Origin: an uncultured Candidatus Saccharibacteria bacterium
GTDB lineage: Bacteria > Patescibacteriota > Minisyncoccia > UBA6257 > 1-14-0-10-44-23
Direction: 5' to 3'
Assembly: GCA_964641225.1 (NCBI GenBank)
Contig: CAZXKC010000004.1
Coordinates: forward strand, 29,026 to 93,025
DNA length: 64,000 bases
Both the position numbers and the translations under genes were made by a program. The notes below the pieces were generated by a model. It was not told where the DNA came from and did no database searches. It was given only the letters and a program-made list of their open reading frames with translations. Within the stretch, counting starts at the first letter, position 1, and every line of letters begins with the position of its first letter. Shown here one piece after another: positions 1-64,000 of this stretch.

Positions 1-1855
1 TTCTGTCGGTTTTCTGAACACTGGAATCGTCGGGTAGCTGAGTCGTAATCGCAGCGTCTTTGAGCTGTAGCTGCTCACCCGTAAACATATCAGTATATGA
101 TCCGCTCGATTCTCCGATTAACTGAGGAAACTCGCCAACCTGGTCGGCCGCTGGCGTTAATTCAACCTGAAACACAAGCTCAACTGGTGCGCTCAATATA
201 CCCTGCGTGGCGGTAATCGATGGCACAGACCAGGTAATTTCTTGCGTTCTATCGTTATAAAACGGGGATATCGTATTTGAAGACTTGTAGATACCGGTGT
301 AGCGCACGTTTGGGCCTAAAAAGGCCTTGAGCGCTACTGAGGTAACGTCGGTAGAGGTATTTTTTAAGGTCCAATGAATCGTAAACTGCGTCGGCCGACC
401 TACGCCAGCCGGCAATGCGCCTGCATTTGCAATTCCTGATGTTGCATCGCGATAATAGCCTGTTGCAGCAAAGCCGAGCGTACCGCGCATCTTATTGGTA
501 ATCTCTGTTAAGCCGATTGTTTTGCTTGTTGCAACTCCAACCGGTACTGTCGGCGACTCAATTTGCGCCTTGACGCCGACGGTAAAATTTTTAGAGCTCA
601 GGCGTGTAATTGGATACGAGGCCTTTGTCGCGATTTCAAAATTGACAACACCAGTTGCGCCAGCCGCGAGCAAACTTAAATCAGCTATACGCGAGGCATT
701 CCAGATAATCGTGTTGTCGCTCGCCCTCAGAGCTCCTTCTGTTTTAATTGATTTTAAATCAAACATCTCGCCCACTAACTTTGCAGAGACGATAACATCT
801 TTAAGAGCAATCTGCGTATTGTTTGTATAGGTCAAGCGATATTTTATGTTTTGACCGGCGCTCAATATCTGCGTGTTGCCGCCGTCGAGCGCAACTTGCA
901 ACGAGAGCGGCGAAGGAGAAAGCGTAATATTAGCGCCTCCCTGAGCAACATCATATCGAACCTCACCGATCAGTGCACTAAGGGCTCCGCTGATAACAAA
1001 TGCAGCATTGTCCTGTCCCACTACAAATCCTTTAACTGTGACTTTTCCGCTCTGACCTGCGCGAACAACTCCAAGATCCCAGAGTGAACTCGCCGCATCA
1101 AGCGTCGAACTACTAACTGATTTAACGACAAATCCGGTCGGATATTTTAACTTTAATTGCACGGCATCATATTCAATTGTCGTATTGTTTGTATAGGTAA
1201 TCTCGGTCAAAAACTCCTCGCTACTAAGGGCCTTTGTCGGCGCAGCGATAGAAACAGTGAAACCGCCAGGCGCAAGAACGAGATCCTTAGAGATACTTTT
1301 TTCAAAACGTGAACTCAGCGTACCCGGCACATATGAGACTGAGGCCTTAATCTGCCTGACAATATTTTCATCCCCGGTGGCCATCACCATAAATGACTCT
1401 TTACGAACAACGCCACTCTCAATATCGCCCACGGTACGATTTTCGACTGTTTTTTGACTCGGCGAACCAATAAAAATAAGTTCGCTCGGAATTTCTAGGG
1501 CAACTTGCGCCTGCTCAAGCGTGTCTCCGGAATTATTCGTCACGCCGACATCGAGCGTGGTTGGAACACCATATTGCAGTTGATCAGGAAAATTAATCAC
1601 TACGTCAACGCCCTGGCCGTTTGTAGGACGCATCACCATATATACAGCTGCGCCAAGACCAAGAATAATAAAACCAATTAAGCTCAGGAGCAGCTTTTTC
1701 TTAAACGAAGACCTGGGCGGTTCGATAGAAACTCCTCCAGCCGGGCGTTGATCTATCCACGAATTAACTCCACCTTGGCCTGCAGATTGCGGAGCTTGCG
1801 CGGACTGAGGTTGTTCTGACGGCTGCTGAGACAAACCTGGATTTTCTTGTTGCAT
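1..1855 (-). CDS. Large membrane-anchored surface protein with repeated beta-rich domains (DUF11/CARDB-like). It has a Gln/Pro-rich N-terminus and one TM helix, and is partial because it runs off the window start.
   Basis: Hand translation of the minus strand from the ATG at 1855 stays open to position 1. N-terminus MQQENPGLSQQPSEQPQ..., TM helix KKLLLSLIGFIILGLGAAVYMV, then repeated TYTNNT-containing modules. The plus-strand ORFs 495-1457 are shadows of this gene. Confidence 0.45.
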   Translation of the reverse strand, partial: MQQENPGLSQQPSEQPQSAQAPQSAGQGGVNSWIDQRPAGGVSIEPPRSSFKKKLLLSLIGFIILGLGAAVYMVMRPTNGQGVDVVINFPDQLQYGVPTTLDVGVTNNSGDTLEQAQVALEIPSELIFIGSPSQKTVENRTVGDIESGVVRKESFMVMATGDENIVRQIKASVSYVPGTLSSRFEKSISKDLVLAPGGFTVSIAAPTKALSSEEFLTEITYTNNTTIEYDAVQLKLKYPTGFVVKSVSSSTLDAASSLWDLGVVRAGQSGKVTVKGFVVGQDNAAFVISGALSALIGEVRYDVAQGGANITLSPSPLSLQVALDGGNTQILSAGQNIKYRLTYTNNTQIALKDVIVSAKLVGEMFDLKSIKTEGALRASDNTIIWNASRIADLSLLAAGATGVVNFEIATKASYPITRLSSKNFTVGVKAQIESPTVPVGVATSKTIGLTEITNKMRGTLGFAATGYYRDATSGIANAGALPAGVGRPTQFTIHWTLKNTSTDVTSVALKAFLGPNVRYTGIYKSSNTISPFYNDRTQEITWSVPSITATQGILSAPVELVFQVELTPAADQVGEFPQLIGESSGSYTDMFTGEQLQLKDAAITTQLPDDSSVQKTDR

Positions 1856-1910
1856 TGTAAATAAAAAAATCGCATTTAGTCTACGATCCACTGCGTATCG
1901 GCTACTATTT

Positions 1911-2447
1911 TTATGATACCACGACTGCAGACCCAACCGCCCTATTACGCGCAGCCATGGATCGCTGTTTGCAGTTCGCGCACAGATAACTCGTGGTTCT
2001 GATAATAAAATGTTCAGGTCGTTCTTTTTCGCATTCGCCGCAGCGTGCATGCGCCGGATCAAATCCTAATACGCGCAAGGTTGCCGCACTTGCAAGTCGA
2101 CGCGTCTCTATTAAATTCCACACCTCATCATCAGGATGATAGAGATCAGTCATCGCACTAATAAGCCCGGCCACCTCAACCAGAGCTTGAGTGGCTCGCA
2201 TATCTGTACCAACATATTTTTCAATCGCAAGGGCATCAACTACCTGCATACCACGACGCTCGACGAGGCGAACCGTTACGATCGAAAGTGGTTGTAAATG
2301 TGCCGCAAGCTTTGAATGCGCCTTTCGTGCTGCGCGCGCAAACACAATAACTCGTCCGAGTCTCTGGGTGAATAATTGTATACGCAAATCATACTCGCCT
2401 GCCGGCTGTGCATCTAAGACAAACGCTTGCGTAACGTATTCTTGCAT
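1911..2447 (-). CDS. recO: DNA repair protein RecO (short form)
   Basis: N-terminal OB-fold-like YVTQAFVLDAQPAGEYDLRIQLFT and a C-terminal CxxC...CxxC zinc motif (CGECEK...CANCK). Confidence 0.5.
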   Translation of the reverse strand: MQEYVTQAFVLDAQPAGEYDLRIQLFTQRLGRVIVFARAARKAHSKLAAHLQPLSIVTVRLVERRGMQVVDALAIEKYVGTDMRATQALVEVAGLISAMTDLYHPDDEVWNLIETRRLASAATLRVLGFDPAHARCGECEKERPEHFIIRTTSYLCANCKQRSMAARNRAVGSAVVVS

Positions 2448-2629
2448 TGTTTTATTTTATGTACCGCACAATTACATGGATCCACTTCTTATTCGGAGTA
2501 ATTAATACGCTGATTATTTCAAAAGGATGCCTGGCTAATACTATTCTAAGTTCTGTCTCAGAATAGTATTTAAAATATCGAGGCGCATCAACTTTTTCAA
2601 GCGATACTTCATGGCCTCAGTATGCCGTG

Positions 2630-2658
2630 AAAACTAAAATGACTCAATGAGCTGAGTC
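2630..2658 (-). terminator. Rho-independent terminator downstream of tRNA-Leu(GAG)
   Basis: Hairpin GACTCA-gctcat-TGAGTC, followed on the minus strand by ATTTTAGTTTT. Confidence 0.35.
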
Positions 2659-2671
2659 TTTAAGCTAATTG

Positions 2672-2753
2672 TGCACGGGGTGGGACTTGAACCCACATGC
2701 CTTGCGGCGCTACCACCTCAAGGTAGTGCGTCTGCCAGTTTCGCCACCCGTGC
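2672..2753 (-). tRNA. tRNA-Leu (anticodon GAG), class II with a long variable arm
   Basis: Cloverleaf folded by hand: acceptor GCACGGG/CCCGTGC, anticodon loop TTGAGGT, long variable arm, T-loop GTTCAAGTC. Confidence 0.75.
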
Positions 2754-2829
2754 TTGAGATTGAGACAGTATATACAATCTTTACAAAATACTCAAACACA
2801 AAACCGCCTTTTAGCGGTTTTGTTAAAAA

Positions 2830-3207
2830 CTATTTTACTTCAGCTACTTCGTTGCTCTTTGCAACCTTCGCAACTTTTTCAGCGGCAACTGCGGTCTTGC
2901 GGCGCAATTCGCGACGGCTGATATCACGTACGTAGTAAATCTTGCTGCGGCCAACTTTCTTTGGTGAGCTGAGAACTTCTACTTTGCTGATTGATGGCGT
3001 GTGGATCGGAAACACCTTTTCAATTCCTTCGCCGGACATCGTCGCGCGAACAGTAAATGATGCACCGGCCTCTGAGCCATGTTTACGAGCAAGCACAAGA
3101 CCCTCAAAACGAGTTTCTCGTGTTTTGTTGCCGTCTTTAACGGTTTCGATAACGCGTACAGTTGCGCCTGCTTTTATCTTCGGAAGTACTGATTCGTGAA
3201 TAGCCAT
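2830..3207 (-). CDS. rplS: 50S ribosomal protein L19
   Basis: The sequence MAIHESVLPKIKAGATVRVIE...RSKIYYVRD is L19-like. The start was moved to the internal Met at 3207. Confidence 0.75.
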   Translation of the reverse strand: MAIHESVLPKIKAGATVRVIETVKDGNKTRETRFEGLVLARKHGSEAGASFTVRATMSGEGIEKVFPIHTPSISKVEVLSSPKKVGRSKIYYVRDISRRELRRKTAVAAEKVAKVAKSNEVAEVK

Positions 3208-3301
3208 AGATTTGAATTCAAAGAGTATACAGTAATTTAAGAAATTACGCAAGAGGTCTATTACATATACATAAGAAGATTACAGCCTGTATAATGAACA
3301 G

Positions 3302-4441
3302 ATGAAAATCGCGATCGATATTCGCCTGCTTGCACAAGGAGGTACAACGGGTATTCCGGGCTACACGAAAGAGCTTATTGATTCACTGCTCCGTTTTCAC
3401 CCTGAACACGAGTACATTCTTTTTTATAATGCATTTACTAAGCAGCCACTTCCGCCGCAGTGGCGGCGTGCATACAACGTTACTATTGTAGAAAAAACTA
3501 TCCCAAATAGACTCCTTAACGCCTCTTTCAGGCTTTTTAATCGCCCGCACTTTGCAATATTTTCCGAGGCTGACGTTATCTTCAGTCCCCACTTTAATCT
3601 GCTCCCACGAACAAAAACTCCGCGCGTTATCACCTTTCACGATCTCTCGTTTCTACACTATCCTCAGTTTTTCTCAATGCAGCAAAAAATATGGCACTGG
3701 ATGCAGGAGTCAAAACAACAGGCGCAGAATGCCGCACGCCTTATTGCAGTTTCACAGACAACAAAAGACGATCTAATGCATTTTTATACTATTCCTGAAA
3801 AAAATATCAGTATTATATACTCCGGCATCGGAAGCGAATTTAAAAAACTAGCAACAGACAATCAAGATCTTAAACTCTTCAAGCGCAGACGATCACTCGA
3901 GAAGCCGTACATTCTCTATTTAGGCACACTTGAGTCTCGCAAAAATTTGCCGCTTATAATTCGCGGCTTTTCGCAGCTGATTACTCGCCCAGGATACAGC
4001 CAGTATCAATTACTGCTTGCTGGGCGACCTGGCTTTGGATATGACCAGATCAAAAAAGAAATTGCCTGTTCGGCTATTCCGGCAGCGATCAGAGAATTGG
4101 GACCGGTAGCAGACGAAGAGCGGGTATACTTATATAATGCGGCACGCGCATGCGTCTTCCCCTCATTTTTTGAAGGATTTGGATTTCCTCCCCTCGAGGC
4201 GCAGGCATGCCAGACGCCCGTAATCTCATCGAACCGAACCTCGCTTCATGAAATACTGAGCGATTCAGTAGTTACGGTTAATCCCTGGAAACCCGCAGAG
4301 CTGACAGAGGCAATTATCCGTCTGGAATCTGACGCGAGCTTTCGAAACAAGATCATTACGAGCGGAATTAAAAATGCACAGCGATTCACGTGGAAGCAAG
4401 CCGCACAGCAGCTGATGGATGCATTCAAATGTGTTTCTTAA
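3302..4441 (+). CDS. Glycosyltransferase family 1 (GT4)
   Basis: C-terminal GT4 signature: GTLESRKNL...FPSFFEGFGFPPLEAQACQTPVISS. Confidence 0.75.
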   Translation: MKIAIDIRLLAQGGTTGIPGYTKELIDSLLRFHPEHEYILFYNAFTKQPLPPQWRRAYNVTIVEKTIPNRLLNASFRLFNRPHFAIFSEADVIFSPHFNLLPRTKTPRVITFHDLSFLHYPQFFSMQQKIWHWMQESKQQAQNAARLIAVSQTTKDDLMHFYTIPEKNISIIYSGIGSEFKKLATDNQDLKLFKRRRSLEKPYILYLGTLESRKNLPLIIRGFSQLITRPGYSQYQLLLAGRPGFGYDQIKKEIACSAIPAAIRELGPVADEERVYLYNAARACVFPSFFEGFGFPPLEAQACQTPVISSNRTSLHEILSDSVVTVNPWKPAELTEAIIRLESDASFRNKIITSGIKNAQRFTWKQAAQQLMDAFKCVS

Positions 4442-4447
4442 AAAATA

Positions 4448-6436
4448 ATGGAAGAGGTAGAAGAGATATTACAGATTAGACGCAGAACGGCTCCGCGCCA
4501 GAAGATAGCGAAGCCTAGTAACGCAGCGCGCTGGATCACGCTCGGCATCATTGGCGCACTTATATGTGGCTCGCTCGGTTTTTATGGATGGCGACTTCTT
4601 ACACTAAAAGATTTTGCTGCGCAATCTAAAGAACAAATTATTGCTCAGCTTGCCGAGGCACGCGCCTCCTTGCAATCTCTTAACCCTGCGGGTGCTGCTC
4701 AGCCGCTTGCCGACATTCAAACTGAACTTGCGACACTACAAACCGAGGCCGGGAAATACGGCGTACTTACCCTTGCAGGCTGGTGGGGCAATGTACAAGA
4801 AAAATTTCAAGCACTACCAGGTATTTTGCAAGACCTTACCGGTATTTCCGGGACAGCAATTCATATTAATGAAGACCTTGCATATCTTAAAGAACATACG
4901 CTCAGCCTGATGCTGGGTGGAAAAGGAGAGGAATTACTTGAGCGGCTTGCCAGCCTGCAAGACAAGCTCGCCCGGCTGACTATATACGTTGAACATATTC
5001 GCTCTCAAGCACCACTTGATGCGGCAACACAAAAAACTCTCTCTGGGTTTAATGTTGAGCTCACCGAAGCCACTCAGTCACTAGGCGCCCTTCGGACACT
5101 GCTAAGCCCGCAGAAAGAACGCCACGTATTAGTCATGTTTCAGAATGAAAGCGAATTGCGTCCTGGCGGCGGCTTTTTAGGAAGCTATGCCGATGTCACT
5201 ATTGCGCACGGCGCTGTTACCAACATTGAAGTGCGCGACATTTACGATCCGGACGGACAGTTATTTACAAACGTTATCCCGCCGCGACCGCTGCAGCGCC
5301 TGACTAAAGATTGGGAGGCGCGCGACGCAAACTGGTTTGCAGACTTCCCTGCCTCTGCTCAAAAAGTGCTGAGCTTCATGAATCAATCGCGTATCTATAC
5401 CGACAGACAAGTCACCTTTGAAGGCGCAGCCGCTATCAACACACACGTTATTGGCGACATTATTGATTTAGTTGGACCTATTGAGCTGCCTGAATTTAAA
5501 CTGACTATTACCGGTGACACATTTATGCGCGAGCTGCAAAAAGAAGTAGAGGCCGGTGAAAATAAAAAAATTAATCAGCCAAAGAAAATACTACAGACAC
5601 TTGCACCTATTCTTTTAGAACGCCTTAAAACCCGGACTAGATCACAAGATGCGGCATTTTTAGAAAAAATCCGTTACAACTTTACGCGCAAAAATATCAT
5701 GCTGTATGTAGACGATCCAATTCTCGAGCATCAATTTACAACCCGCGATGTTGGCGGAAACCTTACGCATCTTGAAAAAACAAATTCCGCAACAATCAGC
5801 GACTATCTGGCAGTAATTACCGCAAACATGGCTGGCGGCAAAAGCGACTTTGTAACCCGGCAGTCTATCAAGCTCGTAAGTACATTTACCGCAACTGGTA
5901 CGCTCGTTAATCAACTCACGATAACTCGTCAGAATAAAGGCAACACAGAAACAGAGTGGTGGTATAAATCACCACATAAAACATATACCCAGATATATAT
6001 GCCACTTGGTTCAAAAATATACTCAGCGCAGGGCAACAAAGCCTGGCCAGATCCTATTGTAAGAGATTATAGCAAGTACCAGGAAGATCCTGATGTTGCC
6101 GCGATTGAAGCTACACACCTGTTTCTTGACACTGAACAACTGGATCGTTTTATCGCTTTCAATAAAACTGTTTTTGCCGGCTGGATAACAACTCCGACAG
6201 GAGCCACATCAACATTTACGATGAACTACAGAAATCCGAAAAAATTTACCCCTGCTGTAAAAAACTACGAATTCTATTTTGACAAACAATCCGGCGCCAA
6301 CACATCATTAGAAGTTTCTATTATTGCACCACCTGGTTTTATCTGGCAGGAAACTTCAAGTACGACGCTCAGCTTTGCAGATGAAGACCCGCCGGGAAAG
6401 ATAAAGATTGCAGGAACGCTTGTACGGCAACCGTAG
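4448..6436 (+). CDS. Membrane-anchored DUF4012-like protein
   Basis: N-terminal TM helix, coiled-coil, and the motif LVMFQNESELRPGGGFLGSYADVT typical of DUF4012 proteins found next to glycosyltransferases. Family assignment is from memory only. Confidence 0.35.
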   Translation: MEEVEEILQIRRRTAPRQKIAKPSNAARWITLGIIGALICGSLGFYGWRLLTLKDFAAQSKEQIIAQLAEARASLQSLNPAGAAQPLADIQTELATLQTEAGKYGVLTLAGWWGNVQEKFQALPGILQDLTGISGTAIHINEDLAYLKEHTLSLMLGGKGEELLERLASLQDKLARLTIYVEHIRSQAPLDAATQKTLSGFNVELTEATQSLGALRTLLSPQKERHVLVMFQNESELRPGGGFLGSYADVTIAHGAVTNIEVRDIYDPDGQLFTNVIPPRPLQRLTKDWEARDANWFADFPASAQKVLSFMNQSRIYTDRQVTFEGAAAINTHVIGDIIDLVGPIELPEFKLTITGDTFMRELQKEVEAGENKKINQPKKILQTLAPILLERLKTRTRSQDAAFLEKIRYNFTRKNIMLYVDDPILEHQFTTRDVGGNLTHLEKTNSATISDYLAVITANMAGGKSDFVTRQSIKLVSTFTATGTLVNQLTITRQNKGNTETEWWYKSPHKTYTQIYMPLGSKIYSAQGNKAWPDPIVRDYSKYQEDPDVAAIEATHLFLDTEQLDRFIAFNKTVFAGWITTPTGATSTFTMNYRNPKKFTPAVKNYEFYFDKQSGANTSLEVSIIAPPGFIWQETSSTTLSFADEDPPGKIKIAGTLVRQP

Positions 6437-6437
6437 C

Positions 6438-7187
6438 CTATGCAACCTCAAGTTGTCTGAGCACCTGCTGCAGGTCTGCAGGTAGTTCAGCGGTAAGCGA
6501 AAGCTTCTTGCCGTCTTCAAGCGGAAGCTCTAAATGCTCCGCGTGCAAAAATTGTCGATTTAGTTCTTCGATTGGCTCACCAAGCTCAAACACCATAATT
6601 CCCTTTTTGCCATACAGCTTGTCGCCCACCAGCGCGTGGCCGATTGAACTAAAGTGAACACGAATCTGATGCGTGCGGCCTGTCTTTGGCATCACCTTCA
6701 CAAGCGTGAGCTCATCGCGATGTTTACCGTGCCGATATAAATAATGTCCGAGCGTTTCGTATTCAGTAACAGACTCGCGCGGCATACGCCCCTTAAACAC
6801 GGTACGCTTCACGGTACCGTTGATAATACTGATTGGCTTATCAATAACGCCCTTCTTTTCGTGGATACGACCCCAGACGAGCGCAATATAGGTCTTTTTT
6901 ATTTTCTTCGTTTGAAAAAGTTTTTTTAAATACTCAAATGTCTTTTGATTGCGCGCAACAATCATCGCACCGCTCGTCTCACGATCAAGGCGGTGCACAA
7001 TCCCCGGTCGCTCTTCTGGCTTATCGCCTACTTTCGCAATCTCCGGATATTTTTTAACGAGCACGTCAGTCAGCGTCTCTTCATTGTGCTTCGAGCCGTG
7101 CTTGTCAAAAATTCCGTGCACCATTAAACCCGCGGGTTTATTTATCCCGAGAACGTTTTTGTCTTCGTAAAGAACTGGGATATCCAT
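6438..7187 (-). CDS. RluA-family pseudouridine synthase
   Basis: Catalytic HRLDRETSGAMIVARN motif. Confidence 0.8.
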   Translation of the reverse strand: MDIPVLYEDKNVLGINKPAGLMVHGIFDKHGSKHNEETLTDVLVKKYPEIAKVGDKPEERPGIVHRLDRETSGAMIVARNQKTFEYLKKLFQTKKIKKTYIALVWGRIHEKKGVIDKPISIINGTVKRTVFKGRMPRESVTEYETLGHYLYRHGKHRDELTLVKVMPKTGRTHQIRVHFSSIGHALVGDKLYGKKGIMVFELGEPIEELNRQFLHAEHLELPLEDGKKLSLTAELPADLQQVLRQLEVA

Positions 7188-7188
7188 A

Positions 7189-7770
7189 TTATTGAGTAAA
7201 TACTTTAAATTCTCCTTCGCGCAGCGTTACTGTTTCAAGCTCGGGGTGAAATGCTTTTACAAAATCATGCGCCTTCTTCCAATCTTTGATTTCGGGGTTG
7301 TAATTAGATTCAAAGTGAACAATTATTTTAACCGGTAATAATCCCAATCCTTCGTGCATATCAAAGTCACGCAAACCGTAATAATATGTTGAAAGTAAAT
7401 TAGCACCAGCAGAGTTTCCGGCAATGACTGATCCTTTGAATGCCTGCCTCCAATTCGGATATTCAGCGAAGCCTTCATTAATAAGGTCCATCTTGCCGCC
7501 ACCAATATACAGAACATCTGCCTGCGCTAACTGGGTGAGGAAATTCTCGTGCGAAGCAAGTTCTATTTTTTCAATGCTATCACCCAAGTGTTCTTGAAAA
7601 AAATCGACATCTTTTTGAAAATTTTCAGCTTTGTTTTGCTCAGGAACAGCAAAAAGACATACCAAAATTTTTATTGGCTTGCTTTTATTTTCAACAAAAT
7701 GCTGGCAAAAAGCTTTGCCTTTATCTGCCGCCTTACTGCGATAACCACCAAAAAGAAGATACTTTGTCAT
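7189..7770 (-). CDS. Peptidase S51 (dipeptidase E-like, class I glutamine amidotransferase-like fold)
   Basis: Nucleophile motif IAGNSAGANLL (GxSAG) plus the LYIGGG motif. Confidence 0.5.
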   Translation of the reverse strand: MTKYLLFGGYRSKAADKGKAFCQHFVENKSKPIKILVCLFAVPEQNKAENFQKDVDFFQEHLGDSIEKIELASHENFLTQLAQADVLYIGGGKMDLINEGFAEYPNWRQAFKGSVIAGNSAGANLLSTYYYGLRDFDMHEGLGLLPVKIIVHFESNYNPEIKDWKKAHDFVKAFHPELETVTLREGEFKVFTQ

Positions 7771-7771
7771 G

Positions 7772-7843
7772 TGCGCCTTGCTGGGATCGAACCAGCGGCC
7801 TTTTCAATGTCAATGAAACGCTCTACCACTGAGCTAAAGGCGC
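7772..7843 (-). tRNA. tRNA-Val (anticodon GAC)
   Basis: Hand-folded cloverleaf: acceptor GCGCCTT/AAGGCGC, anticodon loop TTGACAT, T-loop GGTTCGATCC. Confidence 0.75.
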
Positions 7844-7881
7844 GTGAATAAATTTTCAATAAACCAGAAACGCTATACAAA

Positions 7882-8020
7882 ACCCACTGAGCTATCGCGA
7901 GCCGCCCTTGGCGGCGGTTACGAATGCGGCGGTGGCCGCAACCTTGAGCGACAAGGCCCTGGTACCTCGGCGCTCCTGGTCTTAAAATAAGAGCCGAGGG
8001 GCCGCCATAGGCGCGAGAGT
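7882..8020 (-). repeat. Copy A of a roughly 140-nt conserved structured element, 5' of tRNA-Val
   Basis: About 85-90% identical to the elements at 12763-12904 and 56702-56840. It contains covarying hairpins and ends with GGCTCGCGATAGCTCAGTGG. Confidence 0.45.
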
Positions 8021-8124
8021 ACAGATATAGTACAAAAAAATGCCCATTTGGGCAAGAGAAGTCTCCTTCCGAGCGGCACAACAAGGGTCGCGCCGCTCGG
8101 GGAAATGGTTGCTGTTGTTGAGGT

Positions 8125-9582
8125 TCAGACGTGCAGTTCGGCGGTGCCGGAAAGCACGTCACAGTACTTCATCAGTGCGGGATCCACATAGGTGGCGAGG
8201 AACTGATCCACCTGCCGGGGAGCGCACCCGATGAAGACAGCGGGATCAGTGAGCAAGCGCATGCCACCACTGACTGCCATCTCGGCGAAGTAGGGATCCT
8301 CGCAGAGCCGATCCAGCAGGTCGTTGGCGCCGTCACCTTCCTTCACGCGCTTGCCGGCTTCCTGCGAATGAACCCGGATCTTCTCGTGGCAGACCTGGCG
8401 ATCCGCCCCGTACCGCTCCACCATCTCCATGATCACCTGTTCGGTGGCCAGGAACGGCAGTTCGGCTCGCAGGTTCCGCTCGATGACTTTGGGGTAGACC
8501 ACTGTCCCCTCGAAGACGTTCTGCATGATGATCAGAATGGCGTCGATCGACAGGAAAGCCTCCGGCAAGTAGATCCGGCGACCCGCGCTGTCGTCGAGCG
8601 TGCGCTCGAAGAACTGAGTCGCCTGCGTCATGAACGCATCGAGAGGCAGGATCATGGCGTGGCGCGAGAGCGAATCGGCTCGCTCGGACCGCATCGGGTT
8701 TCGCTTGTAAGCCATTGCGCTGGAGCCGATCTGGCCCTTCTCGAACGGCTCCTCGATCTCCTTGAGCATCTGGAGAACGCGCAGGTCGAGACAGATCTTA
8801 TGGACGCTGGCGGCCAGCCCGCCGAGCGCCGAGAGGACCATGGCGTCGATCTTGCGCGGGTAGGTCTGCCCGGGCACCATGAACCGCTCCGAGAAACTGA
8901 AGGCGGTCGCGACCAGGTAGTCGAGCCGCTCCACCTTTGCCTCGTCCCCCTTGAACAGCTTGAGGAACGAGTCCTGGGTGCCAGTGGCACCCTTGGCGCC
9001 GAGGAAGAAGATCTTGGGGATCAACTCCTCGATCGCCTGCAGATCCAGCAGCAGGTCCTGAATCCACATTGCAGCCCGCTTGCCGACAGTAGTCGGCTGG
9101 GCCGGCTGCAGATGCGTCCTGCCCAACGTCGGCAGTTCACGGTACTGCAGAGCGAACTTCCGCATCCGGTCGATCACTCGAGCGAGCGAAACGCAGGTCA
9201 TGCGCAGCGCGTCACGCAGGATCACCAGGTCGGCGTTGTCGGTCACATAGCAACTGGTGGCACCGAGGTGGATGATCGGCTTGGCCAGCGGACAGATCGC
9301 GCCGAAGGTCTCTACGTGCGCCATCACGTCGTGCCGCTTCTGTCGCTCGAAGGCAGCGGCGGCCGTGTAGTCGATGTCACGCAGATGGGACTCCATCTCG
9401 GCGAGCTGCGCGCTGGTGATCGAGAGCCCGAGCTTTTGCTCGGCGCGTGCGAGCTCCAGCCAGAGCTTGCGCCAGAGATAGAACTTGTTGTCGTCGCCAA
9501 ACAGCTTCTGCATGGCATCCGACGAGTAGCGGCTGACGAGCGGATTTCGCCACCGTTCGGTGGGACTTTCGGTTGCAGTCAC
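8125..9582 (-). CDS. purB: Adenylosuccinate lyase
   Basis: Fumarate-lyase signature GSSAMAYKRNPMRSE and an N-terminal region typical of PurB. Local GC is about 64% against a background of about 45%. Confidence 0.85.
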   Translation of the reverse strand: MTATESPTERWRNPLVSRYSSDAMQKLFGDDNKFYLWRKLWLELARAEQKLGLSITSAQLAEMESHLRDIDYTAAAAFERQKRHDVMAHVETFGAICPLAKPIIHLGATSCYVTDNADLVILRDALRMTCVSLARVIDRMRKFALQYRELPTLGRTHLQPAQPTTVGKRAAMWIQDLLLDLQAIEELIPKIFFLGAKGATGTQDSFLKLFKGDEAKVERLDYLVATAFSFSERFMVPGQTYPRKIDAMVLSALGGLAASVHKICLDLRVLQMLKEIEEPFEKGQIGSSAMAYKRNPMRSERADSLSRHAMILPLDAFMTQATQFFERTLDDSAGRRIYLPEAFLSIDAILIIMQNVFEGTVVYPKVIERNLRAELPFLATEQVIMEMVERYGADRQVCHEKIRVHSQEAGKRVKEGDGANDLLDRLCEDPYFAEMAVSGGMRLLTDPAVFIGCAPRQVDQFLATYVDPALMKYCDVLSGTAELHV

Positions 9583-9663
9583 GTAGCACTCCTTGAGGGG
9601 TTGTTACGCTCCTGCACACGCAGTCGCTCTTCCCCGCACCCACCCTACCAAAATATTCTGCTC

Positions 9664-10449
9664 TTAAGCAACTAATGTATAAAAATTTGAGAACAGCATT
9701 GCCACCACAATTGGCCCTGTTCCACCGGGCGTGGGAGTGATGTGGCCTGCAACGCGCGAGGCGGATTTAAAATCAACGTCGCCCGACAGCGTATCACTCT
9801 CGTCGCGGCCATATCCGTAATCAATTACAACAGCACCTTTTTTGAGATGATCGCCGTTAATGAGGCGCGGTACACCAGTACCGGTAATCACGAGGTCGGC
9901 GTTACGAACAATTTCCGGCTTATACCCGCCCTTGTTCATAATGGTGACGTGTTTAACTTTGCCCATGAGCCAATCTGCAATTGGTCGGCCGATGAGAAGT
10001 CCTGAGCCAACCACCACCACCTCCTTATCGGCCACATCAAAGGCGACTTCTTTTAAAATTCGCTTGAGCGCACCAGCGGCCGGGGCCAAAATTTTGCTGG
10101 TCTCGCCGTTTAACACATCAACATCTTTGTCGATACCAATCTCATTGAGCACCGCAATGCGGTCGTACTTGACCGGAAGCGGCAACTGAATAATGACTGC
10201 ACCGACGTCAGGATTGGTATAAATTTCATGAACTTTTTTCTGTAACTCAACCTGCGCGAGCGTGTCTGCAAAACGATATAAATGAAATTTGACCCCAAGC
10301 GAGCGAGCCGCCATCTCTTTTTGTTTAAGAAAACTTAATGAGGCCGCATCATCGCCCACTAAAATTGCCGCGAACTCCTTTTCGGGAACAAGTTGCTTTG
10401 CAAGTTCCTTTAAAATCTTCTCCGCTATTTTTGCACCGTCAATAATCAT
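9664..10449 (-). CDS. folD: Bifunctional methylene-THF dehydrogenase / methenyl-THF cyclohydrolase
   Basis: IIDGAKIA..., VVVGSGLLIGRPIA, PTPGGTGPIVVAML. Confidence 0.85.
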   Translation of the reverse strand: MIIDGAKIAEKILKELAKQLVPEKEFAAILVGDDAASLSFLKQKEMAARSLGVKFHLYRFADTLAQVELQKKVHEIYTNPDVGAVIIQLPLPVKYDRIAVLNEIGIDKDVDVLNGETSKILAPAAGALKRILKEVAFDVADKEVVVVGSGLLIGRPIADWLMGKVKHVTIMNKGGYKPEIVRNADLVITGTGVPRLINGDHLKKGAVVIDYGYGRDESDTLSGDVDFKSASRVAGHITPTPGGTGPIVVAMLFSNFYTLVA

Positions 10450-10485
10450 AGTTATTTACCTATTCGCGCGAATTAGAGAATAGGA

Positions 10486-11760
10486 TTAGTACGGAAGTGG
10501 AAACTTTTTACAGAGCGCAAGCACCTCTTTGCGAACCTTAACCGGCGACTCTTTTAAATCAATCAACCTATGAATCCAACCGGCAAGCATTTTCATTTCT
10601 TTTTCTTTCATACCGCGGCTGGTAATCAGCGGCGTACCCATGCGCACCCCAGAGGGCCGAAACGGCTTGTCGTCGCCCGGGACGGAATTGCGATTGGCAA
10701 TAATTCCAGCTTTTTCAAGCAGCTGCTCCCCTTCTGAGCCGGTAATCCCCTTATTTTTCATATTCAGAAGCAGCAAATGATTTTGCGTCCCACCGGAGAC
10801 AATCTCAAAACCAAAGCGCATAAGTTCATCTGCAAGCACCTTCGCATTTTTCACGATCTGCTGCCCGTACTTCTTAAATGCCGGTTTTTGCATAAACTCA
10901 AACATGAGCGCAATTGCCGCCGTCTGGTTGTTGTGTGGCCCCCCTTGAATACCCGGGATAATTGCTTTGTTAATCGCCATCGCAATCTGCTGGCCTTTAG
11001 AAAAAATGACAGCGCCGCGCGGTCCGCGCATGGTCTTATGCGTTGTTGCCATCACGACATCAGCATACGGAAACGGACTTGGGTGTGTTCCGGCGGCAAT
11101 CAAACCGGCAATGTGGCTAACGTCAGCGACGTGATATGCGCCAACTTTTTTAGCAATTTCACCGATACGTTTGAAGTCGATCAGATGAGAATAGGCCGTT
11201 GCGCCGGAATAGATCATTTTCGGTTTGTGCTCGTTTGCCAGTTTTTCAATCTGTGCGTAATCAAGCAAGCCTGTTTTTTCATTGAGCTCATACTGTACCG
11301 AATTATAAAATGTTCCGGAAAAATTCAATTTAAAGCCGTGGGTTAAATGACCGCCTGCGGCCAGCGCCATACCGAGCACGGTGTCGCCCGGCTTCATTAG
11401 CGCAAAATAAATTGCCATATTTGCAGCTGAACCTGAAGCAGCTTGGACATTAAGATACCAGGTGTTTGCGTCAGCTGGATTAATATCTTCAACTTTCGTC
11501 GGTAATTCTATGGATGGCTTTCCTTTTAATTTAAAAGCCTTAAAACCCTCAACTTGAGCCATGGTTTCAATCTCATCGCAAAATTCGTTGCCGGGGTAAT
11601 AGCGACGCCCCGGATAGCCCTCTGAGTATTTATTAACAAGCGGCGTGCCAAGGACACGCAAAATTTCCGGATCAACAATATTTTCGGATGGTATTAAACC
11701 AATCGTTTCATTTTGGCGCTTTGTTTCCGCGTGTATAAATTTCCAAAGTTTTTGTGACAT
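10486..11760 (-). CDS. glyA: Serine hydroxymethyltransferase
   Basis: LIPSENIVDPEIL..., PLP-binding TTHKTMRGPRGA. Confidence 0.9.
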   Translation of the reverse strand: MSQKLWKFIHAETKRQNETIGLIPSENIVDPEILRVLGTPLVNKYSEGYPGRRYYPGNEFCDEIETMAQVEGFKAFKLKGKPSIELPTKVEDINPADANTWYLNVQAASGSAANMAIYFALMKPGDTVLGMALAAGGHLTHGFKLNFSGTFYNSVQYELNEKTGLLDYAQIEKLANEHKPKMIYSGATAYSHLIDFKRIGEIAKKVGAYHVADVSHIAGLIAAGTHPSPFPYADVVMATTHKTMRGPRGAVIFSKGQQIAMAINKAIIPGIQGGPHNNQTAAIALMFEFMQKPAFKKYGQQIVKNAKVLADELMRFGFEIVSGGTQNHLLLLNMKNKGITGSEGEQLLEKAGIIANRNSVPGDDKPFRPSGVRMGTPLITSRGMKEKEMKMLAGWIHRLIDLKESPVKVRKEVLALCKKFPLPY

Positions 11761-12053
11761 ACCCGGTGCTACAACTGCGATTAGGATTTATATTACTTCA
11801 CGAGTCGACATTGCTTGATTTCTAGAACGACTATGGTGCGCCCGATACTGTGTGAGCCCGCAAGATACAATCGCGAAGAAGATCGCAGTTGTCGCACCGG
11901 GCATAATTATGTACTTTACACGAATTTATTAATTATAACAAAAAACCGCCTTCAGGGCAGCTTATATCAAAACATAAAGCCGCCGCGCGTTATGAAGCGG
12001 TGTTAGAGGTAAACGATGACCAGGTTGTACGATATTTTGAAGTAATCATAGCA

Positions 12054-12266
12054 TTACGGTTGTGCCGTATTGTAAGCGACTAACAACTTTTCTTTAAGAT
12101 TGCGCACAACAATAGAGAGCGTCATCTCTTTGTTTCGGATAAGCTCAAGCGTTACGGCCAAAAGCTGCTCCTCCGCTGTTTCGATAAACAAACGCAAAAG
12201 CTCTTTGTCATCTGCAGACACGTCTGACTCGGCAATAAGTTTTGATAAGGCCTCTTTAGTATTCAT
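12054..12266 (-). CDS. Small hypothetical protein, 70 aa
   Basis: The ORF is co-oriented with, and spaced tightly against, the 12272-12493 gene. Confidence 0.25.
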   Translation of the reverse strand: MNTKEALSKLIAESDVSADDKELLRLFIETAEEQLLAVTLELIRNKEMTLSIVVRNLKEKLLVAYNTAQP

Positions 12267-12271
12267 ATTCT

Positions 12272-12493
12272 TTAGTGATGTCCTCCGCCATGCCCACCGC
12301 CGCCGCCATGACTCTTACCACCGCCGGAAGCTACCTTGCCCGACATAAGAGCCTTATCGGCCTTTTCTAACCCACCCTCTTCGTTAACAGTGCCAAAAAG
12401 ATGATATGGGATAAGCGCGTAATTTAAAATAGACCACGCGGCAATGCCGCCTAAAAATTTACCCGTATTTTCCATTGCCGTTTCAAATTTCAT
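12272..12493 (-). CDS. Small protein with a Gly/His-rich C-terminal tail (GGGKSHGGGGGHGGGHH)
   Basis: ORF with a hydrophobic central segment and a Gly/His-rich tail. Function unknown. Confidence 0.3.
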   Translation of the reverse strand: MKFETAMENTGKFLGGIAAWSILNYALIPYHLFGTVNEEGGLEKADKALMSGKVASGGGKSHGGGGGHGGGHH

Positions 12494-12674
12494 ATAGTGG
12501 CACTATATCAAAAAATGGTGTTCGTGGGAAGGATACTCTATCGTTTATTTTTTACCTACGTAAGCTTGGTGCGCGCGGGAAGGACACCCCTTCGCTGGGC
12601 GGCTTCGGGGTGCAAGTCTCCTGAAATACATAGCAAGATACCACTAAGATAGTCAGATGACTGATGCGGTTTTG

Positions 12675-12746
12675 TGCGCGTGGGAAGGATCGAACTTCCG
12701 GCCTTTTCATTATCAGTGAAATGCTCTACCACTGAGCTACACGCGC
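12675..12746 (-). tRNA. tRNA-Ile (anticodon GAT)
   Basis: Hand-folded: acceptor GCGCGTG/CACGCGC, anticodon loop CTGATAA. Confidence 0.75.
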
Positions 12747-12762
12747 ATACGGGTATTCTATA

Positions 12763-12904
12763 CTACTGAGCTATCGCGAGCCGCCTTTGGCGGCGGTTAC
12801 AAAAGCGGCGGTGGCCGCAACCCTGAGCGACAAGGCCCGGGTACCTCGGTCCTCTTTTATTCTATAACAAGAGCCGAGGGGCCGCCACACGCGCATGTAG
12901 TCGA
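12763..12904 (-). repeat. Copy B of the roughly 140-nt tRNA-associated structured element, 5' of tRNA-Ile
   Basis: Shares its core with copies A and C. The first hairpin shows compensatory changes (CUCUU...AAGAGG here versus CUCGGCUC...GAGCGCCGAG in A and C). Confidence 0.45.
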
Positions 12905-12954
12905 ATAGGAAATATTTTAGACTAAGTCGGCAACTTTGGCAACAAGTGTATTTT

Positions 12955-13287
12955 TTAGGGCTTACTCGTGGTTGCCGGCGTCGTGGTGGTCGACGTAGCC
13001 GCTGGCGCCAAGCTCGGCGTCACCTTTACCGCAGAGGCAGGTGCATAGGTACTAAGCACTGTTGAATTGCCCGGATAAATCTCCTTCATAAGCGCATCGT
13101 ATTTTTCAAAATTAAATGTCTGCTCAGCGTGTTTTGTAAGCACATCAGTTCCAAAGACCAGCTGCGCCTTGAGCGTTATCGAATGAACAAGAAAAATCAA
13201 ATATGCAATTAAACACGTTGCGAGCACGCCGGCGATCGAGACATATATAACCTCTTGCTTGTGATTGCTTGTATTTTTAATACGCAT
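12955..13287 (-). CDS. Small membrane protein, possibly a pilus-assembly PilN-like protein (uncertain)
   Basis: Single N-terminal TM helix and a Thr/Pro-rich C-terminus. Sits next to a PilO-like gene. Confidence 0.3.
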   Translation of the reverse strand: MRIKNTSNHKQEVIYVSIAGVLATCLIAYLIFLVHSITLKAQLVFGTDVLTKHAEQTFNFEKYDALMKEIYPGNSTVLSTYAPASAVKVTPSLAPAATSTTTTPATTSKP

Positions 13288-13298
13288 ACAAATTCTTT

Positions 13299-13826
13299 TT
13301 ACTTTGTGTAGATGGCACCGGTAGTGGTCAAATTATACTGATTGTTGAGCTGATAACTTGTTGTTACCCCATCGAAGCGGATAAAATACGGAAGCTGCTC
13401 GAGAAATTGTAAAAATGAAATAATGTCATCAAAGTGACCGGTTGCACTTAACGTAAAATTAACTGAGCCTGAATCAGTCGCCGTTGCCGCTGTTTCTGTG
13501 CCAAAACTAAACCCAACATCAACATTAAATTTCTTTCCATAATTACTGATATCGCGAGAAAAACCGATCAATTGATCTTTTGGCGGTATAATACTCTGAA
13601 GACGCGCAAGTAGCGGATCCGCTTTCTTAAGATCAGTATTGCTACCTGCAATTAATTCAATCGTTCGATTGCGCAGCGTAATCTCTGCTTTTTCTTGATC
13701 GATTTGCCTAACCAGCTTGTTTAAGTGACTATTAAAAATAACTAAACCTGCACTTAAGACAGAGATCAAGCCGGCGGCAATTGATAACTTTATTAATAAC
13801 CGTTTATAAAAATGCGTAAGAACCAT
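13299..13826 (-). CDS. Membrane-anchored coiled-coil protein, PilO-like (uncertain)
   Basis: N-terminal TM helix, coiled-coil, then a C-terminal globular domain. Confidence 0.3.
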   Translation of the reverse strand: MVLTHFYKRLLIKLSIAAGLISVLSAGLVIFNSHLNKLVRQIDQEKAEITLRNRTIELIAGSNTDLKKADPLLARLQSIIPPKDQLIGFSRDISNYGKKFNVDVGFSFGTETAATATDSGSVNFTLSATGHFDDIISFLQFLEQLPYFIRFDGVTTSYQLNNQYNLTTTGAIYTK

Positions 13827-13843
13827 TTCAGTACAAGTATATC

Positions 13844-14875
13844 ATGACGTCAGAACAGATATATTATAACGCGCTGGCTCTTACCTATCGCTGCTCATAT
13901 AAGACTATGCAGCGACTTTGGGATGAACACGGCAACTGGCAGACGGCATATACACAGACAACCGACAGAAAACGCATTGATGCGCAAAAGGCTGCCGATG
14001 AACTTAAAAAGCATGACATACGCGTTGTACTGCGTAACGACGATGACTTTCCGGAATTACTCCGCGAGATCCCCTGGCCGCCGTTTGCCATCTATGTACG
14101 CGGAAAACTCCCGGCATTTAAAAGACCGGCCGTTGCAGTTGTTGGTACACGCAAAGCAACTCCAGTCGGGCTACAAACGGCGCAGCGTTTCGCTGCTGAT
14201 CTTGCCCGTAAAGGGGTTCCAATCGTTAGCGGACTAGCGCTTGGCATGGATGCAGCCGCGCATGAGGGTGCACTTGAAGCCCACGGAACTGCCGTTGCTG
14301 TACTTGCCTCAAGCGTTGATAACATTACACCGCGAACAAACGCGCAACTCGGCGAACGCATTCTTAAAAACGGCGGCGCCATAATTTCAGAATATCCGCT
14401 GGGTACAGAATCAATTCCCCGATTATTTTTAGAACGCAACAGGATCGTCAGTGGTCTTTCAAAAGCTGTGCTTGTAATTGAGGCGCCGAAACGCTCTGGT
14501 ACATTAGCAACGGCTCGATTTGCAATTGAACAAAACCGAGAACTATTAGTCGTCCCTGGTGGGATCTCAAATCCCAATTACGAAGGCTCAAATGACTTGA
14601 TAAAACAAGGCGCGCAACTGGTTACCAGCAGCGAAGACGTACTACATGTGTTAGGGATTGAGGAGGATAAAAATGCGGCAACAGAACAACAACTTCCCTT
14701 CCTCGATGAGACGCAACAAAAAATTGTTGCGTATTTGACAGAGATCGGAGAGCCGATGCATACTGACGCCTTGTGTGAAAAAGTCGCACTCTCTGCAGCC
14801 GTTCTTTCCGAAGCTTTAGCGATGTTAACTATTGCGAACATTGTGAAAGAGTCCGGTGGCAGGTACTATATATGA
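13844..14875 (+). CDS. dprA: DNA processing protein A (Smf)
   Basis: Rossmann-like core VAVVGTRKATPVGLQTAQRFAADLARKGVPIVSGLALGMDAAAHEGAL. Confidence 0.8.
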   Translation: MTSEQIYYNALALTYRCSYKTMQRLWDEHGNWQTAYTQTTDRKRIDAQKAADELKKHDIRVVLRNDDDFPELLREIPWPPFAIYVRGKLPAFKRPAVAVVGTRKATPVGLQTAQRFAADLARKGVPIVSGLALGMDAAAHEGALEAHGTAVAVLASSVDNITPRTNAQLGERILKNGGAIISEYPLGTESIPRLFLERNRIVSGLSKAVLVIEAPKRSGTLATARFAIEQNRELLVVPGGISNPNYEGSNDLIKQGAQLVTSSEDVLHVLGIEEDKNAATEQQLPFLDETQQKIVAYLTEIGEPMHTDALCEKVALSAAVLSEALAMLTIANIVKESGGRYYI

Positions 14876-14973
14876 AGAGAGAACAGTAAACTGTAAACCA
14901 TAAACTATAAATCTGAAGACTCTTGCCATTGTTTATAGTTTGGAGTTTATCATTTAAGTTTGAAATCCATTAC

Positions 14974-17133
14974 ATGAAACTTGTTATTGTCGAGTCGCCG
15001 ACAAAGGCGAACACCATAAGTAAATTTATCGGAAAAGAATATCGAGTTGAGTCATCCTTTGGGCACGTCCGCGACTTGCCCAAAAGTCGTTTTGGTATCG
15101 ACCTCGAAAAAAACTTTGAACCGACCTATATCATCCCCGTAAAAGCCAAGACCCGGGTTACTGAACTGCGCAAACTTGCTAGCAAGGCAAAGGAGATTAT
15201 TCTCGCAAGCGATGAAGACCGCGAAGGAGAGGCCATTGCCTGGCACCTGCGTCAGGTATTAGAAGGAAAGGGTTCGAAGACTAAACGCGACTCAGTCTCT
15301 GTAATCGAAGGCAAGCCGATTAACCGCATCGTCTTTCATGAAATTACTGAAACTGCGATTAAGAATGCGCTGACTCACCCGCGCGAACTCGACCAAAAGA
15401 TGGTTGACGCTCAACAGGCTCGACGTATTTTAGACCGACTTGTGGGTTATAAGCTTTCACCGTTCCTCTGGAAAAAAATTGCAAAGGGACTTTCTGCCGG
15501 TCGCGTACAATCCGTTGCGCTGCGGTTAATTGTTGATCGCGAAAACGAAATTCGCGCCTTCAAACCCGAAGAGTACTGGAGCATCTCGGCAAAACTCAAA
15601 ACTCAAAACTCAAAACTCAAAACTGAAGATGGGTTCGAAGCGGATTTAATTAAAGTTGCCGGTAAGGTACTCGATAAGTTTGATATTAAAACCAAGGCGG
15701 ATGCGGAAAAGATTGCCGCAGACCTAAAGAACGCGAGCTATTCAGTCACGAGCGTAAAAAAGACAGAGACCAAAAAGAATCCCTCCGGGCCTTTTACGAC
15801 CAGTACCCTGCAGCAAACTGCCAGCACCCGCCTTGGTTATTCTGCCAAGAAGACCATGACGCTGGCGCAGATTTTGTATGAAAACGGACACATCACGTAC
15901 ATGCGTACCGACTCTTTGAATCTTTCAAAAGAGTCACAAGCTGCCGCGGCAGAATATTTGCAAACAACCTTTGGCGAAAAATACGTTTCAGTAAAGTCAT
16001 ATCACACTAAATCAAAAGGTGCGCAGGAGGCGCACGAGGCTGTCCGCCCGACGAAACTGACTCATCCGGATGAGCTGCCGGTCTCCGACGAGGCTGTGCG
16101 CAAACTCTATCGTTTGATCTGGCAGCGCTTTTTGGCGTCACAAATGCCGCACGCTGTTTTTGATGCAACTCAAGTAGACGTTGAGACTGCCGATAAAAAA
16201 TACACGCTGCGCGCAAATGGCAATACGATGAAGTTTGATGGATTCCTTAAAGTCTATCCTCAATCATTTGAAGAAAAACAGTTGCCGGTACTCGCAGAGG
16301 CCGACAAACTAAAATTAGAGAAAGTTACGCCGGATCAACACTTTACGGAGCCCCCGGGTCGCTACTCTGAAGCCAAGCTGATTAAAACCCTTGAAGAGTT
16401 TGGTATTGGCCGTCCTTCAACCTACGTTTCGATCATTTCCGTGATTCAGGCGCGTAATTATGTGCGCAAAGAGGGCGGACGCTTTCATCCAACCGAAATC
16501 GGGGAAATGGTCAGTAAGCTTTTGACGACCCACTTCCCGCAGGTAGTCGATATTGGTTTTACGGCAAAAATTGAAAGCGAATTAGACGAGGTCGCCGAGG
16601 GCACGATTGTGTGGCAGGCCCCACTGCGCGAATTTTACGATCCGTTTGCGAAATTACTTGAAGAAAAATACGCCAGCGTTGAAAAAGAAAACCCTGACGA
16701 GGCTACCGACGAGGTCTGCGCCTGCACCGGCAAGAGTAGTTCGCCTAACTCAAAATGCGAACACGAGGGGTCCTGTGGCAAGCCGATGATTATCAAATTC
16801 GGACGCTTTGGAAAGTTCCTCGCCTGCTCCGGTTTCCCGGAGTGTAAAAATGCAAAGAACGTCAATCGCGCCGAGGCGTTGACGATTAATATGAAGTGCC
16901 CGAAGTGTCTTGAAACCCCGGAACGAAAAGATAACCCTGGTGACGTTGTCGTTAAACAAACCCGCAAGGGCCGTAAACGAATGTTCTGGGGCTGCAGCAG
17001 ATATCCAGACTGTACGTTCGCCACTTGGAACGATCCTACCAAGACACCGGAACAAATAGCGGAAGAGAAAGCAAAAGCCAAGGCGAAAAAGTTTGAAGAG
17101 AAGGATGAAAAGGTAGTTGAGGAGGAGTCGTAA
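14974..17133 (+). CDS. topA: DNA topoisomerase I
   Basis: TOPRIM N-terminus MKLVIVESPTKANTISKFIG...SFGHVRDLP, C-terminal C4 zinc ribbons, and a Lys/Glu-rich tail. The start was moved to the ATG at 14974. Confidence 0.9.
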   Translation: MKLVIVESPTKANTISKFIGKEYRVESSFGHVRDLPKSRFGIDLEKNFEPTYIIPVKAKTRVTELRKLASKAKEIILASDEDREGEAIAWHLRQVLEGKGSKTKRDSVSVIEGKPINRIVFHEITETAIKNALTHPRELDQKMVDAQQARRILDRLVGYKLSPFLWKKIAKGLSAGRVQSVALRLIVDRENEIRAFKPEEYWSISAKLKTQNSKLKTEDGFEADLIKVAGKVLDKFDIKTKADAEKIAADLKNASYSVTSVKKTETKKNPSGPFTTSTLQQTASTRLGYSAKKTMTLAQILYENGHITYMRTDSLNLSKESQAAAAEYLQTTFGEKYVSVKSYHTKSKGAQEAHEAVRPTKLTHPDELPVSDEAVRKLYRLIWQRFLASQMPHAVFDATQVDVETADKKYTLRANGNTMKFDGFLKVYPQSFEEKQLPVLAEADKLKLEKVTPDQHFTEPPGRYSEAKLIKTLEEFGIGRPSTYVSIISVIQARNYVRKEGGRFHPTEIGEMVSKLLTTHFPQVVDIGFTAKIESELDEVAEGTIVWQAPLREFYDPFAKLLEEKYASVEKENPDEATDEVCACTGKSSSPNSKCEHEGSCGKPMIIKFGRFGKFLACSGFPECKNAKNVNRAEALTINMKCPKCLETPERKDNPGDVVVKQTRKGRKRMFWGCSRYPDCTFATWNDPTKTPEQIAEEKAKAKAKKFEEKDEKVVEEES

Positions 17134-17213
17134 AAAGCAAAGAGGCTCCGGGTCGCTTGCGCAAACCGGAGCCTGAGACTCCAAGGGGCAGAGGGTCGGG
17201 ATAACCGAGCAAC

Positions 17214-17819
17214 CTAAGCCCCAAGTTTCGTTACTTGACCTCGACGAGCCACCGCAAGAGGTAGCTCCAGCCGCGGCCAGCCTGGCGGAAGAACTCGACG
17301 CCGTCGCTTCCCACGTACGGGAAGAAGACGCGGTCGGCCGGACCGACCCACGAGGCATCGGCGACTCCGACCCAGCTTCCGTCGGTCTTCGGGTAGGCCT
17401 TTCTTAAAGGCCTTGCGCCACTGGCCCTGCGGGATCTTCCCGTGCCTGGCCAGCTCCTCCTTCACCGCCTCGAAACTCGGCTGGTAGCCGATCGAGACCA
17501 GCTTGAACTTCCTGGTCTGCGGCTCGGCGATCTCCTGGCCAGTGAAGCGCCAGGTGCCCGTGAAGCCTTCGTCCGTGATCATCTGGAGTCCGGTGAAAGG
17601 CTCCGTGATGGAAAGTTCGAAGACCTCGCCGTCCTGCGGATAGGTCCGCAGTTCGGGGATCTTCCGCACCGCCTCCTCGATGGCGTCGGCGCAGCGGTTG
17701 ATGGCGAAGGCGTCGATGCAGACGCCGGTCGCGGCCAGTCGCTCACGCTTGATGCCGCGCTTGACCAGCTCCTTCGCGATCGCCGTACCGAGCGCCAAAT
17801 CCACTTCGTTGCCTCTCAT
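17214..17819 (-). pseudogene. Frameshifted high-GC gene of unknown function
   Basis: GGAGGA RBS then ATG at 17819 (MRGNEVD...). About 62% GC. The last 50 or so codons continue in another frame as ...TDGSWVGVADASWVGPADRVFFPYVGSDGVEFFRQAGRGWSYLLRWLVEVK*. The ORF-track tail (Arg-rich) looks like out-of-frame translation. Confidence 0.4.
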
Positions 17820-17890
17820 CGGAATCCTCCAAGCTATTCTTGAAAACACCTACGCGGCGCATTCTTGAACAGCGGTAAGGCGGCTTTTGT

Positions 17891-17941
17891 AGCCGCACAA
17901 ATTGGGTCGTTTTTGGCCTAAAAATAGACCAATTTGTGCGG
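17891..17941. promoter_or_regulatory. Perfect 16-bp inverted repeat (TAGCCGCACAAATTGG ... CCAATTTGTGCGGCTA) upstream of the high-GC pseudogene
   Basis: Seen directly in the sequence. A stem-loop with a loop of about 20 nt. Confidence 0.3.
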
Positions 17942-18432
17942 CTAATTCAGCACAAGTAGCTTTAAAAGAACTTTATGCAGTATACATCCTTTTACTAAAT
18001 TTGTCAAAGGTCTAAAAATGTCGATTTTAAGGCTTTTTTGTAATTATCTAAAACCAGAAAGCCGCCGAAGGCGCGACTCCTGGTCAACCTTACGGCGGCT
18101 AGTATTCCTGCTTCTTTGAGATTTGCTGCCTCTCGGCAGCAAAATGCCACAGATGCTGTATGGCACAGTCCCAGCAATAGATTGCGCCAATCTGCGCATC
18201 AGGGAATTTCCAGAATTCCAAGACTGCGCCGCACCCGCCCGCACACGAAGCTACTGCCAATACGACTGGCACCTGCGAGTATCGCGGCCTCCTAGACTTC
18301 TCATTTTTCGGAAAAGTCCACGAAGCATTTGCAAGACCTGTTTGCATGGCCCCCCCCTTCTACTTATAAAACTAGAAAGCTGACTCTCTAAAGAGTTTGC
18401 CAAAAAACAAATCAACTGTAAACACGTAGAAC

Positions 18433-19353
18433 CTAAAGCGTGAACTCCTGCTCGCCCGTCGGAACTTCAGTAAAAGAAAGCTTACCTGCTACAGGGGCGG
18501 ATGGAGTTGCGGCGGGATGTGGAGCCGGCACAGACTTCACGCGCTCTAAAATTGTGTACAATTCTTCAGGGGTTGAAAATGCAATCGTGATTTTGCCCAC
18601 GCTACCGTCCTTGGTAACTTGCACAATAGTGCCGAGCGCCTCTTCGAGCTGCTGCTTGATTGAAATAGCCTCGGCATCCACCTCACCGACTGTTCCCGCA
18701 GCAGAAACGGGTGGCGCCTTCATGTAGGCAACCTTGTTACGAATCTCACGAACCGAAAGACCACGAGCAATAATATCGTCAAAAAGAGCTTGTTGTTGCT
18801 TAGGATCATCGAGCGAGAGAATTAAACGCGCCTGGCTTTCACCTATCTTCCCCATCGCGATCGCGTCTTGAACAATCGTCGGTAAATTCAAAAGACGCAT
18901 CGTATTGGCAACCACCTCGCGACTCTTACCGATACGCTGAGCGATCTCACGCTGAGTTAAACGAAACTCGTCTTGCAGTCGAGCATAGGCACGCGCAGCT
19001 TCAATTGGGTTGAGATTTGCTCGCTGCACGTTTTCAACGATAGCCAGCTCCAGCTTTTCTTTATCAAGTCCAACATTCTTAATTACGGCTGGCACGCGCT
19101 CTAAGCCCACTAACTGTGCGGCGCGAAAACGGCGCTCACCGGCGATAAGTTGATAATGGACCGTTGCTCCGTCTGGCGTTATCTCTTCAACTTTAGAAAC
19201 TACGAGCGGCTGTAAAATGCCGTATTCTCGAATTGAGTTTGCTAGCTCTTTGAGTTGCTCTTCATCAAAAAATCGCCGTGGTTGAAACGGGTTCGGTTCT
19301 ATTTTGTGAACTTCAATTAAAAAAACGTGTTCTTGAATTTGCGGGTCGGGCAT
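18433..19353 (-). CDS. parB: Chromosome partitioning protein ParB/Spo0J
   Basis: ParB box GERRFRAAQLVGLERVPAVI and an HTH. Confidence 0.85.
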   Translation of the reverse strand: MPDPQIQEHVFLIEVHKIEPNPFQPRRFFDEEQLKELANSIREYGILQPLVVSKVEEITPDGATVHYQLIAGERRFRAAQLVGLERVPAVIKNVGLDKEKLELAIVENVQRANLNPIEAARAYARLQDEFRLTQREIAQRIGKSREVVANTMRLLNLPTIVQDAIAMGKIGESQARLILSLDDPKQQQALFDDIIARGLSVREIRNKVAYMKAPPVSAAGTVGEVDAEAISIKQQLEEALGTIVQVTKDGSVGKITIAFSTPEELYTILERVKSVPAPHPAATPSAPVAGKLSFTEVPTGEQEFTL

Positions 19354-19380
19354 ATGCGTGCGTTAATTATAAAACGAATC

Positions 19381-19409
19381 TTGAAATAAGCCAACAGAAA
19401 CGGTAGAAT
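19381..19409 (+). promoter_or_regulatory. Sigma-70-like promoter for tRNA-Leu(CAA)
   Basis: TTGAAA, 17 nt, TAGAAT, ending about 8 nt before the tRNA 5' end. Confidence 0.45.
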
Positions 19410-19417
19410 GCTTTTAT

Positions 19418-19503
19418 GCTCGGGTGGCGGAATGGCAGACGCTGACGACTCAAAATCGTCCGATCGCAAGGTCATGTGGGTTCGACTCCCACCCCGAGCA
19501 CCA
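19418..19503 (+). tRNA. tRNA-Leu (anticodon CAA), class II, with CCA encoded
   Basis: Acceptor GCTCGGG/CCCGAGC, anticodon loop CTCAAAA, long variable arm, T-loop GGTTCGACTCC, 3' CCA. Confidence 0.8.
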
Positions 19504-19647
19504 AACAAAAATGGCGGGCTTTACGCCGCCATTAACACTACGGGGGCCGACGATCTTCGTCTGGCCCCCTCCCCGCTGCGTTACGCTTATTTGCGTCACA
19601 ACTGGTGACTTAAGCGCTTCGCTTCCCACCTACTACCCTGCTAGAAC

Positions 19648-20481
19648 CTAGAGCGAATTGATCATCTCCGATTCGACCTGAGCGCCCTTGATCAGGCCGT
19701 TTTCGATTGCTGCTTCAATACATTCCTGAGACTCCGATCCGGCGTAGTAGAGCATTCCAAGCTCGACGCCCTCCTGAGCCTTCTTGTTGTGGTCGGGTTC
19801 GCTGAGATTGTGCGCCCCGACGTAAGCATCGCCGGTAACAGATGCATATCCTGCAAACGGCATCTTCACCTCATGAACCTGTGACCGCAGGTCGTTGTCT
19901 TCATTGATGAGCACCTTCCACCACTTCGGAAAGGCACCGGCTGCAGCATGTTCGCCGCCCTGATGTGCGGCGATCGCCGAGAGCATCTCCAGACCGGTGA
20001 GTTGCTTGCCGACACCGTAGGCCTCACGGATTCCCGCGTGTGCCTTGAGGTCTGCACTGGTCAACGCAATCCTGTTGAGTGTTGTCGGATCCACCTTGAG
20101 CACCTTGCACCATGAGCGCAGCAGGACCTGTGCCAGAGTGCGATGCGACGGACTCTTACCGCCACTGCCACCGAAATCGTCATTGGTTGCAGCATTGAGT
20201 CGCACCACGATCTCAGAGCTACGATCACGCGTCCAGATGCAGGCGTCGTTCTTGTCCATGAACAAATTCGACGCTGCGATCTGACCCATCAGATGCAGCG
20301 GGCAGTGCATCGCCACGCGACTGTACTCGATGTAGCGAAGCATGAACTCGAGTACCGGCTCCCACGAAGCCTCGCTCCGGCCCAGGCGCACAGCACGCTT
20401 CCACGCACGTACGAACGCGTCACTTGCGTCGTAGCGAGCCAGAAGACTATCAAGATGAGCACGAAAACGATCGGTCATCAT
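19648..20481 (-). CDS. Hypothetical protein, with GC (about 56%) above the local background
   Basis: Start reassigned to the ATGATG preceded by a GGAAGGAGA RBS. No recognisable domain. Confidence 0.4.
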   Translation of the reverse strand: MMTDRFRAHLDSLLARYDASDAFVRAWKRAVRLGRSEASWEPVLEFMLRYIEYSRVAMHCPLHLMGQIAASNLFMDKNDACIWTRDRSSEIVVRLNAATNDDFGGSGGKSPSHRTLAQVLLRSWCKVLKVDPTTLNRIALTSADLKAHAGIREAYGVGKQLTGLEMLSAIAAHQGGEHAAAGAFPKWWKVLINEDNDLRSQVHEVKMPFAGYASVTGDAYVGAHNLSEPDHNKKAQEGVELGMLYYAGSESQECIEAAIENGLIKGAQVESEMINSL

Positions 20482-20656
20482 CAGCTGTCTCCTTCCGTTT
20501 TCACGGTTCCCAAGACTATTAGCATAGCCCCCTTCCACAAGGAGCTGGACTATAAGACGTTCAGCTCTCAAAAACCATTACAACTCATCCACACCTTGCA
20601 CCGCCACAAGCTTTTTGGTAAAATACGCTTAGCGACGTAATCGCTGAGCACCTCCT

Positions 20657-21058
20657 TTGGGAGGCGCTTATATTTTTTATTTCATCTCTATGGACTCAAC
20701 AGGAAAAAGTGTCAAAATTGTTGCATTATATGTCTTCCCGGCCATCATTCTTATCTTGATGACGGTTATTTTTATCGTCCCCGTTCCAAAGCGCACGGGA
20801 ACACTTGAAGGGCGCCTGGTCCTAAGCAGCGGCGAAACCCCTATCACCCGAACAATTGTTGTATACGAAAAAGGCTCAAGCGTAATCATTGCTAATATAC
20901 ATCCGGATGCTACTGGCTCATATTCCGTTACGCTACCGGTCAACACCTACGTTGTTGATTTGGCAAAAAACAAAACTGACCGATCAACAGATGTACCAAA
21001 AGTGATCCACATCGATCACGATGTGGTTACCCGTGTTGATATTGCCGTTACGCCCTAA
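20657..21058 (+). CDS. Membrane-anchored protein with a carboxypeptidase-regulatory-like (transthyretin-fold) domain
   Basis: TM helix followed by TGTLEGRLVL...ATGSYSVTLPVNTYVV. Confidence 0.4.
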   Translation: MGGAYIFYFISMDSTGKSVKIVALYVFPAIILILMTVIFIVPVPKRTGTLEGRLVLSSGETPITRTIVVYEKGSSVIIANIHPDATGSYSVTLPVNTYVVDLAKNKTDRSTDVPKVIHIDHDVVTRVDIAVTP

Positions 21059-21112
21059 AAACGGTAGGATACTGTAATTGGACTGCATCAGCTCCTGCGC
21101 TGATCGTCCGAA

Positions 21113-21197
21113 GGAGGGGTGGCAGAGTGGTCTAATGCACCGCACTTGAAATGCGGCGTGCCGCAAGGCACCGTGAGTTCGAATCTCACCTCCTCCG
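21113..21197 (+). tRNA. tRNA-Ser (anticodon TGA), class II
   Basis: Acceptor GGAGGGG/CTCCTCC, anticodon loop CTTGAAA, long variable arm, T-loop GTTCGAATC. Confidence 0.75.
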
Positions 21198-22790
21198 CAA
21201 GTTGAGATTCTTGTCATACCGAGCCTCCAAAGACCCCGTTCCGACGCGGGTTCTTGGAGGTTCGAATGAAGACTTGGTCTCTGGAACAGCAGCCGTGTAT
21301 TTTCTGATAAGAAACGCCGTGTTGCCGTTATCCCACTTCACTTTTTTGTCTAAGAGGCGGAGGTTCGAATCCTGCCCGAGGGCAGCGACAAATTCCCGTC
21401 GTTTTTCTGGCGTAGCCTTATCCCAGCGTTTAGCGACCTCAGTAGCGAAGACAAATCCTTCTTCGGCTTTATTAACCCAGTTCACCACCTCTGCGTTAAC
21501 CTCGTTAGCAACTTGATTAAGCCTAGCCTGGTCTTTAAGAAGCTCCTTTTTACGCTCCGCAAACTGCTTAGCATCAATCTCCTCATCAGCACGCATATCA
21601 ATGAGACGTTTGAGCCTCTGAGCACAGGCATCGTCGGCCCTACGCTGGGCGGTCAAGATTGCTTCCCGCTCACGGAATTGGTTCTCGTTTTCCTTTCTTA
21701 GTTTTGCCAAAGCCCAATCCCGGAAACGCGGAGAGATATCCATACCCTCAACAACCTCCTCGATCTGTTTTTCTAGAGCCTTCTCTTCCACGAGAGGCTG
21801 CGCACAGCGAGGTTTCAGCTGTTTAGTACAGTGATAATAGATATAGGTATGGACATTGCCGTTTTTCTGTCGTTTTATACGTTCCTCGGCAGTTATAGCT
21901 GCGCCACACGCCCCGCACCGAAGTATGCCGACATATTTAAACCAGCGTCGTTCCTGGGGCCGAGGCATACCTTTGCGGCCCAACAATTTTTGGACGCGAT
22001 CAAACTCTTCGAGGGTAACCATTGGCTTGTGATTTCCTTTATATAGCTTCCTGTTTTCTTCATTTCCATATTCAAACCACCCGTAGTAGAAGGGATTGTT
22101 AAAGAGATGGTAAATAGCTGCCCGAGAGATTGGATTACCACCACCGTTTCTTCGTAGAGGTGTTCGTAGGCCCCAATCCTTCGTAGCGATGTCGAGTACC
22201 TGCGGAGCGGTATAAGCACCAGTCAGCATGAGGTCCCATGCCTTGCGAACTAACGGGAAGATTTCCTCATCAACGAGAATCGTATTTGAACCCTTATCGC
22301 GCAGCCTGCTATTTTTATAGCCGATCGGAGCTGGCCCAGGACGCCAACCCATTCCGACCTTAGTATTCTGTCCGCGTTTTACGTTGGTGCTGAGGTCATC
22401 TACATATTTCTTGGCAATACCGAAGTCCAAGCTCATCATGAACTTGTCATCACCGTTGTTTCGGAAAACTTTCTCAGGTGTACGGATTTCCGTAATGAGG
22501 CCGCGATCCATAAACCAAGAAATTTTTCCACCATCCAACGCATTGCGTGCCAAACGGTCGAGCTTCCAAACTAGAAGTGCGCAACTTTTTTCTTTTTCGA
22601 GATAAGTGAGCATCTCTTCAAAGTGCGGGCGGCCCGGAGACTTGGCCGACTTGCTCTCCTTGAAGGTTGCACAAATCGTGAGCTTCTCGCGCCGCGCATA
22701 ACTCTTAAGTACCTCCTCTTGGGAATCTATCGAGAGAGCCTGCTTATCGTCTGATTCGGAACTTTTGCGGCAGTAGACAACGTACTTCAT
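21186..22790 (-). CDS. Large serine recombinase (integrase)
   Basis: N-terminal resolvase domain with catalytic Ser (YCRKSSESDD), a recombinase domain, a Cys4 zinc ribbon (CGACG...CTKQLKPRC) and a coiled-coil. The ORF 3' end overlaps the tRNA-Ser 3' end, so the true stop may lie earlier. Confidence 0.8.
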   Translation of the reverse strand: MKYVVYCRKSSESDDKQALSIDSQEEVLKSYARREKLTICATFKESKSAKSPGRPHFEEMLTYLEKEKSCALLVWKLDRLARNALDGGKISWFMDRGLITEIRTPEKVFRNNGDDKFMMSLDFGIAKKYVDDLSTNVKRGQNTKVGMGWRPGPAPIGYKNSRLRDKGSNTILVDEEIFPLVRKAWDLMLTGAYTAPQVLDIATKDWGLRTPLRRNGGGNPISRAAIYHLFNNPFYYGWFEYGNEENRKLYKGNHKPMVTLEEFDRVQKLLGRKGMPRPQERRWFKYVGILRCGACGAAITAEERIKRQKNGNVHTYIYYHCTKQLKPRCAQPLVEEKALEKQIEEVVEGMDISPRFRDWALAKLRKENENQFREREAILTAQRRADDACAQRLKRLIDMRADEEIDAKQFAERKKELLKDQARLNQVANEVNAEVVNWVNKAEEGFVFATEVAKRWDKATPEKRREFVAALGQDSNLRLLDKKVKWDNGNTAFLIRKYTAAVPETKSSFEPPRTRVGTGSLEARYDKNLNLRRR

Positions 22791-22972
22791 AGGGAATATT
22801 TTAATTTAACCATGCGAATTATATTTGAGACAATATCCGGTTTTCATATAGCTTCTGAGGGTCAGCGACCTACATCTTCTACATCACCCCAGACTCTCCG
22901 CGCAAACAAAGAAGCGCTGGGGTGTAGCCGCTCATAAACTAATCTACAACGTGCAGGCCTCTATATACACGC

Positions 22973-24409
22973 TCAGATTCCCAAGCTCCCGTCTACATTG
23001 CCAGGAGTGGCCGTCCTTTCTGGGTCAGGAGCTTCAGGTGTAGATGGTGTAGAGAAATAAGTGTCCCGGACAAGTTCTACCTTTGCCTTTTCGAAAAGAT
23101 ACCAATTTCCCTCCCCCTTTCGTTTCTTCTCGCTGTGCATGTTGTAATTTTTAATGCTCCACCCAACCCTGGCTGCTATCTGGTTTGAGCTCATTTTCCG
23201 ATCGAATAAATTTACGTCTAGAGCCTCAGCTATAAGTCTCGGTGAGAGCAATATCTGGGTTATGCCATCTTTGAACTGCTCAAGGATGTACGCCAAGACA
23301 GCATGGTCTAGCTCAGATGGCTCAGACTCAGCAAAGTCATACCGTGACAAGAAGCGCTTCCTTGCCTCTGGTATTTCTTCGGCTACGTTCATGGCACGGA
23401 ACATAACTTCAAAGGGCAACCATAATTCGAGTGTTCGTCCTGATATCTCTTTTTTTGCCCTATGCTCGACTTTGAGGATTGAGTAATCTATGGCTACCGA
23501 AGAGCCATGACCAATAAGGAACTTATAAAGTTTTCCCCTTAGGCCGCCCCAGATATCACTCTCCTCATCTGGGTCAAAAAAATTTTTGTGGCTCCGTAGT
23601 AGAGGAATAATCAGGCACCTATCGCGTAAGTCCTCTGGAAGGTCCTGTATCGAAGCGAATACCTTAGGCCCATAAGTGCTGTGTTCGACAATGCTCCTTT
23701 GCTTCTCTTTATCGAGCTGAATAATTCTTCGCTTACCGCCGCTACCCTTATAAGAATCAGCAAATATATCAAGCAGTTCTTCGCCACCCTTGCGCTTCAA
23801 CCCATCTGCTTGATCGACCAAGAACGTTCCTCTTAATGCATCCACCGTATCTCCAAGGGCCGCAACACTAGGCCGGCTCTTAACTGCGTTGAAGCAGAGT
23901 TGCTTCAGAAGATTCAGAAACTGGCTTTTGCCAGAGTGCTTCGGAGCCTTAACGTTTAAGAACGGATACGCCGAAAAGATAGGGTGGAAATATGTTCCCA
24001 CTATCCAAGCTGCTGCTAGTGAATAATCAACCTCCTTTTCTAGGCCGACATAGTCTTTAATCGTCTTTTTGATTTCCTCGAAAAGCTCCTTTGGCTCAGG
24101 GATGACATTTAAGCGGACGTCTGCGTATTCAGCTATGAACTGATTGAGGTCTTTGATGCTCCAGCGCTCCTGAAGCCAGATAAGCCGTCGACCCTTCTTC
24201 TCGATGAAGTATTCCTTGTCTTCGATAACCAAAGAATCTTCTGTAGCGAAGCGAATCGTTCCTTTCCATACTAGTAGAATTAAATCCTCAACCTTTCGTA
24301 ACTTTGAGTGGTAACGGAAACCTAGAACCAAAACACCGTCTTTTATATCAAGCGAAGGGTGGAGCGTTATTCCAGCGAATCCCTCAATGATATTTTTGTT
24401 TTCATCCAT
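22973..24409 (-). CDS. P-loop NTPase, replication-associated (D5/P4-primase-helicase or VirE-like; uncertain)
   Basis: Walker A APKHSGKS, Walker-B-like FLVDQAD, and a C-terminal winged-helix-like region. It sits next to the integrase, as in satellite or integrative-element replication modules. Confidence 0.4.
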   Translation of the reverse strand: MDENKNIIEGFAGITLHPSLDIKDGVLVLGFRYHSKLRKVEDLILLVWKGTIRFATEDSLVIEDKEYFIEKKGRRLIWLQERWSIKDLNQFIAEYADVRLNVIPEPKELFEEIKKTIKDYVGLEKEVDYSLAAAWIVGTYFHPIFSAYPFLNVKAPKHSGKSQFLNLLKQLCFNAVKSRPSVAALGDTVDALRGTFLVDQADGLKRKGGEELLDIFADSYKGSGGKRRIIQLDKEKQRSIVEHSTYGPKVFASIQDLPEDLRDRCLIIPLLRSHKNFFDPDEESDIWGGLRGKLYKFLIGHGSSVAIDYSILKVEHRAKKEISGRTLELWLPFEVMFRAMNVAEEIPEARKRFLSRYDFAESEPSELDHAVLAYILEQFKDGITQILLSPRLIAEALDVNLFDRKMSSNQIAARVGWSIKNYNMHSEKKRKGEGNWYLFEKAKVELVRDTYFSTPSTPEAPDPERTATPGNVDGSLGI

Positions 24410-24421
24410 AATGATGGTTAA

Positions 24422-24598
24422 TTAATTATTTTCATCAGCGCCAAGCCCGTCGACCTCGGGCATTGGATCGATAGCAAATTTTATGAGAGCAAGAAGCCTG
24501 CACGCTTCTTTGGCGGCGTGTTCATCAGTAAGCTCTACGCCTGTCTCGGCGAGATATAGCTGCTTAAAATTTTGGATTTCCTCTGTCGATAACTGCAT
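24422..24598 (-). CDS. Small ORF (58 aa) not in the ORF track, possibly an island regulator or excisionase-like protein
   Basis: Hand translation gives MQLSTEEIQNFKQLYLAETGVELTDEHAAKEACRLLALIKFAIDPMPEVDGLGADENN. It ends 13 nt before the start of the 478-aa gene. Confidence 0.2.
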   Translation of the reverse strand: MQLSTEEIQNFKQLYLAETGVELTDEHAAKEACRLLALIKFAIDPMPEVDGLGADENN

Positions 24599-24657
24599 TC
24601 ACTGACCTTATCGTTCAGACCTATATGCCTGACATCCGTTTCTTGTATGCCTGCAAA

Positions 24658-24682
24658 CTAAAAAAGCCGCTTATTCGCGGCA
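24658..24682 (-). terminator. Rho-independent terminator after the 237-aa minus-strand gene
   Basis: GCCGCGAATAAGCGGC hairpin followed by TTTTTT on the minus strand. Confidence 0.5.
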
Positions 24683-24728
24683 CATTTATTGAGGTTATTA
24701 ACAGGACAAGAGGCAGACTAAAAGAATC

Positions 24729-25442
24729 CTAGCTACTGAGTAGTATTTTGAATCCCGGATTAATCCCGTAGCCGCTGCCTCGTTTGCTCACAATTAATTT
24801 ATCCTTAACGCCTAGGTACTTTTTAAAATTCCTATTAATTTTTTGGATTTCTGCGCGTATCGTCTTTAGATTATCCTTGTTTAGAGCGGAAGCAATATCA
24901 CCCGTTAATTTAAATTCGGAGCCAACCTTAAGAAATTTAACAATTTTAAGGCGGTCAGATTTTTGACCCATTGGATAAGAATATTTATCCTTTGATTCAC
25001 GCCACAAATTGCCAAGCTTATCGATGGAAATAATTTCTCTCTTTTTCTTCAGGTTATTATTTTCTGCCTGCAGCAACTCAGATTGGTCGGAATACTTTTG
25101 ATAAAGCTTATCGAACTTTCCGTGGTTCACTACTATCAGGCAAACCCTACCACTTGCTGGCCGAGAAAAATCATTTGGTAGTCCTATGGTGACATAGTGT
25201 TCAGCAAGGTTCATCGAAAGATGTATTACACCCATTTCACTAAGCCAGAGAAGAATCCTCCGGCGCATTATGGGATGGGGCGCAGAAGGAAGATTGGTGC
25301 CGATGTCATCGAAAGGGGCGTTGTAGTCCGTCATTATGATGCCCTTATTTGGCTTAAAAGAGGCAGCAATTTTAATTGCCGTCATAACCCACGCGGTGGC
25401 CCCTTCCCGATAATGCTCGGCGTTAGTAGTGTCCATATACAC
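24729..25442 (-). CDS. Hypothetical island protein with a C-terminal winged-helix-like DNA-binding region (candidate replication initiator or primase-like)
   Basis: N-terminal region has an FDDIG acidic motif. C-terminal region KIVKFLKVGSEFKLTGDIASAL... has an HTH-like pattern. No confident family assignment. Confidence 0.3.
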   Translation of the reverse strand: MYMDTTNAEHYREGATAWVMTAIKIAASFKPNKGIIMTDYNAPFDDIGTNLPSAPHPIMRRRILLWLSEMGVIHLSMNLAEHYVTIGLPNDFSRPASGRVCLIVVNHGKFDKLYQKYSDQSELLQAENNNLKKKREIISIDKLGNLWRESKDKYSYPMGQKSDRLKIVKFLKVGSEFKLTGDIASALNKDNLKTIRAEIQKINRNFKKYLGVKDKLIVSKRGSGYGINPGFKILLSS

Positions 25443-25589
25443 TCTTTATGGACGAGTTGACAGGGTTATGTCAATAGACTCCATATCTTACTTCCAAGCT
25501 AACTCAAGAGGTGATAAAATGTGCTTACAATTTAATACGCCGCAAGGCAGAGCCTAAACCGCCAAGAAATTGACGGCATGGCTCCGAAG

Positions 25590-25700
25590 TCCAATAACGA
25601 CCATTAAGCTCCTAGTCAGAGCGTCGTTATTGGCTATCCAGGGAAACTTGGGTAGGTCCCGTAAGGGATCGCTGGCTGGGAGCTTTGTGTTTCTCAGCCC
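25590..25700 (+). ncRNA. Structured 5' leader RNA, copy 1 (candidate riboswitch or cis-regulator), upstream of the 25719 operon
   Basis: Four helices, each with compensatory changes relative to copy 2. Hairpin 1 has an invariant 21-nt loop CAUUAAGCUCCUAGUCAGAGC. Hairpin 2 has loop GGAAAC. Hairpin 3 has a GNRA tetraloop. Hairpin 4 has loop GAGCUUUGUG, complementary to the loop-1 sequence AAGCUCC (predicted pseudoknot). Confidence 0.45.
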
Positions 25701-25718
25701 AAATAAAATTAATAAACT

Positions 25719-26156
25719 ATGCCCAAGACTGAACCAGAAAATCAGGGCGATGGGGAAATTCAATGGGTTGAGGCTGGTCTGATAAAGCCAGAGGGAGAAA
25801 TTAAGCATCCTGTATTACCAGTTGATCTGGTTACAAGGATAGAACGATTCGTAAAAGTATTTGGCGAAACATATCCGCTCTCGCTTGAAAGGACAATTTA
25901 TAATTTCAAACGGGAAGCTCATCCCGGCAGCGAAGTGGAAAGATGGGAAGCGATGGCGGAGGTTTATAGAGATTACCTTGTGAAAACTGAAGGTCTCTCT
26001 GCTGACCAGAAAAAGGAACTACTTTCGATATTGCTTTTTAGTGCAAGCGCGGCCAACAGACCGGGTGGATTTAGGTATTTCGATAAGCCAGCAATTCTGA
26101 GAATCACGAAAGAGCTGGAGAGGGCCTATGCAGTAATCCAATCAAGTAGAACTTAA
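25719..26156 (+). CDS. Hypothetical protein (145 aa), first gene after leader copy 1
   Basis: ATG follows the leader element. No recognisable domain. Confidence 0.4.
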   Translation: MPKTEPENQGDGEIQWVEAGLIKPEGEIKHPVLPVDLVTRIERFVKVFGETYPLSLERTIYNFKREAHPGSEVERWEAMAEVYRDYLVKTEGLSADQKKELLSILLFSASAANRPGGFRYFDKPAILRITKELERAYAVIQSSRT

Positions 26157-26170
26157 AAACTAATCACTAT

Positions 26171-26362
26171 ATGAACATCTTACTGATAGCGATAGTAGTA
26201 CTCCTGATAGTTATAGCCACGGCAGCAGTTATTAGTGCACTTAGCCAATCGAGCTTCGAACTAAAAGAAGTCTGGGTTATATTTTTGTGGGTAGTCGTTG
26301 GGGCGGCCGCAGTGACTGGAATAACTTACTGGGCGCTGAACTTTTTTAATATAATTCATTAA
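26171..26362 (+). CDS. Small two-TM membrane protein (63 aa)
   Basis: Two hydrophobic helices, tightly spaced in an operon. Confidence 0.35.
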   Translation: MNILLIAIVVLLIVIATAAVISALSQSSFELKEVWVIFLWVVVGAAAVTGITYWALNFFNIIH

Positions 26363-26366
26363 TATC

Positions 26367-26615
26367 ATGAAAAGAATTATCTACGCGATTGTATGCGCCA
26401 CCATTATCATTTCCTCGTACTGGCTATGGCACGCGGATAGATTGCAGGTTGAAAATGCAGAATGGTGCCTTACGCAAGAGGTATATCAATACGAAGTTTG
26501 TGGAGCTAAGGCTGAGCGTGACATTCAGCGAACGGTTTATCTGAAGGTGCTGATGTTTTCGTTCCTGGTCTTCGGCTCAACCAGTTTAGTTCTTAAGGCC
26601 AGGAAAATTTCTTAG
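26367..26615 (+). CDS. Small membrane protein (82 aa)
   Basis: N- and C-terminal hydrophobic helices, tightly spaced in an operon. Confidence 0.35.
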   Translation: MKRIIYAIVCATIIISSYWLWHADRLQVENAEWCLTQEVYQYEVCGAKAERDIQRTVYLKVLMFSFLVFGSTSLVLKARKIS

Positions 26616-26624
26616 AGGCCCGTC

Positions 26625-27656
26625 TTGGTATTTCCCTTGCCTCCGGAGCCGCTTTCGCTATTGGAAGGCCATAGCAGTAGCCTCAGTTATATCGAGATAC
26701 AAGAGAAGGGCAGGAAAAGCCCGGAACCCTTTATTTACGGGGCTAAACATAGTAGTCTCAAGCTAAGATATATGGTGATACCGGGCACAAAGGGCGTAGA
26801 TACCACAGGAGTCACGGCGGGCAACACCGGGAACGAATTGTTTTATTTTTGCATATCCGACACAGAGGATTCAGGCTACCTAGAGCGATTTATCGAACAA
26901 TTAGACGCCCACATACCGTCATTTGTTTTTTCAAAGGACACCCTTGCGAATTATGAGAGGCTTTTAGCAGAGGGAAAAACTTCAAAATCCCCACTGGAGC
27001 ATGCGCGACACCTTCTGCAAAAGACCAGGGCGGGCGGAACGGCCGGATCAGGAGAGCTAGGAGAACTACTGATGTTTCTTTTCGCTAAAAACGTAAAAGG
27101 TGCGAACAAGCTGGTTTCCAAAATTCAGAGCCGGACTAGCACTACGACAACCCAACAGGGGCGCGACGGCAGCTTTATATTGCAGGATGAGCGAGGGGAA
27201 ATTTATATGCTTCTAGGAGAGGCTAAGATGCACCAAGACTCCAATGACGGCTTGAGAGAGGCGCAAACAGATATGAATGCATTTTGGGGCGATCAGGAAC
27301 GTTTGAGCCACGAGATTCGCCTGGCTTCCAGCCACCTCCGCGATGAATTAACTCCCCAGAACACCGCGGCTTATGAAGCCTATTTCATCGACGATAATCC
27401 TAGGCATCAAGAATTGAAATATAAGAGTGTTGTTTTTGTGGGATTCAACTTTCCAGCGTTTTCTGCGCTGATTCAGAAAACAGCAGATTTCAACGCATTC
27501 AGTCAGGAAGTATTAGCCGACCTAAACCGATGTTTCAATAATCAGGCCGCACACATTACTGCTTCTCCGCACCCCAACATTTATTGCTTCGTACCCTTCG
27601 AATCAGTGGAAAGCGCACGGACAGCATTCGCTAGTCGCCACTCATTAACCCACTAA
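26625..27656 (+). CDS. HamA-like (DUF1837-like) putative PD-(D/E)xK effector of a Hachiman-like system
   Basis: Immediately precedes a large SF2 DEAH helicase, with stop and start adjacent. Possible D...(E)xK motif in FILQDERGEIYMLLGEAKM. The true start may be the internal Met (MVIPGTKG). Confidence 0.4.
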   Translation: MVFPLPPEPLSLLEGHSSSLSYIEIQEKGRKSPEPFIYGAKHSSLKLRYMVIPGTKGVDTTGVTAGNTGNELFYFCISDTEDSGYLERFIEQLDAHIPSFVFSKDTLANYERLLAEGKTSKSPLEHARHLLQKTRAGGTAGSGELGELLMFLFAKNVKGANKLVSKIQSRTSTTTTQQGRDGSFILQDERGEIYMLLGEAKMHQDSNDGLREAQTDMNAFWGDQERLSHEIRLASSHLRDELTPQNTAAYEAYFIDDNPRHQELKYKSVVFVGFNFPAFSALIQKTADFNAFSQEVLADLNRCFNNQAAHITASPHPNIYCFVPFESVESARTAFASRHSLTH

Positions 27657-27657
27657 T

Positions 27658-30333
27658 ATGCCAGACCCGGTCATAAACTTATCCAATAAGATTCGGGAAA
27701 GCGGGAAATTCAATGAACGTTTTCTTGCGCTGCAAAAATATGCCGCTAAAAAGCGACTCACCTTTAGCGCTGAGGATGCAACCCCTGAACAACTGCAAAA
27801 ATTGATACTCCAAGCTTCGGTGCTTGCATTGAGCGATGACATTGAGCACAAACGTACAGCTCAAAAAATCATGGCCTTGTTCCACGAGATAAAGCCGGAC
27901 AATCATTTACTAAGCTACGCGATACAAATTTTAGCATCACGACTTGGAAATTTTCCTGTCGTAAGTAATGCATCCACAGTCTTTGGTGAATCCAAAATAT
28001 TTAAAGATGCTTCTGATGAGGCTTCGTTGGATACAGAGTATCTTTTTGACCCTGAAATAATCGCCAACTTATACTCTGAAGAGGCTCAGTCACGATTACA
28101 GATACAAGATAAGGTTTACCATTTTAATATTTTCCAGAAAGAAATACTTGATGCCCTGTCAGAGAAGGCGTTGGTGAGCTTTTCTGCTCCCACATCATTT
28201 GGAAAATCATTCATCGTTCGGCAGCACATAGCGCATCTATATGCTGGTCAGAAAGTTAAACGGGTCCTAGTACTTGTTCCTACCAAGTCCCTGATCGATG
28301 ATTTCTTTGCGGATTTTGTAAAAATAAAACGAGAGCTGAATCTTGATTTTGGCATTTTTACTCACGCCCGTTCCGTAGATGCGGTTCCGGAGAAGGCGGT
28401 ATTTATTCTGACGCAAGAACGGATATCATTCCTCATCACCAAGAATCCTGAATTTGTTAAGTCTTTTGACTTGATTTACTGCGACGAAGCCCACTACATC
28501 TCCAGAGGATATCGCGGATTTGTTTTGCGAAGTGCTCTGAAAAAACTTATCGAGCTGTGCGGAGTGGGCATCGAGGAGGGCAAGGCTCGATATATTTTCA
28601 GCTCCCCATTGATTAAAAATCCTGAGTACTACAAGGGGAAGCTATTTCCCTTACTTTCCTCAGAGCAATCGTTTCATAAAGAAATTCTCTATTCACCGGT
28701 CGAAAAGAATATCCATTTTATTGCCAAAGAAGAGCGGCAATTTAAGTATTATCTTTTGAAGGATTCTTTTGGTGAAGATTCATTCGATGATCGGCTGGAA
28801 GAGCTCGGTTCCAGAAATTTTCCCCAAGGATTAATGACCGAGGATACGAGAGCACAAAAAATCGACCGAGAGATTCGAATGGTTCTGGACTGCAGTGGGA
28901 CAAGCCCTTCAATCTTGTATACCACCAGCCCAATTTTCGCCCACAGATACGCCTTAGCATTGGCCGAGGCTCGACCGGAACGCAACCGAATATCTAGTCA
29001 AGAAATCGAGGATTTGAGCAGATACATTAAAGACCATTACGATGACAACTTTGGCCTAGTGAATATCTTAAAGAAGGGCATCGGCTTGCACTATGGGCCG
29101 ATGCCGACTGGGCTTCGGAGAGCAATGGTTGACCTCTTCGAGCGAGGCCTGATTGATTACATGGTTTGCACCCCAACTCTTCTTGAGGGGGTCAATCTCC
29201 CAGCAAAAAATATCTTTTTATTCTCTGATAGGTATGGAGGGCACGGTGGCAAAGAAAAACACTCGGCGCTATCTTTCTGGAACTTAGTTGGTCGAGCCGG
29301 CAGAATCACTTATGGTCTTTCTGGAAATGTATTCTGCATTGAAGATGAGCCTCAAAAATACGAAGACCTCTTCGAAAATACTGAAACCGAGATAACTGAC
29401 CCGGAGGCGAACGTCATGGAGAATGACACTCGGAGGAGTTACATTGTAAAAACTTTTCTTTCTGAAACTGATAGGTTTGACTATTTTCGGTCACATAGTC
29501 GAGGTGATATAGAATACCTAATATTTGAACTTTTGACCCGTGAAAATCCCGAACGAATCTTGGACAATTTCAATCTTAACCCCGAAGAAAAAGCTAGGAT
29601 GCTTGCTGCTATTCAGCAGCAGAGAGCGGAACTGAGCATATCGTTAGAGCTGGTCAACAAGAACCCTGGCATCGACCCGCGCTTGCAGGATAGATTGTTA
29701 GCCAATCTGCGATCGCTCCCAGAAGAAGAGCTTCGTGGTTACTTGGAAATTCCAGGTAATACTTTGGCAGTTACCGGTTCGCAGCTAGCAGATATCCTTG
29801 GGTACGTAAAACGGGATTTGGCCTGGCCAAAAAGGGATGAAAGCAGAACTGCGAACCGAATTATCCAGTGGCTACACGAACATCCTATTTCTTTTTTTAT
29901 TAACCAAGTTTTGCAATATATCGAACCGGGCAGCGAATTCGACACCCACTTGGGGAAGATTGAAAAAGCTATCGAAATTCTTCGGGAGGTTGACCGAGAG
30001 TTATCCTACAACGCTCCCAAATATCTTAAATGCTTCTACGATTTACTCATTCAAATCGCCGCTGAACAAGGGATTGCCGATATAAATATCTATGAGGAAA
30101 AAATTGAATCATTCCTATTTTCGCTCGAGTCAGGCGTCTCTTCTGTAATAGCAAAATTTCTCCTCGAGAAGGGTGTTTCAAGGCCAGTTGCCATACGAGT
30201 AAGCAGTTTAGTTGATGATATAGCTTCAATCCCAATCTCAAATGATTTTTTCGAGAAACCCGAAGTCCTCGAGAGATTGAGTCGCCTCTCAAAACTCGCC
30301 CTAGATGAGCTTAAGGAGCGACTCGGTGTTTAG
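27658..30333 (+). CDS. SF2 DExH-box helicase (Ski2/Hel308-like core), HamB-like
   Basis: Motif I SAPTSFGKSF, motif II LIYCDEAHYI, helicase C-terminal motifs GIGLHYGPMP...MVCTPTLLEGVNLPA, and a long C-terminal extension. Confidence 0.6.
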   Translation: MPDPVINLSNKIRESGKFNERFLALQKYAAKKRLTFSAEDATPEQLQKLILQASVLALSDDIEHKRTAQKIMALFHEIKPDNHLLSYAIQILASRLGNFPVVSNASTVFGESKIFKDASDEASLDTEYLFDPEIIANLYSEEAQSRLQIQDKVYHFNIFQKEILDALSEKALVSFSAPTSFGKSFIVRQHIAHLYAGQKVKRVLVLVPTKSLIDDFFADFVKIKRELNLDFGIFTHARSVDAVPEKAVFILTQERISFLITKNPEFVKSFDLIYCDEAHYISRGYRGFVLRSALKKLIELCGVGIEEGKARYIFSSPLIKNPEYYKGKLFPLLSSEQSFHKEILYSPVEKNIHFIAKEERQFKYYLLKDSFGEDSFDDRLEELGSRNFPQGLMTEDTRAQKIDREIRMVLDCSGTSPSILYTTSPIFAHRYALALAEARPERNRISSQEIEDLSRYIKDHYDDNFGLVNILKKGIGLHYGPMPTGLRRAMVDLFERGLIDYMVCTPTLLEGVNLPAKNIFLFSDRYGGHGGKEKHSALSFWNLVGRAGRITYGLSGNVFCIEDEPQKYEDLFENTETEITDPEANVMENDTRRSYIVKTFLSETDRFDYFRSHSRGDIEYLIFELLTRENPERILDNFNLNPEEKARMLAAIQQQRAELSISLELVNKNPGIDPRLQDRLLANLRSLPEEELRGYLEIPGNTLAVTGSQLADILGYVKRDLAWPKRDESRTANRIIQWLHEHPISFFINQVLQYIEPGSEFDTHLGKIEKAIEILREVDRELSYNAPKYLKCFYDLLIQIAAEQGIADINIYEEKIESFLFSLESGVSSVIAKFLLEKGVSRPVAIRVSSLVDDIASIPISNDFFEKPEVLERLSRLSKLALDELKERLGV

Positions 30334-30808
30334 AATTACCTTCCTCGTCGTTACGATGAACATTAAATTGCATGAGGATTGGGCGAGGTTCAACTTGCCC
30401 GTCACCGCTCAAAGCCTCTTTGGTACTGAAATGTTTTCGGTCTAGTCGCTCAAGTACGAACTTAGAAAGATCGGCCTTGATTGCCATAATCTTGGTGTTC
30501 CGGCGCATGATGGGCTGGCCGGTGGCCTTATTCTTCATCGGTCCGAAGGCTGTCATTACCGGCTCGCTTTCATCGAGGGTAAGCATATCTTCTAGATTAC
30601 GCTCGGCTTTTTCAATCATCGCCTGATGCATGGTGACGGCTTCCGAAAGTACTTTTGGCGATTGATGAGTTATCTGCTTAGCGTAGGCGACGCTGTACCC
30701 GGCCTTCACAGCCGACTGATAGGCGTTTGCAAAGGTGGAGCTTTTTGGATCCACGTAGTAGGCCTGAAAAGCCAACTGTCTCATATCTCTTTGTTTGATG
30801 CCCGGCAT
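30311..30808 (-). CDS. Phage terminase small subunit-like protein (Terminase_2-like N-terminal HTH)
   Basis: N-terminal pattern RQLAFQAYYVDPKSSTFANAYQSAVKAGYSVAYAKQITHQSPKV matches the TerS consensus (QeaF..Yl...N...A...AGYS...A). No terminase large subunit or capsid genes are nearby. Confidence 0.45.
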   Translation of the reverse strand: MPGIKQRDMRQLAFQAYYVDPKSSTFANAYQSAVKAGYSVAYAKQITHQSPKVLSEAVTMHQAMIEKAERNLEDMLTLDESEPVMTAFGPMKNKATGQPIMRRNTKIMAIKADLSKFVLERLDRKHFSTKEALSGDGQVEPRPILMQFNVHRNDEEGNSKHRVAP

Positions 30809-30990
30809 GAAAAAATTTTATCATCCGCTATTCCAGGGGGACAAGTGTATCGATGTGGTTGACAAGATAGAGGGGCTATGTTATCTTGTTTTTGATATGA
30901 AATCCGTGACCGCACAATTTAGTTACTATTACGCCGCATATATAACCACCCGGGTGCGGTAACTTTGTCTTAAATAATATTGTCTCTACC

Positions 30991-31016
30991 AACCGCCCCC
31001 GAGCGGTTTTTTTGTT
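30991..31016 (+). terminator. Terminator-like hairpin (AACCGC-ccccga-GCGGTT followed by TTTTTTTG)
   Basis: Seen in the sequence. No plus-strand gene lies immediately upstream, so its function is uncertain. Confidence 0.2.
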
Positions 31017-31121
31017 TTCGCGATCTCGGGGGTATAGAGCAGCGTGTTTCTGAACGATCGTTCGTTCAGGCGCTGTAGAGGCCCCGGAGCCTCAAGAGTT
31101 CTTTGAAAGGAGAATAGCGTC

Positions 31122-31391
31122 ATGGCCACGATTCGCATTACTCAGGTTCTGGCTGGCGGGAAGATACTCGACCACGACTTCGCTGTGCCGGAGTCAGATC
31201 CGGTCGGTTTCGGCTGCTCCTGCGGGTTCATGCATCCCACATGCTGCGCCCGCGGCTGTGGGTGCATGCCGCAGATCCACCGCTACGTCAAGAAACTGCC
31301 TCACTCGTTGGAGTGGGGCGACCTGGTGGAGCGTCGTGGGAAGGTCGTGGCTGTGCCCGACAAGAAATCTGACGGTGGAGAGACGTACTAG
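31122..31391 (+). CDS. Small Cys-rich protein (high-GC cassette)
   Basis: Multiple CxxC/CC motifs (GCSCGFMHPTCCARGCGCMPQ). GC about 62%. Confidence 0.3.
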   Translation: MATIRITQVLAGGKILDHDFAVPESDPVGFGCSCGFMHPTCCARGCGCMPQIHRYVKKLPHSLEWGDLVERRGKVVAVPDKKSDGGETY

Positions 31392-31393
31392 CT

Positions 31394-31969
31394 GTGCGCG
31401 ACATCCTCGGCATCATCGCCGCAATCCTGACGCTCGCTGGGTTCATCCCGGCGGGCGTCGGAGCAGTACGCGGACCAGTTCGCCCAAGCAGGGCGACATG
31501 GCTCATCTGGGCGGCGGAGGCGGTACTCATCTACCAGACCTTCGCCGCCGCAACTCCGGACTCAAGCGCACTCTGGATTCCGCTGGGATTCACCGTAGGA
31601 GCGGCAGGGATGTTTCTCCTTTCGGTTTCATTCGGGGAGGCCGGGTGGAGTGCCCTCGACAAGTGGTGCCTGGCAGGAGCGGGTGGCACGATCATCGTCT
31701 GGCAACTCGTTGGACCTATCGCGGGGCTACTAGCTGGTATCGCTACCGACATGATCGGAGCGGTGCCGACGGTGGTCAAGACATGGAGAGATCCAAGTAG
31801 CGAAAGTCGTGCACAGTGGTTGCTTTGGTGGCTCGGTGCCATCTTCAACCTCTGCGCGATCAAAGACTGGCAATCCGTGGAGGCGGCGTACCCGCTCTAT
31901 GGAATTGTTCTGACAACTACAGTAGCCGGCATTATGGCCGGTAGAAAGAGGAAGTATGCCCAAGGCTAA
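31394..31969 (+). CDS. Polytopic membrane protein (high-GC cassette), paralogous to the native gene at 61801-62355
   Basis: GTG start. Shares ATWLIW...W...P...E...W(L/M) motifs and TM topology with the 61801 protein, although the two genes differ in GC by about 17 percentage points. Confidence 0.45.
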   Translation: MRDILGIIAAILTLAGFIPAGVGAVRGPVRPSRATWLIWAAEAVLIYQTFAAATPDSSALWIPLGFTVGAAGMFLLSVSFGEAGWSALDKWCLAGAGGTIIVWQLVGPIAGLLAGIATDMIGAVPTVVKTWRDPSSESRAQWLLWWLGAIFNLCAIKDWQSVEAAYPLYGIVLTTTVAGIMAGRKRKYAQG

Positions 31970-32519
31970 GGAAAAGGGATGGGTTCGTGCCCGCGACGAG
32001 AAGTACTACGTTGGCCAAGAGATCGACTTCACGGCCAACTACGACGACCACGCTCCCGAGGCGGTATTGAAGGCCATGTTCCACAACTACATGCCCGACA
32101 GGGCAGACGCCAAGTACGTGGACCTCAACCAGAAGGGCAAAAAGCCTCTCAGGGGCTACTGGTACTTCAAGGTCAAACTGCTCAACCCGTCTCGCGGTTT
32201 CTCGTACGAGGAGTCCGTAGAGTGGGCTCAGAGCTCGTACGTCGGGGGCAAGGGCGTAGTTCCCGGACATCTGGCGGTCGCCTTCGCCGAACAGTTCCCG
32301 CTCCTCGTCATGCTCGGCGACGTGAAGCTCACGGGAGGAATCTGGCGGCACGAGAACAGACTCACCTGCATCGAGCTCACCCAAGGCATCAACGGCAGCC
32401 AAGACATCCTCGCGTTCCGCTATCAGGACGGAGGAATGGTCTCGGATCACGACATCTGTCCGGTGATCATCGAGCAGGAGCAGATCGTGGTCCCGACTCG
32501 GAGAGGCCACGGCTACTAG
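31956..32519 (+). CDS. Hypothetical soluble protein (high-GC cassette)
   Basis: Protein-like composition. The overlapping minus-strand and Arg-rich alternative ORFs look like high-GC shadows. Confidence 0.35.
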   Translation: MPKAKEKGWVRARDEKYYVGQEIDFTANYDDHAPEAVLKAMFHNYMPDRADAKYVDLNQKGKKPLRGYWYFKVKLLNPSRGFSYEESVEWAQSSYVGGKGVVPGHLAVAFAEQFPLLVMLGDVKLTGGIWRHENRLTCIELTQGINGSQDILAFRYQDGGMVSDHDICPVIIEQEQIVVPTRRGHGY

Positions 32520-32575
32520 CCCACAGCACGCGCGGCGGCATCGACCCACAAGGTTGATGACCGCCGCGCTTCATT

Positions 32576-32980
32576 TTATACTTTGACGGTCTCGCGGTTC
32601 TGGAGTAAGGTTCGAACATCGTCTAACAGCTGCCGCACAGTAAGACTATCGGTATGTGTCAGCAGTAGATTGAAGGGAGAACGTAGCGTAAAATCTAGCT
32701 TCTTGCCATTCAGGACGCAGTTCTGAAGTAAGAAGCCCAAAAACTGGCGCTTTTCTTCAACTTCGGCACTATCAAATATCTCTTTTGCCCTCTTAGCGAT
32801 GTTAAGGGTCATATTTGCTGTGAGATAGAACTGCTCGTCGGCTTCCGAATGATCTTTCATTTGATCCAACACTTCGGCTTGCTTCTCTTTGTACTCTCTC
32901 AAGAAAGTGTCATACATTTCATCCGTAATCCGCCTTGATCTGCGGTAAATCCTAGCGTTTTTTATTTTGACCGACTCCAA
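32576..32980 (-). pseudogene. C-terminal fragment of a second large serine recombinase (remnant)
   Basis: Region TFLREYKEKQAEVLDQ...KRQFLGFLLQNCVLNGKKLDFTL resembles the conserved C-terminal coiled-coil region of large serine recombinases. No catalytic domain is present. Confidence 0.35.
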
Positions 32981-33071
32981 TAAAAGCTATACTATAAGCA
33001 TATCGTTTTTATAACAATTTAATGCAGTGAAGCCTAACCCGCGCGGGCAACCACGTGGTATGGCATCAAAT

Positions 33072-33185
33072 CCGGTAAAGGTCATTAAGCTCCTAGTCAG
33101 AGCTACCTTTACCGGTCATATCTGGAAACGGATATGGGTGGGCGCAAGCCCATCGCTGGCTAGGAGCTTTGTGATTTCTAGCCTG
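33072..33185 (+). ncRNA. Structured 5' leader RNA, copy 2, upstream of the 33201 operon
   Basis: Same four-helix architecture and conserved loops as copy 1, with different stem sequences (see copy 1). Confidence 0.45.
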
Positions 33186-33200
33186 TCTGAAATTAAAATT

Positions 33201-33878
33201 ATGGACAAGCAAAAAGAGAATGCCGCAATTAAGTTCTTTCGTAAGCATCCGATCCTTTCCTCAAATATAATCGGCATCATCCTCGGCATAGCGATAGCGT
33301 GGTGGCTCTGGCTTATTGCCTGCGTTCTCGGCTTTGTATTTTATTTCCACTACCAGAAAACACTGAAGCATGAAGTTGCCACAAATAAAGCGGCTAGCAA
33401 TGATGCCGTGAAAACCAAAAAGTGCCGTGCCTGCAAAATGGATATCGCGGCAGGGGCAACAAAATGTCCGCATTGCAGAACCGCTCAACCAAATAGCGTG
33501 GCGGCTGTATTTGGGCTATTTGGAATAATAGTTGCCGTTGTTGCCATCGTCGTTATTAGTAGTAATTCCGATACTTCCACGCCAACAAAGCAGAGCAAAT
33601 TAAATGATCCCACTATTGATTGGCAAAGTATCTGTTCAGCTTTTGACAATTTGAAAACGGCAAATATCGTCAAAAAAGTTGAGGGACGAAGTGTTTACGT
33701 TGCTCCTTTTTGGTGGAATGTGGCAAACATTGAAGATAAAAAAAATATTGGCTTTGGCTCTGCCTATTGCATCGCCCGCGACTTAAACTCAACGACTGTC
33801 TGGTCAGATATTTATGACTGGCAATCTGGCAAGAAATTAGCCCATTACAGTGAAGCGTGGGGCTTTTCAGTTGAGTAG
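33201..33878 (+). CDS. Membrane protein with a cytoplasmic CxxC...CxxC zinc ribbon
   Basis: The true start is the ATG at 33201 (MDKQKEN). The ORF-track start at 33027 would translate the leader RNA. Two TM helices flank CRACKMD...CPHCRT. Confidence 0.45.
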   Translation: MDKQKENAAIKFFRKHPILSSNIIGIILGIAIAWWLWLIACVLGFVFYFHYQKTLKHEVATNKAASNDAVKTKKCRACKMDIAAGATKCPHCRTAQPNSVAAVFGLFGIIVAVVAIVVISSNSDTSTPTKQSKLNDPTIDWQSICSAFDNLKTANIVKKVEGRSVYVAPFWWNVANIEDKKNIGFGSAYCIARDLNSTTVWSDIYDWQSGKKLAHYSEAWGFSVE

Positions 33879-33916
33879 TTTTCGCCGGCGAACACAATCG
33901 CTAAAATGGCGATTTC

Positions 33917-36900
33917 TTGATATGCTCAAAGGAAGACTTTGATAGAAAAGTTATGGATGGATTAGACCTCAATAAGTTTATTAAGTATTGTCTCGGCTAT
34001 ATTCAACTTACACGGCAGAGGGCTTTTGCGGTACAGCAAAAATCAGCAGTTGAGTTCCCAAAAAAGTACTTTGAACTTTCCGGCTTACTAAACGGCGAGG
34101 AGGACGATGCGCTAGGCGAGACAATTGCATTGCCGCTTTTTTATGATCTTGATCCTAAAGAAGTGAAGAAGGAGCAGAGGGATGAGTATGAAAAGCAAAA
34201 AATGTTTGCCGCAAAGATTGAAGATATCTATAACAAATATCGCAACGATCCTTTCACAAAACAAATAGCATTCAGTTTCGGTTATTTTGAAATTGAAATC
34301 CCAATTGAGCTTGAAGGCGAAGAGCTTGAATCAATTGAGAATGGAGAATCAGAGCCGCCGCCAAAGCAGGTAAAAATTGATCGCTACCCGCTCTTTAGTC
34401 TGATCGTGAAGATTGAAAAAGAAGAGAAGGGCAAGTATGTAGTCTACGCCGTGGATCAAGACATTCAGGTTAATCTTGGCGTACTTGAGCCAGTACTAGG
34501 CGAGAATCTTTATTACCAGTTATTAGATGACGTCGGCAAGAAAGAAATGGATGGGCTTTTTTCTTTGCCGCTCAAAAACATAGAAATCTTTACAGAGGTT
34601 TGGCACAAAATAAAGACAGTATTAAAACACACAAAGGCAAACTTTGATGAGGATTCTTTTAAGTTAGAAGAGATGCGCATTGCTATCGCACCTCGCGCTA
34701 ATTATTTTTTGGCAGAAGATTTACAGAAGCTCGCTAAGGTAGATCAGGATGCAATGAAGGATACATCGCTTTGCAGTTGGACGAGCAATGAAGGCATTAG
34801 CGGTACAAGTGAGATTCCTGAAGAGAAGGACCTATATTTTCCCTTCCTTTACGATAAATATAAGTTAAAAGTTCTATCGGTAATAAACAATAAAGGTGCG
34901 ATTGTTCAAGGACCGCCGGGCACTGGAAAATCGGAAACAATTGCTAACCTACTCTGTCATTTAGCCGCTCACGGCAAGCGCGTTTTATTTGTTAGCCAAA
35001 AAGCTCAAGCACTCAAAGTTGTAAAAGATAAGTTACGCAAACTAGATGTTAAATACCTCTTTGGTTATATCCCAAATCCAAGCTCGGCACAGCTTGGCGA
35101 AGATGACGAGGCTGATAGTATATCGCCGCAACTCGCCGGCCTTGGAGCGCATATTGATTCAATGGGTTATAAGTTTTATCCCCGAAAAGCAGGGATTGCC
35201 CAGCACGGCGACGGTGTCAGCGGGAACGTATCGCTAGCGCATCCTACGGCTTTAAAAGCAAAGCTAAAAAATGACTTCAACCAAACTATTGAGGTGCAAC
35301 GCAAGGCGTGGAAATTGGATCAAGAGTTTAAGGCTCTAGCCCTTTTTGATTTGCCGGTCGGAAATCCTAGCGCATTCACTAGTAATTTTAGCGAAAGTAA
35401 CCGCAAAGAAGTTAATCATCTGAAAGACGTAATCTCAAGCGCAATCAAGACGACGCAGAAATATGACGAAAGCGAATCTAAAAATGGTTTTGATGGTCTG
35501 TTCGGAAAAATAAATCTTCGGGAAAAGAGTTTCGCTACTGCTACTTATAAAATCAAAGAAGACATCGCCCGTTCGGGATTTGACGGACACGCACAGATGC
35601 TACGAGGCATAAATAATTTTATGCGTAATATGCGGCTGGGAGGCGTTCGTTCGGAATTGCCCCGCGAGGTTAGAGATTACATTGACCAAGAGTTAAAAAA
35701 GGACATCTCGCGCAATGATGCTTGTAAGCTCTTTGAAGACCTACACGTTTATTTTTGCCACCACGAAAATCTTATCAATCTTGAACAGGCAAAAAAGAAG
35801 CTATCGGCTACTTTAGAAGCTATAGGTTTGTCCGATAAAGAGTTTGGAGCAATAGAAGAGGTCATTGGAAAAACTGGTGAAAATGTTACGGACGTTAAGG
35901 AAAAAGTTTTGAGAACGAGGGTACTTCGGAAAGAACTACACGAGCTTGGCAAGCTGGGCGTTAATCCAAACGACGTAACTGAAAACATCAAAGATGCCGA
36001 AACGGAACGCAGGGATCGCGTGGCTTTATATCTCCAGAACATCGTCAATAGAAACATCCTAGAAAAGCTCGCGCAAGGACCAACGATTCGGCAGATTGTA
36101 GCTCGCTTGGCAAAAGCATTCGGCAAATCAAAGCGTGCGTTTAGGACATTTGATAAACTTCGCAAAGATCCTGATAACTTCAATGCCATTATGGACTTGA
36201 TTCCAGTCTGGATTATGGAGCTAGATGATGCCAGCCGCATCATTCCGCTTGAAGCCGGCGTGTTTGATTACGTCATTCTGGACGAGGCTTCACAGTGCAA
36301 TGTAGCATATACCCTCCCTGTTATGTTCCGTGCCAAGCAAGCCCTATTCGTGGGCGATAGCGAGCAGATGCGCGACAGTACGGTAATGTTTAAGTCCAAC
36401 CGATCCTTTGACGAATTGGCGCGTCGTTATGGTGTTCCCGAAGAAATGCAGATCAAGGCTAGCCAAGCAACTGTTCAGTCGGTTCTAGACATAGCTACTC
36501 TCCGAGGATTCCTGCCAGTACCGCTACGTTACCATTACCGCTCGCCGAACGAGCTAATTGGCTTCAGTAACCAGTATTTCTATAAACCCAAGTCAAAGGA
36601 CCTTATAGCCCTCAATAACACTTATTTGACCTACAAGGACACTAATCGTGTGATGCTTGTCCACGAAGTGAAGTCAGATTGGTCAGATGAGATTTCTGAC
36701 AACGCTAACGTTGCTGAAGCAAGTGAGATTCTAAAGCTTTTTAAGGAGCTACGTGATGATGCCAAATATGCTAGAAAATCAGTGGGCATTTTAACATTCT
36801 TCAACGCGCAAGCCGCTTTATTGCGTAAAACTTTTGAAGATGCCGGTTTTAAAGAAGATGAAGATAATTTCAAAATCAGCATCATTGAGGGCATTCAAGG

Positions 36901-37516
36901 CGACGAAAAGGATATCGTTATTTACTCCTTTGTTATCCGTAGTCCAGAACAAAAGAAACGCTACTTGCCGCTGACCGGTGAAGGAGGCGATATACGCGGC
37001 GATATCAATCGCGGCAGAGTAAACGTTACCTTCTCGCGCGCCAAATTGCAGGTCCATTGTTTTATCAGTATGCCAATAACGGCATTACCCGAAGGCATTT
37101 GGATCAAAAAATATCTTGAGTACGTGCAAAAGCACGGCGAGGTAGATTTCTACGCAACAGAGCTTCGCCCCTTTGATTCATATTTTGAAGAAGAGTTTTA
37201 CGCACTTTTGAAAGCAGGTTTGAAGAAAGATTATCAAATCCGGAATCAAGTTGAGAGCTGTGGTTTTAAGCTGGATTTTGCCGTCACCAACACACGGACG
37301 GGCAAACAGATCGCTATTGAGTGTGATGGTCCAACTCATTTTGAAGACGAACTTGATGAAGAGTACGGTATTTATGTTGAGGATGACGAAGAGCGTCAGC
37401 GCGTTTTAGAGTCAGCCGGCTGGACCTTCTATCGCGTCAAATACCTTGACTGGCTCAATGAATCGTTTGATCGTAAAGCGGTAATAAAAAACCTTATTAA
37501 GTTAATGGATGATTAA
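33917..37516 (+). CDS. Upf1/Dna2-like SF1B helicase fused to a C-terminal DUF559/Vsr-like restriction-endonuclease-fold domain (Nhi-like architecture)
   Basis: Motif I IVQGPPGTGKSE, motif II YVILDEASQC, motif III GDSEQM, motif V/VI IEGIQGDEKDIVIYSF and NVTFSRAK. C-terminal IAIECDGPTHF...GWTFYRVKYLDW resembles the DUF559 core. Confidence 0.65.
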   Translation: MICSKEDFDRKVMDGLDLNKFIKYCLGYIQLTRQRAFAVQQKSAVEFPKKYFELSGLLNGEEDDALGETIALPLFYDLDPKEVKKEQRDEYEKQKMFAAKIEDIYNKYRNDPFTKQIAFSFGYFEIEIPIELEGEELESIENGESEPPPKQVKIDRYPLFSLIVKIEKEEKGKYVVYAVDQDIQVNLGVLEPVLGENLYYQLLDDVGKKEMDGLFSLPLKNIEIFTEVWHKIKTVLKHTKANFDEDSFKLEEMRIAIAPRANYFLAEDLQKLAKVDQDAMKDTSLCSWTSNEGISGTSEIPEEKDLYFPFLYDKYKLKVLSVINNKGAIVQGPPGTGKSETIANLLCHLAAHGKRVLFVSQKAQALKVVKDKLRKLDVKYLFGYIPNPSSAQLGEDDEADSISPQLAGLGAHIDSMGYKFYPRKAGIAQHGDGVSGNVSLAHPTALKAKLKNDFNQTIEVQRKAWKLDQEFKALALFDLPVGNPSAFTSNFSESNRKEVNHLKDVISSAIKTTQKYDESESKNGFDGLFGKINLREKSFATATYKIKEDIARSGFDGHAQMLRGINNFMRNMRLGGVRSELPREVRDYIDQELKKDISRNDACKLFEDLHVYFCHHENLINLEQAKKKLSATLEAIGLSDKEFGAIEEVIGKTGENVTDVKEKVLRTRVLRKELHELGKLGVNPNDVTENIKDAETERRDRVALYLQNIVNRNILEKLAQGPTIRQIVARLAKAFGKSKRAFRTFDKLRKDPDNFNAIMDLIPVWIMELDDASRIIPLEAGVFDYVILDEASQCNVAYTLPVMFRAKQALFVGDSEQMRDSTVMFKSNRSFDELARRYGVPEEMQIKASQATVQSVLDIATLRGFLPVPLRYHYRSPNELIGFSNQYFYKPKSKDLIALNNTYLTYKDTNRVMLVHEVKSDWSDEISDNANVAEASEILKLFKELRDDAKYARKSVGILTFFNAQAALLRKTFEDAGFKEDEDNFKISIIEGIQGDEKDIVIYSFVIRSPEQKKRYLPLTGEGGDIRGDINRGRVNVTFSRAKLQVHCFISMPITALPEGIWIKKYLEYVQKHGEVDFYATELRPFDSYFEEEFYALLKAGLKKDYQIRNQVESCGFKLDFAVTNTRTGKQIAIECDGPTHFEDELDEEYGIYVEDDEERQRVLESAGWTFYRVKYLDWLNESFDRKAVIKNLIKLMDD

Positions 37517-37521
37517 ACTTC

Positions 37522-38172
37522 GTGGAAGAAATCTTGTATAGAACATACGCAAAGGTTGGAGCTTTCTTTACTGGTTCTCAAAGAAGGTATTTGTTTTACT
37601 CTATAGCTTTAATGGGACTAGCTATCGCCTTATTGTCTGGATTTTATTTTCAATTCAACATTGGAACTGAAACCCTATCTCTCATTTTTAACTCAATTGT
37701 TCAATCGCTTATAGCATTGGTTGGTCTTATGGCTGTAGTAGTCGTTTTTAAGTACCAGAGTATGGCAACACGGGAAGATCGGCTTTTAGAAGAACTGAAT
37801 AAGACGACTTCAGATCTTGCAATGCTCGGCGGAAATCTAAACGCAACCTCTGGAGAAGATTTAATTAACAATATCAATCCGCACGTACCCAAAACGCCAA
37901 CTGCTAATGACGGATTTAGAACTATTAAACTCAGGCGAGTTAAGCAGGAGTTGGAAGCTCATAATTTTTTGAAAACATTTTTAGGAGATTATATGATTAA
38001 AATGAGTATTTATGGTTTTACTATAGTTTTATTAAGCTTCCTAGCTCTAATTTTCGTCCCCTACTTTTCACAGCACTATTATCTAGCAATCAGTAGTCTG
38101 TATGTCTCATTATTCTTCGTTGCTGATATACTACGGCTAGTAATCAAGATTATCGCCGAAGCCGTATCTTAA
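37522..38172 (+). CDS. Four-TM membrane protein
   Basis: Hydrophobic helices at the N- and C-termini. Follows the helicase-nuclease gene by 6 nt. Confidence 0.4.
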   Translation: MEEILYRTYAKVGAFFTGSQRRYLFYSIALMGLAIALLSGFYFQFNIGTETLSLIFNSIVQSLIALVGLMAVVVVFKYQSMATREDRLLEELNKTTSDLAMLGGNLNATSGEDLINNINPHVPKTPTANDGFRTIKLRRVKQELEAHNFLKTFLGDYMIKMSIYGFTIVLLSFLALIFVPYFSQHYYLAISSLYVSLFFVADILRLVIKIIAEAVS

Positions 38173-38178
38173 AACTTT

Positions 38179-38652
38179 ATGGACGCTGAATACGTTAAGA
38201 ATCTAATCAAGGGGAAAATTGCCGAAATTATCTTTGAGCAGATGTTTAGGGAGTCTGGGAAATACACCATACTTCATTCCGGCTATGAGTATACGCTTCC
38301 AGAGCTAGCGCAATATGGTCATCTGGCGGAAGTGAAAGCAGTTATGGAAAATATCCGCAATGCGCCGGATTTTATTCTTATCTCGCAGGATCACAAAGAA
38401 GTTCATTTGGTTGAGGTCAAATACCGCCGTCATCGCGATTCAAAAAACTTAAAAGAAGTTGTCGGCAAGACTCTAGAAATCTGGAATCCTTCTTGGTTAT
38501 TCGTTGCTTCGCCGGATGGATTTTTCTTTGAACCCTGTAATACAGTATTGAAAAATGATGGTAAGATTGGCGCACTCTACGAGAAATGGGTTGATCCCTC
38601 TATTCAAGCTCAATACCTAAAACTCCTGAATAAGTTTGAGCCGACATCCTAA
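38179..38652 (+). CDS. Small PD-(D/E)xK-fold nuclease-like protein
   Basis: PDFILISQDHKEVHLVEVKYRR gives a D...E-V-K arrangement. Overlaps the next gene by 17 nt. Confidence 0.35.
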   Translation: MDAEYVKNLIKGKIAEIIFEQMFRESGKYTILHSGYEYTLPELAQYGHLAEVKAVMENIRNAPDFILISQDHKEVHLVEVKYRRHRDSKNLKEVVGKTLEIWNPSWLFVASPDGFFFEPCNTVLKNDGKIGALYEKWVDPSIQAQYLKLLNKFEPTS

Positions 38653-39229
38653 GAGTATGGAGAAAACTGACCGATTTCAAAAACTGGTACAGCTCATTCA
38701 AGCAAAAGTATCTACTAATAAACTATTTGTAATTGGTATCTGCGGCTTCGGTGGTGCTGGGAAAACGACGACAGCCCATATGCTTGCCGAATTATTAGGC
38801 AACGCTAGCGTAATTAACGTGGATGACTTTATCGTAAATCGGCTCAAAGAGCGTTCAGCTGATTGGGATGGATTTGACTGGGAACGATTAGAAAAGGAGG
38901 TCCTTGAACCAATCAGGCAAGGTAAGACTACGATCACTTATGGCATTTACGACTGGAAGTCCGACAGCACCCCAGAAACAAAGACTTTAAGCTTAGAGAA
39001 GTACGTCATTCTTGAAGGTGTCGGTCTTTTTAAGCAAGAGTTCAAAAAGTACTTTGATTTCTTGGTATACGTTGATGTCCCGCATCATATTGCCCTAGAA
39101 CGTGGGAAGAAGCGCGACATACAAGACCATTGGGCTCTCTGGGATGATCTTTGGTCAAAGAATGACCACGACTACCACGAGAAGCATAAGCCTAAGGAGC
39201 AGGCTGATTTTATTCTTGAGAATAGCTAA
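38636..39229 (+). CDS. P-loop nucleoside/uridine-kinase-like protein
   Basis: Walker A IGICGFGGAGKTTTA and a lid-like YVILEGVGLF. Resembles the Udk/zeta-toxin kinase fold. Confidence 0.45.
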   Translation: MSRHPKSMEKTDRFQKLVQLIQAKVSTNKLFVIGICGFGGAGKTTTAHMLAELLGNASVINVDDFIVNRLKERSADWDGFDWERLEKEVLEPIRQGKTTITYGIYDWKSDSTPETKTLSLEKYVILEGVGLFKQEFKKYFDFLVYVDVPHHIALERGKKRDIQDHWALWDDLWSKNDHDYHEKHKPKEQADFILENS

Positions 39230-39326
39230 TTTGTCTTAGTTGCAAAATACCGCTAAACTCAATTTCTTGTTTAATATGACCCCAATCAACAGTTCTGAAC
39301 GCATCTAACCACTCCCGCCAGAAACA

Positions 39327-39352
39327 ACACCCGCTGCATAGCGGGTGTTTTA
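39327..39352 (+). terminator. Rho-independent terminator after the kinase-like gene
   Basis: ACACCCGCT-gcat-AGCGGGTGT followed by TTTT. Confidence 0.5.
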
Positions 39353-39360
39353 ATTCTTAA

Positions 39361-39816
39361 CTAGATACTCGCCGGGCGTCGCAGCTTCTTTTCAAACATG
39401 CCTGCCGCAGCGGCGATGACAACAGAAATAAAGGTAGTTACAATGCACATCGCAAGAAAACCCGCCGGATCATCGTCGACAGCATGAAATATACGGATAT
39501 ATACTCCGGCGCTCACGATCAAGAGAGCGAGGATGAGCGCAGAGTATTTAATAGTTTTTACAGCCTTCACAGATTCCGGCGAAAAGAGCTTATTCTGTCC
39601 GATATAGCCGAGTAATTTAAACGCTTGGTAGAGGGCAATAAAAAATGCGATCGATGCGAGATAGCCGTAGAGAATAAATGGATCAGAGTAAATACTAAGG
39701 AGATCTAAATTTGTGGCTCTGCCCTCTGTCAAAGGAAACCAGATCATGGCAACGAGCGCCAGGACGCCAATAATTACAATACCTGTACGAAGAAATACTG
39801 TTACACTTTTTTTCAT
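39361..39816 (-). CDS. Membrane protein (four TM helices)
   Basis: Hydrophobic ORF. Confidence 0.4.
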   Translation of the reverse strand: MKKSVTVFLRTGIVIIGVLALVAMIWFPLTEGRATNLDLLSIYSDPFILYGYLASIAFFIALYQAFKLLGYIGQNKLFSPESVKAVKTIKYSALILALLIVSAGVYIRIFHAVDDDPAGFLAMCIVTTFISVVIAAAAGMFEKKLRRPASI

Positions 39817-39946
39817 AACATAATAAATAGTTTGTATGTATCTAGCCTACTCTAGCACTTATCGTTTGTCAATATATTTTTATTGTTAATAAACCTAGTT
39901 CAACACCCGTCCACACCATATGTAATGCTAAACTATTAAGAGGTGT

Positions 39947-40567
39947 ATGATCTTCTTTAAAGGAATTCTTGTCGGACTTTTGATGGCCGTACCAGTTGGC
40001 CCGGTTGGAGTGCTCTGCATTGAACGAGCACTTCTTAAAGGCAGAGTATCAGGATTTTTATCAGGCCTCGGTGCAGCAACTGCAGATGCACTCTATGCCG
40101 CCGTAGGCGCCTTTGGACTGACTATTATCTCTTCATTTATCACCGAACATGACTTGTTTATTCGACTGATCGGAGGAGGTTTGATTTTATACCTGGGACT
40201 CAGTTCCCTGTTTGGACATAAAAAAACAAAATTGCCGAGACAAAACCAAATTTTTGAAAAAGGCAGCGACTATGTCTCAACATTTTTACTAACACTGACA
40301 AATCCTTCCACGATCGTTACCTTTGGCGTTGTATTTACACTCACCGGCTTTGATCCTAATCTTGTTTCAAATCTACTAACGCCTTCCGTGCTGGTAATTG
40401 GTGTCGGCGTTGGCTCAGCGCTCTGGTGGTGGATTTTAAGTTACGGCGTTGTGTTTCTCGCATCAAAAATGCCCTCATTCTCGCTGGAGATGGTTAAAAA
40501 AATCGCCGGGATACTGATCATCATCTTTGCCTTAGTAATCTTGAGCGGTATGAAATTTCACGGCTAA
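39947..40567 (+). CDS. LysE/RhtB-family amino-acid exporter
   Basis: N-terminal pattern GILVGLLMAVPVGPVGVLCIERALLKG with six TM helices. Confidence 0.55.
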   Translation: MIFFKGILVGLLMAVPVGPVGVLCIERALLKGRVSGFLSGLGAATADALYAAVGAFGLTIISSFITEHDLFIRLIGGGLILYLGLSSLFGHKKTKLPRQNQIFEKGSDYVSTFLLTLTNPSTIVTFGVVFTLTGFDPNLVSNLLTPSVLVIGVGVGSALWWWILSYGVVFLASKMPSFSLEMVKKIAGILIIIFALVILSGMKFHG

Positions 40568-40585
40568 TTTGATATCCTAAACATT

Positions 40586-40870
40586 ATGGCCACACAACAA
40601 TTACCAGAGGGCACACCATTTCAGCAACAAGTCTGGGCGGCCTTACTGACTATCCCGCGCGGGCAGACCAGGACGTATGCGCAGATAGCGGCGCAAATTG
40701 GCAGGCCAACATCAGCACGCGCAGTGGCAAATGCCTGCGGTGCAAATCCACATCCAATTGATATTCCCTGCCACAGAGTGATTGCCTCAGATGGATCGCT
40801 CGGCGGCTACTCAGGAACCGGCGGCGTCAAAACAAAAATCAAGCTGCTTAAGAAAGAAGGCGCCCTCTAA
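40586..40870 (+). CDS. MGMT-family (O6-alkylguanine-DNA alkyltransferase DNA-binding domain) protein
   Basis: IPCHRVIASDGSLGGYSGTGGVKTKIKLL (PCHR active-site motif). Confidence 0.6.
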   Translation: MATQQLPEGTPFQQQVWAALLTIPRGQTRTYAQIAAQIGRPTSARAVANACGANPHPIDIPCHRVIASDGSLGGYSGTGGVKTKIKLLKKEGAL

Positions 40871-41085
40871 ATTCGATCTAAGAGCGCGCGAAGCTCATCA
40901 ATAGTCCACTCTACCTCAGAGCGTATTTTTGCACGATTACTGCGCACCGATTCTTCGCTCGTCGGACCGCTTTGCCCATAGGGCCCAATCACCTTTTCAG
41001 TTAAATTCCGCGCGGCAGTGCGCGCTTTATCAACTAATGCCGTCTGATCGGCTGCGGCTTTCTGAGCATCAAACTCCTGCGCCAT
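40867..41085 (-). CDS. Hypothetical protein (72 aa)
   Basis: ORF only. Confidence 0.25.
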   Translation of the reverse strand: MAQEFDAQKAAADQTALVDKARTAARNLTEKVIGPYGQSGPTSEESVRSNRAKIRSEVEWTIDELRALLDRI

Positions 41086-41089
41086 AGCG

Positions 41090-42019
41090 TTATTTCGTAG
41101 CCGGACGCGGCGGGTATAGATCCATATCGATCATGCGCGTAAAGCAGGTTTGCCCGGCGCCATGCACCCAGGTTTCATTTCCAGCACCGGTGATTGGTTT
41201 AACCATACCGGTTGAATCGGTCGCCTGCAGGCTAAATGTGGCGCAGACTTCAAACGAGGTGTTACCTGTTTTTTTATAGCCATACGCAGCACCCTCTGGA
41301 TCCACCGGAACCATATAGCCGCTAATTGGATCATTTAACTGATCAAGAGAGGCCGGAAGCATTTGCTTACTTTGCCAATAATTTACGAGCTGCCACTGAA
41401 TAGTTTGCAGATCACTAACCCGCTGCATGTCATACTGTCGCTGACGCGCCGTTGTTGGTGAGCCGACAATAAAGAATCCGCCAATGATCGTGATGGCAAC
41501 AAGGGCAATTGATATATAGCGGAAAATCATTCTGCTGGGCGCATGCTTACCTGCGTCACGGCGCAGCTCGTAGTAGTAATATCCCCAGACAAGACCGCTA
41601 ACAACAGCAACTGCGAGTACCTTTAAGAAAAAGGTCAATGCAAATTCGCCCGAGAGGAATTGATAGAGTAACGCAATGACATCAATAATCAAAGCAAGGC
41701 TTGCCAGAGCAAGCGTTAGATACATCATCCACTTGCGAATCCGCAGATCTTTTTTCTCAGGGTGCTTTGCCAGATCGCGATTAATAAATCGAGTCACTAA
41801 AACATATACCGGAAATACAATTACCAGGCTGGCGATTGCCCAGCGCATTGAACCGCTAAACCAGGCAGAGCCGCCATAATAATAGCCGCCGGTAGAACCA
41901 AAGGCGAAATTAATATAGTCGTACAACAGGCTGACTAACCAACCTGCACAGTAATACAGAAATAAATTTGAGAGCACCTGCAGGAAAAAGTCCCGCGGAG
42001 AGGTTTTAATGTGTTCCAT
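41090..42019 (-). CDS. Polytopic membrane protein with a C-terminal pilin-like region
   Basis: Multiple TM helices. C-terminal motif QRQYDMQRVSDLQTIQWQLVNYW resembles type IV pilin/pseudopilin globular domains. Confidence 0.35.
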   Translation of the reverse strand: MEHIKTSPRDFFLQVLSNLFLYYCAGWLVSLLYDYINFAFGSTGGYYYGGSAWFSGSMRWAIASLVIVFPVYVLVTRFINRDLAKHPEKKDLRIRKWMMYLTLALASLALIIDVIALLYQFLSGEFALTFFLKVLAVAVVSGLVWGYYYYELRRDAGKHAPSRMIFRYISIALVAITIIGGFFIVGSPTTARQRQYDMQRVSDLQTIQWQLVNYWQSKQMLPASLDQLNDPISGYMVPVDPEGAAYGYKKTGNTSFEVCATFSLQATDSTGMVKPITGAGNETWVHGAGQTCFTRMIDMDLYPPRPATK

Positions 42020-42126
42020 ATGGTTTTAGTATAAGACGCTTTTGTGTATTTGACCATTACGTCTAACGAGGGTATAACGAAGCTACGGTTTAGCGCGTAT
42101 TAGGTAATACGCCAGCCGACGAAAGG

Positions 42127-42315
42127 ATGGTTACCGTGGAGGTAGCAAAGCTCGACAGAATGGTGGCTCGTCATCTGGGTCGCGGCAGAAGCGCTCAGGT
42201 GATCGCATCACAGATCGGTGTGCCGATCGAAGACGTCGAGGCATCGATCGCCCGACTCAAGGCGGCGGAGACGTCGCCGCAGGAACCCGCAACGCCTGAC
42301 GCGGAGAAGACCTAG
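42127..42315 (+). CDS. Small HTH-like protein in a high-GC (about 63%) patch
   Basis: RSAQVIASQIGVPIEDVEASIARLK resembles a sigma-70 region-4 or LuxR-like HTH. Confidence 0.3.
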   Translation: MVTVEVAKLDRMVARHLGRGRSAQVIASQIGVPIEDVEASIARLKAAETSPQEPATPDAEKT

Positions 42316-42627
42316 ATGGGCAACGCTACAATGCCCGTCGTGACCGACTGCCGCCACCCGGACCTGTACGGAGACGTCAGCGGATGCGTATTTTGTGAGC
42401 CCTGTCCGGACTGCACCATGCGGATTCCGGTCGAGCATCGGAACGCGCACGAGCGATCACATCGCCCCGCGCCGGCTAGACCTCCTCTGTCCGAGAATTT
42501 CATCGAGCAGGCCAGCGCAGATGCGGCAGCACTGAATCCGGAAAACGACCCACTCATCAATCAGGCTCAGGAGGCGGCCCGGCCTCGGACCGGTGCCGAA
42601 GGCGGCGCCACAATGAGCCCTGAGTAA
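42316..42627 (+). CDS. Small Cys/His-rich protein in the same high-GC patch
   Basis: CRHPDLYGDVSGCVFCEPCPDC, zinc-finger-like. Confidence 0.3.
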   Translation: MGNATMPVVTDCRHPDLYGDVSGCVFCEPCPDCTMRIPVEHRNAHERSHRPAPARPPLSENFIEQASADAAALNPENDPLINQAQEAARPRTGAEGGATMSPE

Positions 42628-42680
42628 GATGAGGGCCACGCACCACATAGGACCACGGAAGCCCGTGGTCCTTCACATTT

Positions 42681-43376
42681 TTAGGCCTTTTTTGAATGAT
42701 GCGACTGGATAGTGTCGGAGACAATAATCCCATCTTTAAGCATGATAACGCGGTGTGCTTTTCGCGCATACTCTTCTTCGTGCGTCACCATCACAATTGT
42801 CTGACCGCTCTTATGCAGATCCAAGAAGGCATCGATAACCGGACCGGCACTCGCCGAGTCTAAATTGGCGGTTGGCTCGTCGGCAAACAAAATATGCGGG
42901 TCGTGTGCAATCGCGCGCGCAATGGCCACACGCTGCTGCTGACCGCCCGAGAGCTGGCTCGGCTTGTTACTCAATTTATCTAATAAGCCTACGCGATCAA
43001 GCGCCTTCTTGGCCTTTGCTTCAGCTACTGGTTTTGCTATCTGCTGCACAAGCATAGGCAGCATCACATTTTCCAGTGAGGACAGTTCGGGTAGTAGTGC
43101 ATAATCTTGAAACACATATCCAAGCTTACTCAGTCGAAGTGCCGTCTTTTGAGTTTCGTTCATACCGGCAGTACGTACGCTGTCTAAATAAATTTCACCG
43201 GCTGTTGGCGCGTCAAGTAAAGAAAGCTGGTAGAGCAACGTTGACTTACCTGCTCCAGATGGCCCGATAATGGCGACAAATTCACCGTCTTTAATCGTTA
43301 AATCAAGGTGCTTAAGCACCTTGACCTCCAGCTCACCTTTTCCATAACTTTTTACTAATCCTTTTGCTTCGATCAT
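42681..43376 (-). CDS. ABC transporter ATP-binding protein (MacB/LolD-type)
   Basis: Walker A GPSGAGKST, ABC signature LSGGQQQRVAIARA, Walker B ILFADEPT. Confidence 0.85.
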   Translation of the reverse strand: MIEAKGLVKSYGKGELEVKVLKHLDLTIKDGEFVAIIGPSGAGKSTLLYQLSLLDAPTAGEIYLDSVRTAGMNETQKTALRLSKLGYVFQDYALLPELSSLENVMLPMLVQQIAKPVAEAKAKKALDRVGLLDKLSNKPSQLSGGQQQRVAIARAIAHDPHILFADEPTANLDSASAGPVIDAFLDLHKSGQTIVMVTHEEEYARKAHRVIMLKDGIIVSDTIQSHHSKKA

Positions 43377-43377
43377 A

Positions 43378-44688
43378 TTATCGTCCTAAAATTGCGTCGA
43401 GCGTGTTGCGACGCACAATTAATTTTGCAGGAATGTATCCGGCAATCAGGGTAACCACGAGCAAGATAATCACACGAATCGCCGCGCCATCAGGCGTGGC
43501 CACCAAAATACCATCAGAAAACGGAAAATCAATCGGGTGACCGGCAAAATACGGCTTAAGCAGTCCAAAGGTCAGGGCAAGTCCGATTGCTGAACCGATG
43601 ATACCGTAAAACATCGCCTGGAAAATATACGAAAATTCAATAATCATAGGCGTGATTCCAATACCCTTCATGATGCCGATAAATTTACGCCGGGTAATTG
43701 CGTTAATAAAGACGACGATGAAAATCGTGATCGAAGCTACAATCAGCGCGATCGATGAGAGCGCATTACCCAAAATACCGAATGTAGTCTCAACATCACG
43801 CAAAAACGAGGGCACGGCATCGCTAGCCGTCTGAATACGCGCTGCATAACCGTCCATAAAGGCAGTGAGCTCGCTCACCAGTGTCGGACCATACGAGGCG
43901 GGCGTTGTCAGTATTGCGATCTCCTGAAGCTGCTCCTGATTGACCGGCAGCATGCGCTTAAGCTCTTTGTCGGTAATAAACATACGCGTTGAGATCTGGT
44001 CCACCTTACTCTTAACAATCCCTTTGATAATAAAATCTTTAGCAATTTTATTGCCATCAGCGCTTGTTATTGAAACGCGCACACGACTACCTACATCGAC
44101 ATTAGTCAGCAAATCAAGTCCGGGAATATTTGCGTCGGCAAATGAAGAATATTTTTTAATCATATTTGCGCCAATGAGCGCATATCCCTCCTGAGAATCA
44201 GTGATCATATCGCCAAATTTTACAAACCGCGAAAACCCGGTCGCCACCTCTTCTTTAGCCAAATCAATTCCAACGAGCTGGACGCCGATTTGATTACGGC
44301 GCTCGCCTTTTGCCGGCAAATCATCAAGCGTCCCAAGCACCTGTGCCGAAGCCGTGTGACGCGGCGAAATTGCCGCGACGTGCGGGTGATGTTCTAAAAA
44401 CGAAATAAGGGCCGGTGAATTTTCAATATAATTTTTTTGCGCCGCCGAGGTAACAATCACGTCGCCTGCATAACTTGAACTAAATTGCGCAAAAGAACCC
44501 GCAATCAGTCCGACAAGCAGCCCGGAGACAACCACAAGGTTAAGGAAGGTCAGCACCATGATAAAGATAATTAACCCGGTCGTCCCCTTACTGGAATGTC
44601 GAATGCTGCGCACAGCTAAAAACCAGCCGACACGAACTGCGTTACGATAGCGAGAAAGTGTATGTGAAAACCACTTCAGCAGAGCCAT
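43378..44688 (-). CDS. ABC transporter permease (FtsX/MacB-like)
   Basis: N-terminal TM helix, large periplasmic domain, C-terminal FtsX-like 3-TM bundle. Confidence 0.7.
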   Translation of the reverse strand: MALLKWFSHTLSRYRNAVRVGWFLAVRSIRHSSKGTTGLIIFIMVLTFLNLVVVSGLLVGLIAGSFAQFSSSYAGDVIVTSAAQKNYIENSPALISFLEHHPHVAAISPRHTASAQVLGTLDDLPAKGERRNQIGVQLVGIDLAKEEVATGFSRFVKFGDMITDSQEGYALIGANMIKKYSSFADANIPGLDLLTNVDVGSRVRVSITSADGNKIAKDFIIKGIVKSKVDQISTRMFITDKELKRMLPVNQEQLQEIAILTTPASYGPTLVSELTAFMDGYAARIQTASDAVPSFLRDVETTFGILGNALSSIALIVASITIFIVVFINAITRRKFIGIMKGIGITPMIIEFSYIFQAMFYGIIGSAIGLALTFGLLKPYFAGHPIDFPFSDGILVATPDGAAIRVIILLVVTLIAGYIPAKLIVRRNTLDAILGR

Positions 44689-44693
44689 ATGCT

Positions 44694-46229
44694 CTATTGG
44701 GTGCCAACAATAATACTCTGACCAACCTCTAATCCGCTGATCACCTCGACATCGCCGACATTACCGCGCAGCCCGATAGTAACCGGAATTTTGTTCGGCT
44801 CCGCGCCCTCTGCACCCTGCGTACGCACGAATACGCCATCGGTGGTCATAGTCAGCGCGCGCTGAGGAATAACCACTACGTCCTGATGGCGATTTGTCGT
44901 AATTACAATATTGGCCGTCATACCAGAGCGAATGTGCTCATCAAGCTTAGCAAAGGTAAAGGTTGTTTTATACGTTGCAACGCCATCGACAATCGTCTCA
45001 GCCGGGTCAATCTCGCTCACTGTTGCCTCAAAGGCGGCACCATTCTTGTATGCATCAAGACCAATACTGGCCGCATCACCGACTTTAATCTTAGCAATAT
45101 CCACCTCTGGAATATTTGCAGTAACCTCTAATCCGCCCTCGCCGATAAGGTAATAGGCCTGATCAGTCGTAGTGACTAATTCGCCCACCTGCTTGCTTTT
45201 TACAGCAATAGTACCGGAAAACGGAGCGCGCAAATATGCCTCGGAAAGATTTTGCTGAGCAATCTCAAAATCCGCCTGCGCTTTTTCAAGATTTGCCTGC
45301 GCGGTGCGGTATGAGGCACCTGAAGAATTTACGTTAAGACTATTTTTCACCTTAGTATCTGCAAGCGTCGAAGAAGTTGTCGACTGCTTAGAAATTGCCG
45401 AATTTAAGTTTGTCTGCGCGGTTGAGAGCGAGTCTTTATATGACTGGAGAGTCGAGGCGCTCATCGAGCCGGCGGGTATGGCAGCGACCGCATTGATGAG
45501 CATCGTCAAACTCGATTTTATTTTTCGAAGCGGATCGGCAATTTTAAGAAGTGTCGCGTCAACTTGTTCACGCGTTGCATTTGACGGGAAATTTTCCGCA
45601 GCGGCACGCAGCACAATCACGGCGTCATCAGCGGTTTGCTTGCCATTATTTGCATCTAGAATCAATTGGCTCGTTAAAATCTGATTTGCAATGGTGCCAT
45701 TTAACCGATTTCCTGTGTCATAAAATGACACAATGGTCGCATATGACTGCTGCGTAAGGTTAACAATATCAGCAATTGTCTGCGGTGCATCAGCATACAG
45801 CAGGGTCAGAGACTGATTGTTCTTAATGCTCGTATCGCCAACATCTTGGTTGCTATTTTCAAGGGCGACTTGTGCGGTGACCAGATTTGCGCGCGCCTTA
45901 GTCACCTCTTTATTTAGCGATGAGGTATCCAGCGAGGCTAATGCCTGACCGGCAACGACCGTATCACCAACGTCAACGTTTGTACGCGCAATCACGCCGC
46001 TAATCTTAAAACGCAGCGAGGCATAGCTCTTTGGTTTAATCTGTCCGGTTGCAGCAACCGTCTCAGTAACAGTGCCGCGGGTAACCGTGGCTGTTTCATA
46101 GACCACCGGCTTGCTCTTACCAAAGAGTACATATATCAATGCAATTACGACAACGAGATATACTACGCGACGAACCCACTTTTTTGCCCAGATAGTTTTC
46201 AAACGATTTTTCATCCCGTACGAGATCAA
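44694..46229 (-). CDS. Periplasmic adaptor (HlyD/MFP-like) for the efflux ABC system
   Basis: N-terminal TM helix, long coiled-coil, beta-barrel-like C-terminal domain. Confidence 0.55.
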   Translation of the reverse strand: MISYGMKNRLKTIWAKKWVRRVVYLVVVIALIYVLFGKSKPVVYETATVTRGTVTETVAATGQIKPKSYASLRFKISGVIARTNVDVGDTVVAGQALASLDTSSLNKEVTKARANLVTAQVALENSNQDVGDTSIKNNQSLTLLYADAPQTIADIVNLTQQSYATIVSFYDTGNRLNGTIANQILTSQLILDANNGKQTADDAVIVLRAAAENFPSNATREQVDATLLKIADPLRKIKSSLTMLINAVAAIPAGSMSASTLQSYKDSLSTAQTNLNSAISKQSTTSSTLADTKVKNSLNVNSSGASYRTAQANLEKAQADFEIAQQNLSEAYLRAPFSGTIAVKSKQVGELVTTTDQAYYLIGEGGLEVTANIPEVDIAKIKVGDAASIGLDAYKNGAAFEATVSEIDPAETIVDGVATYKTTFTFAKLDEHIRSGMTANIVITTNRHQDVVVIPQRALTMTTDGVFVRTQGAEGAEPNKIPVTIGLRGNVGDVEVISGLEVGQSIIVGTQ

Positions 46230-46339
46230 GCAATTAATTAACGACTATGAAGATTTATTATAAATGAGAAGGCCCGTACTAGATTGAATAAATAAATTCC
46301 AGAAGCGGCGGAGCCGCTTCTTATCTCGTACGGGATCTA

Positions 46340-46813
46340 TTGCAGGAGTATACAGGAATTAAGCACGTCATTCAAGGTAAGTGGCCCCCGCCCCATAGTG
46401 CTATACTAAATGGCATGGAACCAAAGATCAACTCAGAGACATTTCATCAAGAAATTGCTCATTTAGAGGCACAGCTCGCGGCAAAGAAACAAGAGTTCAT
46501 GAAATCCGGCGAACACCTACCGGAAAAACAGGTGTTTAAAGAGGTTGTTCGCGAACACGCATTCGCAGGCGAAGGAGTTGCGTCAGCCACTCCGAGCGCT
46601 GGAACAACAACCGCTGCGCCCGCTCGAACGACGACACAAGAAGACGAGGAGCAGATCAATACGTTGATCGCTCAGGCGTTTACAAAAGGCATCGCAAGCG
46701 CCGTAGCCGAGGCGCGCAAAATTGGCGATCCATACCTGATTGATATGCTGCACGACCGACTCGCCGACGAATACTATCAAAAGCTTCTGGCTGCTCGAAA
46801 AATTAAATCCTAG
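46340..46813 (+). CDS. Hypothetical protein
   Basis: ORF with a Thr/Ala-rich linker. Start uncertain. Confidence 0.3.
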   Translation: MQEYTGIKHVIQGKWPPPHSAILNGMEPKINSETFHQEIAHLEAQLAAKKQEFMKSGEHLPEKQVFKEVVREHAFAGEGVASATPSAGTTTAAPARTTTQEDEEQINTLIAQAFTKGIASAVAEARKIGDPYLIDMLHDRLADEYYQKLLAARKIKS

Positions 46814-46818
46814 TCGCA

Positions 46819-49296
46819 ATGTACATCGGAATCGCCATCACACTTCTGCTGGCTGTGGCCGCTATCGGTTATATTTCAACACGTTTCAAGCGTACCGGCG
46901 AATTCTCGCACTCACTCGGACTTGGCCTTCTTAAGATAGAGCTTCCTCCGGCAGATCAGGCGCAACAGCAGGAGCAAAAATTTACAATCAATGACCTGCG
47001 CGAAAAAATCGCCGTGATGGAGCAGGTATATAGCCAACTTGCCGCAATTCACGAGGGCGCCTGGCATACATTTTTATATGGAAAACCATTTTTCAGTCTT
47101 GAATTAGCCGTTCCCCACACCGGGCAGCAAATTATTTATTATCTGGCAATTCCGCGGCGGTATCTTAGTAGTGCCGAAAAATTAATCCAAGGTATCTACC
47201 CGGAGGCAACAATTGAACCGGTTTCAGATTACACGATTTTTAACCCGCACAGTGCAGCCGCAACCGGCATTGTCCGTGCGCGTAACCGCTATCTGCCGAT
47301 AAAAAGCTATCAGGTGATGGAGGCAGACCCGCTGGCCACTGTTTTAAACTCATTCAGTAAAATTGCCCACACGGGCGAGGGTATGGCCCTCCAGCTTGTC
47401 TGCACAAAAGCGCAGACTGAGTGGAATCAAAAATTAGGACGCCTTACGCGTCATTTGCGCGCCGGAAAAACACTCAGCCGCGCCCTCACTGATGTGAATA
47501 AAAATCAGTTTTTAAAAACCTTCAAAGACTCGATGAAGACAACTAATAAAAATCAGCAAGAGATCAAGCCAAATGTTGAAGAAGAGGAAAAAGGAGTGGT
47601 TAATGAGTCGCTCGTAAAAATTGTTGAATCAAAGGCCTCGAAAATTTTGTTTGACGTAAACCTGCGCCTCGTCACCTCAGCGCCGACACAAGAACGCGCA
47701 CAACAACTGCTTCAGGAGCTTACAATTCCGTTTGCGCAGTATACCAATGAAGAGACAAATGGCCTGACGGTTTCTGCAGAGAGCGGCCGTTCGGCCCAGC
47801 GCGCTATTTATCAGTACTCGTTTCGAGTACCGGATGCAAACGGCCGGATGACGCTTTCTGCCGAAGAACTCACGAGCATTATCCACTTCCCCAACACCCC
47901 TATCGGCGCCCGCAACGTCTCGTCAGTAAAAGCAAAAGCTGCGGCCGCACCGGTTACTATGCCGCGCGAAGGCATGCTGCTAGGCGCCAACGTCTACCGC
48001 GGCGCAGAGACACCGGTTCATATGACCCCGGAGGACCGACTGCGTCACTTCTATATTATTGGGCAGACCGGAACCGGTAAAACGTATTTGATGCGCAACA
48101 TGATCATTCAAGACATTGCCGCAGGCAACGGCGTCTGCTTTATCGACCCACACGGTGATATGGTTGAGGAGATTCTTGGCTGCATTCCTGAGTCGCGCAT
48201 CAAAGACGTTATTTACTTTAACCCCGGAGACGTCGCCCGCCCGATGGGACTGAACATGCTTGAATACGACACTAATTATCCGGAGCAAAAAACCTTTGTC
48301 ATCAACGAGCTCTTGGAGATTTTTAACAAATTATATGACATGAAGACGGCCGGCGGCCCGATGTTTGAACAGTACTTTAGAAACGCCACCGGTCTTGTCA
48401 TGGAAGACCCTGAAAGCGGTAATACCCTCCTTGAAATCAACCGCGTCTTTGTCGACAAAAAATTCCGCGACTACAAACTTTCGCGCTGCACTAATCCGCT
48501 CATTAAAACTTTCTGGCGCGACGTTGCCGAAAAAGCCGGTGGTGATGCCTCGCTGCAAAACATTGTCCCCTACATCAGCTCAAAGTTTGACTCGTTCTTG
48601 AGCAACGAAATCATGCGTCCGATTGTCAGCCAAGAACACTCGGCCTTTAAATTGCGCGACGTAATGGATAACCAAAAAATCCTGCTCATTAATTTGAGCA
48701 AGGGACGCCTCGGCGAATTAAACTCCTCACTAATCGGACTGATCATGGTCGGCAAAATTTTAATGGCCGCGTTCTCGCGTGGCGATATGCCGGCCAGCCA
48801 GCGCAAAGACTTTTTCTTGTACGCCGATGAGTTTCAAAACGTGGCAACGGCAACTATTGAAACAATCCTTTCCGAGGCTCGTAAATATCGCTTAGGCCTG
48901 ATTATCGCCCACCAGTTCATTGCCCAACTGGAAGATGATATAAAAGACGCTGTATTTGGCAACGTAGGATCGCTGGCAGCATTTCGCGTCGGTGCAGAGG
49001 ATGGCGAATTTTTAGAAAAACAGTTTGGCCCCGTCTTTTCTGCGCGCGACTTAATAAATATCGATAACCGCAACTGCTACGTTAAGATGCTCATAAACGG
49101 TCAGACGGCTCTGCCGTTTAGCATGAAAACGCTCGCTGGCCCCAAGAGTGACCCGGCAATTGCCGCAAAAGCGAAGGAGTACAGCCGTTTAGTTTACGGC
49201 CGCGACCGTGCGATCGTTGAAGCTGAAATGATGGTGAAATTCAACGCCGTGGATGCTGCGAAACAAGTCGCAAAAGCTCCTGCGAGTCCGTTTTAA
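46819..49296 (+). CDS. VirD4/TraG/TraD-family coupling-protein-like ATPase (T4SS DNA-binding domain)
   Basis: N-terminal TM helix, Walker A IIGQTGTGKTYL followed by FIDPHGD, and a C-terminal AHQFIAQL motif. No other T4SS genes are nearby. Confidence 0.5.
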   Translation: MYIGIAITLLLAVAAIGYISTRFKRTGEFSHSLGLGLLKIELPPADQAQQQEQKFTINDLREKIAVMEQVYSQLAAIHEGAWHTFLYGKPFFSLELAVPHTGQQIIYYLAIPRRYLSSAEKLIQGIYPEATIEPVSDYTIFNPHSAAATGIVRARNRYLPIKSYQVMEADPLATVLNSFSKIAHTGEGMALQLVCTKAQTEWNQKLGRLTRHLRAGKTLSRALTDVNKNQFLKTFKDSMKTTNKNQQEIKPNVEEEEKGVVNESLVKIVESKASKILFDVNLRLVTSAPTQERAQQLLQELTIPFAQYTNEETNGLTVSAESGRSAQRAIYQYSFRVPDANGRMTLSAEELTSIIHFPNTPIGARNVSSVKAKAAAAPVTMPREGMLLGANVYRGAETPVHMTPEDRLRHFYIIGQTGTGKTYLMRNMIIQDIAAGNGVCFIDPHGDMVEEILGCIPESRIKDVIYFNPGDVARPMGLNMLEYDTNYPEQKTFVINELLEIFNKLYDMKTAGGPMFEQYFRNATGLVMEDPESGNTLLEINRVFVDKKFRDYKLSRCTNPLIKTFWRDVAEKAGGDASLQNIVPYISSKFDSFLSNEIMRPIVSQEHSAFKLRDVMDNQKILLINLSKGRLGELNSSLIGLIMVGKILMAAFSRGDMPASQRKDFFLYADEFQNVATATIETILSEARKYRLGLIIAHQFIAQLEDDIKDAVFGNVGSLAAFRVGAEDGEFLEKQFGPVFSARDLINIDNRNCYVKMLINGQTALPFSMKTLAGPKSDPAIAAKAKEYSRLVYGRDRAIVEAEMMVKFNAVDAAKQVAKAPASPF

Positions 49297-49334
49297 AAAG
49301 AAAGAGGCCCCGCACGGTGAGGTGCGTGACCTCT
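49290..49334 (-). terminator. Hairpin terminator between the convergent T4CP-like gene and the 198-aa gene
   Basis: AGAGGCCCCGCAC-ggtgag-GTGCGTGACCTCT hairpin, with a U-rich tract on the minus strand. Confidence 0.4.
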
Positions 49335-49355
49335 CCACTGCAGGGCCGAACTACT

Positions 49356-49952
49356 CTACTGAACGACTGCCGGAGCCGTGACGTCCTGCTTCTTGCCATC
49401 CCAGCTATCGAGATGACCGTGAGAGCTGAACACGAACACGCCTCGTTGCTCGGACTCTACGTCCCAACGCTTGCACTGCCACACCTTCACTTTGACGTAG
49501 TCCCAGTTGCCCTTCACGCCAGTGATACTGGCGATTGCACGGATTGTTATCCAGCGACAGGCCCCTCCGCTGGGCTGCTTCTCGTTCAACTTCACATGCA
49601 CGACGAAGAAGACGATCCGGGACTGAAAGTTGTCCTCGGGTGATGCGGGCCGACCGTAGACGCCACGCTTGTAGGCGTATTTCTCCACGGCCTCATGTCG
49701 AAACCCTCTGGCATGCGCGATGTCGACTACTGCTTCGGCGAGCCTATCGGGCTGAGGAAGAACTCGAATCTCTCGCTCTTCCGTCTTGGGCGGGACTCGA
49801 AATTCCCATTCCTCCCAAGCCGCGACCGGCAGCTTCAGACCCTTCTCGACGGCGGCTCGCACCGCTTCTTGAGCAAAGGTCATCCACTTGGAAATCTGAA
49901 GGACCGTCAGACCATCCCGCTCACGAGCAAACCTATTACGGTGACGACGCAT
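49356..49952 (-). CDS. Hypothetical protein in a high-GC (about 58%) patch
   Basis: ORF only. Basic N-terminus. Confidence 0.35.
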   Translation of the reverse strand: MRRHRNRFARERDGLTVLQISKWMTFAQEAVRAAVEKGLKLPVAAWEEWEFRVPPKTEEREIRVLPQPDRLAEAVVDIAHARGFRHEAVEKYAYKRGVYGRPASPEDNFQSRIVFFVVHVKLNEKQPSGGACRWITIRAIASITGVKGNWDYVKVKVWQCKRWDVESEQRGVFVFSSHGHLDSWDGKKQDVTAPAVVQ

Positions 49953-50115
49953 GGGAACCTCCTTTTAGGTGTAACCTGCATATGCAGGCGCCGCCACTAT
50001 GGCAGCTTTCCCATAGAATATATTATAGCACACATTATTGTATTTTGTCAATAGATACGTTAAAACGCCTCATTTTAGGAGGTTTTTAGAATTTAGCCGT
50101 TAAAAATAACGGCAA

Positions 50116-50895
50116 CTATTTGTTAAACTCATCTCGCGGCTTTGACGCTCGTACAATCTCCATCGCCTCTTTCGCAGAATCAACGATAGTGAAAATCTGC
50201 ATGTCTACCTGATCAATTGCTTTGAATTTTGCAAACACGTCGTTTTCAATCCAACGAATAAGCGGATCCCAATATTCTTTACCTACCAAAATCACAGGTA
50301 TGTGAGTTGCAATTTTTTTGGTTTGAATAAGGGTTATAAGCTCAAAAAATTCATCAAGAGTACCAAATCCGCCGGGGAAATATACGTACGCTTGCGCGGA
50401 ATAACTTAACATCAACTTACGTGTAAAAAAGTAGTGAAACCCGTGACCACGATTTACGTAGGGGTTAATACGTTGCTCTACAGGCAGCTGGATATTCAGT
50501 CCAATTGAATTGCCCCTTGCCTCATGCGCCCCTTGGTTAGCCGCCTGCATAATACCTGGACCGCCGCCAGTGACCACCGCAAACCCTGCTGTGGCAAGTA
50601 AATTACCGAGCTCCTGCGCCTCTGCATACCACCGATCAGTGGCCGGAAAACGCGCAGAACCAAAGACAGTAACTGATTTACGATATGAGGCAATAAACTC
50701 AAATCCTTCGACAAATTCCGCCATGATACGAAAAATGCGCCAGTGCATAGACGCGCGAAAGTCAGATGGCTCTTCGAAAACAGGAAGATGCGACGCAGGA
50801 AGATTTAAAGATCCGATCTTGTGAGGCTCGTGCCCCTTGTGTTCCATTTTTTTACGAAAAAGCATATGAGTTAGTATATCAGAGAAAGAATTCAA
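50116..50895 (-). CDS. LOG-family protein (cytokinin riboside 5'-monophosphate phosphoribohydrolase-like)
   Basis: VTVFGSARF..., GGGPGIMQAANQGA, PGGFGTLDE motifs. Confidence 0.75.
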   Translation of the reverse strand: MNSFSDILTHMLFRKKMEHKGHEPHKIGSLNLPASHLPVFEEPSDFRASMHWRIFRIMAEFVEGFEFIASYRKSVTVFGSARFPATDRWYAEAQELGNLLATAGFAVVTGGGPGIMQAANQGAHEARGNSIGLNIQLPVEQRINPYVNRGHGFHYFFTRKLMLSYSAQAYVYFPGGFGTLDEFFELITLIQTKKIATHIPVILVGKEYWDPLIRWIENDVFAKFKAIDQVDMQIFTIVDSAKEAMEIVRASKPRDEFNK

Positions 50896-50898
50896 AGA

Positions 50899-51321
50899 CT
50901 ACAATTTTATTCGATAAAAATTCGTTTCTTTCTTTTCAAATCCCATTTTCTCGTACAAAGCAACTGCCGCAGTACGCTCAGGGCGACTTGTGCAATGGAT
51001 TTCAGTAACTCCTTTTTCTTTAGCTTTTTCTAGCATCGCAGCCATCAATAATTTACTTAATCCCTGCCCGCGGTGACTTTCGCTGACGAATACATCATCA
51101 AAATGAGCATCTGTTCGAGAAGCTGTCGGCAAATAGCCGACCGTCGTCATCCCGACAATATGGTCATTGTCGCGGATCACAAATAAATCGCTTGAACTCT
51201 TCAGAAATTTTTTGAAATCAGCGACATCTAATACCGCACGGTCGGGCGAAAACTGCCGGTACAGCTCCTTAATATCCTCAAAATCCGCCTTAGAAAACTT
51301 TTTTAAAACCTGCGCTTTCAT
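50899..51321 (-). CDS. GNAT-family N-acetyltransferase
   Basis: Acetyl-CoA-binding motif VSESHRGQGLSKLLMAAM. Confidence 0.7.
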   Translation of the reverse strand: MKAQVLKKFSKADFEDIKELYRQFSPDRAVLDVADFKKFLKSSSDLFVIRDNDHIVGMTTVGYLPTASRTDAHFDDVFVSESHRGQGLSKLLMAAMLEKAKEKGVTEIHCTSRPERTAAVALYEKMGFEKKETNFYRIKL

Positions 51322-51333
51322 GCCGTACTAAAT

Positions 51334-52803
51334 CTACGCTTCTTTTGACACATCAACCCGCGTCTTAAGTTTAACGACTGTTTTGCCGTCGGCTCCTTTG
51401 GCTAAAAGCCATCCACGGCCGTCAGCGGTCTTAAAGGTATATGACGATCCCTCCTGTGTATAGGTCAGATACTTTCTCTGCTCAAGAATTTTTAAAAGTA
51501 TCGGCTTTAGCAGTACATCCGTGTTGCTATCTTGAAGGGTATCAAATAAAATCCTGTTTTTTGTCTGCTCAAAACGTGCAATATCTATTTTAGGATATTT
51601 TTGTTCGGCTAAAAGAGCCAGCTCCTCAAACGAAGGTAGTTCTTCCCCATGAATAAATTCATCAAGCGTGGTATTAAATTCAGCGGCGGCCAGGTAGTCT
51701 GGTGAACCCTCGAGCGGCTTAGTCGTTTCTTCTACGGGCGCAGAAGGCGCGACGGGCGCTATAACGATCTCCTCGTCTACAACAGCCGACCCGCTGGCGT
51801 CCTCAAAGACACGCGGAGCTGGAGCCTCAGCGGCAACTTGAGCTGGTTCAGGGGTCGCAGAAAACTCTTTCGGCGTTTCCGTAGCAGGAGCAACAATGGC
51901 AGGTTGCGCAACTTCCTGTACTGCAGGAACATCCGCAAGGATATTGGCGCTCGTATGAGCAGGAGCGGCCTGTCTATCAAACGAAGACTGTACCGGAATC
52001 GACTCTTTTCGAATAATGGGCGTCTCAACTCCATTTCGCGCAGCGGGCGAAGTAGCGGGTTTTTGAACTGGTTGAACCTCTGGCTTCTTCGCGCCATTTT
52101 TACCAATACCAAACAAACGTTTCCAAAAAGAAGGCTTTGCCGAGGCAGCAGGTTTTTCTTGCCCATTACGAGTATTTGGTGCGGGTGCAACAATTTTTTC
52201 TGCCTGAATTTGCTCCCATGTTTTGCCGGCAACATCCGGCCGTAATCGATAGAGCGGCCCTTCTTTTTTCCCAACAGGCGCCTCAACCAACACCGCCAGT
52301 CCATCGGCGAGCAGCTTCGCAAGAACTCGGTCTGCCTGCTGCGCAGTCATACCTTGATTACTCATCTGAATCGTACGAGGCGATATTTCAGGGCCGAGTC
52401 CGGAAATATACGTATTCCAAAAATCACTCCAAAAAACAGGCTTTTCAAGATTGCCGGCAAAATCAGTGAGTTTCTCTGCCCGACTCTGCCCATTCAATTT
52501 CGCTTCGGACTCACTGAGAAATTTTCCTAATTGTGCCGGGCTTTCAATGGCTTTTTCGTCGACAGAAGACCTCTTCCTGAGCAGGCCATACAGCCCCAAC
52601 TGCTCTTTTCGTAACTTAGCAAGCTTTTTGTCTAACGTAAGGTATTGTGCATTATGACTTACACCGCCGCCCTGCTTTGTGCGAGTCTGGAGTATAAGCA
52701 TCTGCTCTTCAAGTCCGGAGGCTTCGTTTTCAATCTCTTCAATACGCTTTTTTACCTGATCAAGACTTTTCTCAGGAGCAAAAACTTTTTCAAATCCAAG
52801 CAT
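51334..52803 (-). CDS. Hypothetical protein with an N-terminal coiled-coil and a Pro/Ala-rich linker
   Basis: ORF only. Internal overlapping ORFs are in alternative frames. Confidence 0.4.
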   Translation of the reverse strand: MLGFEKVFAPEKSLDQVKKRIEEIENEASGLEEQMLILQTRTKQGGGVSHNAQYLTLDKKLAKLRKEQLGLYGLLRKRSSVDEKAIESPAQLGKFLSESEAKLNGQSRAEKLTDFAGNLEKPVFWSDFWNTYISGLGPEISPRTIQMSNQGMTAQQADRVLAKLLADGLAVLVEAPVGKKEGPLYRLRPDVAGKTWEQIQAEKIVAPAPNTRNGQEKPAASAKPSFWKRLFGIGKNGAKKPEVQPVQKPATSPAARNGVETPIIRKESIPVQSSFDRQAAPAHTSANILADVPAVQEVAQPAIVAPATETPKEFSATPEPAQVAAEAPAPRVFEDASGSAVVDEEIVIAPVAPSAPVEETTKPLEGSPDYLAAAEFNTTLDEFIHGEELPSFEELALLAEQKYPKIDIARFEQTKNRILFDTLQDSNTDVLLKPILLKILEQRKYLTYTQEGSSYTFKTADGRGWLLAKGADGKTVVKLKTRVDVSKEA

Positions 52804-52835
52804 AGTATAAAAATTTGAAATTAATAAATCACGTG

Positions 52836-52906
52836 TGGACCTGAGGAGAATCGAACTCCTACCTCCTCCATGCCATGGAGATGTAATACCATTTTACTAC
52901 AGGCCC
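52836..52906 (-). tRNA. tRNA-Ala (anticodon GGC)
   Basis: Acceptor GGGCCTG with a G3-U70 pair (the Ala identity element), anticodon loop ATGGCAT, T-loop GTTCGATTC. Confidence 0.7.
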
Positions 52907-53061
52907 TGATGAGCGAAGTGATACTGGGCGAACTACACGTATCGGCGGAGCCGATACTAATAGTAGCAAGATTGCCCAGGTTCGCCAGTACTCTGGCGAC
53001 AATCTTACGTACAGGCCCAGCGACGAGCGTATCGCTATTGTACGATAAAACACTGTTCATT

Positions 53062-53595
53062 TCAAGACGCCGCCTTCGCACGCTTGGCTTCTTCATAGGC
53101 TTTCATAATTGTATCGCGCGCATACTCAGGATAGCGTATCCCGTAAATAACCATTTCGCGCATCTCGCCGGCGGTTTGAATATGAATATTTCCGAATTTG
53201 AAAAAAGTTGCAAAGATTCCAAGCACCTCGATTTTTACGTCTTCTATTTTCTCAAGCGGTGAAGAGGCAATATCGCGGGCAAACAAACTCACCTGATCAA
53301 CGTCAATGAGTCGTTCATTGGTAATAACCAAAATATCCAGATAATGCCCGGTCAACATTACAAAAAACGCAATCAGCATCAGGAGCATCCATGCGGCTAC
53401 GAGAAAAATTGTCAAAGACTGAAATTGATCGCCACCGATAGCAGCAGCCGTAGAGCCAAAGATGCTCTTATAAAATGGCAGCAATATAAGTGGTACCACG
53501 GCGGCAATAATCAAACCTGAGGTCTGCATCAAAAATATAAACCAGTGTTTACGCATGCCCACAATCACCTTTTCGCCAGGTAAAAAATGTATCAT
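53062..53595 (-). CDS. Membrane-anchored bacterial PH-domain protein (YdbS/YdbT-like)
   Basis: Two TM helices and a C-terminal bPH-like domain. Confidence 0.5.
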   Translation of the reverse strand: MIHFLPGEKVIVGMRKHWFIFLMQTSGLIIAAVVPLILLPFYKSIFGSTAAAIGGDQFQSLTIFLVAAWMLLMLIAFFVMLTGHYLDILVITNERLIDVDQVSLFARDIASSPLEKIEDVKIEVLGIFATFFKFGNIHIQTAGEMREMVIYGIRYPEYARDTIMKAYEEAKRAKAAS

Positions 53596-53822
53596 AGAGA
53601 TATAAGGGCAAGATACATTACGCCTAAGAGTACAATCACGCCTACTACAAAAGACACTCGAAACTCCAAAAGCTTTATCAGGCCGATACCATACGTCCGC
53701 CAGTGATAATCAAGAATGCCTCCGGCAACAACGCAAAGCACGACCGTTAACCAAAACAGGTATGGGGCGGCTTTAACCAAAATACCCGTAAAAGAAATTG
53801 ACGAAATATCTGGAAATGGCAT
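53592..53822 (-). CDS. Small two-TM membrane protein
   Basis: Hydrophobic ORF overlapping the next gene by 4 nt. Confidence 0.3.
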   Translation of the reverse strand: MPFPDISSISFTGILVKAAPYLFWLTVVLCVVAGGILDYHWRTYGIGLIKLLEFRVSFVVGVIVLLGVMYLALISL

Positions 53823-53829
53823 GTAGTTA

Positions 53830-54867
53830 TTAACGCAGCGCTAATTTTTTACGTTTACGGGCGGCAATCAATCCGTCGAGGCTCCAATTGCCTCCGTCGT
53901 TTATGACCAGATAGAGCGCGAGCGCGAGCAAAATATAATGCGGCCAGACGGCTTCTTTGAAAAAGATCACCGAGAGTAAATACAAGAAAAAGGTCATAAA
54001 GGAGGCAAGTCGTGTCTCAAAGCCCAAAATAATACATAACCCAACAAGCACCTGCGCGGCTCCTGTGCCGAGCGAAATTAAGAGCGGATCCGAGGGGAAT
54101 AGCCAGTTGATGTGGTTGAGACCATATTTCTCAACGATTTCGAGTATGATTATTGGGTGCAAAAACTTAATCGTAATTGCCGGAAATAATACTGAAACAC
54201 CATAGGTAATTCTGATAATCGGCAACTCCCACTCCTTCCATTTTTTTATAAACGTGTTCGCTTTAGTCCGCACTCCATCGAGTGAGAAAATCATTGAACC
54301 AAACAGTAGCAATGCGAGAAATTCACCAACATAGTTAACGTAGGTGAGCATATAGTCCTTATACACCACCGTCATCAATAGCATATATATAAGACCAACT
54401 GCTCCGGCAATTCGTGTGTAGATACCGAAAAGAATCATAATGCCTAACGCATACAACGCAGGCCGAAGCATGATTCCGCCCGGCAGCGATGAAAGTGGAA
54501 TCTCGGGGCCCAAAAACACATTAAAATGTGCAGAGGCAAGGCAAGAAACAGCAAGCGCAATGCGGAGCGCAACATGGCCAACCGGCTCAAGACGCTTTAA
54601 CTTTACATCGAAGATAAGACCGATTTTTGAGGATAGAAAAAAGTAATAGACAATAAAAAGCGCAGCGATACTTAGACCTACACACAGAGCGATAAACACG
54701 TTATGCGGGTCTTTGAGCGCATCAAAGACATTAATACTCCAATCCTGCATTCCCCGCTCGATAGACTCAGCCGGAAGCACATAATTTTCGTGGGCGCGCG
54801 CAAGTACAGGCACCATGCTTAACAGCAACGTTGTGGATACAAAAAAAATCTTCTGAATCGCTCGCAT
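53830..54867 (-). CDS. Polytopic membrane protein (DoxX/HTTM-like; uncertain)
   Basis: About eight predicted TM helices. Confidence 0.4.
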   Translation of the reverse strand: MRAIQKIFFVSTTLLLSMVPVLARAHENYVLPAESIERGMQDWSINVFDALKDPHNVFIALCVGLSIAALFIVYYFFLSSKIGLIFDVKLKRLEPVGHVALRIALAVSCLASAHFNVFLGPEIPLSSLPGGIMLRPALYALGIMILFGIYTRIAGAVGLIYMLLMTVVYKDYMLTYVNYVGEFLALLLFGSMIFSLDGVRTKANTFIKKWKEWELPIIRITYGVSVLFPAITIKFLHPIIILEIVEKYGLNHINWLFPSDPLLISLGTGAAQVLVGLCIILGFETRLASFMTFFLYLLSVIFFKEAVWPHYILLALALYLVINDGGNWSLDGLIAARKRKKLALR

Positions 54868-55202
54868 ATGATTACTATTTAGGATACCACACCGTGCTAC
54901 TGAGCATGCTCAGTAGCAAAAATTCCGTACATCAAAATTCTCGCGGTGAGCGGGATATTTTGACCTGCGGAAGCGGGTTTTTGTTAGCAAACAAAAACGG
55001 GCGGCTCCAGAAAAATACTCGCTTCAAAGCCGCCCAGGAATGATTCGAAAGAATCCTGCTCTTTGCGAATATTAAAATACCTCGGGTCAGTAGGTATTTT
55101 AATGTGCGGTGTGTCCCGGTCTAGAACCAGGAGCTTTCAATAAACGCAAAAAGCCCAGATGGAATTTAGGGTGTCTCGGTCCTCGATAAAAAATGTTGAC
55201 TG

Positions 55203-55290
55203 CGGTGGGGGTGGGATTCGAACCCACGGGCCTCTTTCGAGGCAGACGGTTTTCGAGACCGACCCGTTATGACCACTTCGGTACCCCACC
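55203..55290 (-). tRNA. tRNA-Ser (anticodon CGA), class II
   Basis: Acceptor GGTGGGG/CCCCACC, anticodon loop CTCGAAA, long variable arm, T-loop GGTTCGAATCC. Confidence 0.65.
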
Positions 55291-56274
55291 GGGAATAAAA
55301 CTTTTATATCGTGCAAGATGCTTCTGATTACTGCTCTTAATTTCAGCAAAATATCTCTCAATCTCTTTCTGTTTACGCAAGTAAACAGAATTTTGCTTAA
55401 CAGTGTTGGTTGGCGAAAATCCGAGGTGGACGAGCAGTTGTACGATATCTTTTCTTAGACTATCTGCATTGCTCGTAATTGTCCAGCCGAGATGATAATA
55501 CTCTTTACTCTTAATTCGGTGACGATCTACATAAATACAGCCATCAGTATCGAATAAGCCCCTTATAAATGCGCGCTGATACTTTATTTCTGAATTAATC
55601 CATCCAGGAATGATCAATCGCCCTTTCATTTTATTACCGGCAACTCCTCCATGCTCCATTAGAAATGATGCCAATGCGCGCGATGAAAACACAACTTCAA
55701 CTGCTAACTGCTCTTTTTTCTTACGAATCCTTGACGATAAACCAAATAATTCTTTAGCAATTCTTTGAACGTACAGAGCATGTTCATAGTCCGTTTCGGA
55801 ATTAGTTGTCACGCTTACCTGATACCTATCAATGTGGCCATCGCCGAATACAATACCAAAAAATTCTGCCAATTTCTCAGAATACTGTGGTTGGCGAATC
55901 TTTTTCAATTGTTTAAAGCCATTACGCGATCCTTTTTGTTCACGTGCCGATATTAATCCGCCTCGTCGACGACCTTCTGGCGTACCAAAATTACCATATA
56001 AATTAATACGCGCTCGACCACCTTTTGATGCGGCTTTCTTAATATGCCAAAAATCTTTTAGATATTGAGGGCTCAGTATTGTTTCAATAATCCCCGCAAG
56101 ATTAACCATCTTTTTAAAAACACTTGATGGTATCGAATTTTTTCCACCCCTCCAATCAGTAATCGTTCTCACGGAAACGTTAAAATATTGAGCAAGAAAT
56201 TTTGAACTATGCCCCTGAGATGATAAAGCGGCAAATAGCAAAGCTGTATTCGCGCGCGTGATCTTAACTCTCAT
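55267..56274 (-). CDS. Free-standing LAGLIDADG-family homing-endonuclease-like protein
   Basis: Two LAGLIDADG motifs (LAEFFGIVFGDGHI and FIRGLFDTDGCIYV) with an N-terminal HTH. The C-terminal 24 nt overlap the 5' end of tRNA-Ser(CGA). Confidence 0.55.
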   Translation of the reverse strand: MRVKITRANTALLFAALSSQGHSSKFLAQYFNVSVRTITDWRGGKNSIPSSVFKKMVNLAGIIETILSPQYLKDFWHIKKAASKGGRARINLYGNFGTPEGRRRGGLISAREQKGSRNGFKQLKKIRQPQYSEKLAEFFGIVFGDGHIDRYQVSVTTNSETDYEHALYVQRIAKELFGLSSRIRKKKEQLAVEVVFSSRALASFLMEHGGVAGNKMKGRLIIPGWINSEIKYQRAFIRGLFDTDGCIYVDRHRIKSKEYYHLGWTITSNADSLRKDIVQLLVHLGFSPTNTVKQNSVYLRKQKEIERYFAEIKSSNQKHLARYKSFIPGGVPKWS

Positions 56275-56387
56275 AATTTAATAGTATCATAATTTCGAGT
56301 TATTAATATAGTAACTAGTCTAGCAAGCTTCTCAAATCGCAAATCAAAAAACACCCCGTTTGAGGTGTTTTTTGAAAGATACGAATC

Positions 56388-56660
56388 TTATTTACCCATG
56401 TTGGCCATTCCGAAATCCTTCGAAACAACCTTCCAGCACTCGTGCGGACCGGCGTTTGACTTGGTTACTGCGAAGTAACGGCCGTTCTTCTCCTCAATTC
56501 TCCACTCCGCTGACTTAAACTTTGCCTTCGACTTTACATCATAAAACTCCATCTCTTCTTTTGCCATACTAAAATTAGTTAGGTTAGTGGCCACGGTCGA
56601 CATCGCAGCCGTTGTTAAGGAAAAGTATACCCTACGGCAAGCTTTTTGCCAAATTGACAA
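56388..56660 (-). CDS. Small hypothetical protein
   Basis: ORF only. The start may be the internal MAKEE. Confidence 0.3.
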   Translation of the reverse strand: MSIWQKACRRVYFSLTTAAMSTVATNLTNFSMAKEEMEFYDVKSKAKFKSAEWRIEEKNGRYFAVTKSNAGPHECWKVVSKDFGMANMGK

Positions 56661-56701
56661 TGAGCTCCCTTAAATGATGTAATTACTGCACAGCAAAAGC
56701 C

Positions 56702-56840
56702 GCCCCTGTAGTTCAATGGATGGCGGCCCCTCGGCTCTTATTATAAAATAGGAGCGCCGAGGTACCAGGGCCTTGTCGCTCAAGGTTGCGGCCACCGCCG
56801 CATTCGTAACCGCCTCCACTTTGTTTCGGCTCGCGATAGA
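56702..56840 (+). repeat. Copy C of the roughly 140-nt tRNA-associated structured element, 5' of tRNA-Arg
   Basis: Same core as copies A and B. Preceded by GCCCCTGTAGTTCAATGGAT, which resembles the 5' 20 nt of the downstream tRNA-Arg. Confidence 0.45.
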
Positions 56841-56858
56841 GCAGCTCCGTCCTCAAAC

Positions 56859-56931
56859 ACCCTCGTAGTTCAATGGATTAGAACAATCCCGTCCTAAGGG
56901 ATTGATGTAGGTTCGATTCCTACCGAGGGTA
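56859..56931 (+). tRNA. tRNA-Arg (anticodon CCT)
   Basis: Acceptor ACCCTCG/CGAGGGT, anticodon loop GTCCTAA, T-loop GGTTCGATTCC. Confidence 0.7.
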
Positions 56932-57023
56932 CACCTGTCAATATTGCATTTCTTGCTAGCGGTGCTACCGTTTATTTGTGTTGGCCATGGTGGCCAGCGC
57001 AGGACCCAAGGAGGATGTCTCAC

Positions 57024-57722
57024 ATGGAAACGCATCTGCGAATCCACGAGGCCTTCTGCCTCGTGTCCTCGCTACTCTCGCTGGTTCTCGAACCAGCCGT
57101 GAAAGAAGGCTGCGGCATCACGATCTGGCACGGTCGCCCGATCTACGACCCACACCTACAGAAACCCCTCAACGAAACGACCGAACTGCTGATGGACCTG
57201 CTGGCGGAAGAGGCGCTCAAGGAAGGGCTGCCCTCTACCCCGGAAGACGCTATCGCAGCAGTGGTGACCTACGACCGCGGTGGCATCCGCCGCACTCTGG
57301 CGGAGACGCTGGCCCGGAAAATCGGGGGTCTCCAGAGGTTCCCCTGCGAACCGTTCATCGTCGCTCACAATAAGGGGGCCGGTGGTGTCCGTGGACGGCT
57401 CGTCCTGGACCGGGAAGGACTGCGGGATCTTCGGAGGCGAAAAGCGAAGGTCTACTTCCTCACCGATCTTCTGGAAACCGAGAGTTACCTGATCCGCATG
57501 GCCAAGACCGCCCGGCAGCCGCGCCATGGTCTCCGCATCGTTCGGTTCAGTGCCGTAGTCAAACGTGATCGAGGCATCCGCAGAGTCATCCTAGATCGCG
57601 TCGGAGAAGAACTCCCTCTCGTGTACTTCCTGGACTGCCAACTGGACCCTCGACAGTCCGCCGAGGACGGCGACGCAGTGCAACACGAGATCGACAGGGC
57701 ATTCGAACCTGCAACCCTGTAG
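57024..57722 (+). CDS. Hypothetical protein in a high-GC (about 62%) patch
   Basis: AAGGAGG RBS before the METHLRIHE start. No recognisable domain. Nucleotidyltransferase- or Abi-like is speculation only. Confidence 0.35.
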   Translation: METHLRIHEAFCLVSSLLSLVLEPAVKEGCGITIWHGRPIYDPHLQKPLNETTELLMDLLAEEALKEGLPSTPEDAIAAVVTYDRGGIRRTLAETLARKIGGLQRFPCEPFIVAHNKGAGGVRGRLVLDREGLRDLRRRKAKVYFLTDLLETESYLIRMAKTARQPRHGLRIVRFSAVVKRDRGIRRVILDRVGEELPLVYFLDCQLDPRQSAEDGDAVQHEIDRAFEPATL

Positions 57723-57782
57723 CCCCAACAACGCTAAGAGAGCCGGCTTCGTGAAGAACGACCGGCTCTCTCCCTTTTAAGA

Positions 57783-58169
57783 TTACTTTTTCTTTTCTAG
57801 CTCCAAGCAAACCGAATTGATACAATAGCGCTTCCCTGTCGTTGCCTTTGGGCCATCGTCAAACACGTGGCCTAAATGAGAATTACAATTGGCGCAGAGC
57901 ACCTCGGTTCGCTCCATCCCATATTTTGAGTCGTGTTCGTATTTAACGGCTCCGGGAAGCGCCTGATCAAAACTTGGCCAACCAGTACCAGAATCAAACT
58001 TTGCATCTGAGGCAAAGAGCTTGTTGCCGCAGACAACGCAGGCAAACATTCCCTCTTCATGGGACGTGGCATATTTGCCACTGAAAGGCACCTCCGTTCC
58101 CTTTTCGCGCAATACCTTGTATTGCTCAGGGGTCAACTTCTTTTTCAGCTCCTCCTCGTTAATCTGCAT
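57783..58169 (-). CDS. msrB: Peptide-methionine (R)-S-oxide reductase
   Basis: Two CxxC pairs and GTGWPSF...HLGHVFDDGP. Confidence 0.85.
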   Translation of the reverse strand: MQINEEELKKKLTPEQYKVLREKGTEVPFSGKYATSHEEGMFACVVCGNKLFASDAKFDSGTGWPSFDQALPGAVKYEHDSKYGMERTEVLCANCNSHLGHVFDDGPKATTGKRYCINSVCLELEKKK

Positions 58170-58174
58170 ATATA

Positions 58175-58567
58175 TTAGACCGTCTTATGCATATCGTGCG
58201 GATGATGCGTATGCGAACCAGTCGTGATTACTAAATAACCGGGCACGAGCCAACCAATAAATGGGAGAGCAACAAGTGCACCGAGCCACCAGGGCTTACC
58301 AAACTTTTTACCGATTTCCGACCAGATGTATCCGGCCACAAAAAAGTTGACGTATGGGATAAACAAGCCAAGCAGCCACCACCACGGTAAGGCGGCCATT
58401 TGCGTAGCCAGATACAAATTAGCAAACGGGATCCATGCAAACCAGGGATTCTTTGCGCCCAATCGGCGCGCGAGCACCATTGTGGTATAGGCCAGATAGA
58501 TATATACGACGATGCCACCTATTGCCTGCTCAACTCCGAAACCGCTTGAAGGAAAAAATGTGTTCAT
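58175..58567 (-). CDS. Small polytopic membrane protein
   Basis: Trp-rich TM helices. Confidence 0.4.
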   Translation of the reverse strand: MNTFFPSSGFGVEQAIGGIVVYIYLAYTTMVLARRLGAKNPWFAWIPFANLYLATQMAALPWWWLLGLFIPYVNFFVAGYIWSEIGKKFGKPWWLGALVALPFIGWLVPGYLVITTGSHTHHPHDMHKTV

Positions 58568-58598
58568 ACGTTAGTTATAGACTTAAGTATATAATTTT

Positions 58599-60383
58599 TT
58601 ACGCAGAAGCAAAACCTCCAGCCTGAATGTTCCACAACTTTTGATACGTTCCTTGCTGAGCCTTAAGTAACTCCTCGTGTTTGCCCTCTTCAATTATTTT
58701 ACCATCAGCAATCACTACGATTCGATCCATTTGCATGATTGTTGAAAGACGATGAGCTACAACAATCGTTGTCCGGCCCTTCATCAAATTCTTAAGCGCG
58801 TCCTGAATAAACATCTCACTCTCGCTATCAAGCGACGAGGTCGCCTCGTCAAGAATTAAAATCGGTGCATCTTTTAAAATTGCCCGAGCAATTGCAACGC
58901 GCTGACGCTCACCCCCGGAAAGCTTAATGCCTCGCTCACCCACAAGGGTCTGATATCCGTGTTGAGACTTACTAATAAATTCGTGTGCATGTGCCAATCG
59001 CGCTGCTTCAACAACCTCTTGATCGGTGGCATCGGGTTTAGCGTAGCGAATATTTTCAGCAAGCGTACGATGGAATAAAATCGGGTCTTGCGGCACGAGT
59101 GAAAGCGCCGAGCGCACAGAATCCTGGGTTGCCTTTGAAATGTCCTGCCCGTCGATCGCGATCGTACCGCTGTTAACATCATAGAATCGGAGCAGCAACT
59201 TTAGAATTGTTGACTTACCGCCACCCGACGGACCAATGAGGGCAACGCGCTCGCCGGGGTTAATGCTCAGGTTAAATTTTTCAAGCACCGCTGAGCCGTC
59301 ATGGTATCCGAATGAAATATCTTTGAACTCAACTTTGCCTTTCACGCTCCCCAAAGTTACGGCGCCCGGAACGTCTTTAATGTCATGAGGCTTCAGAAGA
59401 AGCTCGGTCATCTCGTTGGCGTCGGCCAACGATTCATAGAGCGCGCGGATGTTTTTGCCTGTATCCCACAATTTTTCGATAATTCTAAATAAATAGACCT
59501 GCAAAAGAGTCACGCCTCCGATGCTAATCAGTCCTTGCTGCCACTGCTTCACAGAAAGGTATACGACAAAAAACTCCAAAGCGACTACCAAAAGACCCTG
59601 GACAAATTCGCCGATGACACCAATATCCCAACTTTTTTTCCGAACTCGAAATTGTTTTTCAGTAACCCCTGCAAAACGTCCATTTTCAGTAGCATAGCTT
59701 GTGAACACCTTAAGATTTACGTTATTAGTAATACCATCAGCAAGTTCTCCAGTTGTATGCGTATCCGCATGCGCACGTCGAATATCATAAGGCATTTTAA
59801 AACGCGCAAAATAATAAACGAAAACTAAATATACAGCACACCATCCAAGGATAATAAAACCAAACAGCGGATATTGTGCCAGCAAAACAACTAAAATCAT
59901 TGCCGTGATAACGAATGTGCGTCCTAAACTGAAAAATAGCTGGTTCACAAAAACTTCAAAAGCACGCTCAACTCGTTTTACTTTTGTAACTAAACTTCCA
60001 ATAAATTTTGATGTAAAAAACCCGTAAGAATGCTGTTGTAGATACTGATAGCAGGTGTTTGTCAGCTCGCTCATTACCTTTGGCAAAAAATAATTATTTG
60101 TTAAATCGGCAACGCGCCAAAAAACAACCTCTATAAGATTAATTCCTAAGATAAGTAAAATGAGATGGACGGCAGGCGCAATATCAGCCTGCGCTGTTCC
60201 GCTTGCCAGCACATCAACTAAATTACGATAGAGAGTAGCGACTCCTGTTTGTACAGCAGTTACTATGAGAACACTTCCGAAAATCAAAAAGACCTGCCAG
60301 CGGTATTTCCGCGCATGCTGCCAAAAAATTTTGAGCGTCTGTCGTGTAAGCGATTGCATGGAACTAAAATATAAACATATCAA
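58599..60383 (-). CDS. ABC exporter, fused permease and ATPase (MsbA-like)
   Basis: Six-TM domain followed by Walker A GPSGGGKST, LSGGERQRVAIARA and ILILDEATS. Confidence 0.85.
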   Translation of the reverse strand: MICLYFSSMQSLTRQTLKIFWQHARKYRWQVFLIFGSVLIVTAVQTGVATLYRNLVDVLASGTAQADIAPAVHLILLILGINLIEVVFWRVADLTNNYFLPKVMSELTNTCYQYLQQHSYGFFTSKFIGSLVTKVKRVERAFEVFVNQLFFSLGRTFVITAMILVVLLAQYPLFGFIILGWCAVYLVFVYYFARFKMPYDIRRAHADTHTTGELADGITNNVNLKVFTSYATENGRFAGVTEKQFRVRKKSWDIGVIGEFVQGLLVVALEFFVVYLSVKQWQQGLISIGGVTLLQVYLFRIIEKLWDTGKNIRALYESLADANEMTELLLKPHDIKDVPGAVTLGSVKGKVEFKDISFGYHDGSAVLEKFNLSINPGERVALIGPSGGGKSTILKLLLRFYDVNSGTIAIDGQDISKATQDSVRSALSLVPQDPILFHRTLAENIRYAKPDATDQEVVEAARLAHAHEFISKSQHGYQTLVGERGIKLSGGERQRVAIARAILKDAPILILDEATSSLDSESEMFIQDALKNLMKGRTTIVVAHRLSTIMQMDRIVVIADGKIIEEGKHEELLKAQQGTYQKLWNIQAGGFASA

Positions 60384-60394
60384 TAATCATTATG

Positions 60395-60465
60395 CGGGAG
60401 CTGTAGGAATCGAACCCACGTCGGCCGTTTTGGAGACGGCGGTCCTACCATTGAACGAAGCTCCC
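60395..60465 (-). tRNA. tRNA-Trp (anticodon CCA)
   Basis: Acceptor GGGAGCT/AGCTCCC, anticodon loop CTCCAAA. Confidence 0.7.
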
Positions 60466-60551
60466 TAAAACAATCGCAAACGATTGTTCGGGCTGCCGCT
60501 AGCGGCTTAGCCCCTCCGCTCTTTGTATACTACGTAATTTCGCGAAAAAAA

Positions 60552-61211
60552 TCAAAGCCCGGCGGCGGTCTTCCAGAGCGTTAAATCGGTACCGGTTTCA
60601 TACCGTGTCGCGTCATACCCTCCATCGCTCTGCGCCTTTTCTAAAAACTTTTGAGATTCAAGTTGAGCAGCAAATTCATACGTAGCACTTACGCCGCCTG
60701 TTATGTATAAATAAAATAATCCATTGGTCAGATTACTACTTGGATCGAGCGGCAGCGCGCTTAGCGGCGAACCTGCGGTACTAAATGTACCGCCACCCGC
60801 AGCAAGGAATGCGTCAGCGCGAGCGTTGTTTCGTCCTAGCGGATTACTAAAATCAATCGGTATCCAACCCTGCCCATCAACACGAGACGACACATCGCTT
60901 GCACAGGTATATATCCAAGGAAAAACGAGCGTAGGTAATGGCGGAGCTACACACGCTGGATCTGTATTTCTTGCAGATATATATACCCTATTTACACTAC
61001 CGATACTTTTACCGCCAAACTGAATAAAATTAATAACTTTAGTGAGCGTATCTAAATCGCTAATACGCTGCGCATCACGCGCCTGTCGAAATAACTCTGC
61101 CGGATTTAATATTAATACAGTAACCGTTGAAAGCACAGCAAGAATACCGATAACAATCAAAAGCTCGATCAACGTGAAACCCTTCCGTTTGAAGACGGAG
61201 ACGTCGTGCAT
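60552..61211 (-). CDS. Type IV pilin/pseudopilin (prepilin)
   Basis: Class III signal peptide KRKG|FTLIELLIVIGILAVL. Confidence 0.6.
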   Translation of the reverse strand: MHDVSVFKRKGFTLIELLIVIGILAVLSTVTVLILNPAELFRQARDAQRISDLDTLTKVINFIQFGGKSIGSVNRVYISARNTDPACVAPPLPTLVFPWIYTCASDVSSRVDGQGWIPIDFSNPLGRNNARADAFLAAGGGTFSTAGSPLSALPLDPSSNLTNGLFYLYITGGVSATYEFAAQLESQKFLEKAQSDGGYDATRYETGTDLTLWKTAAGL

Positions 61212-61280
61212 ACTCTATTAAGTATAAGGCCTAACTAACAACAATGGCTGGGTATAACCCCAGCCATCATCTGTACGCTC

Positions 61281-61451
61281 TTATTTCTTTGTCTCTTTGT
61301 GCATCGTGTGTGCACGACACTTGCTACAAAACTTCGACAGCTCAATTTTACGCTCAACAAGCTTCTTATTCTTGCGCGTCCAATAGTTGCTGCTCTTGCA
61401 CGTCGGGCAGCGCAACTTGATCATGTTCTTACTGAATTTTGAATCGGCCAT
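61281..61451 (-). CDS. rpmG: 50S ribosomal protein L33 (56 aa, not in the ORF track)
   Basis: Hand translation gives MADSKFSKNMIKLRCPTCKSSNYWTRKNKKLVERKIELSKFCSKCRAHTMHKETKK, with the C4 zinc ribbon typical of L33. Confidence 0.65.
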   Translation of the reverse strand: MADSKFSKNMIKLRCPTCKSSNYWTRKNKKLVERKIELSKFCSKCRAHTMHKETKK

Positions 61452-61550
61452 ACATCAATTAAATAGGTTAAAACGATTGGGATAGTATACATAATCCCCG
61501 CTTTTTTTGCAAGCGTCCCCTTATCTACTATCTACTTACTACTATACTTT

Positions 61551-61570
61551 TGAGCCGATGGCCAGAATTG
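61551..61570. repeat. 20-nt direct repeat of the tRNA-Thr(GGT) 3' end (TGAGCCGATGGCCAGAATTG), about 90 bp from the tRNA
   Basis: Exact 20/20 match to 61661-61680. Confidence 0.5.
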
Positions 61571-61659
61571 CTATCGATTTCTTCGCGAGAGCTTGAGCGA
61601 CTCAGAAATCGGAATCCCTTTAGGGAAACTGGCCTACCAGTTCAACTGACCATTGCTTG

Positions 61660-61732
61660 AGCCGATGGCCAGAATTGAACTGGCGACCTATTCCTTACCA
61701 TGGAATTGCTCTACCATCTGAGCTACATCGGC
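61660..61732 (-). tRNA. tRNA-Thr (anticodon GGT)
   Basis: Acceptor GCCGATG/CATCGGC, anticodon loop ATGGTAA. Confidence 0.7.
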
Positions 61733-61800
61733 ACTATTCCACCATAGGCGAAAATGGTAAACAAATAATACCTGAATAGCTAAAAAATGCAAAGATTCGA

Positions 61801-62355
61801 CTATCCCTTCTTGTCGCGAGCGTGCAAGACCGCCATGGCCCCGTTTGCAAGACAAGAAACAGTCGGATAAAAACTATTCGCAAACGTCCAAGAGCCACCA
61901 CCAATCACACTGAGCAAACCACCAAGAGAATACATCAACCACGGCAAAAACTGTTTCCTTTCTGGTTTGCTATAGGCGTCGCGCAGGCTCGGGGCGATAG
62001 CGATAAAATATTTTATAACCACAATCGTTAGCGTTGCCGCAAAAGCACTCACGTAGTACCAAACGCCCAGAGAAATAATTGCTCCTACCAAAACAGTTGT
62101 TTCGAATGAACGCCAACGCCACTCGCCTCCTTTGAGAATAAATAAAACCACGACAATGTTCCCAATTTCAAAAGCACCCGCGAGGAATGCGCTCGCGTTG
62201 TTCGCCAAAAGTGCAAAAAATAAAACGGCATCTACAAAGGACCATATTAACCAGGTCGCGATGTTAAGCCTTATGTTGCCACGCCAGATATCGAGAAGCA
62301 AAGGAATATAGGCAAGAAAAGCAATCGCGGCACCTGCCCAAACGATGTATTGCAT
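61801..62355 (-). CDS. Polytopic membrane protein (native low-GC paralog of the 31394-31969 gene)
   Basis: Shared motifs NIATWLIWSF... and ...KPERKQFLPWLMYS, with the same TM layout. Confidence 0.45.
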   Translation of the reverse strand: MQYIVWAGAAIAFLAYIPLLLDIWRGNIRLNIATWLIWSFVDAVLFFALLANNASAFLAGAFEIGNIVVVLFILKGGEWRWRSFETTVLVGAIISLGVWYYVSAFAATLTIVVIKYFIAIAPSLRDAYSKPERKQFLPWLMYSLGGLLSVIGGGSWTFANSFYPTVSCLANGAMAVLHARDKKG

Positions 62356-62374
62356 ATATCGCTATAATACCATG

Positions 62375-62447
62375 AGCCACCTCCCAGACTTGAACTGGGG
62401 ACCTTCTCTTTACAAAAGAGTTGCTCTACCAGCTGAGCTAAGGTGGC
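62375..62447 (-). tRNA. tRNA-Thr (anticodon TGT)
   Basis: Acceptor GCCACCT/AGGTGGC, anticodon loop TTTGTAA, T-loop AGTTCAAGTC. Confidence 0.7.
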
Positions 62448-62558
62448 GTGCATCTATTTAAGCTTAAAATCAGTAAATTGACAACATTGCCTTCGAGGGT
62501 GGTATTCTAAAGACGGGTACGGATGGGTGGTCAAACGACATGGAAGGAGGTGATCAAA

Positions 62559-62798
62559 ATGTCGACGACCAACCCCAGTGACCCGAAGCATCGGGTAGCC
62601 AAGCTCGTTACGGAAGGACTCGTAACGCGCGTAGCGGCGATCTGCTATCTGCACAGTAAGGGCCTTGCCCTGCTGCCAGACGGCTTTAGGCATATCAGCG
62701 ACAGCGAGTATGCCGATCACATCGCCGACGTCGAGGAGGTGCTCAAGAAGGAGCCCGAACCGACGCCCGTAGCAAGCGAGAACGGGAGCAAGAACTGA
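62559..62798 (+). CDS. Small acidic hypothetical protein in a high-GC patch
   Basis: GGAAGGAGG RBS with 7-nt spacing before the ATG at 62559. A TTGACA...TATTCT promoter-like pair lies upstream. Confidence 0.3.
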   Translation: MSTTNPSDPKHRVAKLVTEGLVTRVAAICYLHSKGLALLPDGFRHISDSEYADHIADVEEVLKKEPEPTPVASENGSKN

Positions 62799-62944
62799 TG
62801 GGAGGATGGGATGACCCGTGCGCCTGCAGCACCGTCCGGCCGTCGCCGGCGGCTAGTGCCTCACTCATCCGCGATGCGGGTCCGAGCGAGGCACTTCAAT
62901 TTTCATAACAAAAAATACGCGCATGATAGGCGCTTTTTATTTTG

Positions 62945-63028
62945 TGGGCAGAGAGGGATTCGAACCCCCGTAGCCATAAAGGCGTCTCGTCTACAGCGAG
63001 ATGCAATTGACCGCTCTGCCATCTGCCC
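62945..63028 (-). tRNA. tRNA-Tyr (anticodon GTA), class II
   Basis: Acceptor GGGCAGA/TCTGCCC, anticodon loop CTGTAGA, long variable arm. Confidence 0.7.
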
Positions 63029-63087
63029 ATTTCCACTAGACGAGGATACCGTGTTTCTTCAAAAAAATAAAGACCCGCACCGGCTCT

Positions 63088-63441
63088 CTACTTTTTATCC
63101 TCGTCACTCATCACGCTGGCCATGTGCTCCATTTTTTCTTTGAGTGCAGCACCCTGCTTTTCCCTAAGAACTGGCGAGTGTTTCCGCAGATGATCGAGGT
63201 TGCGATTAATCCCCGCGTCGATTTTACCAATTAAGATGCGTGCTTTGCGCAGCATATTTTCAAGCATATGCACCAGCACGTTATCAACCTGCTCAAGCGG
63301 CAACCGGTCAACCAGCTTATCAAAAGCGCTTGACGGAGCGGCGGTCGGATCATCTGCAATGCGTGGGAGCGCCCGCGCAAACAAATAGACCATTACGATC
63401 AGCGATGCAACGAAGATTATGTGAGTTATGAAGTCGAACAT
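63088..63441 (-). CDS. Membrane-anchored hypothetical protein
   Basis: N-terminal TM helix. ORF only. Confidence 0.35.
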   Translation of the reverse strand: MFDFITHIIFVASLIVMVYLFARALPRIADDPTAAPSSAFDKLVDRLPLEQVDNVLVHMLENMLRKARILIGKIDAGINRNLDHLRKHSPVLREKQGAALKEKMEHMASVMSDEDKK

Positions 63442-63550
63442 GCCATTATTATATCCTTAAGCGCCGAATAGGCGCAATTTACTTAAATAATATGGCGCAT
63501 ACCGCCATTGCTTGTACTCACGCAATGCAGACGGTAAATTCCATACATAA

Positions 63551-64000
63551 TTACTGACCAAGCTGATACCGGGTAAATCGATTGATTTTGATGTTCTCGC
63601 CAACTTTAACGATGACGCTTTTAAGGTATTCCTGGATGGTCATCTTGTCATCGCGCAGATACGGCTGAGCTAACAGCTCTTCAACGGTCGCCGGAGCGGT
63701 TGCTGAAATCTGCATTGCAATATTTTTAGCCGCCTCACGAAACACCTCTCCGCGAGTCACAAAGTCGGTCTCCGCGTAGATCTCTAGAAGCACGGCAATG
63801 CGGCCTGAGTGAATGTAGGCCTCAAAATGACCGGCACCCGTCACACGATCGCCCTTCTTGTCTGCCTTAGCAGCTCCAGCAGCCATTAAAGCTGCCTTTG
63901 CCTTTTCCAAGTCCCCGCCTGCGGCGTCGAGCGCGCGCTTAGCGTCCATTAATCCTGCGCCAGTTTCCTCTCTCAATTTTGCAACGTCTTGTGCTGCCAT
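63551..64000 (-). CDS. tsf: Elongation factor Ts (short form)
   Basis: UBA-like N-terminus AKLREETGAGLMDAKRAL, then IAVLLEIYAETDFVTRGEVF. The ATG lies at the window end. Confidence 0.8.
   Translation of the reverse strand: MAAQDVAKLREETGAGLMDAKRALDAAGGDLEKAKAALMAAGAAKADKKGDRVTGAGHFEAYIHSGRIAVLLEIYAETDFVTRGEVFREAAKNIAMQISATAPATVEELLAQPYLRDDKMTIQEYLKSVIVKVGENIKINRFTRYQLGQ

Follow-up and report, generated by a model that had tools for sequence, protein, structure and literature searches.

Two structured RNAs head two defence-like operons in the genome of an uncultured Candidatus Saccharibacteria bacterium, raising the question of what these RNAs are and what they do for the genes behind them. 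The window, i.e. the whole stretch of DNA analyzed, comprises 64,000 nt of contig CAZXKC010000004.1 (GCA_964641225.1, forward strand, 29,026-93,025). Both elements are located where the original prediction had put them, whereas the novelty claimed for them is rejected because cmscan matches both to the Rfam family LOOT (RF03000). Copy 1 scores 83.5 bits (E = 2.8e-14, model positions 1-121 of 121) and copy 2 89.4 bits (E = 1.2e-15, full-length), in each case about twice the gathering score of 46.4 bits, and our own extended covariance model finds the two window copies at 120.8 and 112.7 bits. Membership in this already catalogued orphan family is nearly certain. LOOT was presented as a supplementary motif by Weinberg et al. 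(2017, NAR 45:10811) and appears in a figure of the Rfam 14 paper as a 'metagenomic-based RNA'. In the searchable literature we found no function for it, nor any account of its leader position, promoter, cargo spectrum or start-region pairing. The two cores are built as follows:

25551..25670, plus strand: LOOT core of copy 1 (cmscan, RF03000)
25552-25582, plus strand: P1 of copy 1
25591-25601/25623-25633, plus strand: P2 of copy 1
25608-25611/25619-25622, plus strand: P2a of copy 1
25635-25642/25647-25654, plus strand: P3 of copy 1, GAAA loop at 25643-25646
25655-25660/25665-25670, plus strand: P4 of copy 1, GUAA loop
33031..33154, plus strand: LOOT core of copy 2 (cmscan, RF03000, full-length)
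33032-33064, plus strand: P1 of copy 2
33072-33082/33105-33115, plus strand: P2 of copy 2
33089-33092/33100-33103, plus strand: P2a of copy 2
33117-33124/33129-33136, plus strand: P3 of copy 2, GAAA loop
33137-33143/33148-33154, plus strand: P4 of copy 2, GCAA loop

Both copies share the P1/P2/P2a/P3/P4 layout of the Rfam model along with its CCUAA.C / G.AUGG internal loop, GAAA loop and GNRA-capped last hairpin; of the 8 bp that Rfam assigns to P2a, just the inner 4 can form in them. All four helices of the original prediction are present, including the stems CAAUAACGAC/GUCGUUAUUG and CCGGUAAAGGU/ACCUUUACCGG, as are the GGAAAC and GNRA hairpins, the fourth hairpin and the 21-nt loop CAUUAAGCUCCUAGUCAGAGC, which is identical in both copies. 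The predicted 5' limit, in contrast, has to be moved about 40 nt further upstream, to 25551 and 33031, because the 5' helix P1 (GCCUAA.CC ... GG.AUGGC) had been missed. That the element is a conserved structured RNA with compensatory stem substitutions is borne out by the two copies, which differ in just this way, and by comparison with 114 relatives, nearly all from Patescibacteria/CPR genomes. Within the window, an 18-nt core of this shared loop is present exactly two times (0.03 expected by chance), and both copies fold more stably than shuffled sequence (z = -4.3 for copy 1 and -7.0 for copy 2; 0 of 200 shuffles equally stable).

P1 of LOOT carries CCUAA(A/C)...(C/U)AUGG and P3 an invariant GAAA loop, and both CCUAA/AUGG and GAAA are upper-case, i.e. 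conserved, in the Rfam consensus. The P1 motif resembles the 11-nucleotide GAAA tetraloop receptor (CCUAAG...UAUGG) of group I/II introns and RNase P, and P1 of copy 2 even has the canonical UAUGG half. It differs in that the receptor's G.U position is A/C or C/U in LOOT and covaries in the family (A/C 90, C/U 21, C/C 4, A/U never). We infer that the P3 loop docks into this receptor-like internal loop of P1. A leader-processing RNA, self-cleaving or catalytic in another way, would also be compatible with a compact fold that can form a pseudoknot and has a tetraloop-receptor and unpaired bases that never vary, and several classes of ribozyme occur in association with phages or mobile elements. 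However, no ribozyme family is matched even at E up to 10 and no conserved cleavage-site signature was recognised, and we regard catalysis as extremely unlikely.

The surroundings of the cores point at a role in cis.

25512..25520, plus strand: promoter of copy 1, extended -10 (TGATAAAAT), reading TGaTAAAAT at the exact family spacing
25527..25536, plus strand: ACAATTTAAT motif of copy 1 at the inferred transcription start (family motif ACAAYTNAAT)
33014..33023, plus strand: ACAATTTAAT motif of copy 2 (family motif ACAAYTNAAT)

In 73 of 114 loci the motif ACAAYTNAAT precedes LOOT by 0-10 nt, and when the relatives are anchored on it, a TAnnnT hexamer appears at -12..-7, preceded by TG/G and a T-rich -35. 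A sigma-70-type promoter is thus situated just 5' of LOOT, some 10-25 nt upstream, and an ORF follows in the same orientation at a fixed short distance. In copy 2 the -10 element is less clear, and a promoter-like TTGACC-17-TACTAT is present at 32967-32995. Neither a covarying partner of the motif in the family nor complementarity to the start region was found. The first ATG ORF begins 55-110 nt past the P3 loop in nearly all loci, typically at about 70 nt and in both window copies at 71 nt; ORF starts fall into a fixed 80-nt interval in 68% of loci, compared with 10% of random same-strand positions. The spacing of 15-20 nt between element and ATG proposed originally agrees with the 19 nt (copy 1) and 17 nt (copy 2) found here. 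An in-frame GTG at 33027 is an unlikely start because it would translate through LOOT, and no canonical terminator resides between LOOT and ATG in the window. Each copy immediately precedes a plus-strand operon within an integrated island, as had been proposed, and in the window as well as in the family LOOT belongs to an mRNA as its 5' leader and is not a free-standing gene.

Beyond the core, the pairing between two loops that had been predicted is real, as family covariation attests, but it spans 17-19 bp instead of 7 bp and joins the P2 apex to a U-rich tail located 3' of the Rfam model:

25602..25619, plus strand: 5' strand of the long-range helix in copy 1, P2 apical loop including P2a (duplex energy, family alignment)
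25672..25689, plus strand: 3' strand in copy 1 with U-rich tail, outside the Rfam model
33083..33100, plus strand: 5' strand in copy 2 (duplex energy, MFE of the isolated element)
33156..33173, plus strand: 3' strand in copy 2 with U-rich tail (family alignment, duplex, MFE)

The duplexes amount to -25.1 kcal/mol in copy 1 and -25.4 kcal/mol in copy 2. While the Rfam model stops at P4 (121 positions), the window copies and the 114 relatives continue for about 30 nt past its end into the long-range helix, which overlaps Rfam's P2a, and the tail following the G-rich core has a mean of 6.6 U per 10 nt across the family. In a sequence-only MAFFT alignment, 17 of 17 tested pairs covary with changes in both partners; the proportion of paired cells is 88%, as against about 40% after sliding the partners. 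The mean duplex energy is -20.9 kcal/mol within a locus and -11.4 kcal/mol between mismatched loci, with the reservation that shuffle controls overstate significance because the 114 relatives share phylogenetic kinship. The relatives were gathered by a pattern fixing P1 and the GAAA loop, and the tail played no part in the choice of loci. Judged from the aligned sequences, the long-range helix is among the best-supported helices of the family.

This helix takes 18-20 of the about 21 nucleotides of the P2 loop; the linkers left over measure about 0 and 3 nt, and in most cases the helix also intrudes on the uppermost 1-2 bp of P2. On grounds of A-form geometry, the full long-range helix and a closed P2 would be mutually exclusive. 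Competition with internal pairings had been foreseen: the long-range helix overlaps the fourth predicted helix (here P5) and a small GCUC/GAGC hairpin and therefore competes rather than kisses.

25674..25699, plus strand: P5 hairpin of copy 1, GGCUGGG / CUCAGCC (-14.4 kcal/mol; in the MFE fold)
33158..33183, plus strand: P5 hairpin of copy 2, GGCUAGG / UCUAGCC (-12.8 kcal/mol)

The segment that forms the 5' strand of P5 also provides the 3' strand of the long-range helix. P5 is present in both window copies, in copy 2 in the P2-forced fold, but only in about half of the relatives, where a hairpin of this type (-12 kcal/mol or better) is found in 50% as against 23.5% of mismatched-locus controls. 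No U-tract follows P5 of copy 1. Since the long-range helix overlaps P2, P2a and P5, two folds compete, and both competing helices covary and physically overlap. Fold A would keep the long P2 closed with the P2a hairpin at its tip and hold the U-rich segment in P5, whereas in fold B nearly the whole P2 apical loop would pair with the U-rich segment in the 17-19-bp helix. Predicted energies, which leave out tertiary contacts and pseudoknots, are -60.8 (A) and -58.0 (B) kcal/mol for copy 1 and -75.7 and -74.4 kcal/mol for copy 2; across the family the two folds differ by a median of 4.5 kcal/mol, with fold B favored in 22% of loci. The MFE structure of the isolated element is fold A for copy 1 and fold B for copy 2. 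It is plausible from these near-equal energies that LOOT can switch between the two folds.

A further pairing concerns the translation start.

25700..25721, plus strand: A/U-rich initiation region of copy 1 lacking a Shine-Dalgarno sequence, with ATG at 25719 (read from the sequence)

Shine-Dalgarno motifs occur at background frequency only in these CPR loci. A duplex of -14 kcal/mol or better between the P2 3' strand and the start region is predicted in 27% of loci versus 3% of controls; these pairings span at least 20 different P2 sequences and reach or cover the AUG. The window copies lend this pairing no support (-7.6, i.e. background, and -5.5 kcal/mol), and 42 of 107 loci have neither it nor P5. 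Three exclusive pairs can be listed, namely P2 and the long-range helix, the long-range helix and P5, and P2 and the start-region pairing.

Rfam types LOOT as 'Gene; sRNA', which would imply an RNA of about 165 nt that ends at the U-rich tail and acts elsewhere, the downstream ORF being incidental or reached only via read-through in a dual-function arrangement. The conserved succession of a G/C-rich helix and a U-rich tail fits such a trans-acting RNA, as do the few loci without an ORF within 150 nt. We nevertheless consider it unlikely, as distance and orientation of the ORF start are fixed in most loci, as P5 and the start-region copy, both 3' of the putative end, track LOOT's locus-specific sequences, and as P2 differs between the copies in one genome, leaving no common antisense target.

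The two operons in the window are organized as follows:

25719..30333, plus strand: operon 1 with 145-aa, 63-aa and 82-aa ORFs, then HamA and HamB (Pfam, PADLOC, tight ORF spacing)
26625-27656, plus strand: HamA (Pfam HamA, E = 1.8e-27; PADLOC HamA, E = 1e-30)
27658-30333, plus strand: HamB (PADLOC HamB, E = 6e-119)
33201..39229, plus strand: operon 2 (Pfam, PADLOC)
33201-33878, plus strand: first gene of operon 2, 225-aa membrane protein
33917-37516, plus strand: 1199-aa SF1 helicase with MTES_1575 nuclease (Pfam AAA_11/AAA_12, REase_MTES_1575)
between helicase-nuclease and kinase, plus strand: 216-aa and 157-aa ORFs
38636-39229, plus strand: 197-aa uridine-kinase-like P-loop kinase (Pfam PRK)

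By Pfam and PADLOC, the pair described as Hachiman-like is a true Hachiman system. The defence-like character assigned to operon 2 is likewise upheld, the helicase-nuclease matching models of defence candidates (PADLOC PDC-S37, E = 1.5e-72; Hhe, E = 8.5e-37). The first ORF of operon 2 clusters with 13 other LOOT-led zinc-ribbon/TM proteins. The link to defence thus holds in the window and recurs in the family, where restriction-modification, Abi, superinfection-exclusion and other defence genes are found downstream of LOOT, but these are a minority and most first genes encode small membrane or secreted proteins of unassigned function. Taken on sequence evidence, in ultrasmall (CPR) bacteria LOOT forms the 5' leader of mobile genes for defence and for membrane proteins.

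Toxic or defence genes are numerous among this cargo, and LOOT might restrain the product of its own operon in an antitoxin-like manner or bind a common CPR regulator. A precedent is the abiF motif RNA RCd22, like LOOT an orphan motif of the 2017 screen, which occupies the 5' region of a phage-defence gene carried by a mobile element, regulates that gene, and binds and neutralises the neighbouring Abi toxin as a type III-like antitoxin (PMC12373285). RCd22 has its own partner protein, whereas the proteins headed by LOOT are unrelated, so that no single cognate protein could serve it. From locus to locus, neither the first nor the later genes are related: the largest cluster among the 109 LOOT-led first ORFs has 14 members and most are singletons, which excludes a specific LOOT-protein pair. 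A shared trans regulator is possible but unsupported, and we give protein binding of either kind very little credence. Processive antitermination after the fashion of phage HK022 put or Bacillus EAR, with the folded leader binding the transcribing RNA polymerase to read through terminators in long operons, appears very unlikely. It would agree with a position at the extreme 5' end of transcription units on mobile elements and with the length of the window operons (4.6 kb and 6 kb), but many LOOT units consist of one short gene, neither sequence nor Rfam relates LOOT to put or EAR, and the start-region pairing would be left unexplained.

A more serious, though still doubtful, option is that LOOT and its tail form a portable promoter-and-leader module that senses nothing and stabilises the mRNA 5' end, or insulates and boosts translation of horizontally acquired genes lacking Shine-Dalgarno sequences. 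The extreme diversity of the cargo and the location on mobile elements speak for it, as does the same P2/start-region module preceding unrelated ORFs; with no Shine-Dalgarno signal above background, leader structure would matter for every gene, and the P4 capping tetraloops (83 GNRA, 17 UUCG across the family) are stable ones. Mutually exclusive helices that each covary are, however, unexpected in a static stabiliser, and a tetraloop-receptor fold with many invariant unpaired nucleotides exceeds known 5' stabilisers.

We favor, at a probability of roughly one half, LOOT as a cis-acting bistable leader, for which the ON fold, the level of output (transcription or translation) and the existence of a trigger are all putative. 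Fold A would be the expressing state, with the tail locked in P5 and the A/U-rich start region open, and fold B the silent one. Silencing could be achieved by the G/C-rich long-range helix and U-rich tail resembling an intrinsic terminator, albeit with an unusual 'loop' of about 65 nt in the form of a three-helix junction, or, at about a quarter of loci, by pairing of the freed P2 3' strand with the start-codon region. Whatever stabilises the core, be it a small molecule, an ion, a protein or folding kinetics, would turn the cargo on, in the window the Hachiman and helicase-nuclease operons of the integrated element. Gating by a ligand, as suggested originally, is hypothetical, no ligand being indicated by the genes behind LOOT. 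Against the bistable leader stand the diverse downstream genes with no coherent regulon or hint of a ligand, unlike in most metabolite riboswitches, the accessory platform features (P5, start-region pairing) that are not universal, and the classification as an sRNA gene in Rfam.

Known riboswitches offer partial parallels. In cobalamin riboswitches, aptamer loop L5 forms a kissing loop with expression-platform loop L13, and in these and others with translational sequestering helices, mutually exclusive helices lie beside the start codon. LOOT resembles them in that a core loop pairs with a downstream expression-platform segment and helices that exclude one another are placed near the start codon; it differs in lacking sequence or model similarity, a known ligand and a coherent regulon, and in a pairing that is far longer and incompatible with the stem presenting it. 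The c-di-GMP-I riboswitch (GEMM-I) has a tetraloop/receptor-stabilised fold and heads heterogeneous genes, many of them membrane, surface or phage-related. LOOT, with its putative tetraloop/receptor fold and very heterogeneous cargo, is similar in this respect, and GEMM-I may illustrate how genes without relation to each other could be controlled by a single RNA sensor, although the architecture of LOOT is different and there is no Rfam match.

Upstream of both operons, a recombinase gene abuts a tRNA gene:

21113-21198, plus strand: tRNA-Ser (ARAGORN)
21186-22790, minus strand: large serine recombinase (Pfam Resolvase, Recombinase, Zn_ribbon_recom)

This arrangement (21113..22790) is likely the left end of the island that bears both LOOT operons; an att repeat was looked for and not found. 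The GC content is 0.40-0.47 over most of 22-40 kb compared with about 0.50 in the flanks, and a stretch at 31-33 kb reaches 0.53-0.60.

Scanning the whole window against Rfam 15 identifies both copies of the repeated element as LOOT (RF03000), a family that accounts for the only two above-threshold matches besides tRNAs. The copies exceed the curated gathering score of 46.4 bits and align to model positions 1-121 of 121:
25551-25670, LOOT copy 1, at the head of operon 1 (Hachiman), 83.5 bits, E = 3e-14
33031-33154, LOOT copy 2, at the head of operon 2 (helicase-nuclease), 89.4 bits, E = 1e-15
No other Rfam family is credible between 25300 and 33400, even among matches with E values up to 10. 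The original prediction had proposed a new RNA class and had itself named an Rfam search as the check; since both copies match RF03000, the novelty of the class is refuted. Its description of the repeat fares much better. The two copies, the four listed helices, the shared loop and the GGAAAC and GNRA hairpins can all be read at both sites, and the claimed combination of compensatory stem changes with conserved loops is borne out by a pairwise alignment of the copies, in which paired changes occur in every stem while loops and the 3' segment show few differences or none. The start of the element had been misplaced, as similarity begins about 40 nt further 5' and takes in an extra helix, with a motif of sequence ACAATTTAAT 5' of that again. 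The 21-nt loop between two long stems is the same in both copies (CAUUAAGCUCCUAGUCAGAGC), its 18-nt core occurring exactly twice in 64 kb (0.03 occurrences expected), and both copies fold far better than shuffled sequence (z = -4.3 for copy 1 and -7.0 for copy 2). The fourth hairpin ends 19 nt (copy 1) and 17 nt (copy 2) 5' of the ATG. The repeat structure is thus confirmed and far from chance, and it is nearly certain that both elements are LOOT RNAs that act in cis as mRNA leaders. The window holds exactly two copies. A 16-nt near-copy of the copy 2 P1 strand (CTATCCCGCGCGGGCA) at 40650-40665 was judged a chance match, as it is without a model match and lies within a coding ORF; by eye, the translation of this ORF appears to contain a PCHRV motif resembling that of O6-methylguanine-DNA methyltransferases.

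Among the helices of the Rfam model (P1-P4 and P2a), P1 is present together with its conserved internal loop CCUAAaC / GCAUGG, as GCCUAAACC...GGCAUGGC in copy 1 and GCCUAACCC...GGUAUGGC in copy 2. Both copies feature an 11-bp P2, an 8-bp P3 with a GAAA loop and a P4 capped by GUAA or GCAA. P2a comprises 8 bp in Rfam, and the window copies can form only 4 bp of it (GCUC/GAGC), with 3-4 non-canonical pairs flagged by Infernal. In a sequence alignment of 114 relatives the P2a columns are 64% paired, and the 3' tail is the better pairing partner for these nucleotides. The P1 motif of the family, CCUAA(A/C)...(C/U)AUGG, is closely similar to the 11-nt GAAA tetraloop receptor (CCUAAG...UAUGG), and the GAAA loop of P3 is conserved in the Rfam consensus. 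The variable positions of the receptor-like motif covary (A/C in 90 cases, C/U in 21, C/C in 4, never A/U), which suggests a non-canonical pair where the classical receptor has G.U. In the window, these positions are:
25558/25577, variable receptor-like positions of P1, copy 1
33038/33059, variable receptor-like positions of P1, copy 2
P4 is capped by GNRA at 83 loci and by UUCG at 17, so its loop probably serves stability and not a contact.

LOOT goes back to the screen of intergenic regions published by Weinberg/Breaker in 2017, where it is present only in the supplement. The Rfam 14 paper merely names it as a 'metagenomic-based RNA', the Rfam 15 paper reports two extra covarying pairs and the CaCoFold paper gives about 43 bp in six helices. 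A functional study was not found in the searchable literature. The Rfam model stops at the GNRA hairpin (P4), and therefore the fourth helix of the original prediction (here termed P5) and the 3' partner of its pseudoknot lie outside the catalogued model, which is truncated, as it lacks a strand of one of the helices with the best support in the family. To our knowledge of the searchable literature, what appears to be new compared with the catalogued motif is the 3' extension with its helix of 17-19 bp, the placement as a leader behind a promoter, the pairing with the start region at some loci and the range of cargo on CPR mobile elements.

Relatives were collected with a degenerate pattern in which P1 and the P3 loop were the only fixed parts, nothing 3' of the P3 loop being considered in the selection. 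The pattern matched at more than 117 places in species-representative genomes and at three in IMG/VR, and 114 distinct sequences remained once seven obvious false matches had been dropped. Nearly all stem from Patescibacteria/CPR (Saccharibacteria, Parcubacteria/Paceibacteria, Doudnabacteria, Microgenomates and others). An exact search of viral contigs with the shared loop gave no match; the three IMG/VR matches of the degenerate P1-P3 pattern consist of two true LOOT copies (L001 and L003) and a false one. The 114 sequences were aligned with MAFFT, and a search along every diagonal connecting the P2 apex to the part 3' of P4 brought out a single long run of complementary columns. This long-range helix, formed by the apical loop of P2 and the U-rich tail 3' of P4, consists of 17 pairs, every one of which (17/17) has changed on both sides, and 88% of its cells are paired as compared to about 35-49% when the partners are slid by 1-3 columns. 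Strands differ between subfamilies yet still match, as exemplified by GCUCCUAGUCAG / CUGGCUAGGAGC, by CCCAUCACAGG / CCUGUGGUGGG in a second subfamily and by GCUCGUCGUCAG / CUGGCGGCGAGC in a third. Duplexes of strands from the same locus reach a mean of -20.9 kcal/mol versus -11.4 kcal/mol for strands from different loci. The long-range helix and P3 are among the best-supported helices of LOOT. In the window, it is located as follows:
25602-25619 with 25672-25689, long-range helix of copy 1, -25.1 kcal/mol
33083-33100 with 33156-33173, long-range helix of copy 2, -25.4 kcal/mol
The loop-loop pseudoknot envisaged originally is therefore a real, covarying pairing, but with 17-19 bp instead of the 7 bp assumed. 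The helix encloses about 65 nt, comprising the P2 3' strand, P3 and P4. The tail that follows its G-rich 3' strand contains 6.6 U in 10 nt, which lends the helix a terminator-like look, and a role as terminator may be conjectured. Some of these U residues are themselves paired, with covariation, to a conserved A-rich stretch.

The long-range helix takes 18-20 of the roughly 21 loop nucleotides closed by P2, leaves about 0 and 3 nt unpaired at its two ends and takes over the top one or two pairs of P2 at most loci. As a duplex of about 19 bp, roughly 45-50 Å long, cannot fit into a closed stem with such linkers, the full helix and an intact P2 would be alternatives, a conclusion drawn from A-form geometry and not from a 3D model. 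The helix furthermore overlaps P2a, and its 3' strand is the 5' strand of P5. Competition of the pairing with internal and local hairpins had been part of the original prediction and is placed on firmer ground by the comparative data. Hairpins of the P5 type, scored as pairing of the long-range 3' strand with the next 40 nt at -12 kcal/mol or below, are present in 50% of loci versus 23.5% in mismatched-locus controls and in both window copies (-14.4 kcal/mol in copy 1, -12.8 kcal/mol in copy 2). P5 was rejected as a terminator, since it is without a following U-tract. When nested-structure energies are compared, the fold containing P2, P2a and P5 (fold A) and the fold containing the long-range helix (fold B) come out almost level, at -60.8 versus -58.0 kcal/mol in copy 1 and at -75.7 versus -74.4 kcal/mol in copy 2. 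The unconstrained minimum-energy fold is fold A for copy 1 and fold B for copy 2 in isolation. Across the family the median difference is 4.5 kcal/mol, fold B being the more stable one in 22% of loci.

The position of LOOT at the 5' end of transcripts is indicated from both sides. Upstream flanks anchored on the motif ACAAYTNAAT exhibit a sigma-70-type -10 element (TAnnnT at -12 to -7, the hexamer often being TATAAT or TATTAT with TG or G just 5' of it) and a T-rich -35 region. ACAAYTNAAT itself is present at 73 of the 114 loci, 0-10 nt 5' of LOOT and 6 nt downstream of the -10 box, and judging from this arrangement transcription would start at about its first A. The corresponding elements in the window are:
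25512-25520, extended -10 element of textbook form (TGATAAAAT), copy 1
25527-25536, ACAAYTNAAT-type motif, copy 1
33014-33023, ACAAYTNAAT-type motif, copy 2
The -10 element of copy 2 is less clear than that of copy 1. No column in the alignment of the relatives covaries with ACAAYTNAAT, and complementarity of the motif to the start region was not found, being if anything depleted in comparison with shuffles; the motif could be an operator, a signal in the initially transcribed region or a recognised 5' end. On the downstream side, the first ATG ORF lies on the same strand and 55-110 nt past the P3 loop at nearly all loci (71 nt in both window copies), and with strict criteria an ORF starts within a fixed 80-nt window at 68% of loci versus 10% of random same-strand positions. 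A canonical terminator between LOOT and the ATG was not found in the window. With a promoter 5', an ORF at a fixed short distance and no canonical terminator between, the proposal of a leader holds. Rfam assigns LOOT the type 'Gene; sRNA'. A trans-acting sRNA would bring its own promoter and terminator; LOOT has the promoter but, in the window, no canonical terminator ahead of the ATG, and the ORF start is tightly coupled to it. A conserved, covarying structured domain in the 5' untranslated region, as in riboswitches generally, is what is found here. Translation from the in-frame GTG at 33027 would run through the LOOT RNA, which makes this codon a very unlikely start. Counted over loci L004-L120 and the window, Shine-Dalgarno-like motifs are at background, preceding 6 of 108 first ORFs and 10% of all ORFs versus 9% of random positions. 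As such motifs occur only at background in these CPR loci, the GGAG of P5 was rejected as a sequestered Shine-Dalgarno sequence. The same absence of a signal makes it likely that initiation is governed by how accessible the A/U-rich start region is.

In part of the family the start region itself can pair with LOOT. At about 30% of loci (about 29 of 107, among them L004, L007, L009, L013, L016, L018, L028-L030, L053, L090, L098, L100 and L102), the junction and the P2 5' strand are repeated exactly over 9-15 nt, 0-11 nt upstream of the ATG. The repeated sequence is locus-specific, and no fewer than 20 different P2 sequences are each matched by a copy of their own in the start region. Pairing of the P2 3' strand with the start region reaches -14 kcal/mol or below at 27% of loci versus 3% in mismatched controls; the duplex is often at least as stable as P2 and reaches or covers the AUG. 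Differences between the copy and the P2 5' strand are wobble-compatible transitions, in a count that is biased by how it was made. The same module also precedes unrelated ORFs and therefore travels with LOOT and not with the gene. Both window copies are without this pairing (-7.6 kcal/mol for copy 1, -5.5 kcal/mol for copy 2). The idea that P5 and the start-region pairing are alternative platforms was rejected, as the two are uncorrelated, and 42 of 107 loci have neither.

We favour a bistable leader as the mechanism and give it about even odds. In the ON state, a LOOT core whose P2 is closed would, together with P5 at the loci that have one, leave the start region free and lock the tail away. 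In the OFF state, the long-range helix would form and P2 would open, upon which either transcription might terminate at the U-rich tail or the freed P2 3' strand might mask the start codon. Here we infer which state is ON, at which level control is exerted and that a trigger exists. The main rivals of this mechanism are a constitutive stabiliser or translation module, a terminated sRNA, which might have a dual function, a put/EAR-like antiterminator, a protein-binding RNA and a ribozyme. A leader of this kind turns an orphan motif into a concrete and testable regulatory device with defined ON and OFF mutants, and LOOT could serve the emerging genetics of Saccharibacteria as a native switch for expression.

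The genes downstream bear on what such a leader could respond to. Operon 1 starts with three small, tightly packed ORFs followed by HamA (E = 1e-30) and HamB (E = 6e-119). HamA (DUF1837) adjoins HamB (helicase) with overlapping stop and start, and on sequence grounds the cargo is a bona fide Hachiman pair. Operon 2 begins with a membrane protein, followed by an SF1 helicase of 1199 aa with a fused MTES_1575 nuclease (PADLOC PDC-S37/Hhe-like), two uncharacterised ORFs and a uridine-kinase-like P-loop kinase. Across the family, first ORFs (n = 109) are very diverse, the largest cluster consisting of 14 zinc-ribbon/TM proteins including that of the 225-aa ORF in the window, and a membrane segment is predicted for 75 of the 109. 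DNA methylases and restriction enzymes dominate among recognisable Pfam domains, which further include superinfection-immunity (Sie), Ltp-type exclusion, AbiEii, reverse transcriptase, SNase, DUF4352, bPH_2 and SHOCT domains as well as zinc-ribbon and uncharacterised families; PADLOC adds type I, II and III methyltransferases, PDC-S11/S18, DRT, DrmD, BrxH and others. The association with defence-like operons noted originally is thus real, as witnessed by Hachiman, helicase-nuclease, restriction-modification and Abi genes, but not exclusive across the family. The common theme of the cargo is accessory, mobile, surface and immunity genes and not one pathway. Unlike ToxI and the abiF motif/RCd22, each of which goes with one cognate toxin family, LOOT precedes proteins that are unrelated between loci, at variance with a type III antitoxin-like RNA, and the downstream genes share no function that would hint at a riboswitch ligand. 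This heterogeneity speaks against a metabolite of a specific pathway; a global signal, a protein or control by kinetics alone would be compatible with it.

Bacteria of the CPR have small genomes, and their gene regulation has been little studied. LOOT, like many structured RNAs from metagenomes, has been known only from a drawing and is now placed at the 5' ends of mRNAs that encode defence and membrane-protein cassettes on CPR mobile elements. It is conceivable, if rather unlikely, that LOOT is the sensor of a riboswitch-like RNA spread throughout the CPR/Patescibacteria that gates mobile defence, superinfection-exclusion and surface-protein cassettes via its switching helix of 17-19 bp. Candidate triggers would be an infection-linked signal, a second messenger or a host-contact state. 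If true, regulator-poor bacteria would possess a single RNA control point for 'immune and surface' accessory genes, and a trigger, if there is one, would show how ultrasmall episymbionts time the expression of anti-phage systems.

Several observations concern the surroundings of LOOT:
21113-22790, tRNA-Ser(tga) and, overlapping its 3' end, a large serine recombinase on the minus strand (Resolvase, Recombinase and Zn ribbon, 534 aa)
about 22 to 40 kb, stretch of mostly lower GC starting at the serine recombinase
30991-31008, good terminator-like hairpin closing operon 1
31000-33000, GC-rich region between the LOOT operons (0.53-0.60 versus about 0.44 around), without Pfam matches and with ORFs that overlap on both strands
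Because the stretch of lower GC, which contains both LOOT operons, begins at a recombinase abutting tRNA-Ser, it is probably an integrated mobile element; an att repeat of at least 14 nt was not found for the island. Arrays of LOOT cassettes were considered and rejected, a single tandem with a degenerate second copy being present in approximately 0.8 Mb of loci:
4208-4348 and 4391-4554, both minus strand, tandem pair in which a degenerate copy (29 bits) lies directly downstream of a full LOOT, locus L089
A close relative of the window LOOT adjoins a divergent large serine recombinase on a 12-kb contig classified as 'viral':
8361-9948, LOOT and recombinase, locus L001 (IMGVR_UViG_3300009694_001303)
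The contig also carries ParB-methylase, Bro-N, Schlafen-AlbA_2 and restriction-modification methylase genes, and LOOT thus travels on mobile elements.

Follow-up and report, generated by a model that had tools for sequence, protein, structure and literature searches.

The window considered here, a stretch of 64,000 nucleotides from an uncultured Candidatus Saccharibacteria bacterium, carries a genomic island on which a nuclease gene and a helicase gene, hamA and hamB, lie side by side on the same strand, with a single base between the hamA stop codon and the hamB ATG (Table 1). The pair forms the last cargo of a plus-strand gene run that starts with a copy of the Rfam RNA motif LOOT, and a second LOOT RNA lies farther downstream on the island. 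The original prediction had described two ORFs, 26625..27656 (plus strand, TTG start, 343 aa) and 27658..30333 (plus strand, ATG start, 891 aa), as a Hachiman-like defence module, and both ORFs are present at these positions.

Table 1. Features of the hamAB locus and its island in window coordinates; HamA residues follow the 294-aa numbering.
Feature	Position	Strand	Remarks
tRNA-Ser(TGA)	21113..21198	+	Left island border; ARAGORN, Rfam; 95% identical to the tRNA-Ser of L131
Large serine recombinase	21186..22790	-	534 aa; Pfam Resolvase, Recombinase, Zn_ribbon_recom
Genomic island	21199..39946	.	~18.7 kb; synteny with L131; holds both LOOT units
LOOT RNA copy 1	25545..25700	+	Rfam RF03000 at 25551-25670; 5' leader of the gene run ending in hamB
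ORF	25719-26156	+	145 aa; between LOOT copy 1 and hamA
ORF	26171-26362	+	63 aa, hydrophobic; between LOOT copy 1 and hamA
ORF	26367-26615	+	82 aa, hydrophobic; between LOOT copy 1 and hamA
Upstream in-frame part of the 343-aa mechanical ORF	26625..26771	+	Outside HamA
hamA	26772..27656	+	294-aa DUF1837 / PD-(D/E)xK-like nuclease; Pfam, PADLOC, AF2/Foldseek
HamA G94, E95, E98	27048-27065	+	SGELGE
HamA D132	27159-27170	+	GRDG
HamA E150-A-K152	27216-27227	+	GEAK
hamB	27658..30333	+	891-aa Ski2/Hel308-like SF2 helicase; PADLOC, Pfam, PDB chains
HamB Q-like motif	residues 156-162
HamB motif I	residues 177-185		APTSFGKSF (GKS, K183)
HamB motif Ia	residues 206-212
HamB motif II	residues 275-280		CDEAHY (DEAH 276-279)
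HamB motif III	residues 314-317
HamB GIGLHYGPMP	residues 474-483
HamB motif V	residues 505-516		TPTLLEGVNLPA
HamB motif VI	residues 542-549		GRAGR
Recombinase remnant	32576..32980	-	134 aa, from the C-terminal part of a large serine recombinase; immediately upstream of LOOT copy 2; BLASTP
LOOT RNA copy 2	33025..33184	+	Rfam model part 33031-33154
Membrane / zinc-ribbon protein	33201-33878	+	225 aa; cargo of LOOT unit 2 (33201..37516)
SF1 helicase	33917-37516	+	1199 aa, C-terminal MTES_1575/DUF559-type endonuclease; Pfam AAA_11, AAA_12, MTES_1575

The upstream protein fits the DUF1837 family, as had been proposed. It matched the Pfam model HamA/DUF1837 (PF08878) with an E-value of 1.8e-27 and 97.1 bits (cut-off 25) over residues 88-291 of the 343-aa ORF, as well as 20 PADLOC HamA models, the best of them with 1.3e-30. 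While the family thus stands, the length of 343 aa does not. The identical protein in NCBI, encoded on the same contig of 97,843 bp, comprises 294 aa, and the HamA homologues (17 of 17, ~293 aa long) start with MxIPGT, which aligned to M50 of the longer ORF. Since the identical protein and all 17 homologues begin there, the start of hamA was placed at the ATG at 26772. The TTG at 26625, which follows a stop codon as the earliest possible start, was dropped, its extension being missing in all these proteins; no sigma-70-like site was found within 26625-26771.

The motif strings quoted for both proteins were all recovered in the translations, including FILQDERGEIYMLLGEAKM in the HamA ORF. The active-site set G-[DE]-x-x-E, D, E-x-K of HamA is complete, with G94, E98, D132, E150 and K152 invariant in an alignment of 18 sequences and E95 at least 90% conserved. 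Accordingly, the proposed nuclease site is intact, but the Asp of FILQDERGE (D139), which had been proposed as part of a candidate triad, is not invariant; D132, located just upstream of the quoted string, is. Judged from the motif spacing, the HamA residues probably match D90, E93, D127, E147, K149 and G89 of Streptococcus thermophilus HamA, the first five of which are essential, while the Ala mutant of G89 keeps immunity (PMC13064477). Likewise, E150/K152 would correspond to E138/K140 in the E-x-K active site of HamA from Escherichia coli ECOR31. The predicted fold points to the same family: an AlphaFold model (pLDDT 89.6, pTM 0.90) compared with the PDB by Foldseek matched 8vx9_A (1.4e-5), 8zue_A (4.4e-5) and 8vxy_A (6.6e-5), each with a probability of 1.0. 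Solved HamA chains were the only matches below an E-value of 0.001, the next one following at 0.08, and the TM of only ~0.5 in these matches indicates a remote relationship. With phmmer, HamA had no match among PDB sequences, so that the link to solved HamA proteins runs via profile and fold search only.

The downstream protein is equally well placed. It matched PADLOC HamB1 with 6e-119 (PDLC00186) over residues 9-853 of 891 and with 1.6e-115 over residues 7-887, and all of the best 25 of 31 PADLOC families were HamB except for PDC-M23B models, the top non-Ham family in this set (2.3e-29). Pfam DEAD, ResIII and Helicase_C all matched, and the helicase motifs I-VI are intact. HamB proteins and Ski2/Hel308 helicases were the closest solved chains: 9wh1_B, the HamB of trypsin-HamAB, aligned over residues 141-805 (3e-53), followed by 8zue_B (2.4e-24), 8vx9_B (2e-13) and chains of Ski2, Hel308, Mtr4 and Brr2. 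DrmA of DISARM and DruE of Druantia had been considered as other assignments of the helicase; no such model appeared among the best 25 of the 31 families, and no DrmB/C or DruA-D partners were seen, the neighbouring genes being without a PADLOC match.

[quoted passage not shown] The assignment was right, though not new, and the pair is apparently intact. A missing DUF1837 match and a better family for the helicase had been named beforehand as findings that would speak against it; both were looked for and neither was found, with Pfam, PADLOC and fold search all bearing out the identity. The PADLOC subtype labels disagree, the top HamA model being HamA2 and the top HamB model HamB1.

The same gene order recurs in relatives of the pair. 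In five of five independent related loci (L002, L003, L004/5, L006/7, L008/9), hamA (293-296 aa) is directly followed by hamB (886-899 aa), at 46-57% identity between the window's hamAB and its nearest relatives. The pairs in Parcubacteria/Paceibacterota MAGs (L003, LCCS01000013.1; L002, JBAZWZ010000009.1) belong to the same subfamily, being adjacent, of 293-296 and 891-899 aa, and identical to the window pair by 48-49% in HamA and 52-54% in HamB. A 48% identical relative (P0017) carries the NCBI name 'Hachiman antiphage defense system protein HamA'. A profile search of genome contigs with the HamA alignment returned two loci only, neither of them from the source genome. The relatives sit in defence islands, with type I RM near the pair in L004 and PLD-SNF2, MmeI-like, SIR2 and TIR genes in L008. 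As in the window, hamAB of L003 is preceded by LOOT and a serine recombinase, whereas LOOT and hamA are separated by unrelated genes; at L002, no LOOT was found in 20 kb of sequence.

These relatives also bear on the question whether the system extends to five genes, with the three small ORFs ahead of hamA as partners of HamAB, e.g., a membrane-associated sensor or effector. The five genes are co-oriented behind a single leader RNA, with no convincing plus-strand terminator ahead of the hamB end, and extended Hachiman systems are known elsewhere (Pez-Ham, AbiJ-Ham, trypsin-HamAB-MBL). Nevertheless, this is improbable, as the three ORFs had no Pfam, PADLOC or PHROG match and no BLASTP match in any other LOOT locus or beside hamAB in L002-L009, where other, unrelated genes precede hamA. 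Moreover, a spacer of 156 nt (26616-26624 plus 26625-26771) separates the 82-aa ORF from hamA. Since there are no trypsin, MBL, Cap4-like or PezAT additions at hamAB either, the sequence indicates a plain two-gene system.

The island itself is well delimited. Between tRNA-Ser and the lysE homologue lie 520 nt in a related Patescibacteria genome (L131, GCA_964549935.1) versus 18,748 nt in the window (21198 to 39947); the island is missing from the former and was horizontally acquired. The 3' end of the large serine recombinase overlaps the tRNA-Ser by 13 nt, and homologues of this recombinase occur upstream of LOOT in ~30 other loci. No direct repeats of the tRNA-Ser region of at least 12 nt resembling att sites were found at the far end, which is uninformative for a serine recombinase. 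A second recombinase is present as a remnant without a Pfam match, which aligned by BLASTP to residues ~390-500 of recombinases in L089, L017 and L020 and is 59% identical to an ORF of L061; its origin is visible only against such other loci, as it did not match the window's own recombinase (BLASTP, 1e-3). Besides, a GC-rich stretch at 31-32.6 kb contains overlapping ORFs without family matches.

This truncated recombinase documents decay elsewhere on the island and, together with the GC-rich stretch, could suggest that the Hachiman pair is a non-functional remnant passively carried on an eroding island. Such decay of hamAB is very unlikely, given that both genes reach the full length of their homologues, are free of frameshifts and internal stops, and are intact in all catalytic and motif residues. 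Least probable of all is a housekeeping DNA-repair helicase-nuclease pair of Hel308 type: the RecA2 core of HamB is common to Hel308, Ski2 and Pol-theta helicases, and NCBIfam Hel308 models (2.1e-17 to 2.8e-22) and the corresponding PDB chains were matched, but the Hel308 equivalog was rejected with a partial match (~residues 420-577) and 78.7 bits against a curated cut-off of 891, whereas the HamB-specific profile spans the whole protein, and the pair is located on an acquired island missing in a close relative, has relatives in defence islands and is sporadic, a search of 5.8 billion protein clusters having yielded no more than 18 close relatives of HamA.

Compared with characterised Hachiman systems, the two-gene system of the window shares its layout of a DUF1837 nuclease and a Ski2-like helicase with HamAB of E. 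coli ECOR31 (PDB 8VX9, 8VXA, 8VXC, 8VXY; Tuck et al., 2024, PMC12278908), whose HamA chain was the best structural match of the HamA model. Still, it is remote from this best-studied system: the HamA proteins are 12% identical at a TM of ~0.5 in the structural alignment, HamB has 891 aa versus 1174 aa in ECOR31, and sequence similarity of the helicases is limited to the RecA2 core. The OB fold is reported to be limited to III-A HamB proteins such as that of ECOR31 (PMC13064477). Among solved structures, the window's HamB comes closest to that of trypsin-HamAB-MBL (PDB 9WH1, 9WHK, 9WHU), in which HamB is an ATP-dependent, 3'-overhang-specific helicase, HamA bears a trypsin domain at its N-terminus but no catalytic residues of the nuclease, and a separate MBL nuclease serves as effector (bioRxiv 10.1101/2025.09.03.673762). 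In contrast, the window's HamA consists of the HamA domain only and retains the D/E-x-K site; its profile matched 9wh1_A with only 7.5e-6, SAAF standing in place of GEAK, and no Trypsin or Lactamase_B domain or MBL gene was found by Pfam among the scanned island ORFs. As this closest solved HamB derives from a variant with a non-HamA effector, mechanistic details may differ. AbpAB of E. coli (PDB 8ZUE) likewise combines a HamA-like domain with a Ski2-like helicase, and its chains were the second structural match of HamA and, as given above, a match of HamB. However, AbpA (531 aa) has an extra N-terminal Cap4-like nuclease and a catalytically inactive HamA-like site (PMC11914072, PMC10732053), unlike the stand-alone HamA of the window with its N-terminus at 26772, no extra domain and an intact site. 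The type III-B Hachiman or Pez-Ham system of S. thermophilus (PMC13064477) has the same three HamA motifs in matching spacing, but neither PezAT nor AbiJ genes, as in Pez-Ham and AbiJ-Ham, lie beside hamAB in the window.

By analogy with characterised homologues, HamA and HamB would form a heterodimer in which HamB restrains the nuclease while the complex scans intact dsDNA. Damaged DNA or free 3' ends arising from phage infection would engage the helicase, and its ATP-dependent activity may then license HamA for indiscriminate DNA degradation, by which phage replication would be halted and the cell sacrificed (Tuck et al., 2024, PMC12278908). HamA could either be released, as in the ECOR31 model, or become active within the complex upon ATP binding, as in S. 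thermophilus (PMC13064477).

The structured leader RNA that had been placed upstream of the pair proved to be LOOT (RF03000), and synteny and the LOOT analysis back the cargo position of hamAB downstream of it. Both copies cover model positions 1-121 and exceed the gathering threshold of 46.4, with 83.5 bits for the first and 89.4 bits for the second; our own covariance model R1 gave 137.2 bits over the full length and 165.8 bits, respectively. Copy 1 features a conserved 3' extension forming a long-range helix, which is backed by covariation. Copy 2 heads an Hhe/PDC-S37-like helicase-nuclease, the 1199-aa protein matching PDC-S37 with 1.5e-72 and Hhe with 8.5e-37 in PADLOC. Of 69 further LOOT loci, 66 have an ORF on the same strand that begins at most 80 nt from the RNA. 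The number of sites in a sigma-70 scan did not exceed that in shuffled controls, and neither LOOT copy 1 nor hamA had one directly upstream. In the literature, nothing on LOOT function was found beyond passing mention, the supplements of Weinberg 2017 lying outside the search. A tentative reading, to which we give somewhat less than an even chance, is that LOOT would be a pseudoknotted conserved 5' leader, and not a free-standing sRNA, of a variable cargo operon in large-serine-recombinase elements of Patescibacteria. It would control cargo expression in cis, e.g., by regulated read-through or processive antitermination, with a cargo that is often defensive (Hachiman, Hhe-like helicase-nuclease, RM types I-III).

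As one more divergent HamAB in a well-characterised family, the pair matters little alone. Nevertheless, it shows that a Patescibacteria lineage with small genomes carries an abortive-infection system of the helicase-nuclease kind, gained on an island with definable borders. In addition, a HamB nearest to the trypsin/MBL variant beside a HamA with a nuclease site could help to trace the effector swap. The connection of LOOT, an orphan Rfam motif, to serine-recombinase elements and defence-rich cargo is a more useful lead than the Hachiman system itself; if the cis-leader reading is true, Hachiman would here be placed under a structured-RNA switch.

The two genes at 26625-30333 form an ordinary, intact Hachiman system, and their identification as such in the original prediction, as a HamA-like protein followed by a HamB-like DExH helicase of an already known family, was correct. 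The fit of the upstream protein to DUF1837, previously no more than supposed, is borne out by Pfam HamA/DUF1837 (PF08878; E 1.8e-27, 97.1 bits at a cut-off of 25), and the protein likewise matches 20 PADLOC HamA models (top match 1.3e-30). The helicase is covered over approximately its whole length by PADLOC HamB1 models (6e-119 for residues 9-853 and 1.6e-115 for residues 7-887), while the top non-Ham family among the 25 PADLOC matches listed, PDC-M23B, reaches just 2.3e-29. Neither DISARM DrmA nor Druantia DruE occurs among these 25 matches, and a Hel308 equivalog is rejected, its NCBIfam matches being confined to the RecA2 core and far under their cut-offs. Thus, neither a missing DUF1837 match nor a better fit of the helicase to another family, the two findings named beforehand as speaking against the assignment, was observed.

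Both open reading frames were recovered as described (26625..27656, +, TTG start, 343 aa; 27658..30333, +, ATG start, 891 aa), with one base between the stop codon of the first and the start of hamB, and all peptide strings quoted for them are present in the translations. The NCBI protein identical to HamA of the window, encoded on the same contig of 97,843 bp, comprises 294 aa, and in 17 of 17 homologues of about 293 aa (46-57% identity) the N-terminus MxIPGT aligns to M50 of the mechanically called frame, which places the predicted hamA at 26772..27656 (+). The same evidence rules out 26625-26771 as part of HamA; together with 26616-26624 it makes up a 156-nt spacer before the gene.

In an alignment of 18 HamA sequences, G94, E98, D132, E150 and K152 (numbering of the 294-aa protein) are invariant, as are some further residues, and E95 is conserved in at least 90%. 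Judged by motif spacing rather than by structural superposition, they would line up with G89, D90, E93, D127, E147 and K149 of Streptococcus thermophilus HamA, where alanine mutants at all of these positions, G89 excepted, lose immunity (PMC13064477), and, on the same basis, with E138/K140 of HamA from E. coli ECOR31 (PMC12278908). The nuclease triad proposed earlier was therefore right in its E-A-K part but not in its aspartate: the Asp in FILQDERGE is variable, and the invariant one lies in GRDG just upstream of that string. HamB features the Q-like motif and motifs I (K183), Ia, II (DEAH), III, V, and VI.

For the 294-aa HamA, an AlphaFold2 model made from the 18-sequence alignment (pLDDT 89.6, pTM 0.90) gave three Foldseek matches in the PDB at E<0.001, each with probability 1.0, namely 8vx9_A, 8zue_A and 8vxy_A. 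All three are solved HamA or AbpA chains, and the next match stands at E 0.08. With TM values of about 0.5 and identities of 8-13%, the model points to a kinship with the E. coli proteins that is real but remote. A sequence search of PDB chains with HamA returned no match, and the family profile reaches only 9wh1_A (7.5e-6), from a trypsin-HamAB-MBL variant. The nearest solved chain to HamB of the window is 9wh1_B (3e-53, residues 141-805), followed by 8zue_B of AbpAB and then by Ski2, Hel308, Mtr4, Brr2 and 8vx9_B.

In the variant represented by 9WH1, HamA is devoid of catalytic residues and an MBL nuclease, switched on by the trypsin domain, serves as effector, whereas HamA of the window carries no trypsin domain and has kept its nuclease site. 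No MBL, PezAT or AbiJ genes were found among the island ORFs scanned, and the size of HamA rules out an AbpA-type fusion. Taken together, these features identify the pair as a plain two-gene Hachiman. Published trees of the family distinguish types I-III (PMC13064477); PADLOC labels for the window are mixed, with 'HamA2' as the top HamA model and 'HamB1' as the top HamB model. The pairing recurs in five of five independent related loci, each with a hamA of 293-296 aa and, immediately behind it, a hamB of 886-899 aa, the identity of HamB to the Parcubacteria and Paceibacterota copies being 52-54%. Genes for type I RM, PLD-SNF2, MmeI-like, SIR2 and TIR proteins occur near these related pairs, neighbors which are typical of defence islands.

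By homology (PMC12278908), HamA and HamB would survey intact dsDNA as a heterodimer, infection-made DNA with 3' ssDNA ends or damage would engage the HamB helicase, and its ATP-dependent activity would then license DNA degradation by HamA, resulting in abortive infection. In the solved complexes 8VX9 and 9WH1, HamA contacts the N-terminal helical domain of HamB. In S. thermophilus, by contrast, HamA shows activity only inside the complex, where ATP binding stimulates it (PMC13064477); the sequence does not discriminate between the two modes of action.

The window DNA is chromosomal and encodes topA, glyA and 12 tRNAs, the nearest named relatives of TopA (about 60% identical) belonging to Candidatus Harrisonbacteria and 'Patescibacteria group' MAGs. 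Synteny with the related genome GCA_964549935.1, whose TopA shows 89% identity, is found on both island flanks. In that genome, 520 nt separate tRNA-Ser (95% identical to its counterpart at 21113-21198) from the lysE homologue (counterpart of 39947-40512), compared to 18,748 nt in the window, and the island therefore spans about 21199-39946. Flanking direct repeats of the island, which a serine recombinase is not expected to leave, were not found. A 165-aa ORF at 30311-30808 (-), convergent with hamB and overlapping its final 23 nt, bears a faint resemblance to the small subunits of terminases (Pfam Terminase_2 0.009; PHROG 51 0.009), which hints at a possible phage or satellite origin of the element. 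In the chromosomal flank outside the island, an 825-aa protein (46819-49296, +) has a weak TraD/VirD4-type coupling-protein match (TIGR03743, 9.1e-13), far under cut-off.

Features of the island and its two LOOT RNA units (window positions)
Feature	Position	Strand	Remark
Large serine recombinase	21186-22790	-	Island start
LOOT1 (Rfam RF03000)	Model match 25551-25670; element 25545-25700	+	Rfam
LOOT1 long-range helix	25609-25622 with 25673-25686	+	Columns 97-111 with 232-245 of the LOOT alignment A6
Serine-recombinase C-terminal remnant, 134-aa ORF	32576-32980	-	Upstream of LOOT2
LOOT2 (Rfam RF03000)	Model match 33031-33154; element 33025-33184	+	Rfam
SF1 helicase (AAA_11/AAA_12) with C-terminal MTES_1575/DUF559-type endonuclease, 1199 aa	33917-37516	+	PADLOC PDC-S37 1.5e-72, Hhe 8.5e-37

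Downstream of LOOT1, three small ORFs precede hamA and hamB. Due to the recombinase remnant upstream of LOOT2, this second unit looks like a decayed element inserted in tandem; behind LOOT2 come the genes of a membrane protein and of the SF1 helicase-endonuclease, by its family matches likely a second defence gene of the island. Between the two LOOT units, 30900-32600 has a GC content of 0.52-0.56 (about 0.44 in the rest of the island) and overlapping ORFs in several frames, for which no family matches were found; this segment may have been acquired separately. In two other loci, a LOOT copy likewise precedes the hamAB relatives (L003, 8144-8311; L004, 3800-3960), and none was found in the DNA searched around the hamAB loci L002, L006 and L008. 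The flank upstream of LOOT, e.g., 25532-25545 and 33012-33024, is AT-rich with a recurrent ACAAyTkAATA 3-10 nt before the GCCTAA start, which may be a -10-like promoter element; a sigma-70 consensus scan did not pick up this motif.

Directly after the 121-nt Rfam model, LOOT continues in a 3' extension that base-pairs with the second hairpin's loop. This conserved long-range helix comprises 14 pairs and is 98.8% paired, a percentage inflated by the fitting of the alignment to the helix. Six pairs change on both sides, and at one position 34 sequences have CG where 30 have GC. Fitting could not create this exchange, the columns on either side of that position being invariant and ungapped. CG/AU exchanges occur as well. 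As the stem of hairpin 2 covaries too, the two helices combine into a pseudoknot, and the whole motif measures about 160 nt. The long-range helix is followed by a U-rich tract (TTTGTGTTTT).

Metagenome contigs were scanned with a pattern and then searched with the covariance model R1 (LOOT plus 30 nt of the 3' extension), which yielded 80 LOOT copies, nearly all of full length, in loci that come from groundwater sites. A same-strand ORF starts at most 80 nt from the model end in 66 of the 69 loci with downstream DNA (median 24 nt), and LOOT RNA behaves as a 5' leader. The same-strand genes behind it are highly variable and, by raw counts, rich in RM and defence genes: the 85 large downstream proteins (raw counts, LOOT loci only) include 10 N6/N4 DNA methyltransferases, 6 ResIII and 4 SWI2_SNF2 proteins, besides type I RM parts, Ltp lipoproteins, SNase and trypsin-like proteins. 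As hamAB occurs in none of the 76 further LOOT loci, Hachiman is just one of many cargos. Of the 52 loci in which 1 kb or more of DNA precedes LOOT, about 30 carry a homologue of the window's serine recombinase there, mostly divergent and 30-5800 nt away; in L004, the genes upstream are instead those of a tyrosine integrase, a Terminase_6N protein and a ParB-methylase. This linkage suggests a family of serine-recombinase mobile elements in Patescibacteria of which LOOT is a part. While the Hachiman pair itself is ordinary, the surrounding architecture of LOOT leader, serine recombinase and cargo is what merits further pursuit.

Follow-up and report, generated by a model that had tools for sequence, protein, structure and literature searches.

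Five adjacent plus-strand genes (g1 to g5, positions 33201–39229 of the window, the 64,000-nt stretch of DNA analysed here) are probably independent cassettes that have been stacked after a LOOT RNA leader and not a novel five-part immune system, judging by their sequences and by the neighbourhoods of their relatives. They probably belong to a horizontally acquired island of defence and mobile-element genes in what is probably an ultra-small bacterium of the Patescibacteria. The most interesting lead is LOOT as a cis-acting leader of mobile accessory and defence genes.

The locus is best read as a single transcription unit in which five ORFs are preceded by a promoter-like site and a ~150-nt LOOT leader and closed by a terminator. 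The putative promoter, a sigma-70-like TTGACC-17-TACTAT found by consensus scan at 32967–32995 (plus strand), lies upstream of LOOT copy 2 (33031–33154, plus strand), the structured 5′ leader of the operon. A conserved extension at 33155–33196 comprises a hairpin with a GGRGCUUUGUG loop and an A/U-rich linker that runs to the start codon of g1. All five plus-strand ORFs of the originally predicted operon are present. g1 (33201–33878, 225 aa) begins at an ATG nested within a longer GTG ORF that opens at 33027. The spacings first given for the operon, 38, 5 and 6 nt with one 17-nt overlap, match the ORF coordinates, but only the two short gaps stand. Every g2 homologue starts at ATG 33953, including P0001, the 1187-aa database copy of the window's g2, so g2 spans 33953–37516 (1187 aa, or 1199 aa from TTG 33917) and lies 74 nt, not 38, from g1. 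g3 (37522–38172, 216 aa) and g4 (38179–38652, 157 aa) follow with gaps of 5–6 nt. The g5 ORF opens at TTG 38636 (38636–39229, 197 aa); as its homologues begin 8–12 residues downstream, ATG 38657 is the likelier start (38657–39229), and a gap of about 4 nt after g4 replaces the overlap. The strong intrinsic terminator expected at 39327–39352 was found at 39326–39349 on the plus strand, as a 10-bp stem (6 GC pairs) capped by a 4-nt loop and followed by a T-rich tail. Tight packing with one promoter and one terminator would also suit a co-operating set of genes, possibly one confined to this lineage.

LOOT (RF03000) is already known as an orphan RNA, and the window holds two full-length matches well over its gathering score of 46.4: copy 2 (89.4 bits) and copy 1 (25551–25670, plus strand, 83.5 bits), which leads the upstream operon. 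The leader is thus common to both operons, as had been proposed. Copy 2 aligns with the full Rfam model (1–121) and scores 113.8 bits against R2, a model of our own. Across 16 copies the multi-helix structure covaries strongly, with 94.6% of cells pairing, against at most 42% in slid controls, and compensatory changes in 32 of 38 pairs. The conserved sequence passes both Rfam boundaries, with ACAATTKAAT on the 5′ side, preceded by a −10-like box a few nucleotides away in all 16 copies examined, and the GGRGCUUUGUG hairpin on the 3′ side, predicted in 12 of 16. In the window, the 33155–33196 extension is a direct repeat with 25668–25712, and both copies occupy divergent intergenic regions. Rfam types LOOT as an sRNA, whereas every copy here behaves as a promoter-proximal 5′ leader with variable cargo.

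Each of the 16 copies is followed by an ORF in its own orientation, which starts 34–76 nt past LOOT, with no intervening terminator, in at least 14; the copies near our anchor genes all lie on the anchor's strand (10/10). The cargo varies and includes Hachiman, a type IIG restriction-modification (RM) enzyme, PDC-S11/S18, g2, g4 and surface proteins. Its defence share is biased, as g2 and g4 served as anchors for the choice of loci; only one defence-like cargo gene accompanies the six anchor-free copies, on IMG/VR contigs. Small, non-homologous membrane or zinc-ribbon proteins recur in other LOOT-led operons (L003, L007, L137 and the operon behind LOOT copy 1 of the window). From its place ahead of same-strand ORFs, LOOT is most likely a cis-acting 5′ leader that governs expression of whatever cargo comes next. 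A separately transcribed, trans-acting sRNA, with a second promoter placed after LOOT to drive g1 and the rest of the operon, would suit the Rfam class ('Gene; sRNA') and the stable hairpin just past the Rfam 3′ boundary. We consider it doubtful: no U-run follows the hairpin, the 20–45 nt left before the start codon offer no room for a promoter, a scan of 33155–33200 found no promoter-like site, and the distance to the same-strand ORF is constrained in at least 14 copies.

We fetched about 124 loci around homologues of g2 (17), g4 (80), g5 (7) and g3 (7), and searched them with profile HMMs for g2, g3, g4 and g5 and with phmmer for g1. No two of the five families occur together in these loci, except in L001 and L087. 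L001 carries the same five-gene arrangement but comes from the same organism, assembled a second time; in L087 a helicase-nuclease 26% identical to g2 lies convergent to a g4 homologue. A tblastn search of g1, g3, g4 and g5 against 73 genome loci of g2 relatives, with flanks of at most 10 kb each way, gave no match beside any of the 17 orthologues, and 80 metagenome loci of g4 homologues contain no g1, g3, g5 or g2 orthologue. A 98,005-bp contig with an 82%-identical g2 likewise has no recorded match to g4 or g5. The single five-gene system of the original prediction, which had named a lack of neighbourhood conservation elsewhere as an argument against itself, therefore faces exactly that lack in the loci sampled.

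The two membrane proteins are best read as proteins with few detectable relatives. In line with the predicted zinc-ribbon membrane protein and four-TM protein, two strong hydrophobic segments of g1 flank a CxxC...CxxC (C4) zinc ribbon, with a C-terminal domain of 100 aa, and g3 has four hydrophobic segments. g1 gave only a weak Zn_ribbon_3 match in Pfam and weak matches to unknown families in PHROGs, and the fetched loci hold no phmmer homologue of it outside L001. g3 belongs to a small family, for which 1.84 billion proteins yielded 36 full-length representatives; elsewhere it lies downstream of an HTH_24 gene and a 149-aa gene, or of a 225-aa TM protein, and g2, g4 and g5 are absent beside it on those contigs, all of which are shorter than 2.6 kb. 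With such short contigs and no g1 homologue in the fetched data, the apparent independence of these two genes from the rest is weakly tested. A smaller, lineage-specific partnership, linking g2 to the flanking g1 and g3, for example, or pairing g4 with g5 and leaving the others as passengers, could draw on the gaps of 4–6 nt from g2 through to g5, on the recurrence of unrelated small membrane and zinc-ribbon proteins in other LOOT-led operons, and on the pairing in L087. It is nonetheless unlikely: no homologous pairing recurs in the ~124 loci, g2 orthologues have varied downstream partners or none, and g5 is absent immediately downstream of the closest g4 homologues.

g2 is a member of a widespread, horizontally spread family of ~1190 aa, as its homologues indicate. 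A family-specific N-terminal domain (residues 1–312) comes first, then an SF1B/Upf1-like helicase whose motifs I and II are separated by a 450-aa insert, and at the C-terminus an endonuclease of the MTES_1575/DUF559 (Vsr-like) type. The five predicted motifs (GPPGTGKSE, DEASQC, GDSEQM, QGDEKD and NVTFSRAK) are all in the translation, with core residues invariant among 24 homologues, and Pfam agrees on motor and nuclease (AAA_11, AAA_12, MTES_1575, DUF559). The 312-aa N-terminal domain is conserved and has no Pfam match and no fold match in the PDB. Genomes labelled Saccharibacteria, Magasanikiibacteriota, Moranbacteria, Omnitrophota, Bdellovibrionales and Nitrospiraceae carry orthologues at 53–61% identity, and a Babeliales genome has one at 49%. 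A 77%-identical orthologue (L075) stands alone between DUF3800 and tmRNA/smpB; the housekeeping genes around it count against a mobile-defence reading.

The closest known relatives of g2 are Hhe (NCBIfam NF042953, PADLOC PDLC02194), ProA (NF058533) and PDC-S37 (PDLC05009), large single proteins in which an SF1B/Upf1-like motor (AAA_11/AAA_12) precedes a Vsr-like MTES_1575/DUF559 endonuclease. Hhe is said to be a single-gene defence from the 2020 work of Gao and colleagues. All three models align with residues 755–1190 of g2, only its C-terminal helicase-2A and nuclease half. They differ from g2 in length (1550–1911 against ~1190 aa), in having DUF4011 at the N-terminus and DUF3320 at the C-terminus, both missing from g2 (although its plasmid-borne relatives are DUF3320/DUF4011 proteins), and in score, g2 reaching 165–223 bits against equivalog cut-offs of 1500–2000. 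A defence flavour for g2 is plausible, the match to validated defence proteins being partial. Nhi, to which g2 had been likened, is also one protein with a nuclease fused to an SF1 Upf1-like helicase, but it carries a nuclease of another fold at the N-terminus, whereas that of g2 is C-terminal. That comparison was not borne out: no Nhi model occurs among the PADLOC matches of g2 at E ≤ 0.1.

g4 is best read as a separate small PD-(D/E)xK nuclease that, from its gene contexts, appears elsewhere to be expressed alone from its own LOOT leader. The predicted motif (E16...P63-D64...E79-x-K81) is invariant or nearly so among 24 homologues, and an AlphaFold model (pLDDT 89) matches PD-(D/E)xK nucleases. 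The fold resembles that of Hjc. The family, with 345 homologues among 5.8 billion proteins, is highly conserved and apparently centred on Patescibacteria. Neighbours vary across 80 loci, the sole recurrent one being a GmrSD_N+HNH enzyme (4/80), and a close homologue, at 87% identity, has a context different from that in the window.

The surroundings of these genes point to mobility and defence. Downstream of LOOT copy 1, HamA (26625–27656, plus strand; Pfam HamA 97 bits, PADLOC 105 bits) and HamB (27658–30333, plus strand; PADLOC 396 bits, full length) make the operon first called Hachiman-like a true Hachiman system. Its helicase-plus-nuclease logic resembles that of g2, 3.6 kb downstream of it, and it is led by the other copy of LOOT, lying 7.5 kb upstream; it differs in pairing an SF2 DEAD-box-type helicase with a separate DUF1837 nuclease subunit, whereas g2 is an SF1B fusion. 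A large serine recombinase (21186–22790, minus strand; Pfam Resolvase, Recombinase and Zn_ribbon_recom) abuts tRNA-Ser (21113–21198). This site is a possible mobile-element boundary, and no att-like repeat was found. Homologues of this recombinase lie within 4 kb of the g2 orthologue in 4 of 17 loci; the g2 locus L003 has a tyrosine-integrase island adjoining a tRNA, and in L015 the g2 orthologue lies downstream of PDC-S11 and PDC-S18. The genes might instead form a non-immune DNA-maintenance operon of a reduced genome, with g2 a DNA2/AddAB-style repair helicase-nuclease, g4 a resolvase-like repair nuclease, in keeping with its Hjc-like fold, and g5 a salvage kinase. We think this quite unlikely, because g2 and g4 are patchy and cross-phylum at 55–87% identity, which argues for horizontal transfer, because they keep company with recombinases, integrase, Hachiman, PDC-S11/S18, type IIG RM and GmrSD-like genes, and because g4 homologues are so few.

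One multi-component defence system, in which a sensor helicase-nuclease would work with a second nuclease, a kinase as effector or modifier and a pair of membrane proteins, is highly improbable: its tight packing, single promoter-like site and terminator, Hachiman neighbour and identical arrangement in L001, which is the same organism, are set against the separation of the families in the ~124 loci from other organisms and the different contexts of close homologues of g2 (77%), g4 (87%) and g5 (86%). In the reading that we favour, independently distributed cassettes would merely happen to stack here, with LOOT controlling in cis whatever cargo is placed after it. The core element would be g2, a complete SF1B motor with a Vsr-like/MTES_1575 endonuclease that has spread horizontally, usually without the other four genes, and may be self-sufficient as a single-protein helicase-nuclease. 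Its resemblance to Hhe, ProA and PDC-S37 suggests that it would load on foreign or aberrant nucleic acid, translocate 5′ to 3′ on ATP and cut with its C-terminal nuclease, the N-terminal domain perhaps acting as a sensor or regulator.

g5 is, from its sequence, a nucleoside/nucleotide-kinase-like enzyme, as predicted (Pfam PRK/uridine-kinase family, 3.3e-11). Salvage is its likeliest role, since relatives with readable contexts, from 30 homologues found, are mostly in housekeeping surroundings, overlapping polA or beside infC-rpmI-rplT; an 86%-identical homologue has a context unlike that in the window. In NCBIfam it scores far under the udk equivalog cut-off, 45 bits against 220 (PRK07667, 81 bits against 221). 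A zeta toxin, as had been suggested, finds no support at 15.5 bits in Pfam Zeta_toxin (cut-off 22.3). The sequence of g5 contains a GxxGxGKT P-loop, the motifs DDF and EGVG, and a lid of the form RGxxRD. By sequence, its closest structural relative is PDB 1rz3 (4e-16), followed by uridine kinases and phosphoribulokinases.

All five predicted plus-strand reading frames are present between 33201 and 39229, encoding, in order, a zinc-ribbon membrane protein (g1, 33201–33878), a helicase-nuclease (g2, 33917–37516), a four-TM protein (g3, 37522–38172), a PD-(D/E)xK protein (g4, 38179–38652) and a kinase (g5, 38636–39229). As ORFs, g2 and g5 open at TTG codons. All g2 homologues, including P0001, the 1187-aa database copy of the same protein, begin at the ATG at 33953; g5 homologues start 8–12 residues past the TTG, making the ATG at 38657 the likelier g5 start. 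While the original ORF layout stands, these revised starts widen the g1–g2 gap from 38 to 74 nt and leave g4 and g5 separated by 4 nt rather than overlapping. The strong intrinsic terminator expected at 39327–39352 was found on the plus strand at 39326–39349, 3′ of g5, and the divergent intergenic region preceding the operon, 220 nt long, contains a promoter-like site (32967–32995, plus strand). The GC content of the region is about 40–45%; 12 tRNA genes are scattered through the window, and DUF5671 is among the window genes. Given also that the named g2 and g4 homologues are mostly from Patescibacteria/CPR, the host is probably a Patescibacteria MAG. Catalytic motifs are intact in g2, g4 and g5. 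The observation of a five-gene operon is confirmed, and its interpretation as a defence locus is partly supported.

The original prediction took the five genes as one candidate uncharacterised defence system. Around g2 homologues, we fetched 73 genome loci, extending up to 10 kb to either side, 17 of which carry orthologues; by tblastn, none of these 17 has g1, g3, g4 or g5 next to the g2 orthologue. Likewise, no g1, g3, g5 or g2 orthologue was found in 80 metagenome loci around g4 homologues. Searching all ORFs of about 124 loci with profile HMMs for g2–g5 and phmmer for g1, we found no co-occurring pair among the five families except in L001, which is a second assembly of the source organism, and in L087, which has a helicase-nuclease of 26% identity convergent to a g4 homologue. 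Relatives of g2, g3, g4 and g5 have other neighbours. In locus L075, a g2 copy of 77% identity is solitary, flanked by a divergent DUF3800 gene on one side and tmRNA/smpB on the other; as indirect evidence, among the homologues no g4 or g5 match is recorded on the 98,005-bp contig bearing an 82%-identical g2. The 87%-identical copy of g4 adjoins an unrelated 497-aa gene. Copies of g5 occur among a SocA_Panacea gene, a 141-aa gene and GrpB (86% identity), next to infC-rpmI-rplT (55%), and, on five contigs with RuvABC genes nearby, overlapping the polA start (43%). Three placeable relatives of g3 lie beside other genes, every contig being shorter than 2.6 kb. The five genes are distributed independently, and this absence of neighbourhood conservation, which the original prediction had itself named as an argument against it, means that a conserved multigene defence system of g1–g5 is not supported. 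The operon should not be listed as a new five-gene defence system, and a false lead is thereby removed. The locus is best read as a composite of independent cassettes, led by the structured RNA LOOT, within an island of defence genes and mobile elements.

In L087 (2759–5648), the g4 homologue (75% identity) is convergent with, and about 116 nt from, the SF1 helicase with its DUF559-type nuclease. This is the sole second adjacency of the g4 and helicase-nuclease types outside the source organism.

A structured leader RNA had been proposed to head both this operon and an upstream operon, and both copies proved to be LOOT (Rfam RF03000). Each matches the full model, with 83.5 bits for copy 1 (25551–25670) and 89.4 bits for copy 2 (33031–33154) against a gathering score of 46.4 bits. 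With covariance models built from recovered copies, and a degenerate pattern to locate those in IMG/VR, we assembled 16 copies: the window holds two, the loci fetched for g2 or g4 homologues eight, and IMG/VR contigs six, all of these last confirmed at 72–95 bits (outside the window, L003, L007, L015, L081, L095, L118, L137, L155 and L166–L171). A second-round model run over the fetched loci returned no additional copies. In the alignment of all 16, pairing holds in 94.6% of cells and compensatory changes occur at 32 of 38 pairs; the pairing alignment was fitted to the model, and the margin over slid controls, which reached at most 42%, is very large.

Rfam types LOOT as an sRNA, and our literature search found nothing beyond a passing mention of its covariation. 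The arrangement of the copies is that of a 5′ leader. All ten anchor-linked copies share the strand of the anchor gene, that is, the g2 or g4 homologue around which the locus was fetched. Upstream of every copy (16/16) is a −10-like box, a few nucleotides before a conserved ACAATTKAAT. Downstream, a same-strand ORF follows in 16/16 copies, with its start codon 34–76 nt past the Rfam 3′ end in at least 14. Just past that boundary, 12 of the 16 copies carry an extra hairpin with the loop GGRGCUUUGUG and no trailing U-run, such that the leader including this conserved 3′ hairpin spans 25551–25712 and 33031–33196 in the window. Lastly, both window copies lie in divergent intergenic regions. Strand, box, ORF distance, hairpin and divergent position together point to a promoter-proximal 5′ leader rather than the free-standing sRNA that the Rfam type implies. 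Such a leader would act in cis on expression of the downstream cargo.

The cargo varies. Behind copy 1 on the plus strand, a gene for a 145-aa protein comes first, then a pair of small membrane ORFs and HamA/HamB. The upstream operon had been called Hachiman-like, a system recognised by adjacent HamA (DUF1837) and HamB helicase genes, and it contains a true pair: the genes are 1 nt apart, HamA scores 97 bits with Pfam and 105 bits with PADLOC, and HamB matches over its full length at 396 bits (PADLOC). Elsewhere, LOOT precedes a type IIG restriction-modification enzyme (1173 bits) with a g4 homologue (L095); the PADLOC defence candidates PDC-S11 and PDC-S18 (343 bits) with a 36%-identical g2 relative (L015); and small membrane proteins with a g2 orthologue, in an island whose tyrosine integrase adjoins a tRNA (L003). 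In L081, L118, L137 and L155 a g4 homologue is the first gene, 35–72 nt past LOOT. The six IMG/VR copies precede one nuclease resembling PDC-S11, a secreted protein that binds peptidoglycan, a protein with collagen repeats, and small membrane proteins. We would characterise LOOT cargo as accessory, with a frequent defence component whose share is inflated by anchor-based sampling. Near the front of LOOT-led operons, as in the case of g1, there are repeatedly small membrane or zinc-ribbon proteins that are not homologous to one another (window 26171–26362 and 26367–26615; L003 8260–9008; L007 9826–10339; L137 2181–3581).

As predicted, g2 is an SF1B helicase with a C-terminal DUF559/Vsr-like nuclease. 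Pfam matches comprise AAA_11 (2e-13), AAA_12 (9e-23), MTES_1575 (1.6e-15) and DUF559, the core residues of its motifs are invariant in 24 homologues, and the nearest solved relatives are IGHMBP2 and Upf1. The family has roughly 2000 members; the best 120 homologues listed share 52–82% identity with g2, nearly all being about 1190 aa long and matching over their full length; named homologues of g2, as of g4, are mostly from Patescibacteria/CPR. Orthologues with 53–61% identity come from MAGs whose labels read Saccharibacteria, Magasanikiibacteriota, Moranbacteria, Omnitrophota, Bdellovibrionales and Nitrospiraceae, with a further orthologue in Babeliales at 49%. Plasmid relatives are DUF3320/DUF4011 proteins of about 26% identity, none covering 80% or more of g2. 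Apart from the anchors, only two neighbours recur in the fetched loci, one near g4 and, near g2, a homologous large serine recombinase within 4 kb of the orthologue in 4 of 17 loci (L002, L005, L007 and L015). Cross-phylum orthologues, plasmid relatives and nearby recombinases indicate that g2 is horizontally mobile cargo. The tmRNA genes are classic integration sites, and integration at tmRNA may explain the solitary g2, directly upstream of tmRNA and smpB, amid housekeeping genes in L075 (13665–13996).

Among named single-protein defence families, g2 most resembles three in its C-terminal module. Like Hhe (NF042953/PDLC02194), it carries a Vsr-like/MTES_1575 endonuclease C-terminal to an SF1B helicase core; its score, however, is 165.1 bits against a full-length equivalog cut-off of 2000 bits in NCBIfam, with residues 756–1194 aligned to positions 1255–1681 of the 1797-position profile only. 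The N-terminal DUF4011 and C-terminal DUF3320 domains of Hhe are missing from g2 at Pfam E ≤ 0.1, and from 12 N-terminal domains at E ≤ 1; the protein ends about 10 residues beyond the nuclease domain. Against ProA (NF058533), g2 scores 223.3 bits, below the equivalog cut-off of 1500, over residues 755–1185 only. The match to PDC-S37 (PDLC05009) has an E-value of 1.5e-72, its best stretch confined to profile positions 911–1332 of 1550. What g2 has in common with all three is restricted to residues ~755–1190; our literature search found no usable account of ProA or PDC-S37. Mokosh (MkoA/MkoC) was set aside, as only the helicase core aligns (80–89 bits) and the companion gene was not seen. The original prediction had likened g2 to Nhi while noting that its nuclease is C-terminal; g2 does not qualify as Nhi, in which the nuclease is N-terminal, and the eight PADLOC matches at E ≤ 0.1 include no Nhi model.

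By analogy, these comparisons suggest that g2, the main gene of the locus, may be a stand-alone defence helicase-nuclease, a new variant within the Hhe/ProA/PDC-S37 type that belongs to none of them. On that analogy, g2 alone would be an ATP-driven 5′→3′ translocase whose Vsr-like domain cuts foreign or aberrant DNA, with the N-terminal domain sensing or regulating. To our knowledge, very little of Patescibacteria immunity has been characterised so far, and g2, widespread, of about 1190 aa and with a new N-terminal domain, is a testable single-gene candidate from this group.

The very conserved 157-aa g4 protein is a second such candidate. Its identity as a PD-(D/E)xK protein was borne out by an E...PD...(D/E)xK motif on an alpha-beta-beta-beta-alpha-beta core fold; we retrieved 345 homologues of 40–87% identity, in which the E/PD/ExK motif is conserved. 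A GmrSD_N + HNH enzyme (PADLOC REase_II, 258 bits) is the one neighbour of g4 that recurs: in 4 of 80 loci (L088 2656–3825, L127, L130 and L154) it immediately precedes the g4 homologue and shares its strand. We infer that g4 is an independent nuclease. The g5 protein carries the P-loop, DDF, EGVG and RGxxRD motifs of the PRK/uridine-kinase superfamily, in keeping with the predicted Udk-like P-loop kinase, and its nearest solved relative is 1rz3. It scores 45.4 bits with Udk itself (TIGR00235; equivalog cut-off 220.3), and 81.2 bits with its top NCBIfam match, PRK07667 'kinase' (cut-off 221). For the zeta-toxin-like role also raised, PF06414 aligns to the P-loop only, at 15.5 bits, below the gathering score of 22.3. 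Only 30 homologues of g5 were found; it is probably a salvage-type kinase. The membrane protein g1 has the predicted zinc ribbon along with two hydrophobic segments, and g3, with 36 full-length representatives, is a four-TM protein. Neither has an informative family match, and no relatives of either were found in viral contigs; both may be passengers or local accessories.

We tentatively propose, with limited confidence, that LOOT is a cis-acting regulatory leader, riboswitch-like or bound by protein or tRNA, rather than a trans-acting sRNA, and that it accompanies and gates mobile accessory cassettes of Patescibacteria and their mobile elements and phages. The g1–g5 operon would then be one case of a modular 'LOOT + cargo' expression platform, whose cargo takes in surface proteins as well as defence genes, with the g2 and g4 families as two stand-alone immune nucleases of ultra-small bacteria. 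Our analysis gives this orphan Rfam motif a functional context, with a promoter-like box 5′, an ORF 3′ and a variable, frequently defence-related cargo. Should LOOT prove to be a sensor leader, it would be one of few instances of RNA-level control over immune and accessory cassettes, and a handle for discovering further ones in uncultivated bacteria.

Within the window, a 534-aa large serine recombinase with Resolvase, Recombinase and Zn_ribbon_recom domains (21186–22790) abuts tRNA-Ser (feature 21113–22790). No att-like direct repeats of tRNA-Ser bounding an island were found in the window; the only meaningful repeats in a direct-repeat search are the two LOOT copies. A reading of the minus-strand ORF at 32576–32980 as the C-terminal remnant of a large serine recombinase was rejected: the ORF matches nothing in Pfam, PHROG or phages and does not resemble the window recombinase. 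Patches of 1–2 kb with 55–62% GC, versus ~40–50% elsewhere in the genome, occur at 8001–10000, 17001–18000, 31001–32600, 42001–43000, 49001–50000 and 57001–58000, and have the appearance of DNA gained recently by horizontal transfer from donors of high GC. One contains an adenylosuccinate lyase (8125–9582, minus strand); another, between the two LOOT operons (31122–32557), holds three ORFs without a family match. Downstream of an ABC/FtsX/HlyD export cluster (42681–46229), an 825-aa protein (46819–49296) shows weak matches to TrwB/VirD4 coupling proteins and HerA-type ATPases, and may be left over from conjugative or secretion machinery. At 40586–40870, a 94-aa protein with a PCHRV motif is a stand-alone O6-methylguanine-DNA methyltransferase DNA-binding domain (Pfam, 124 bits).
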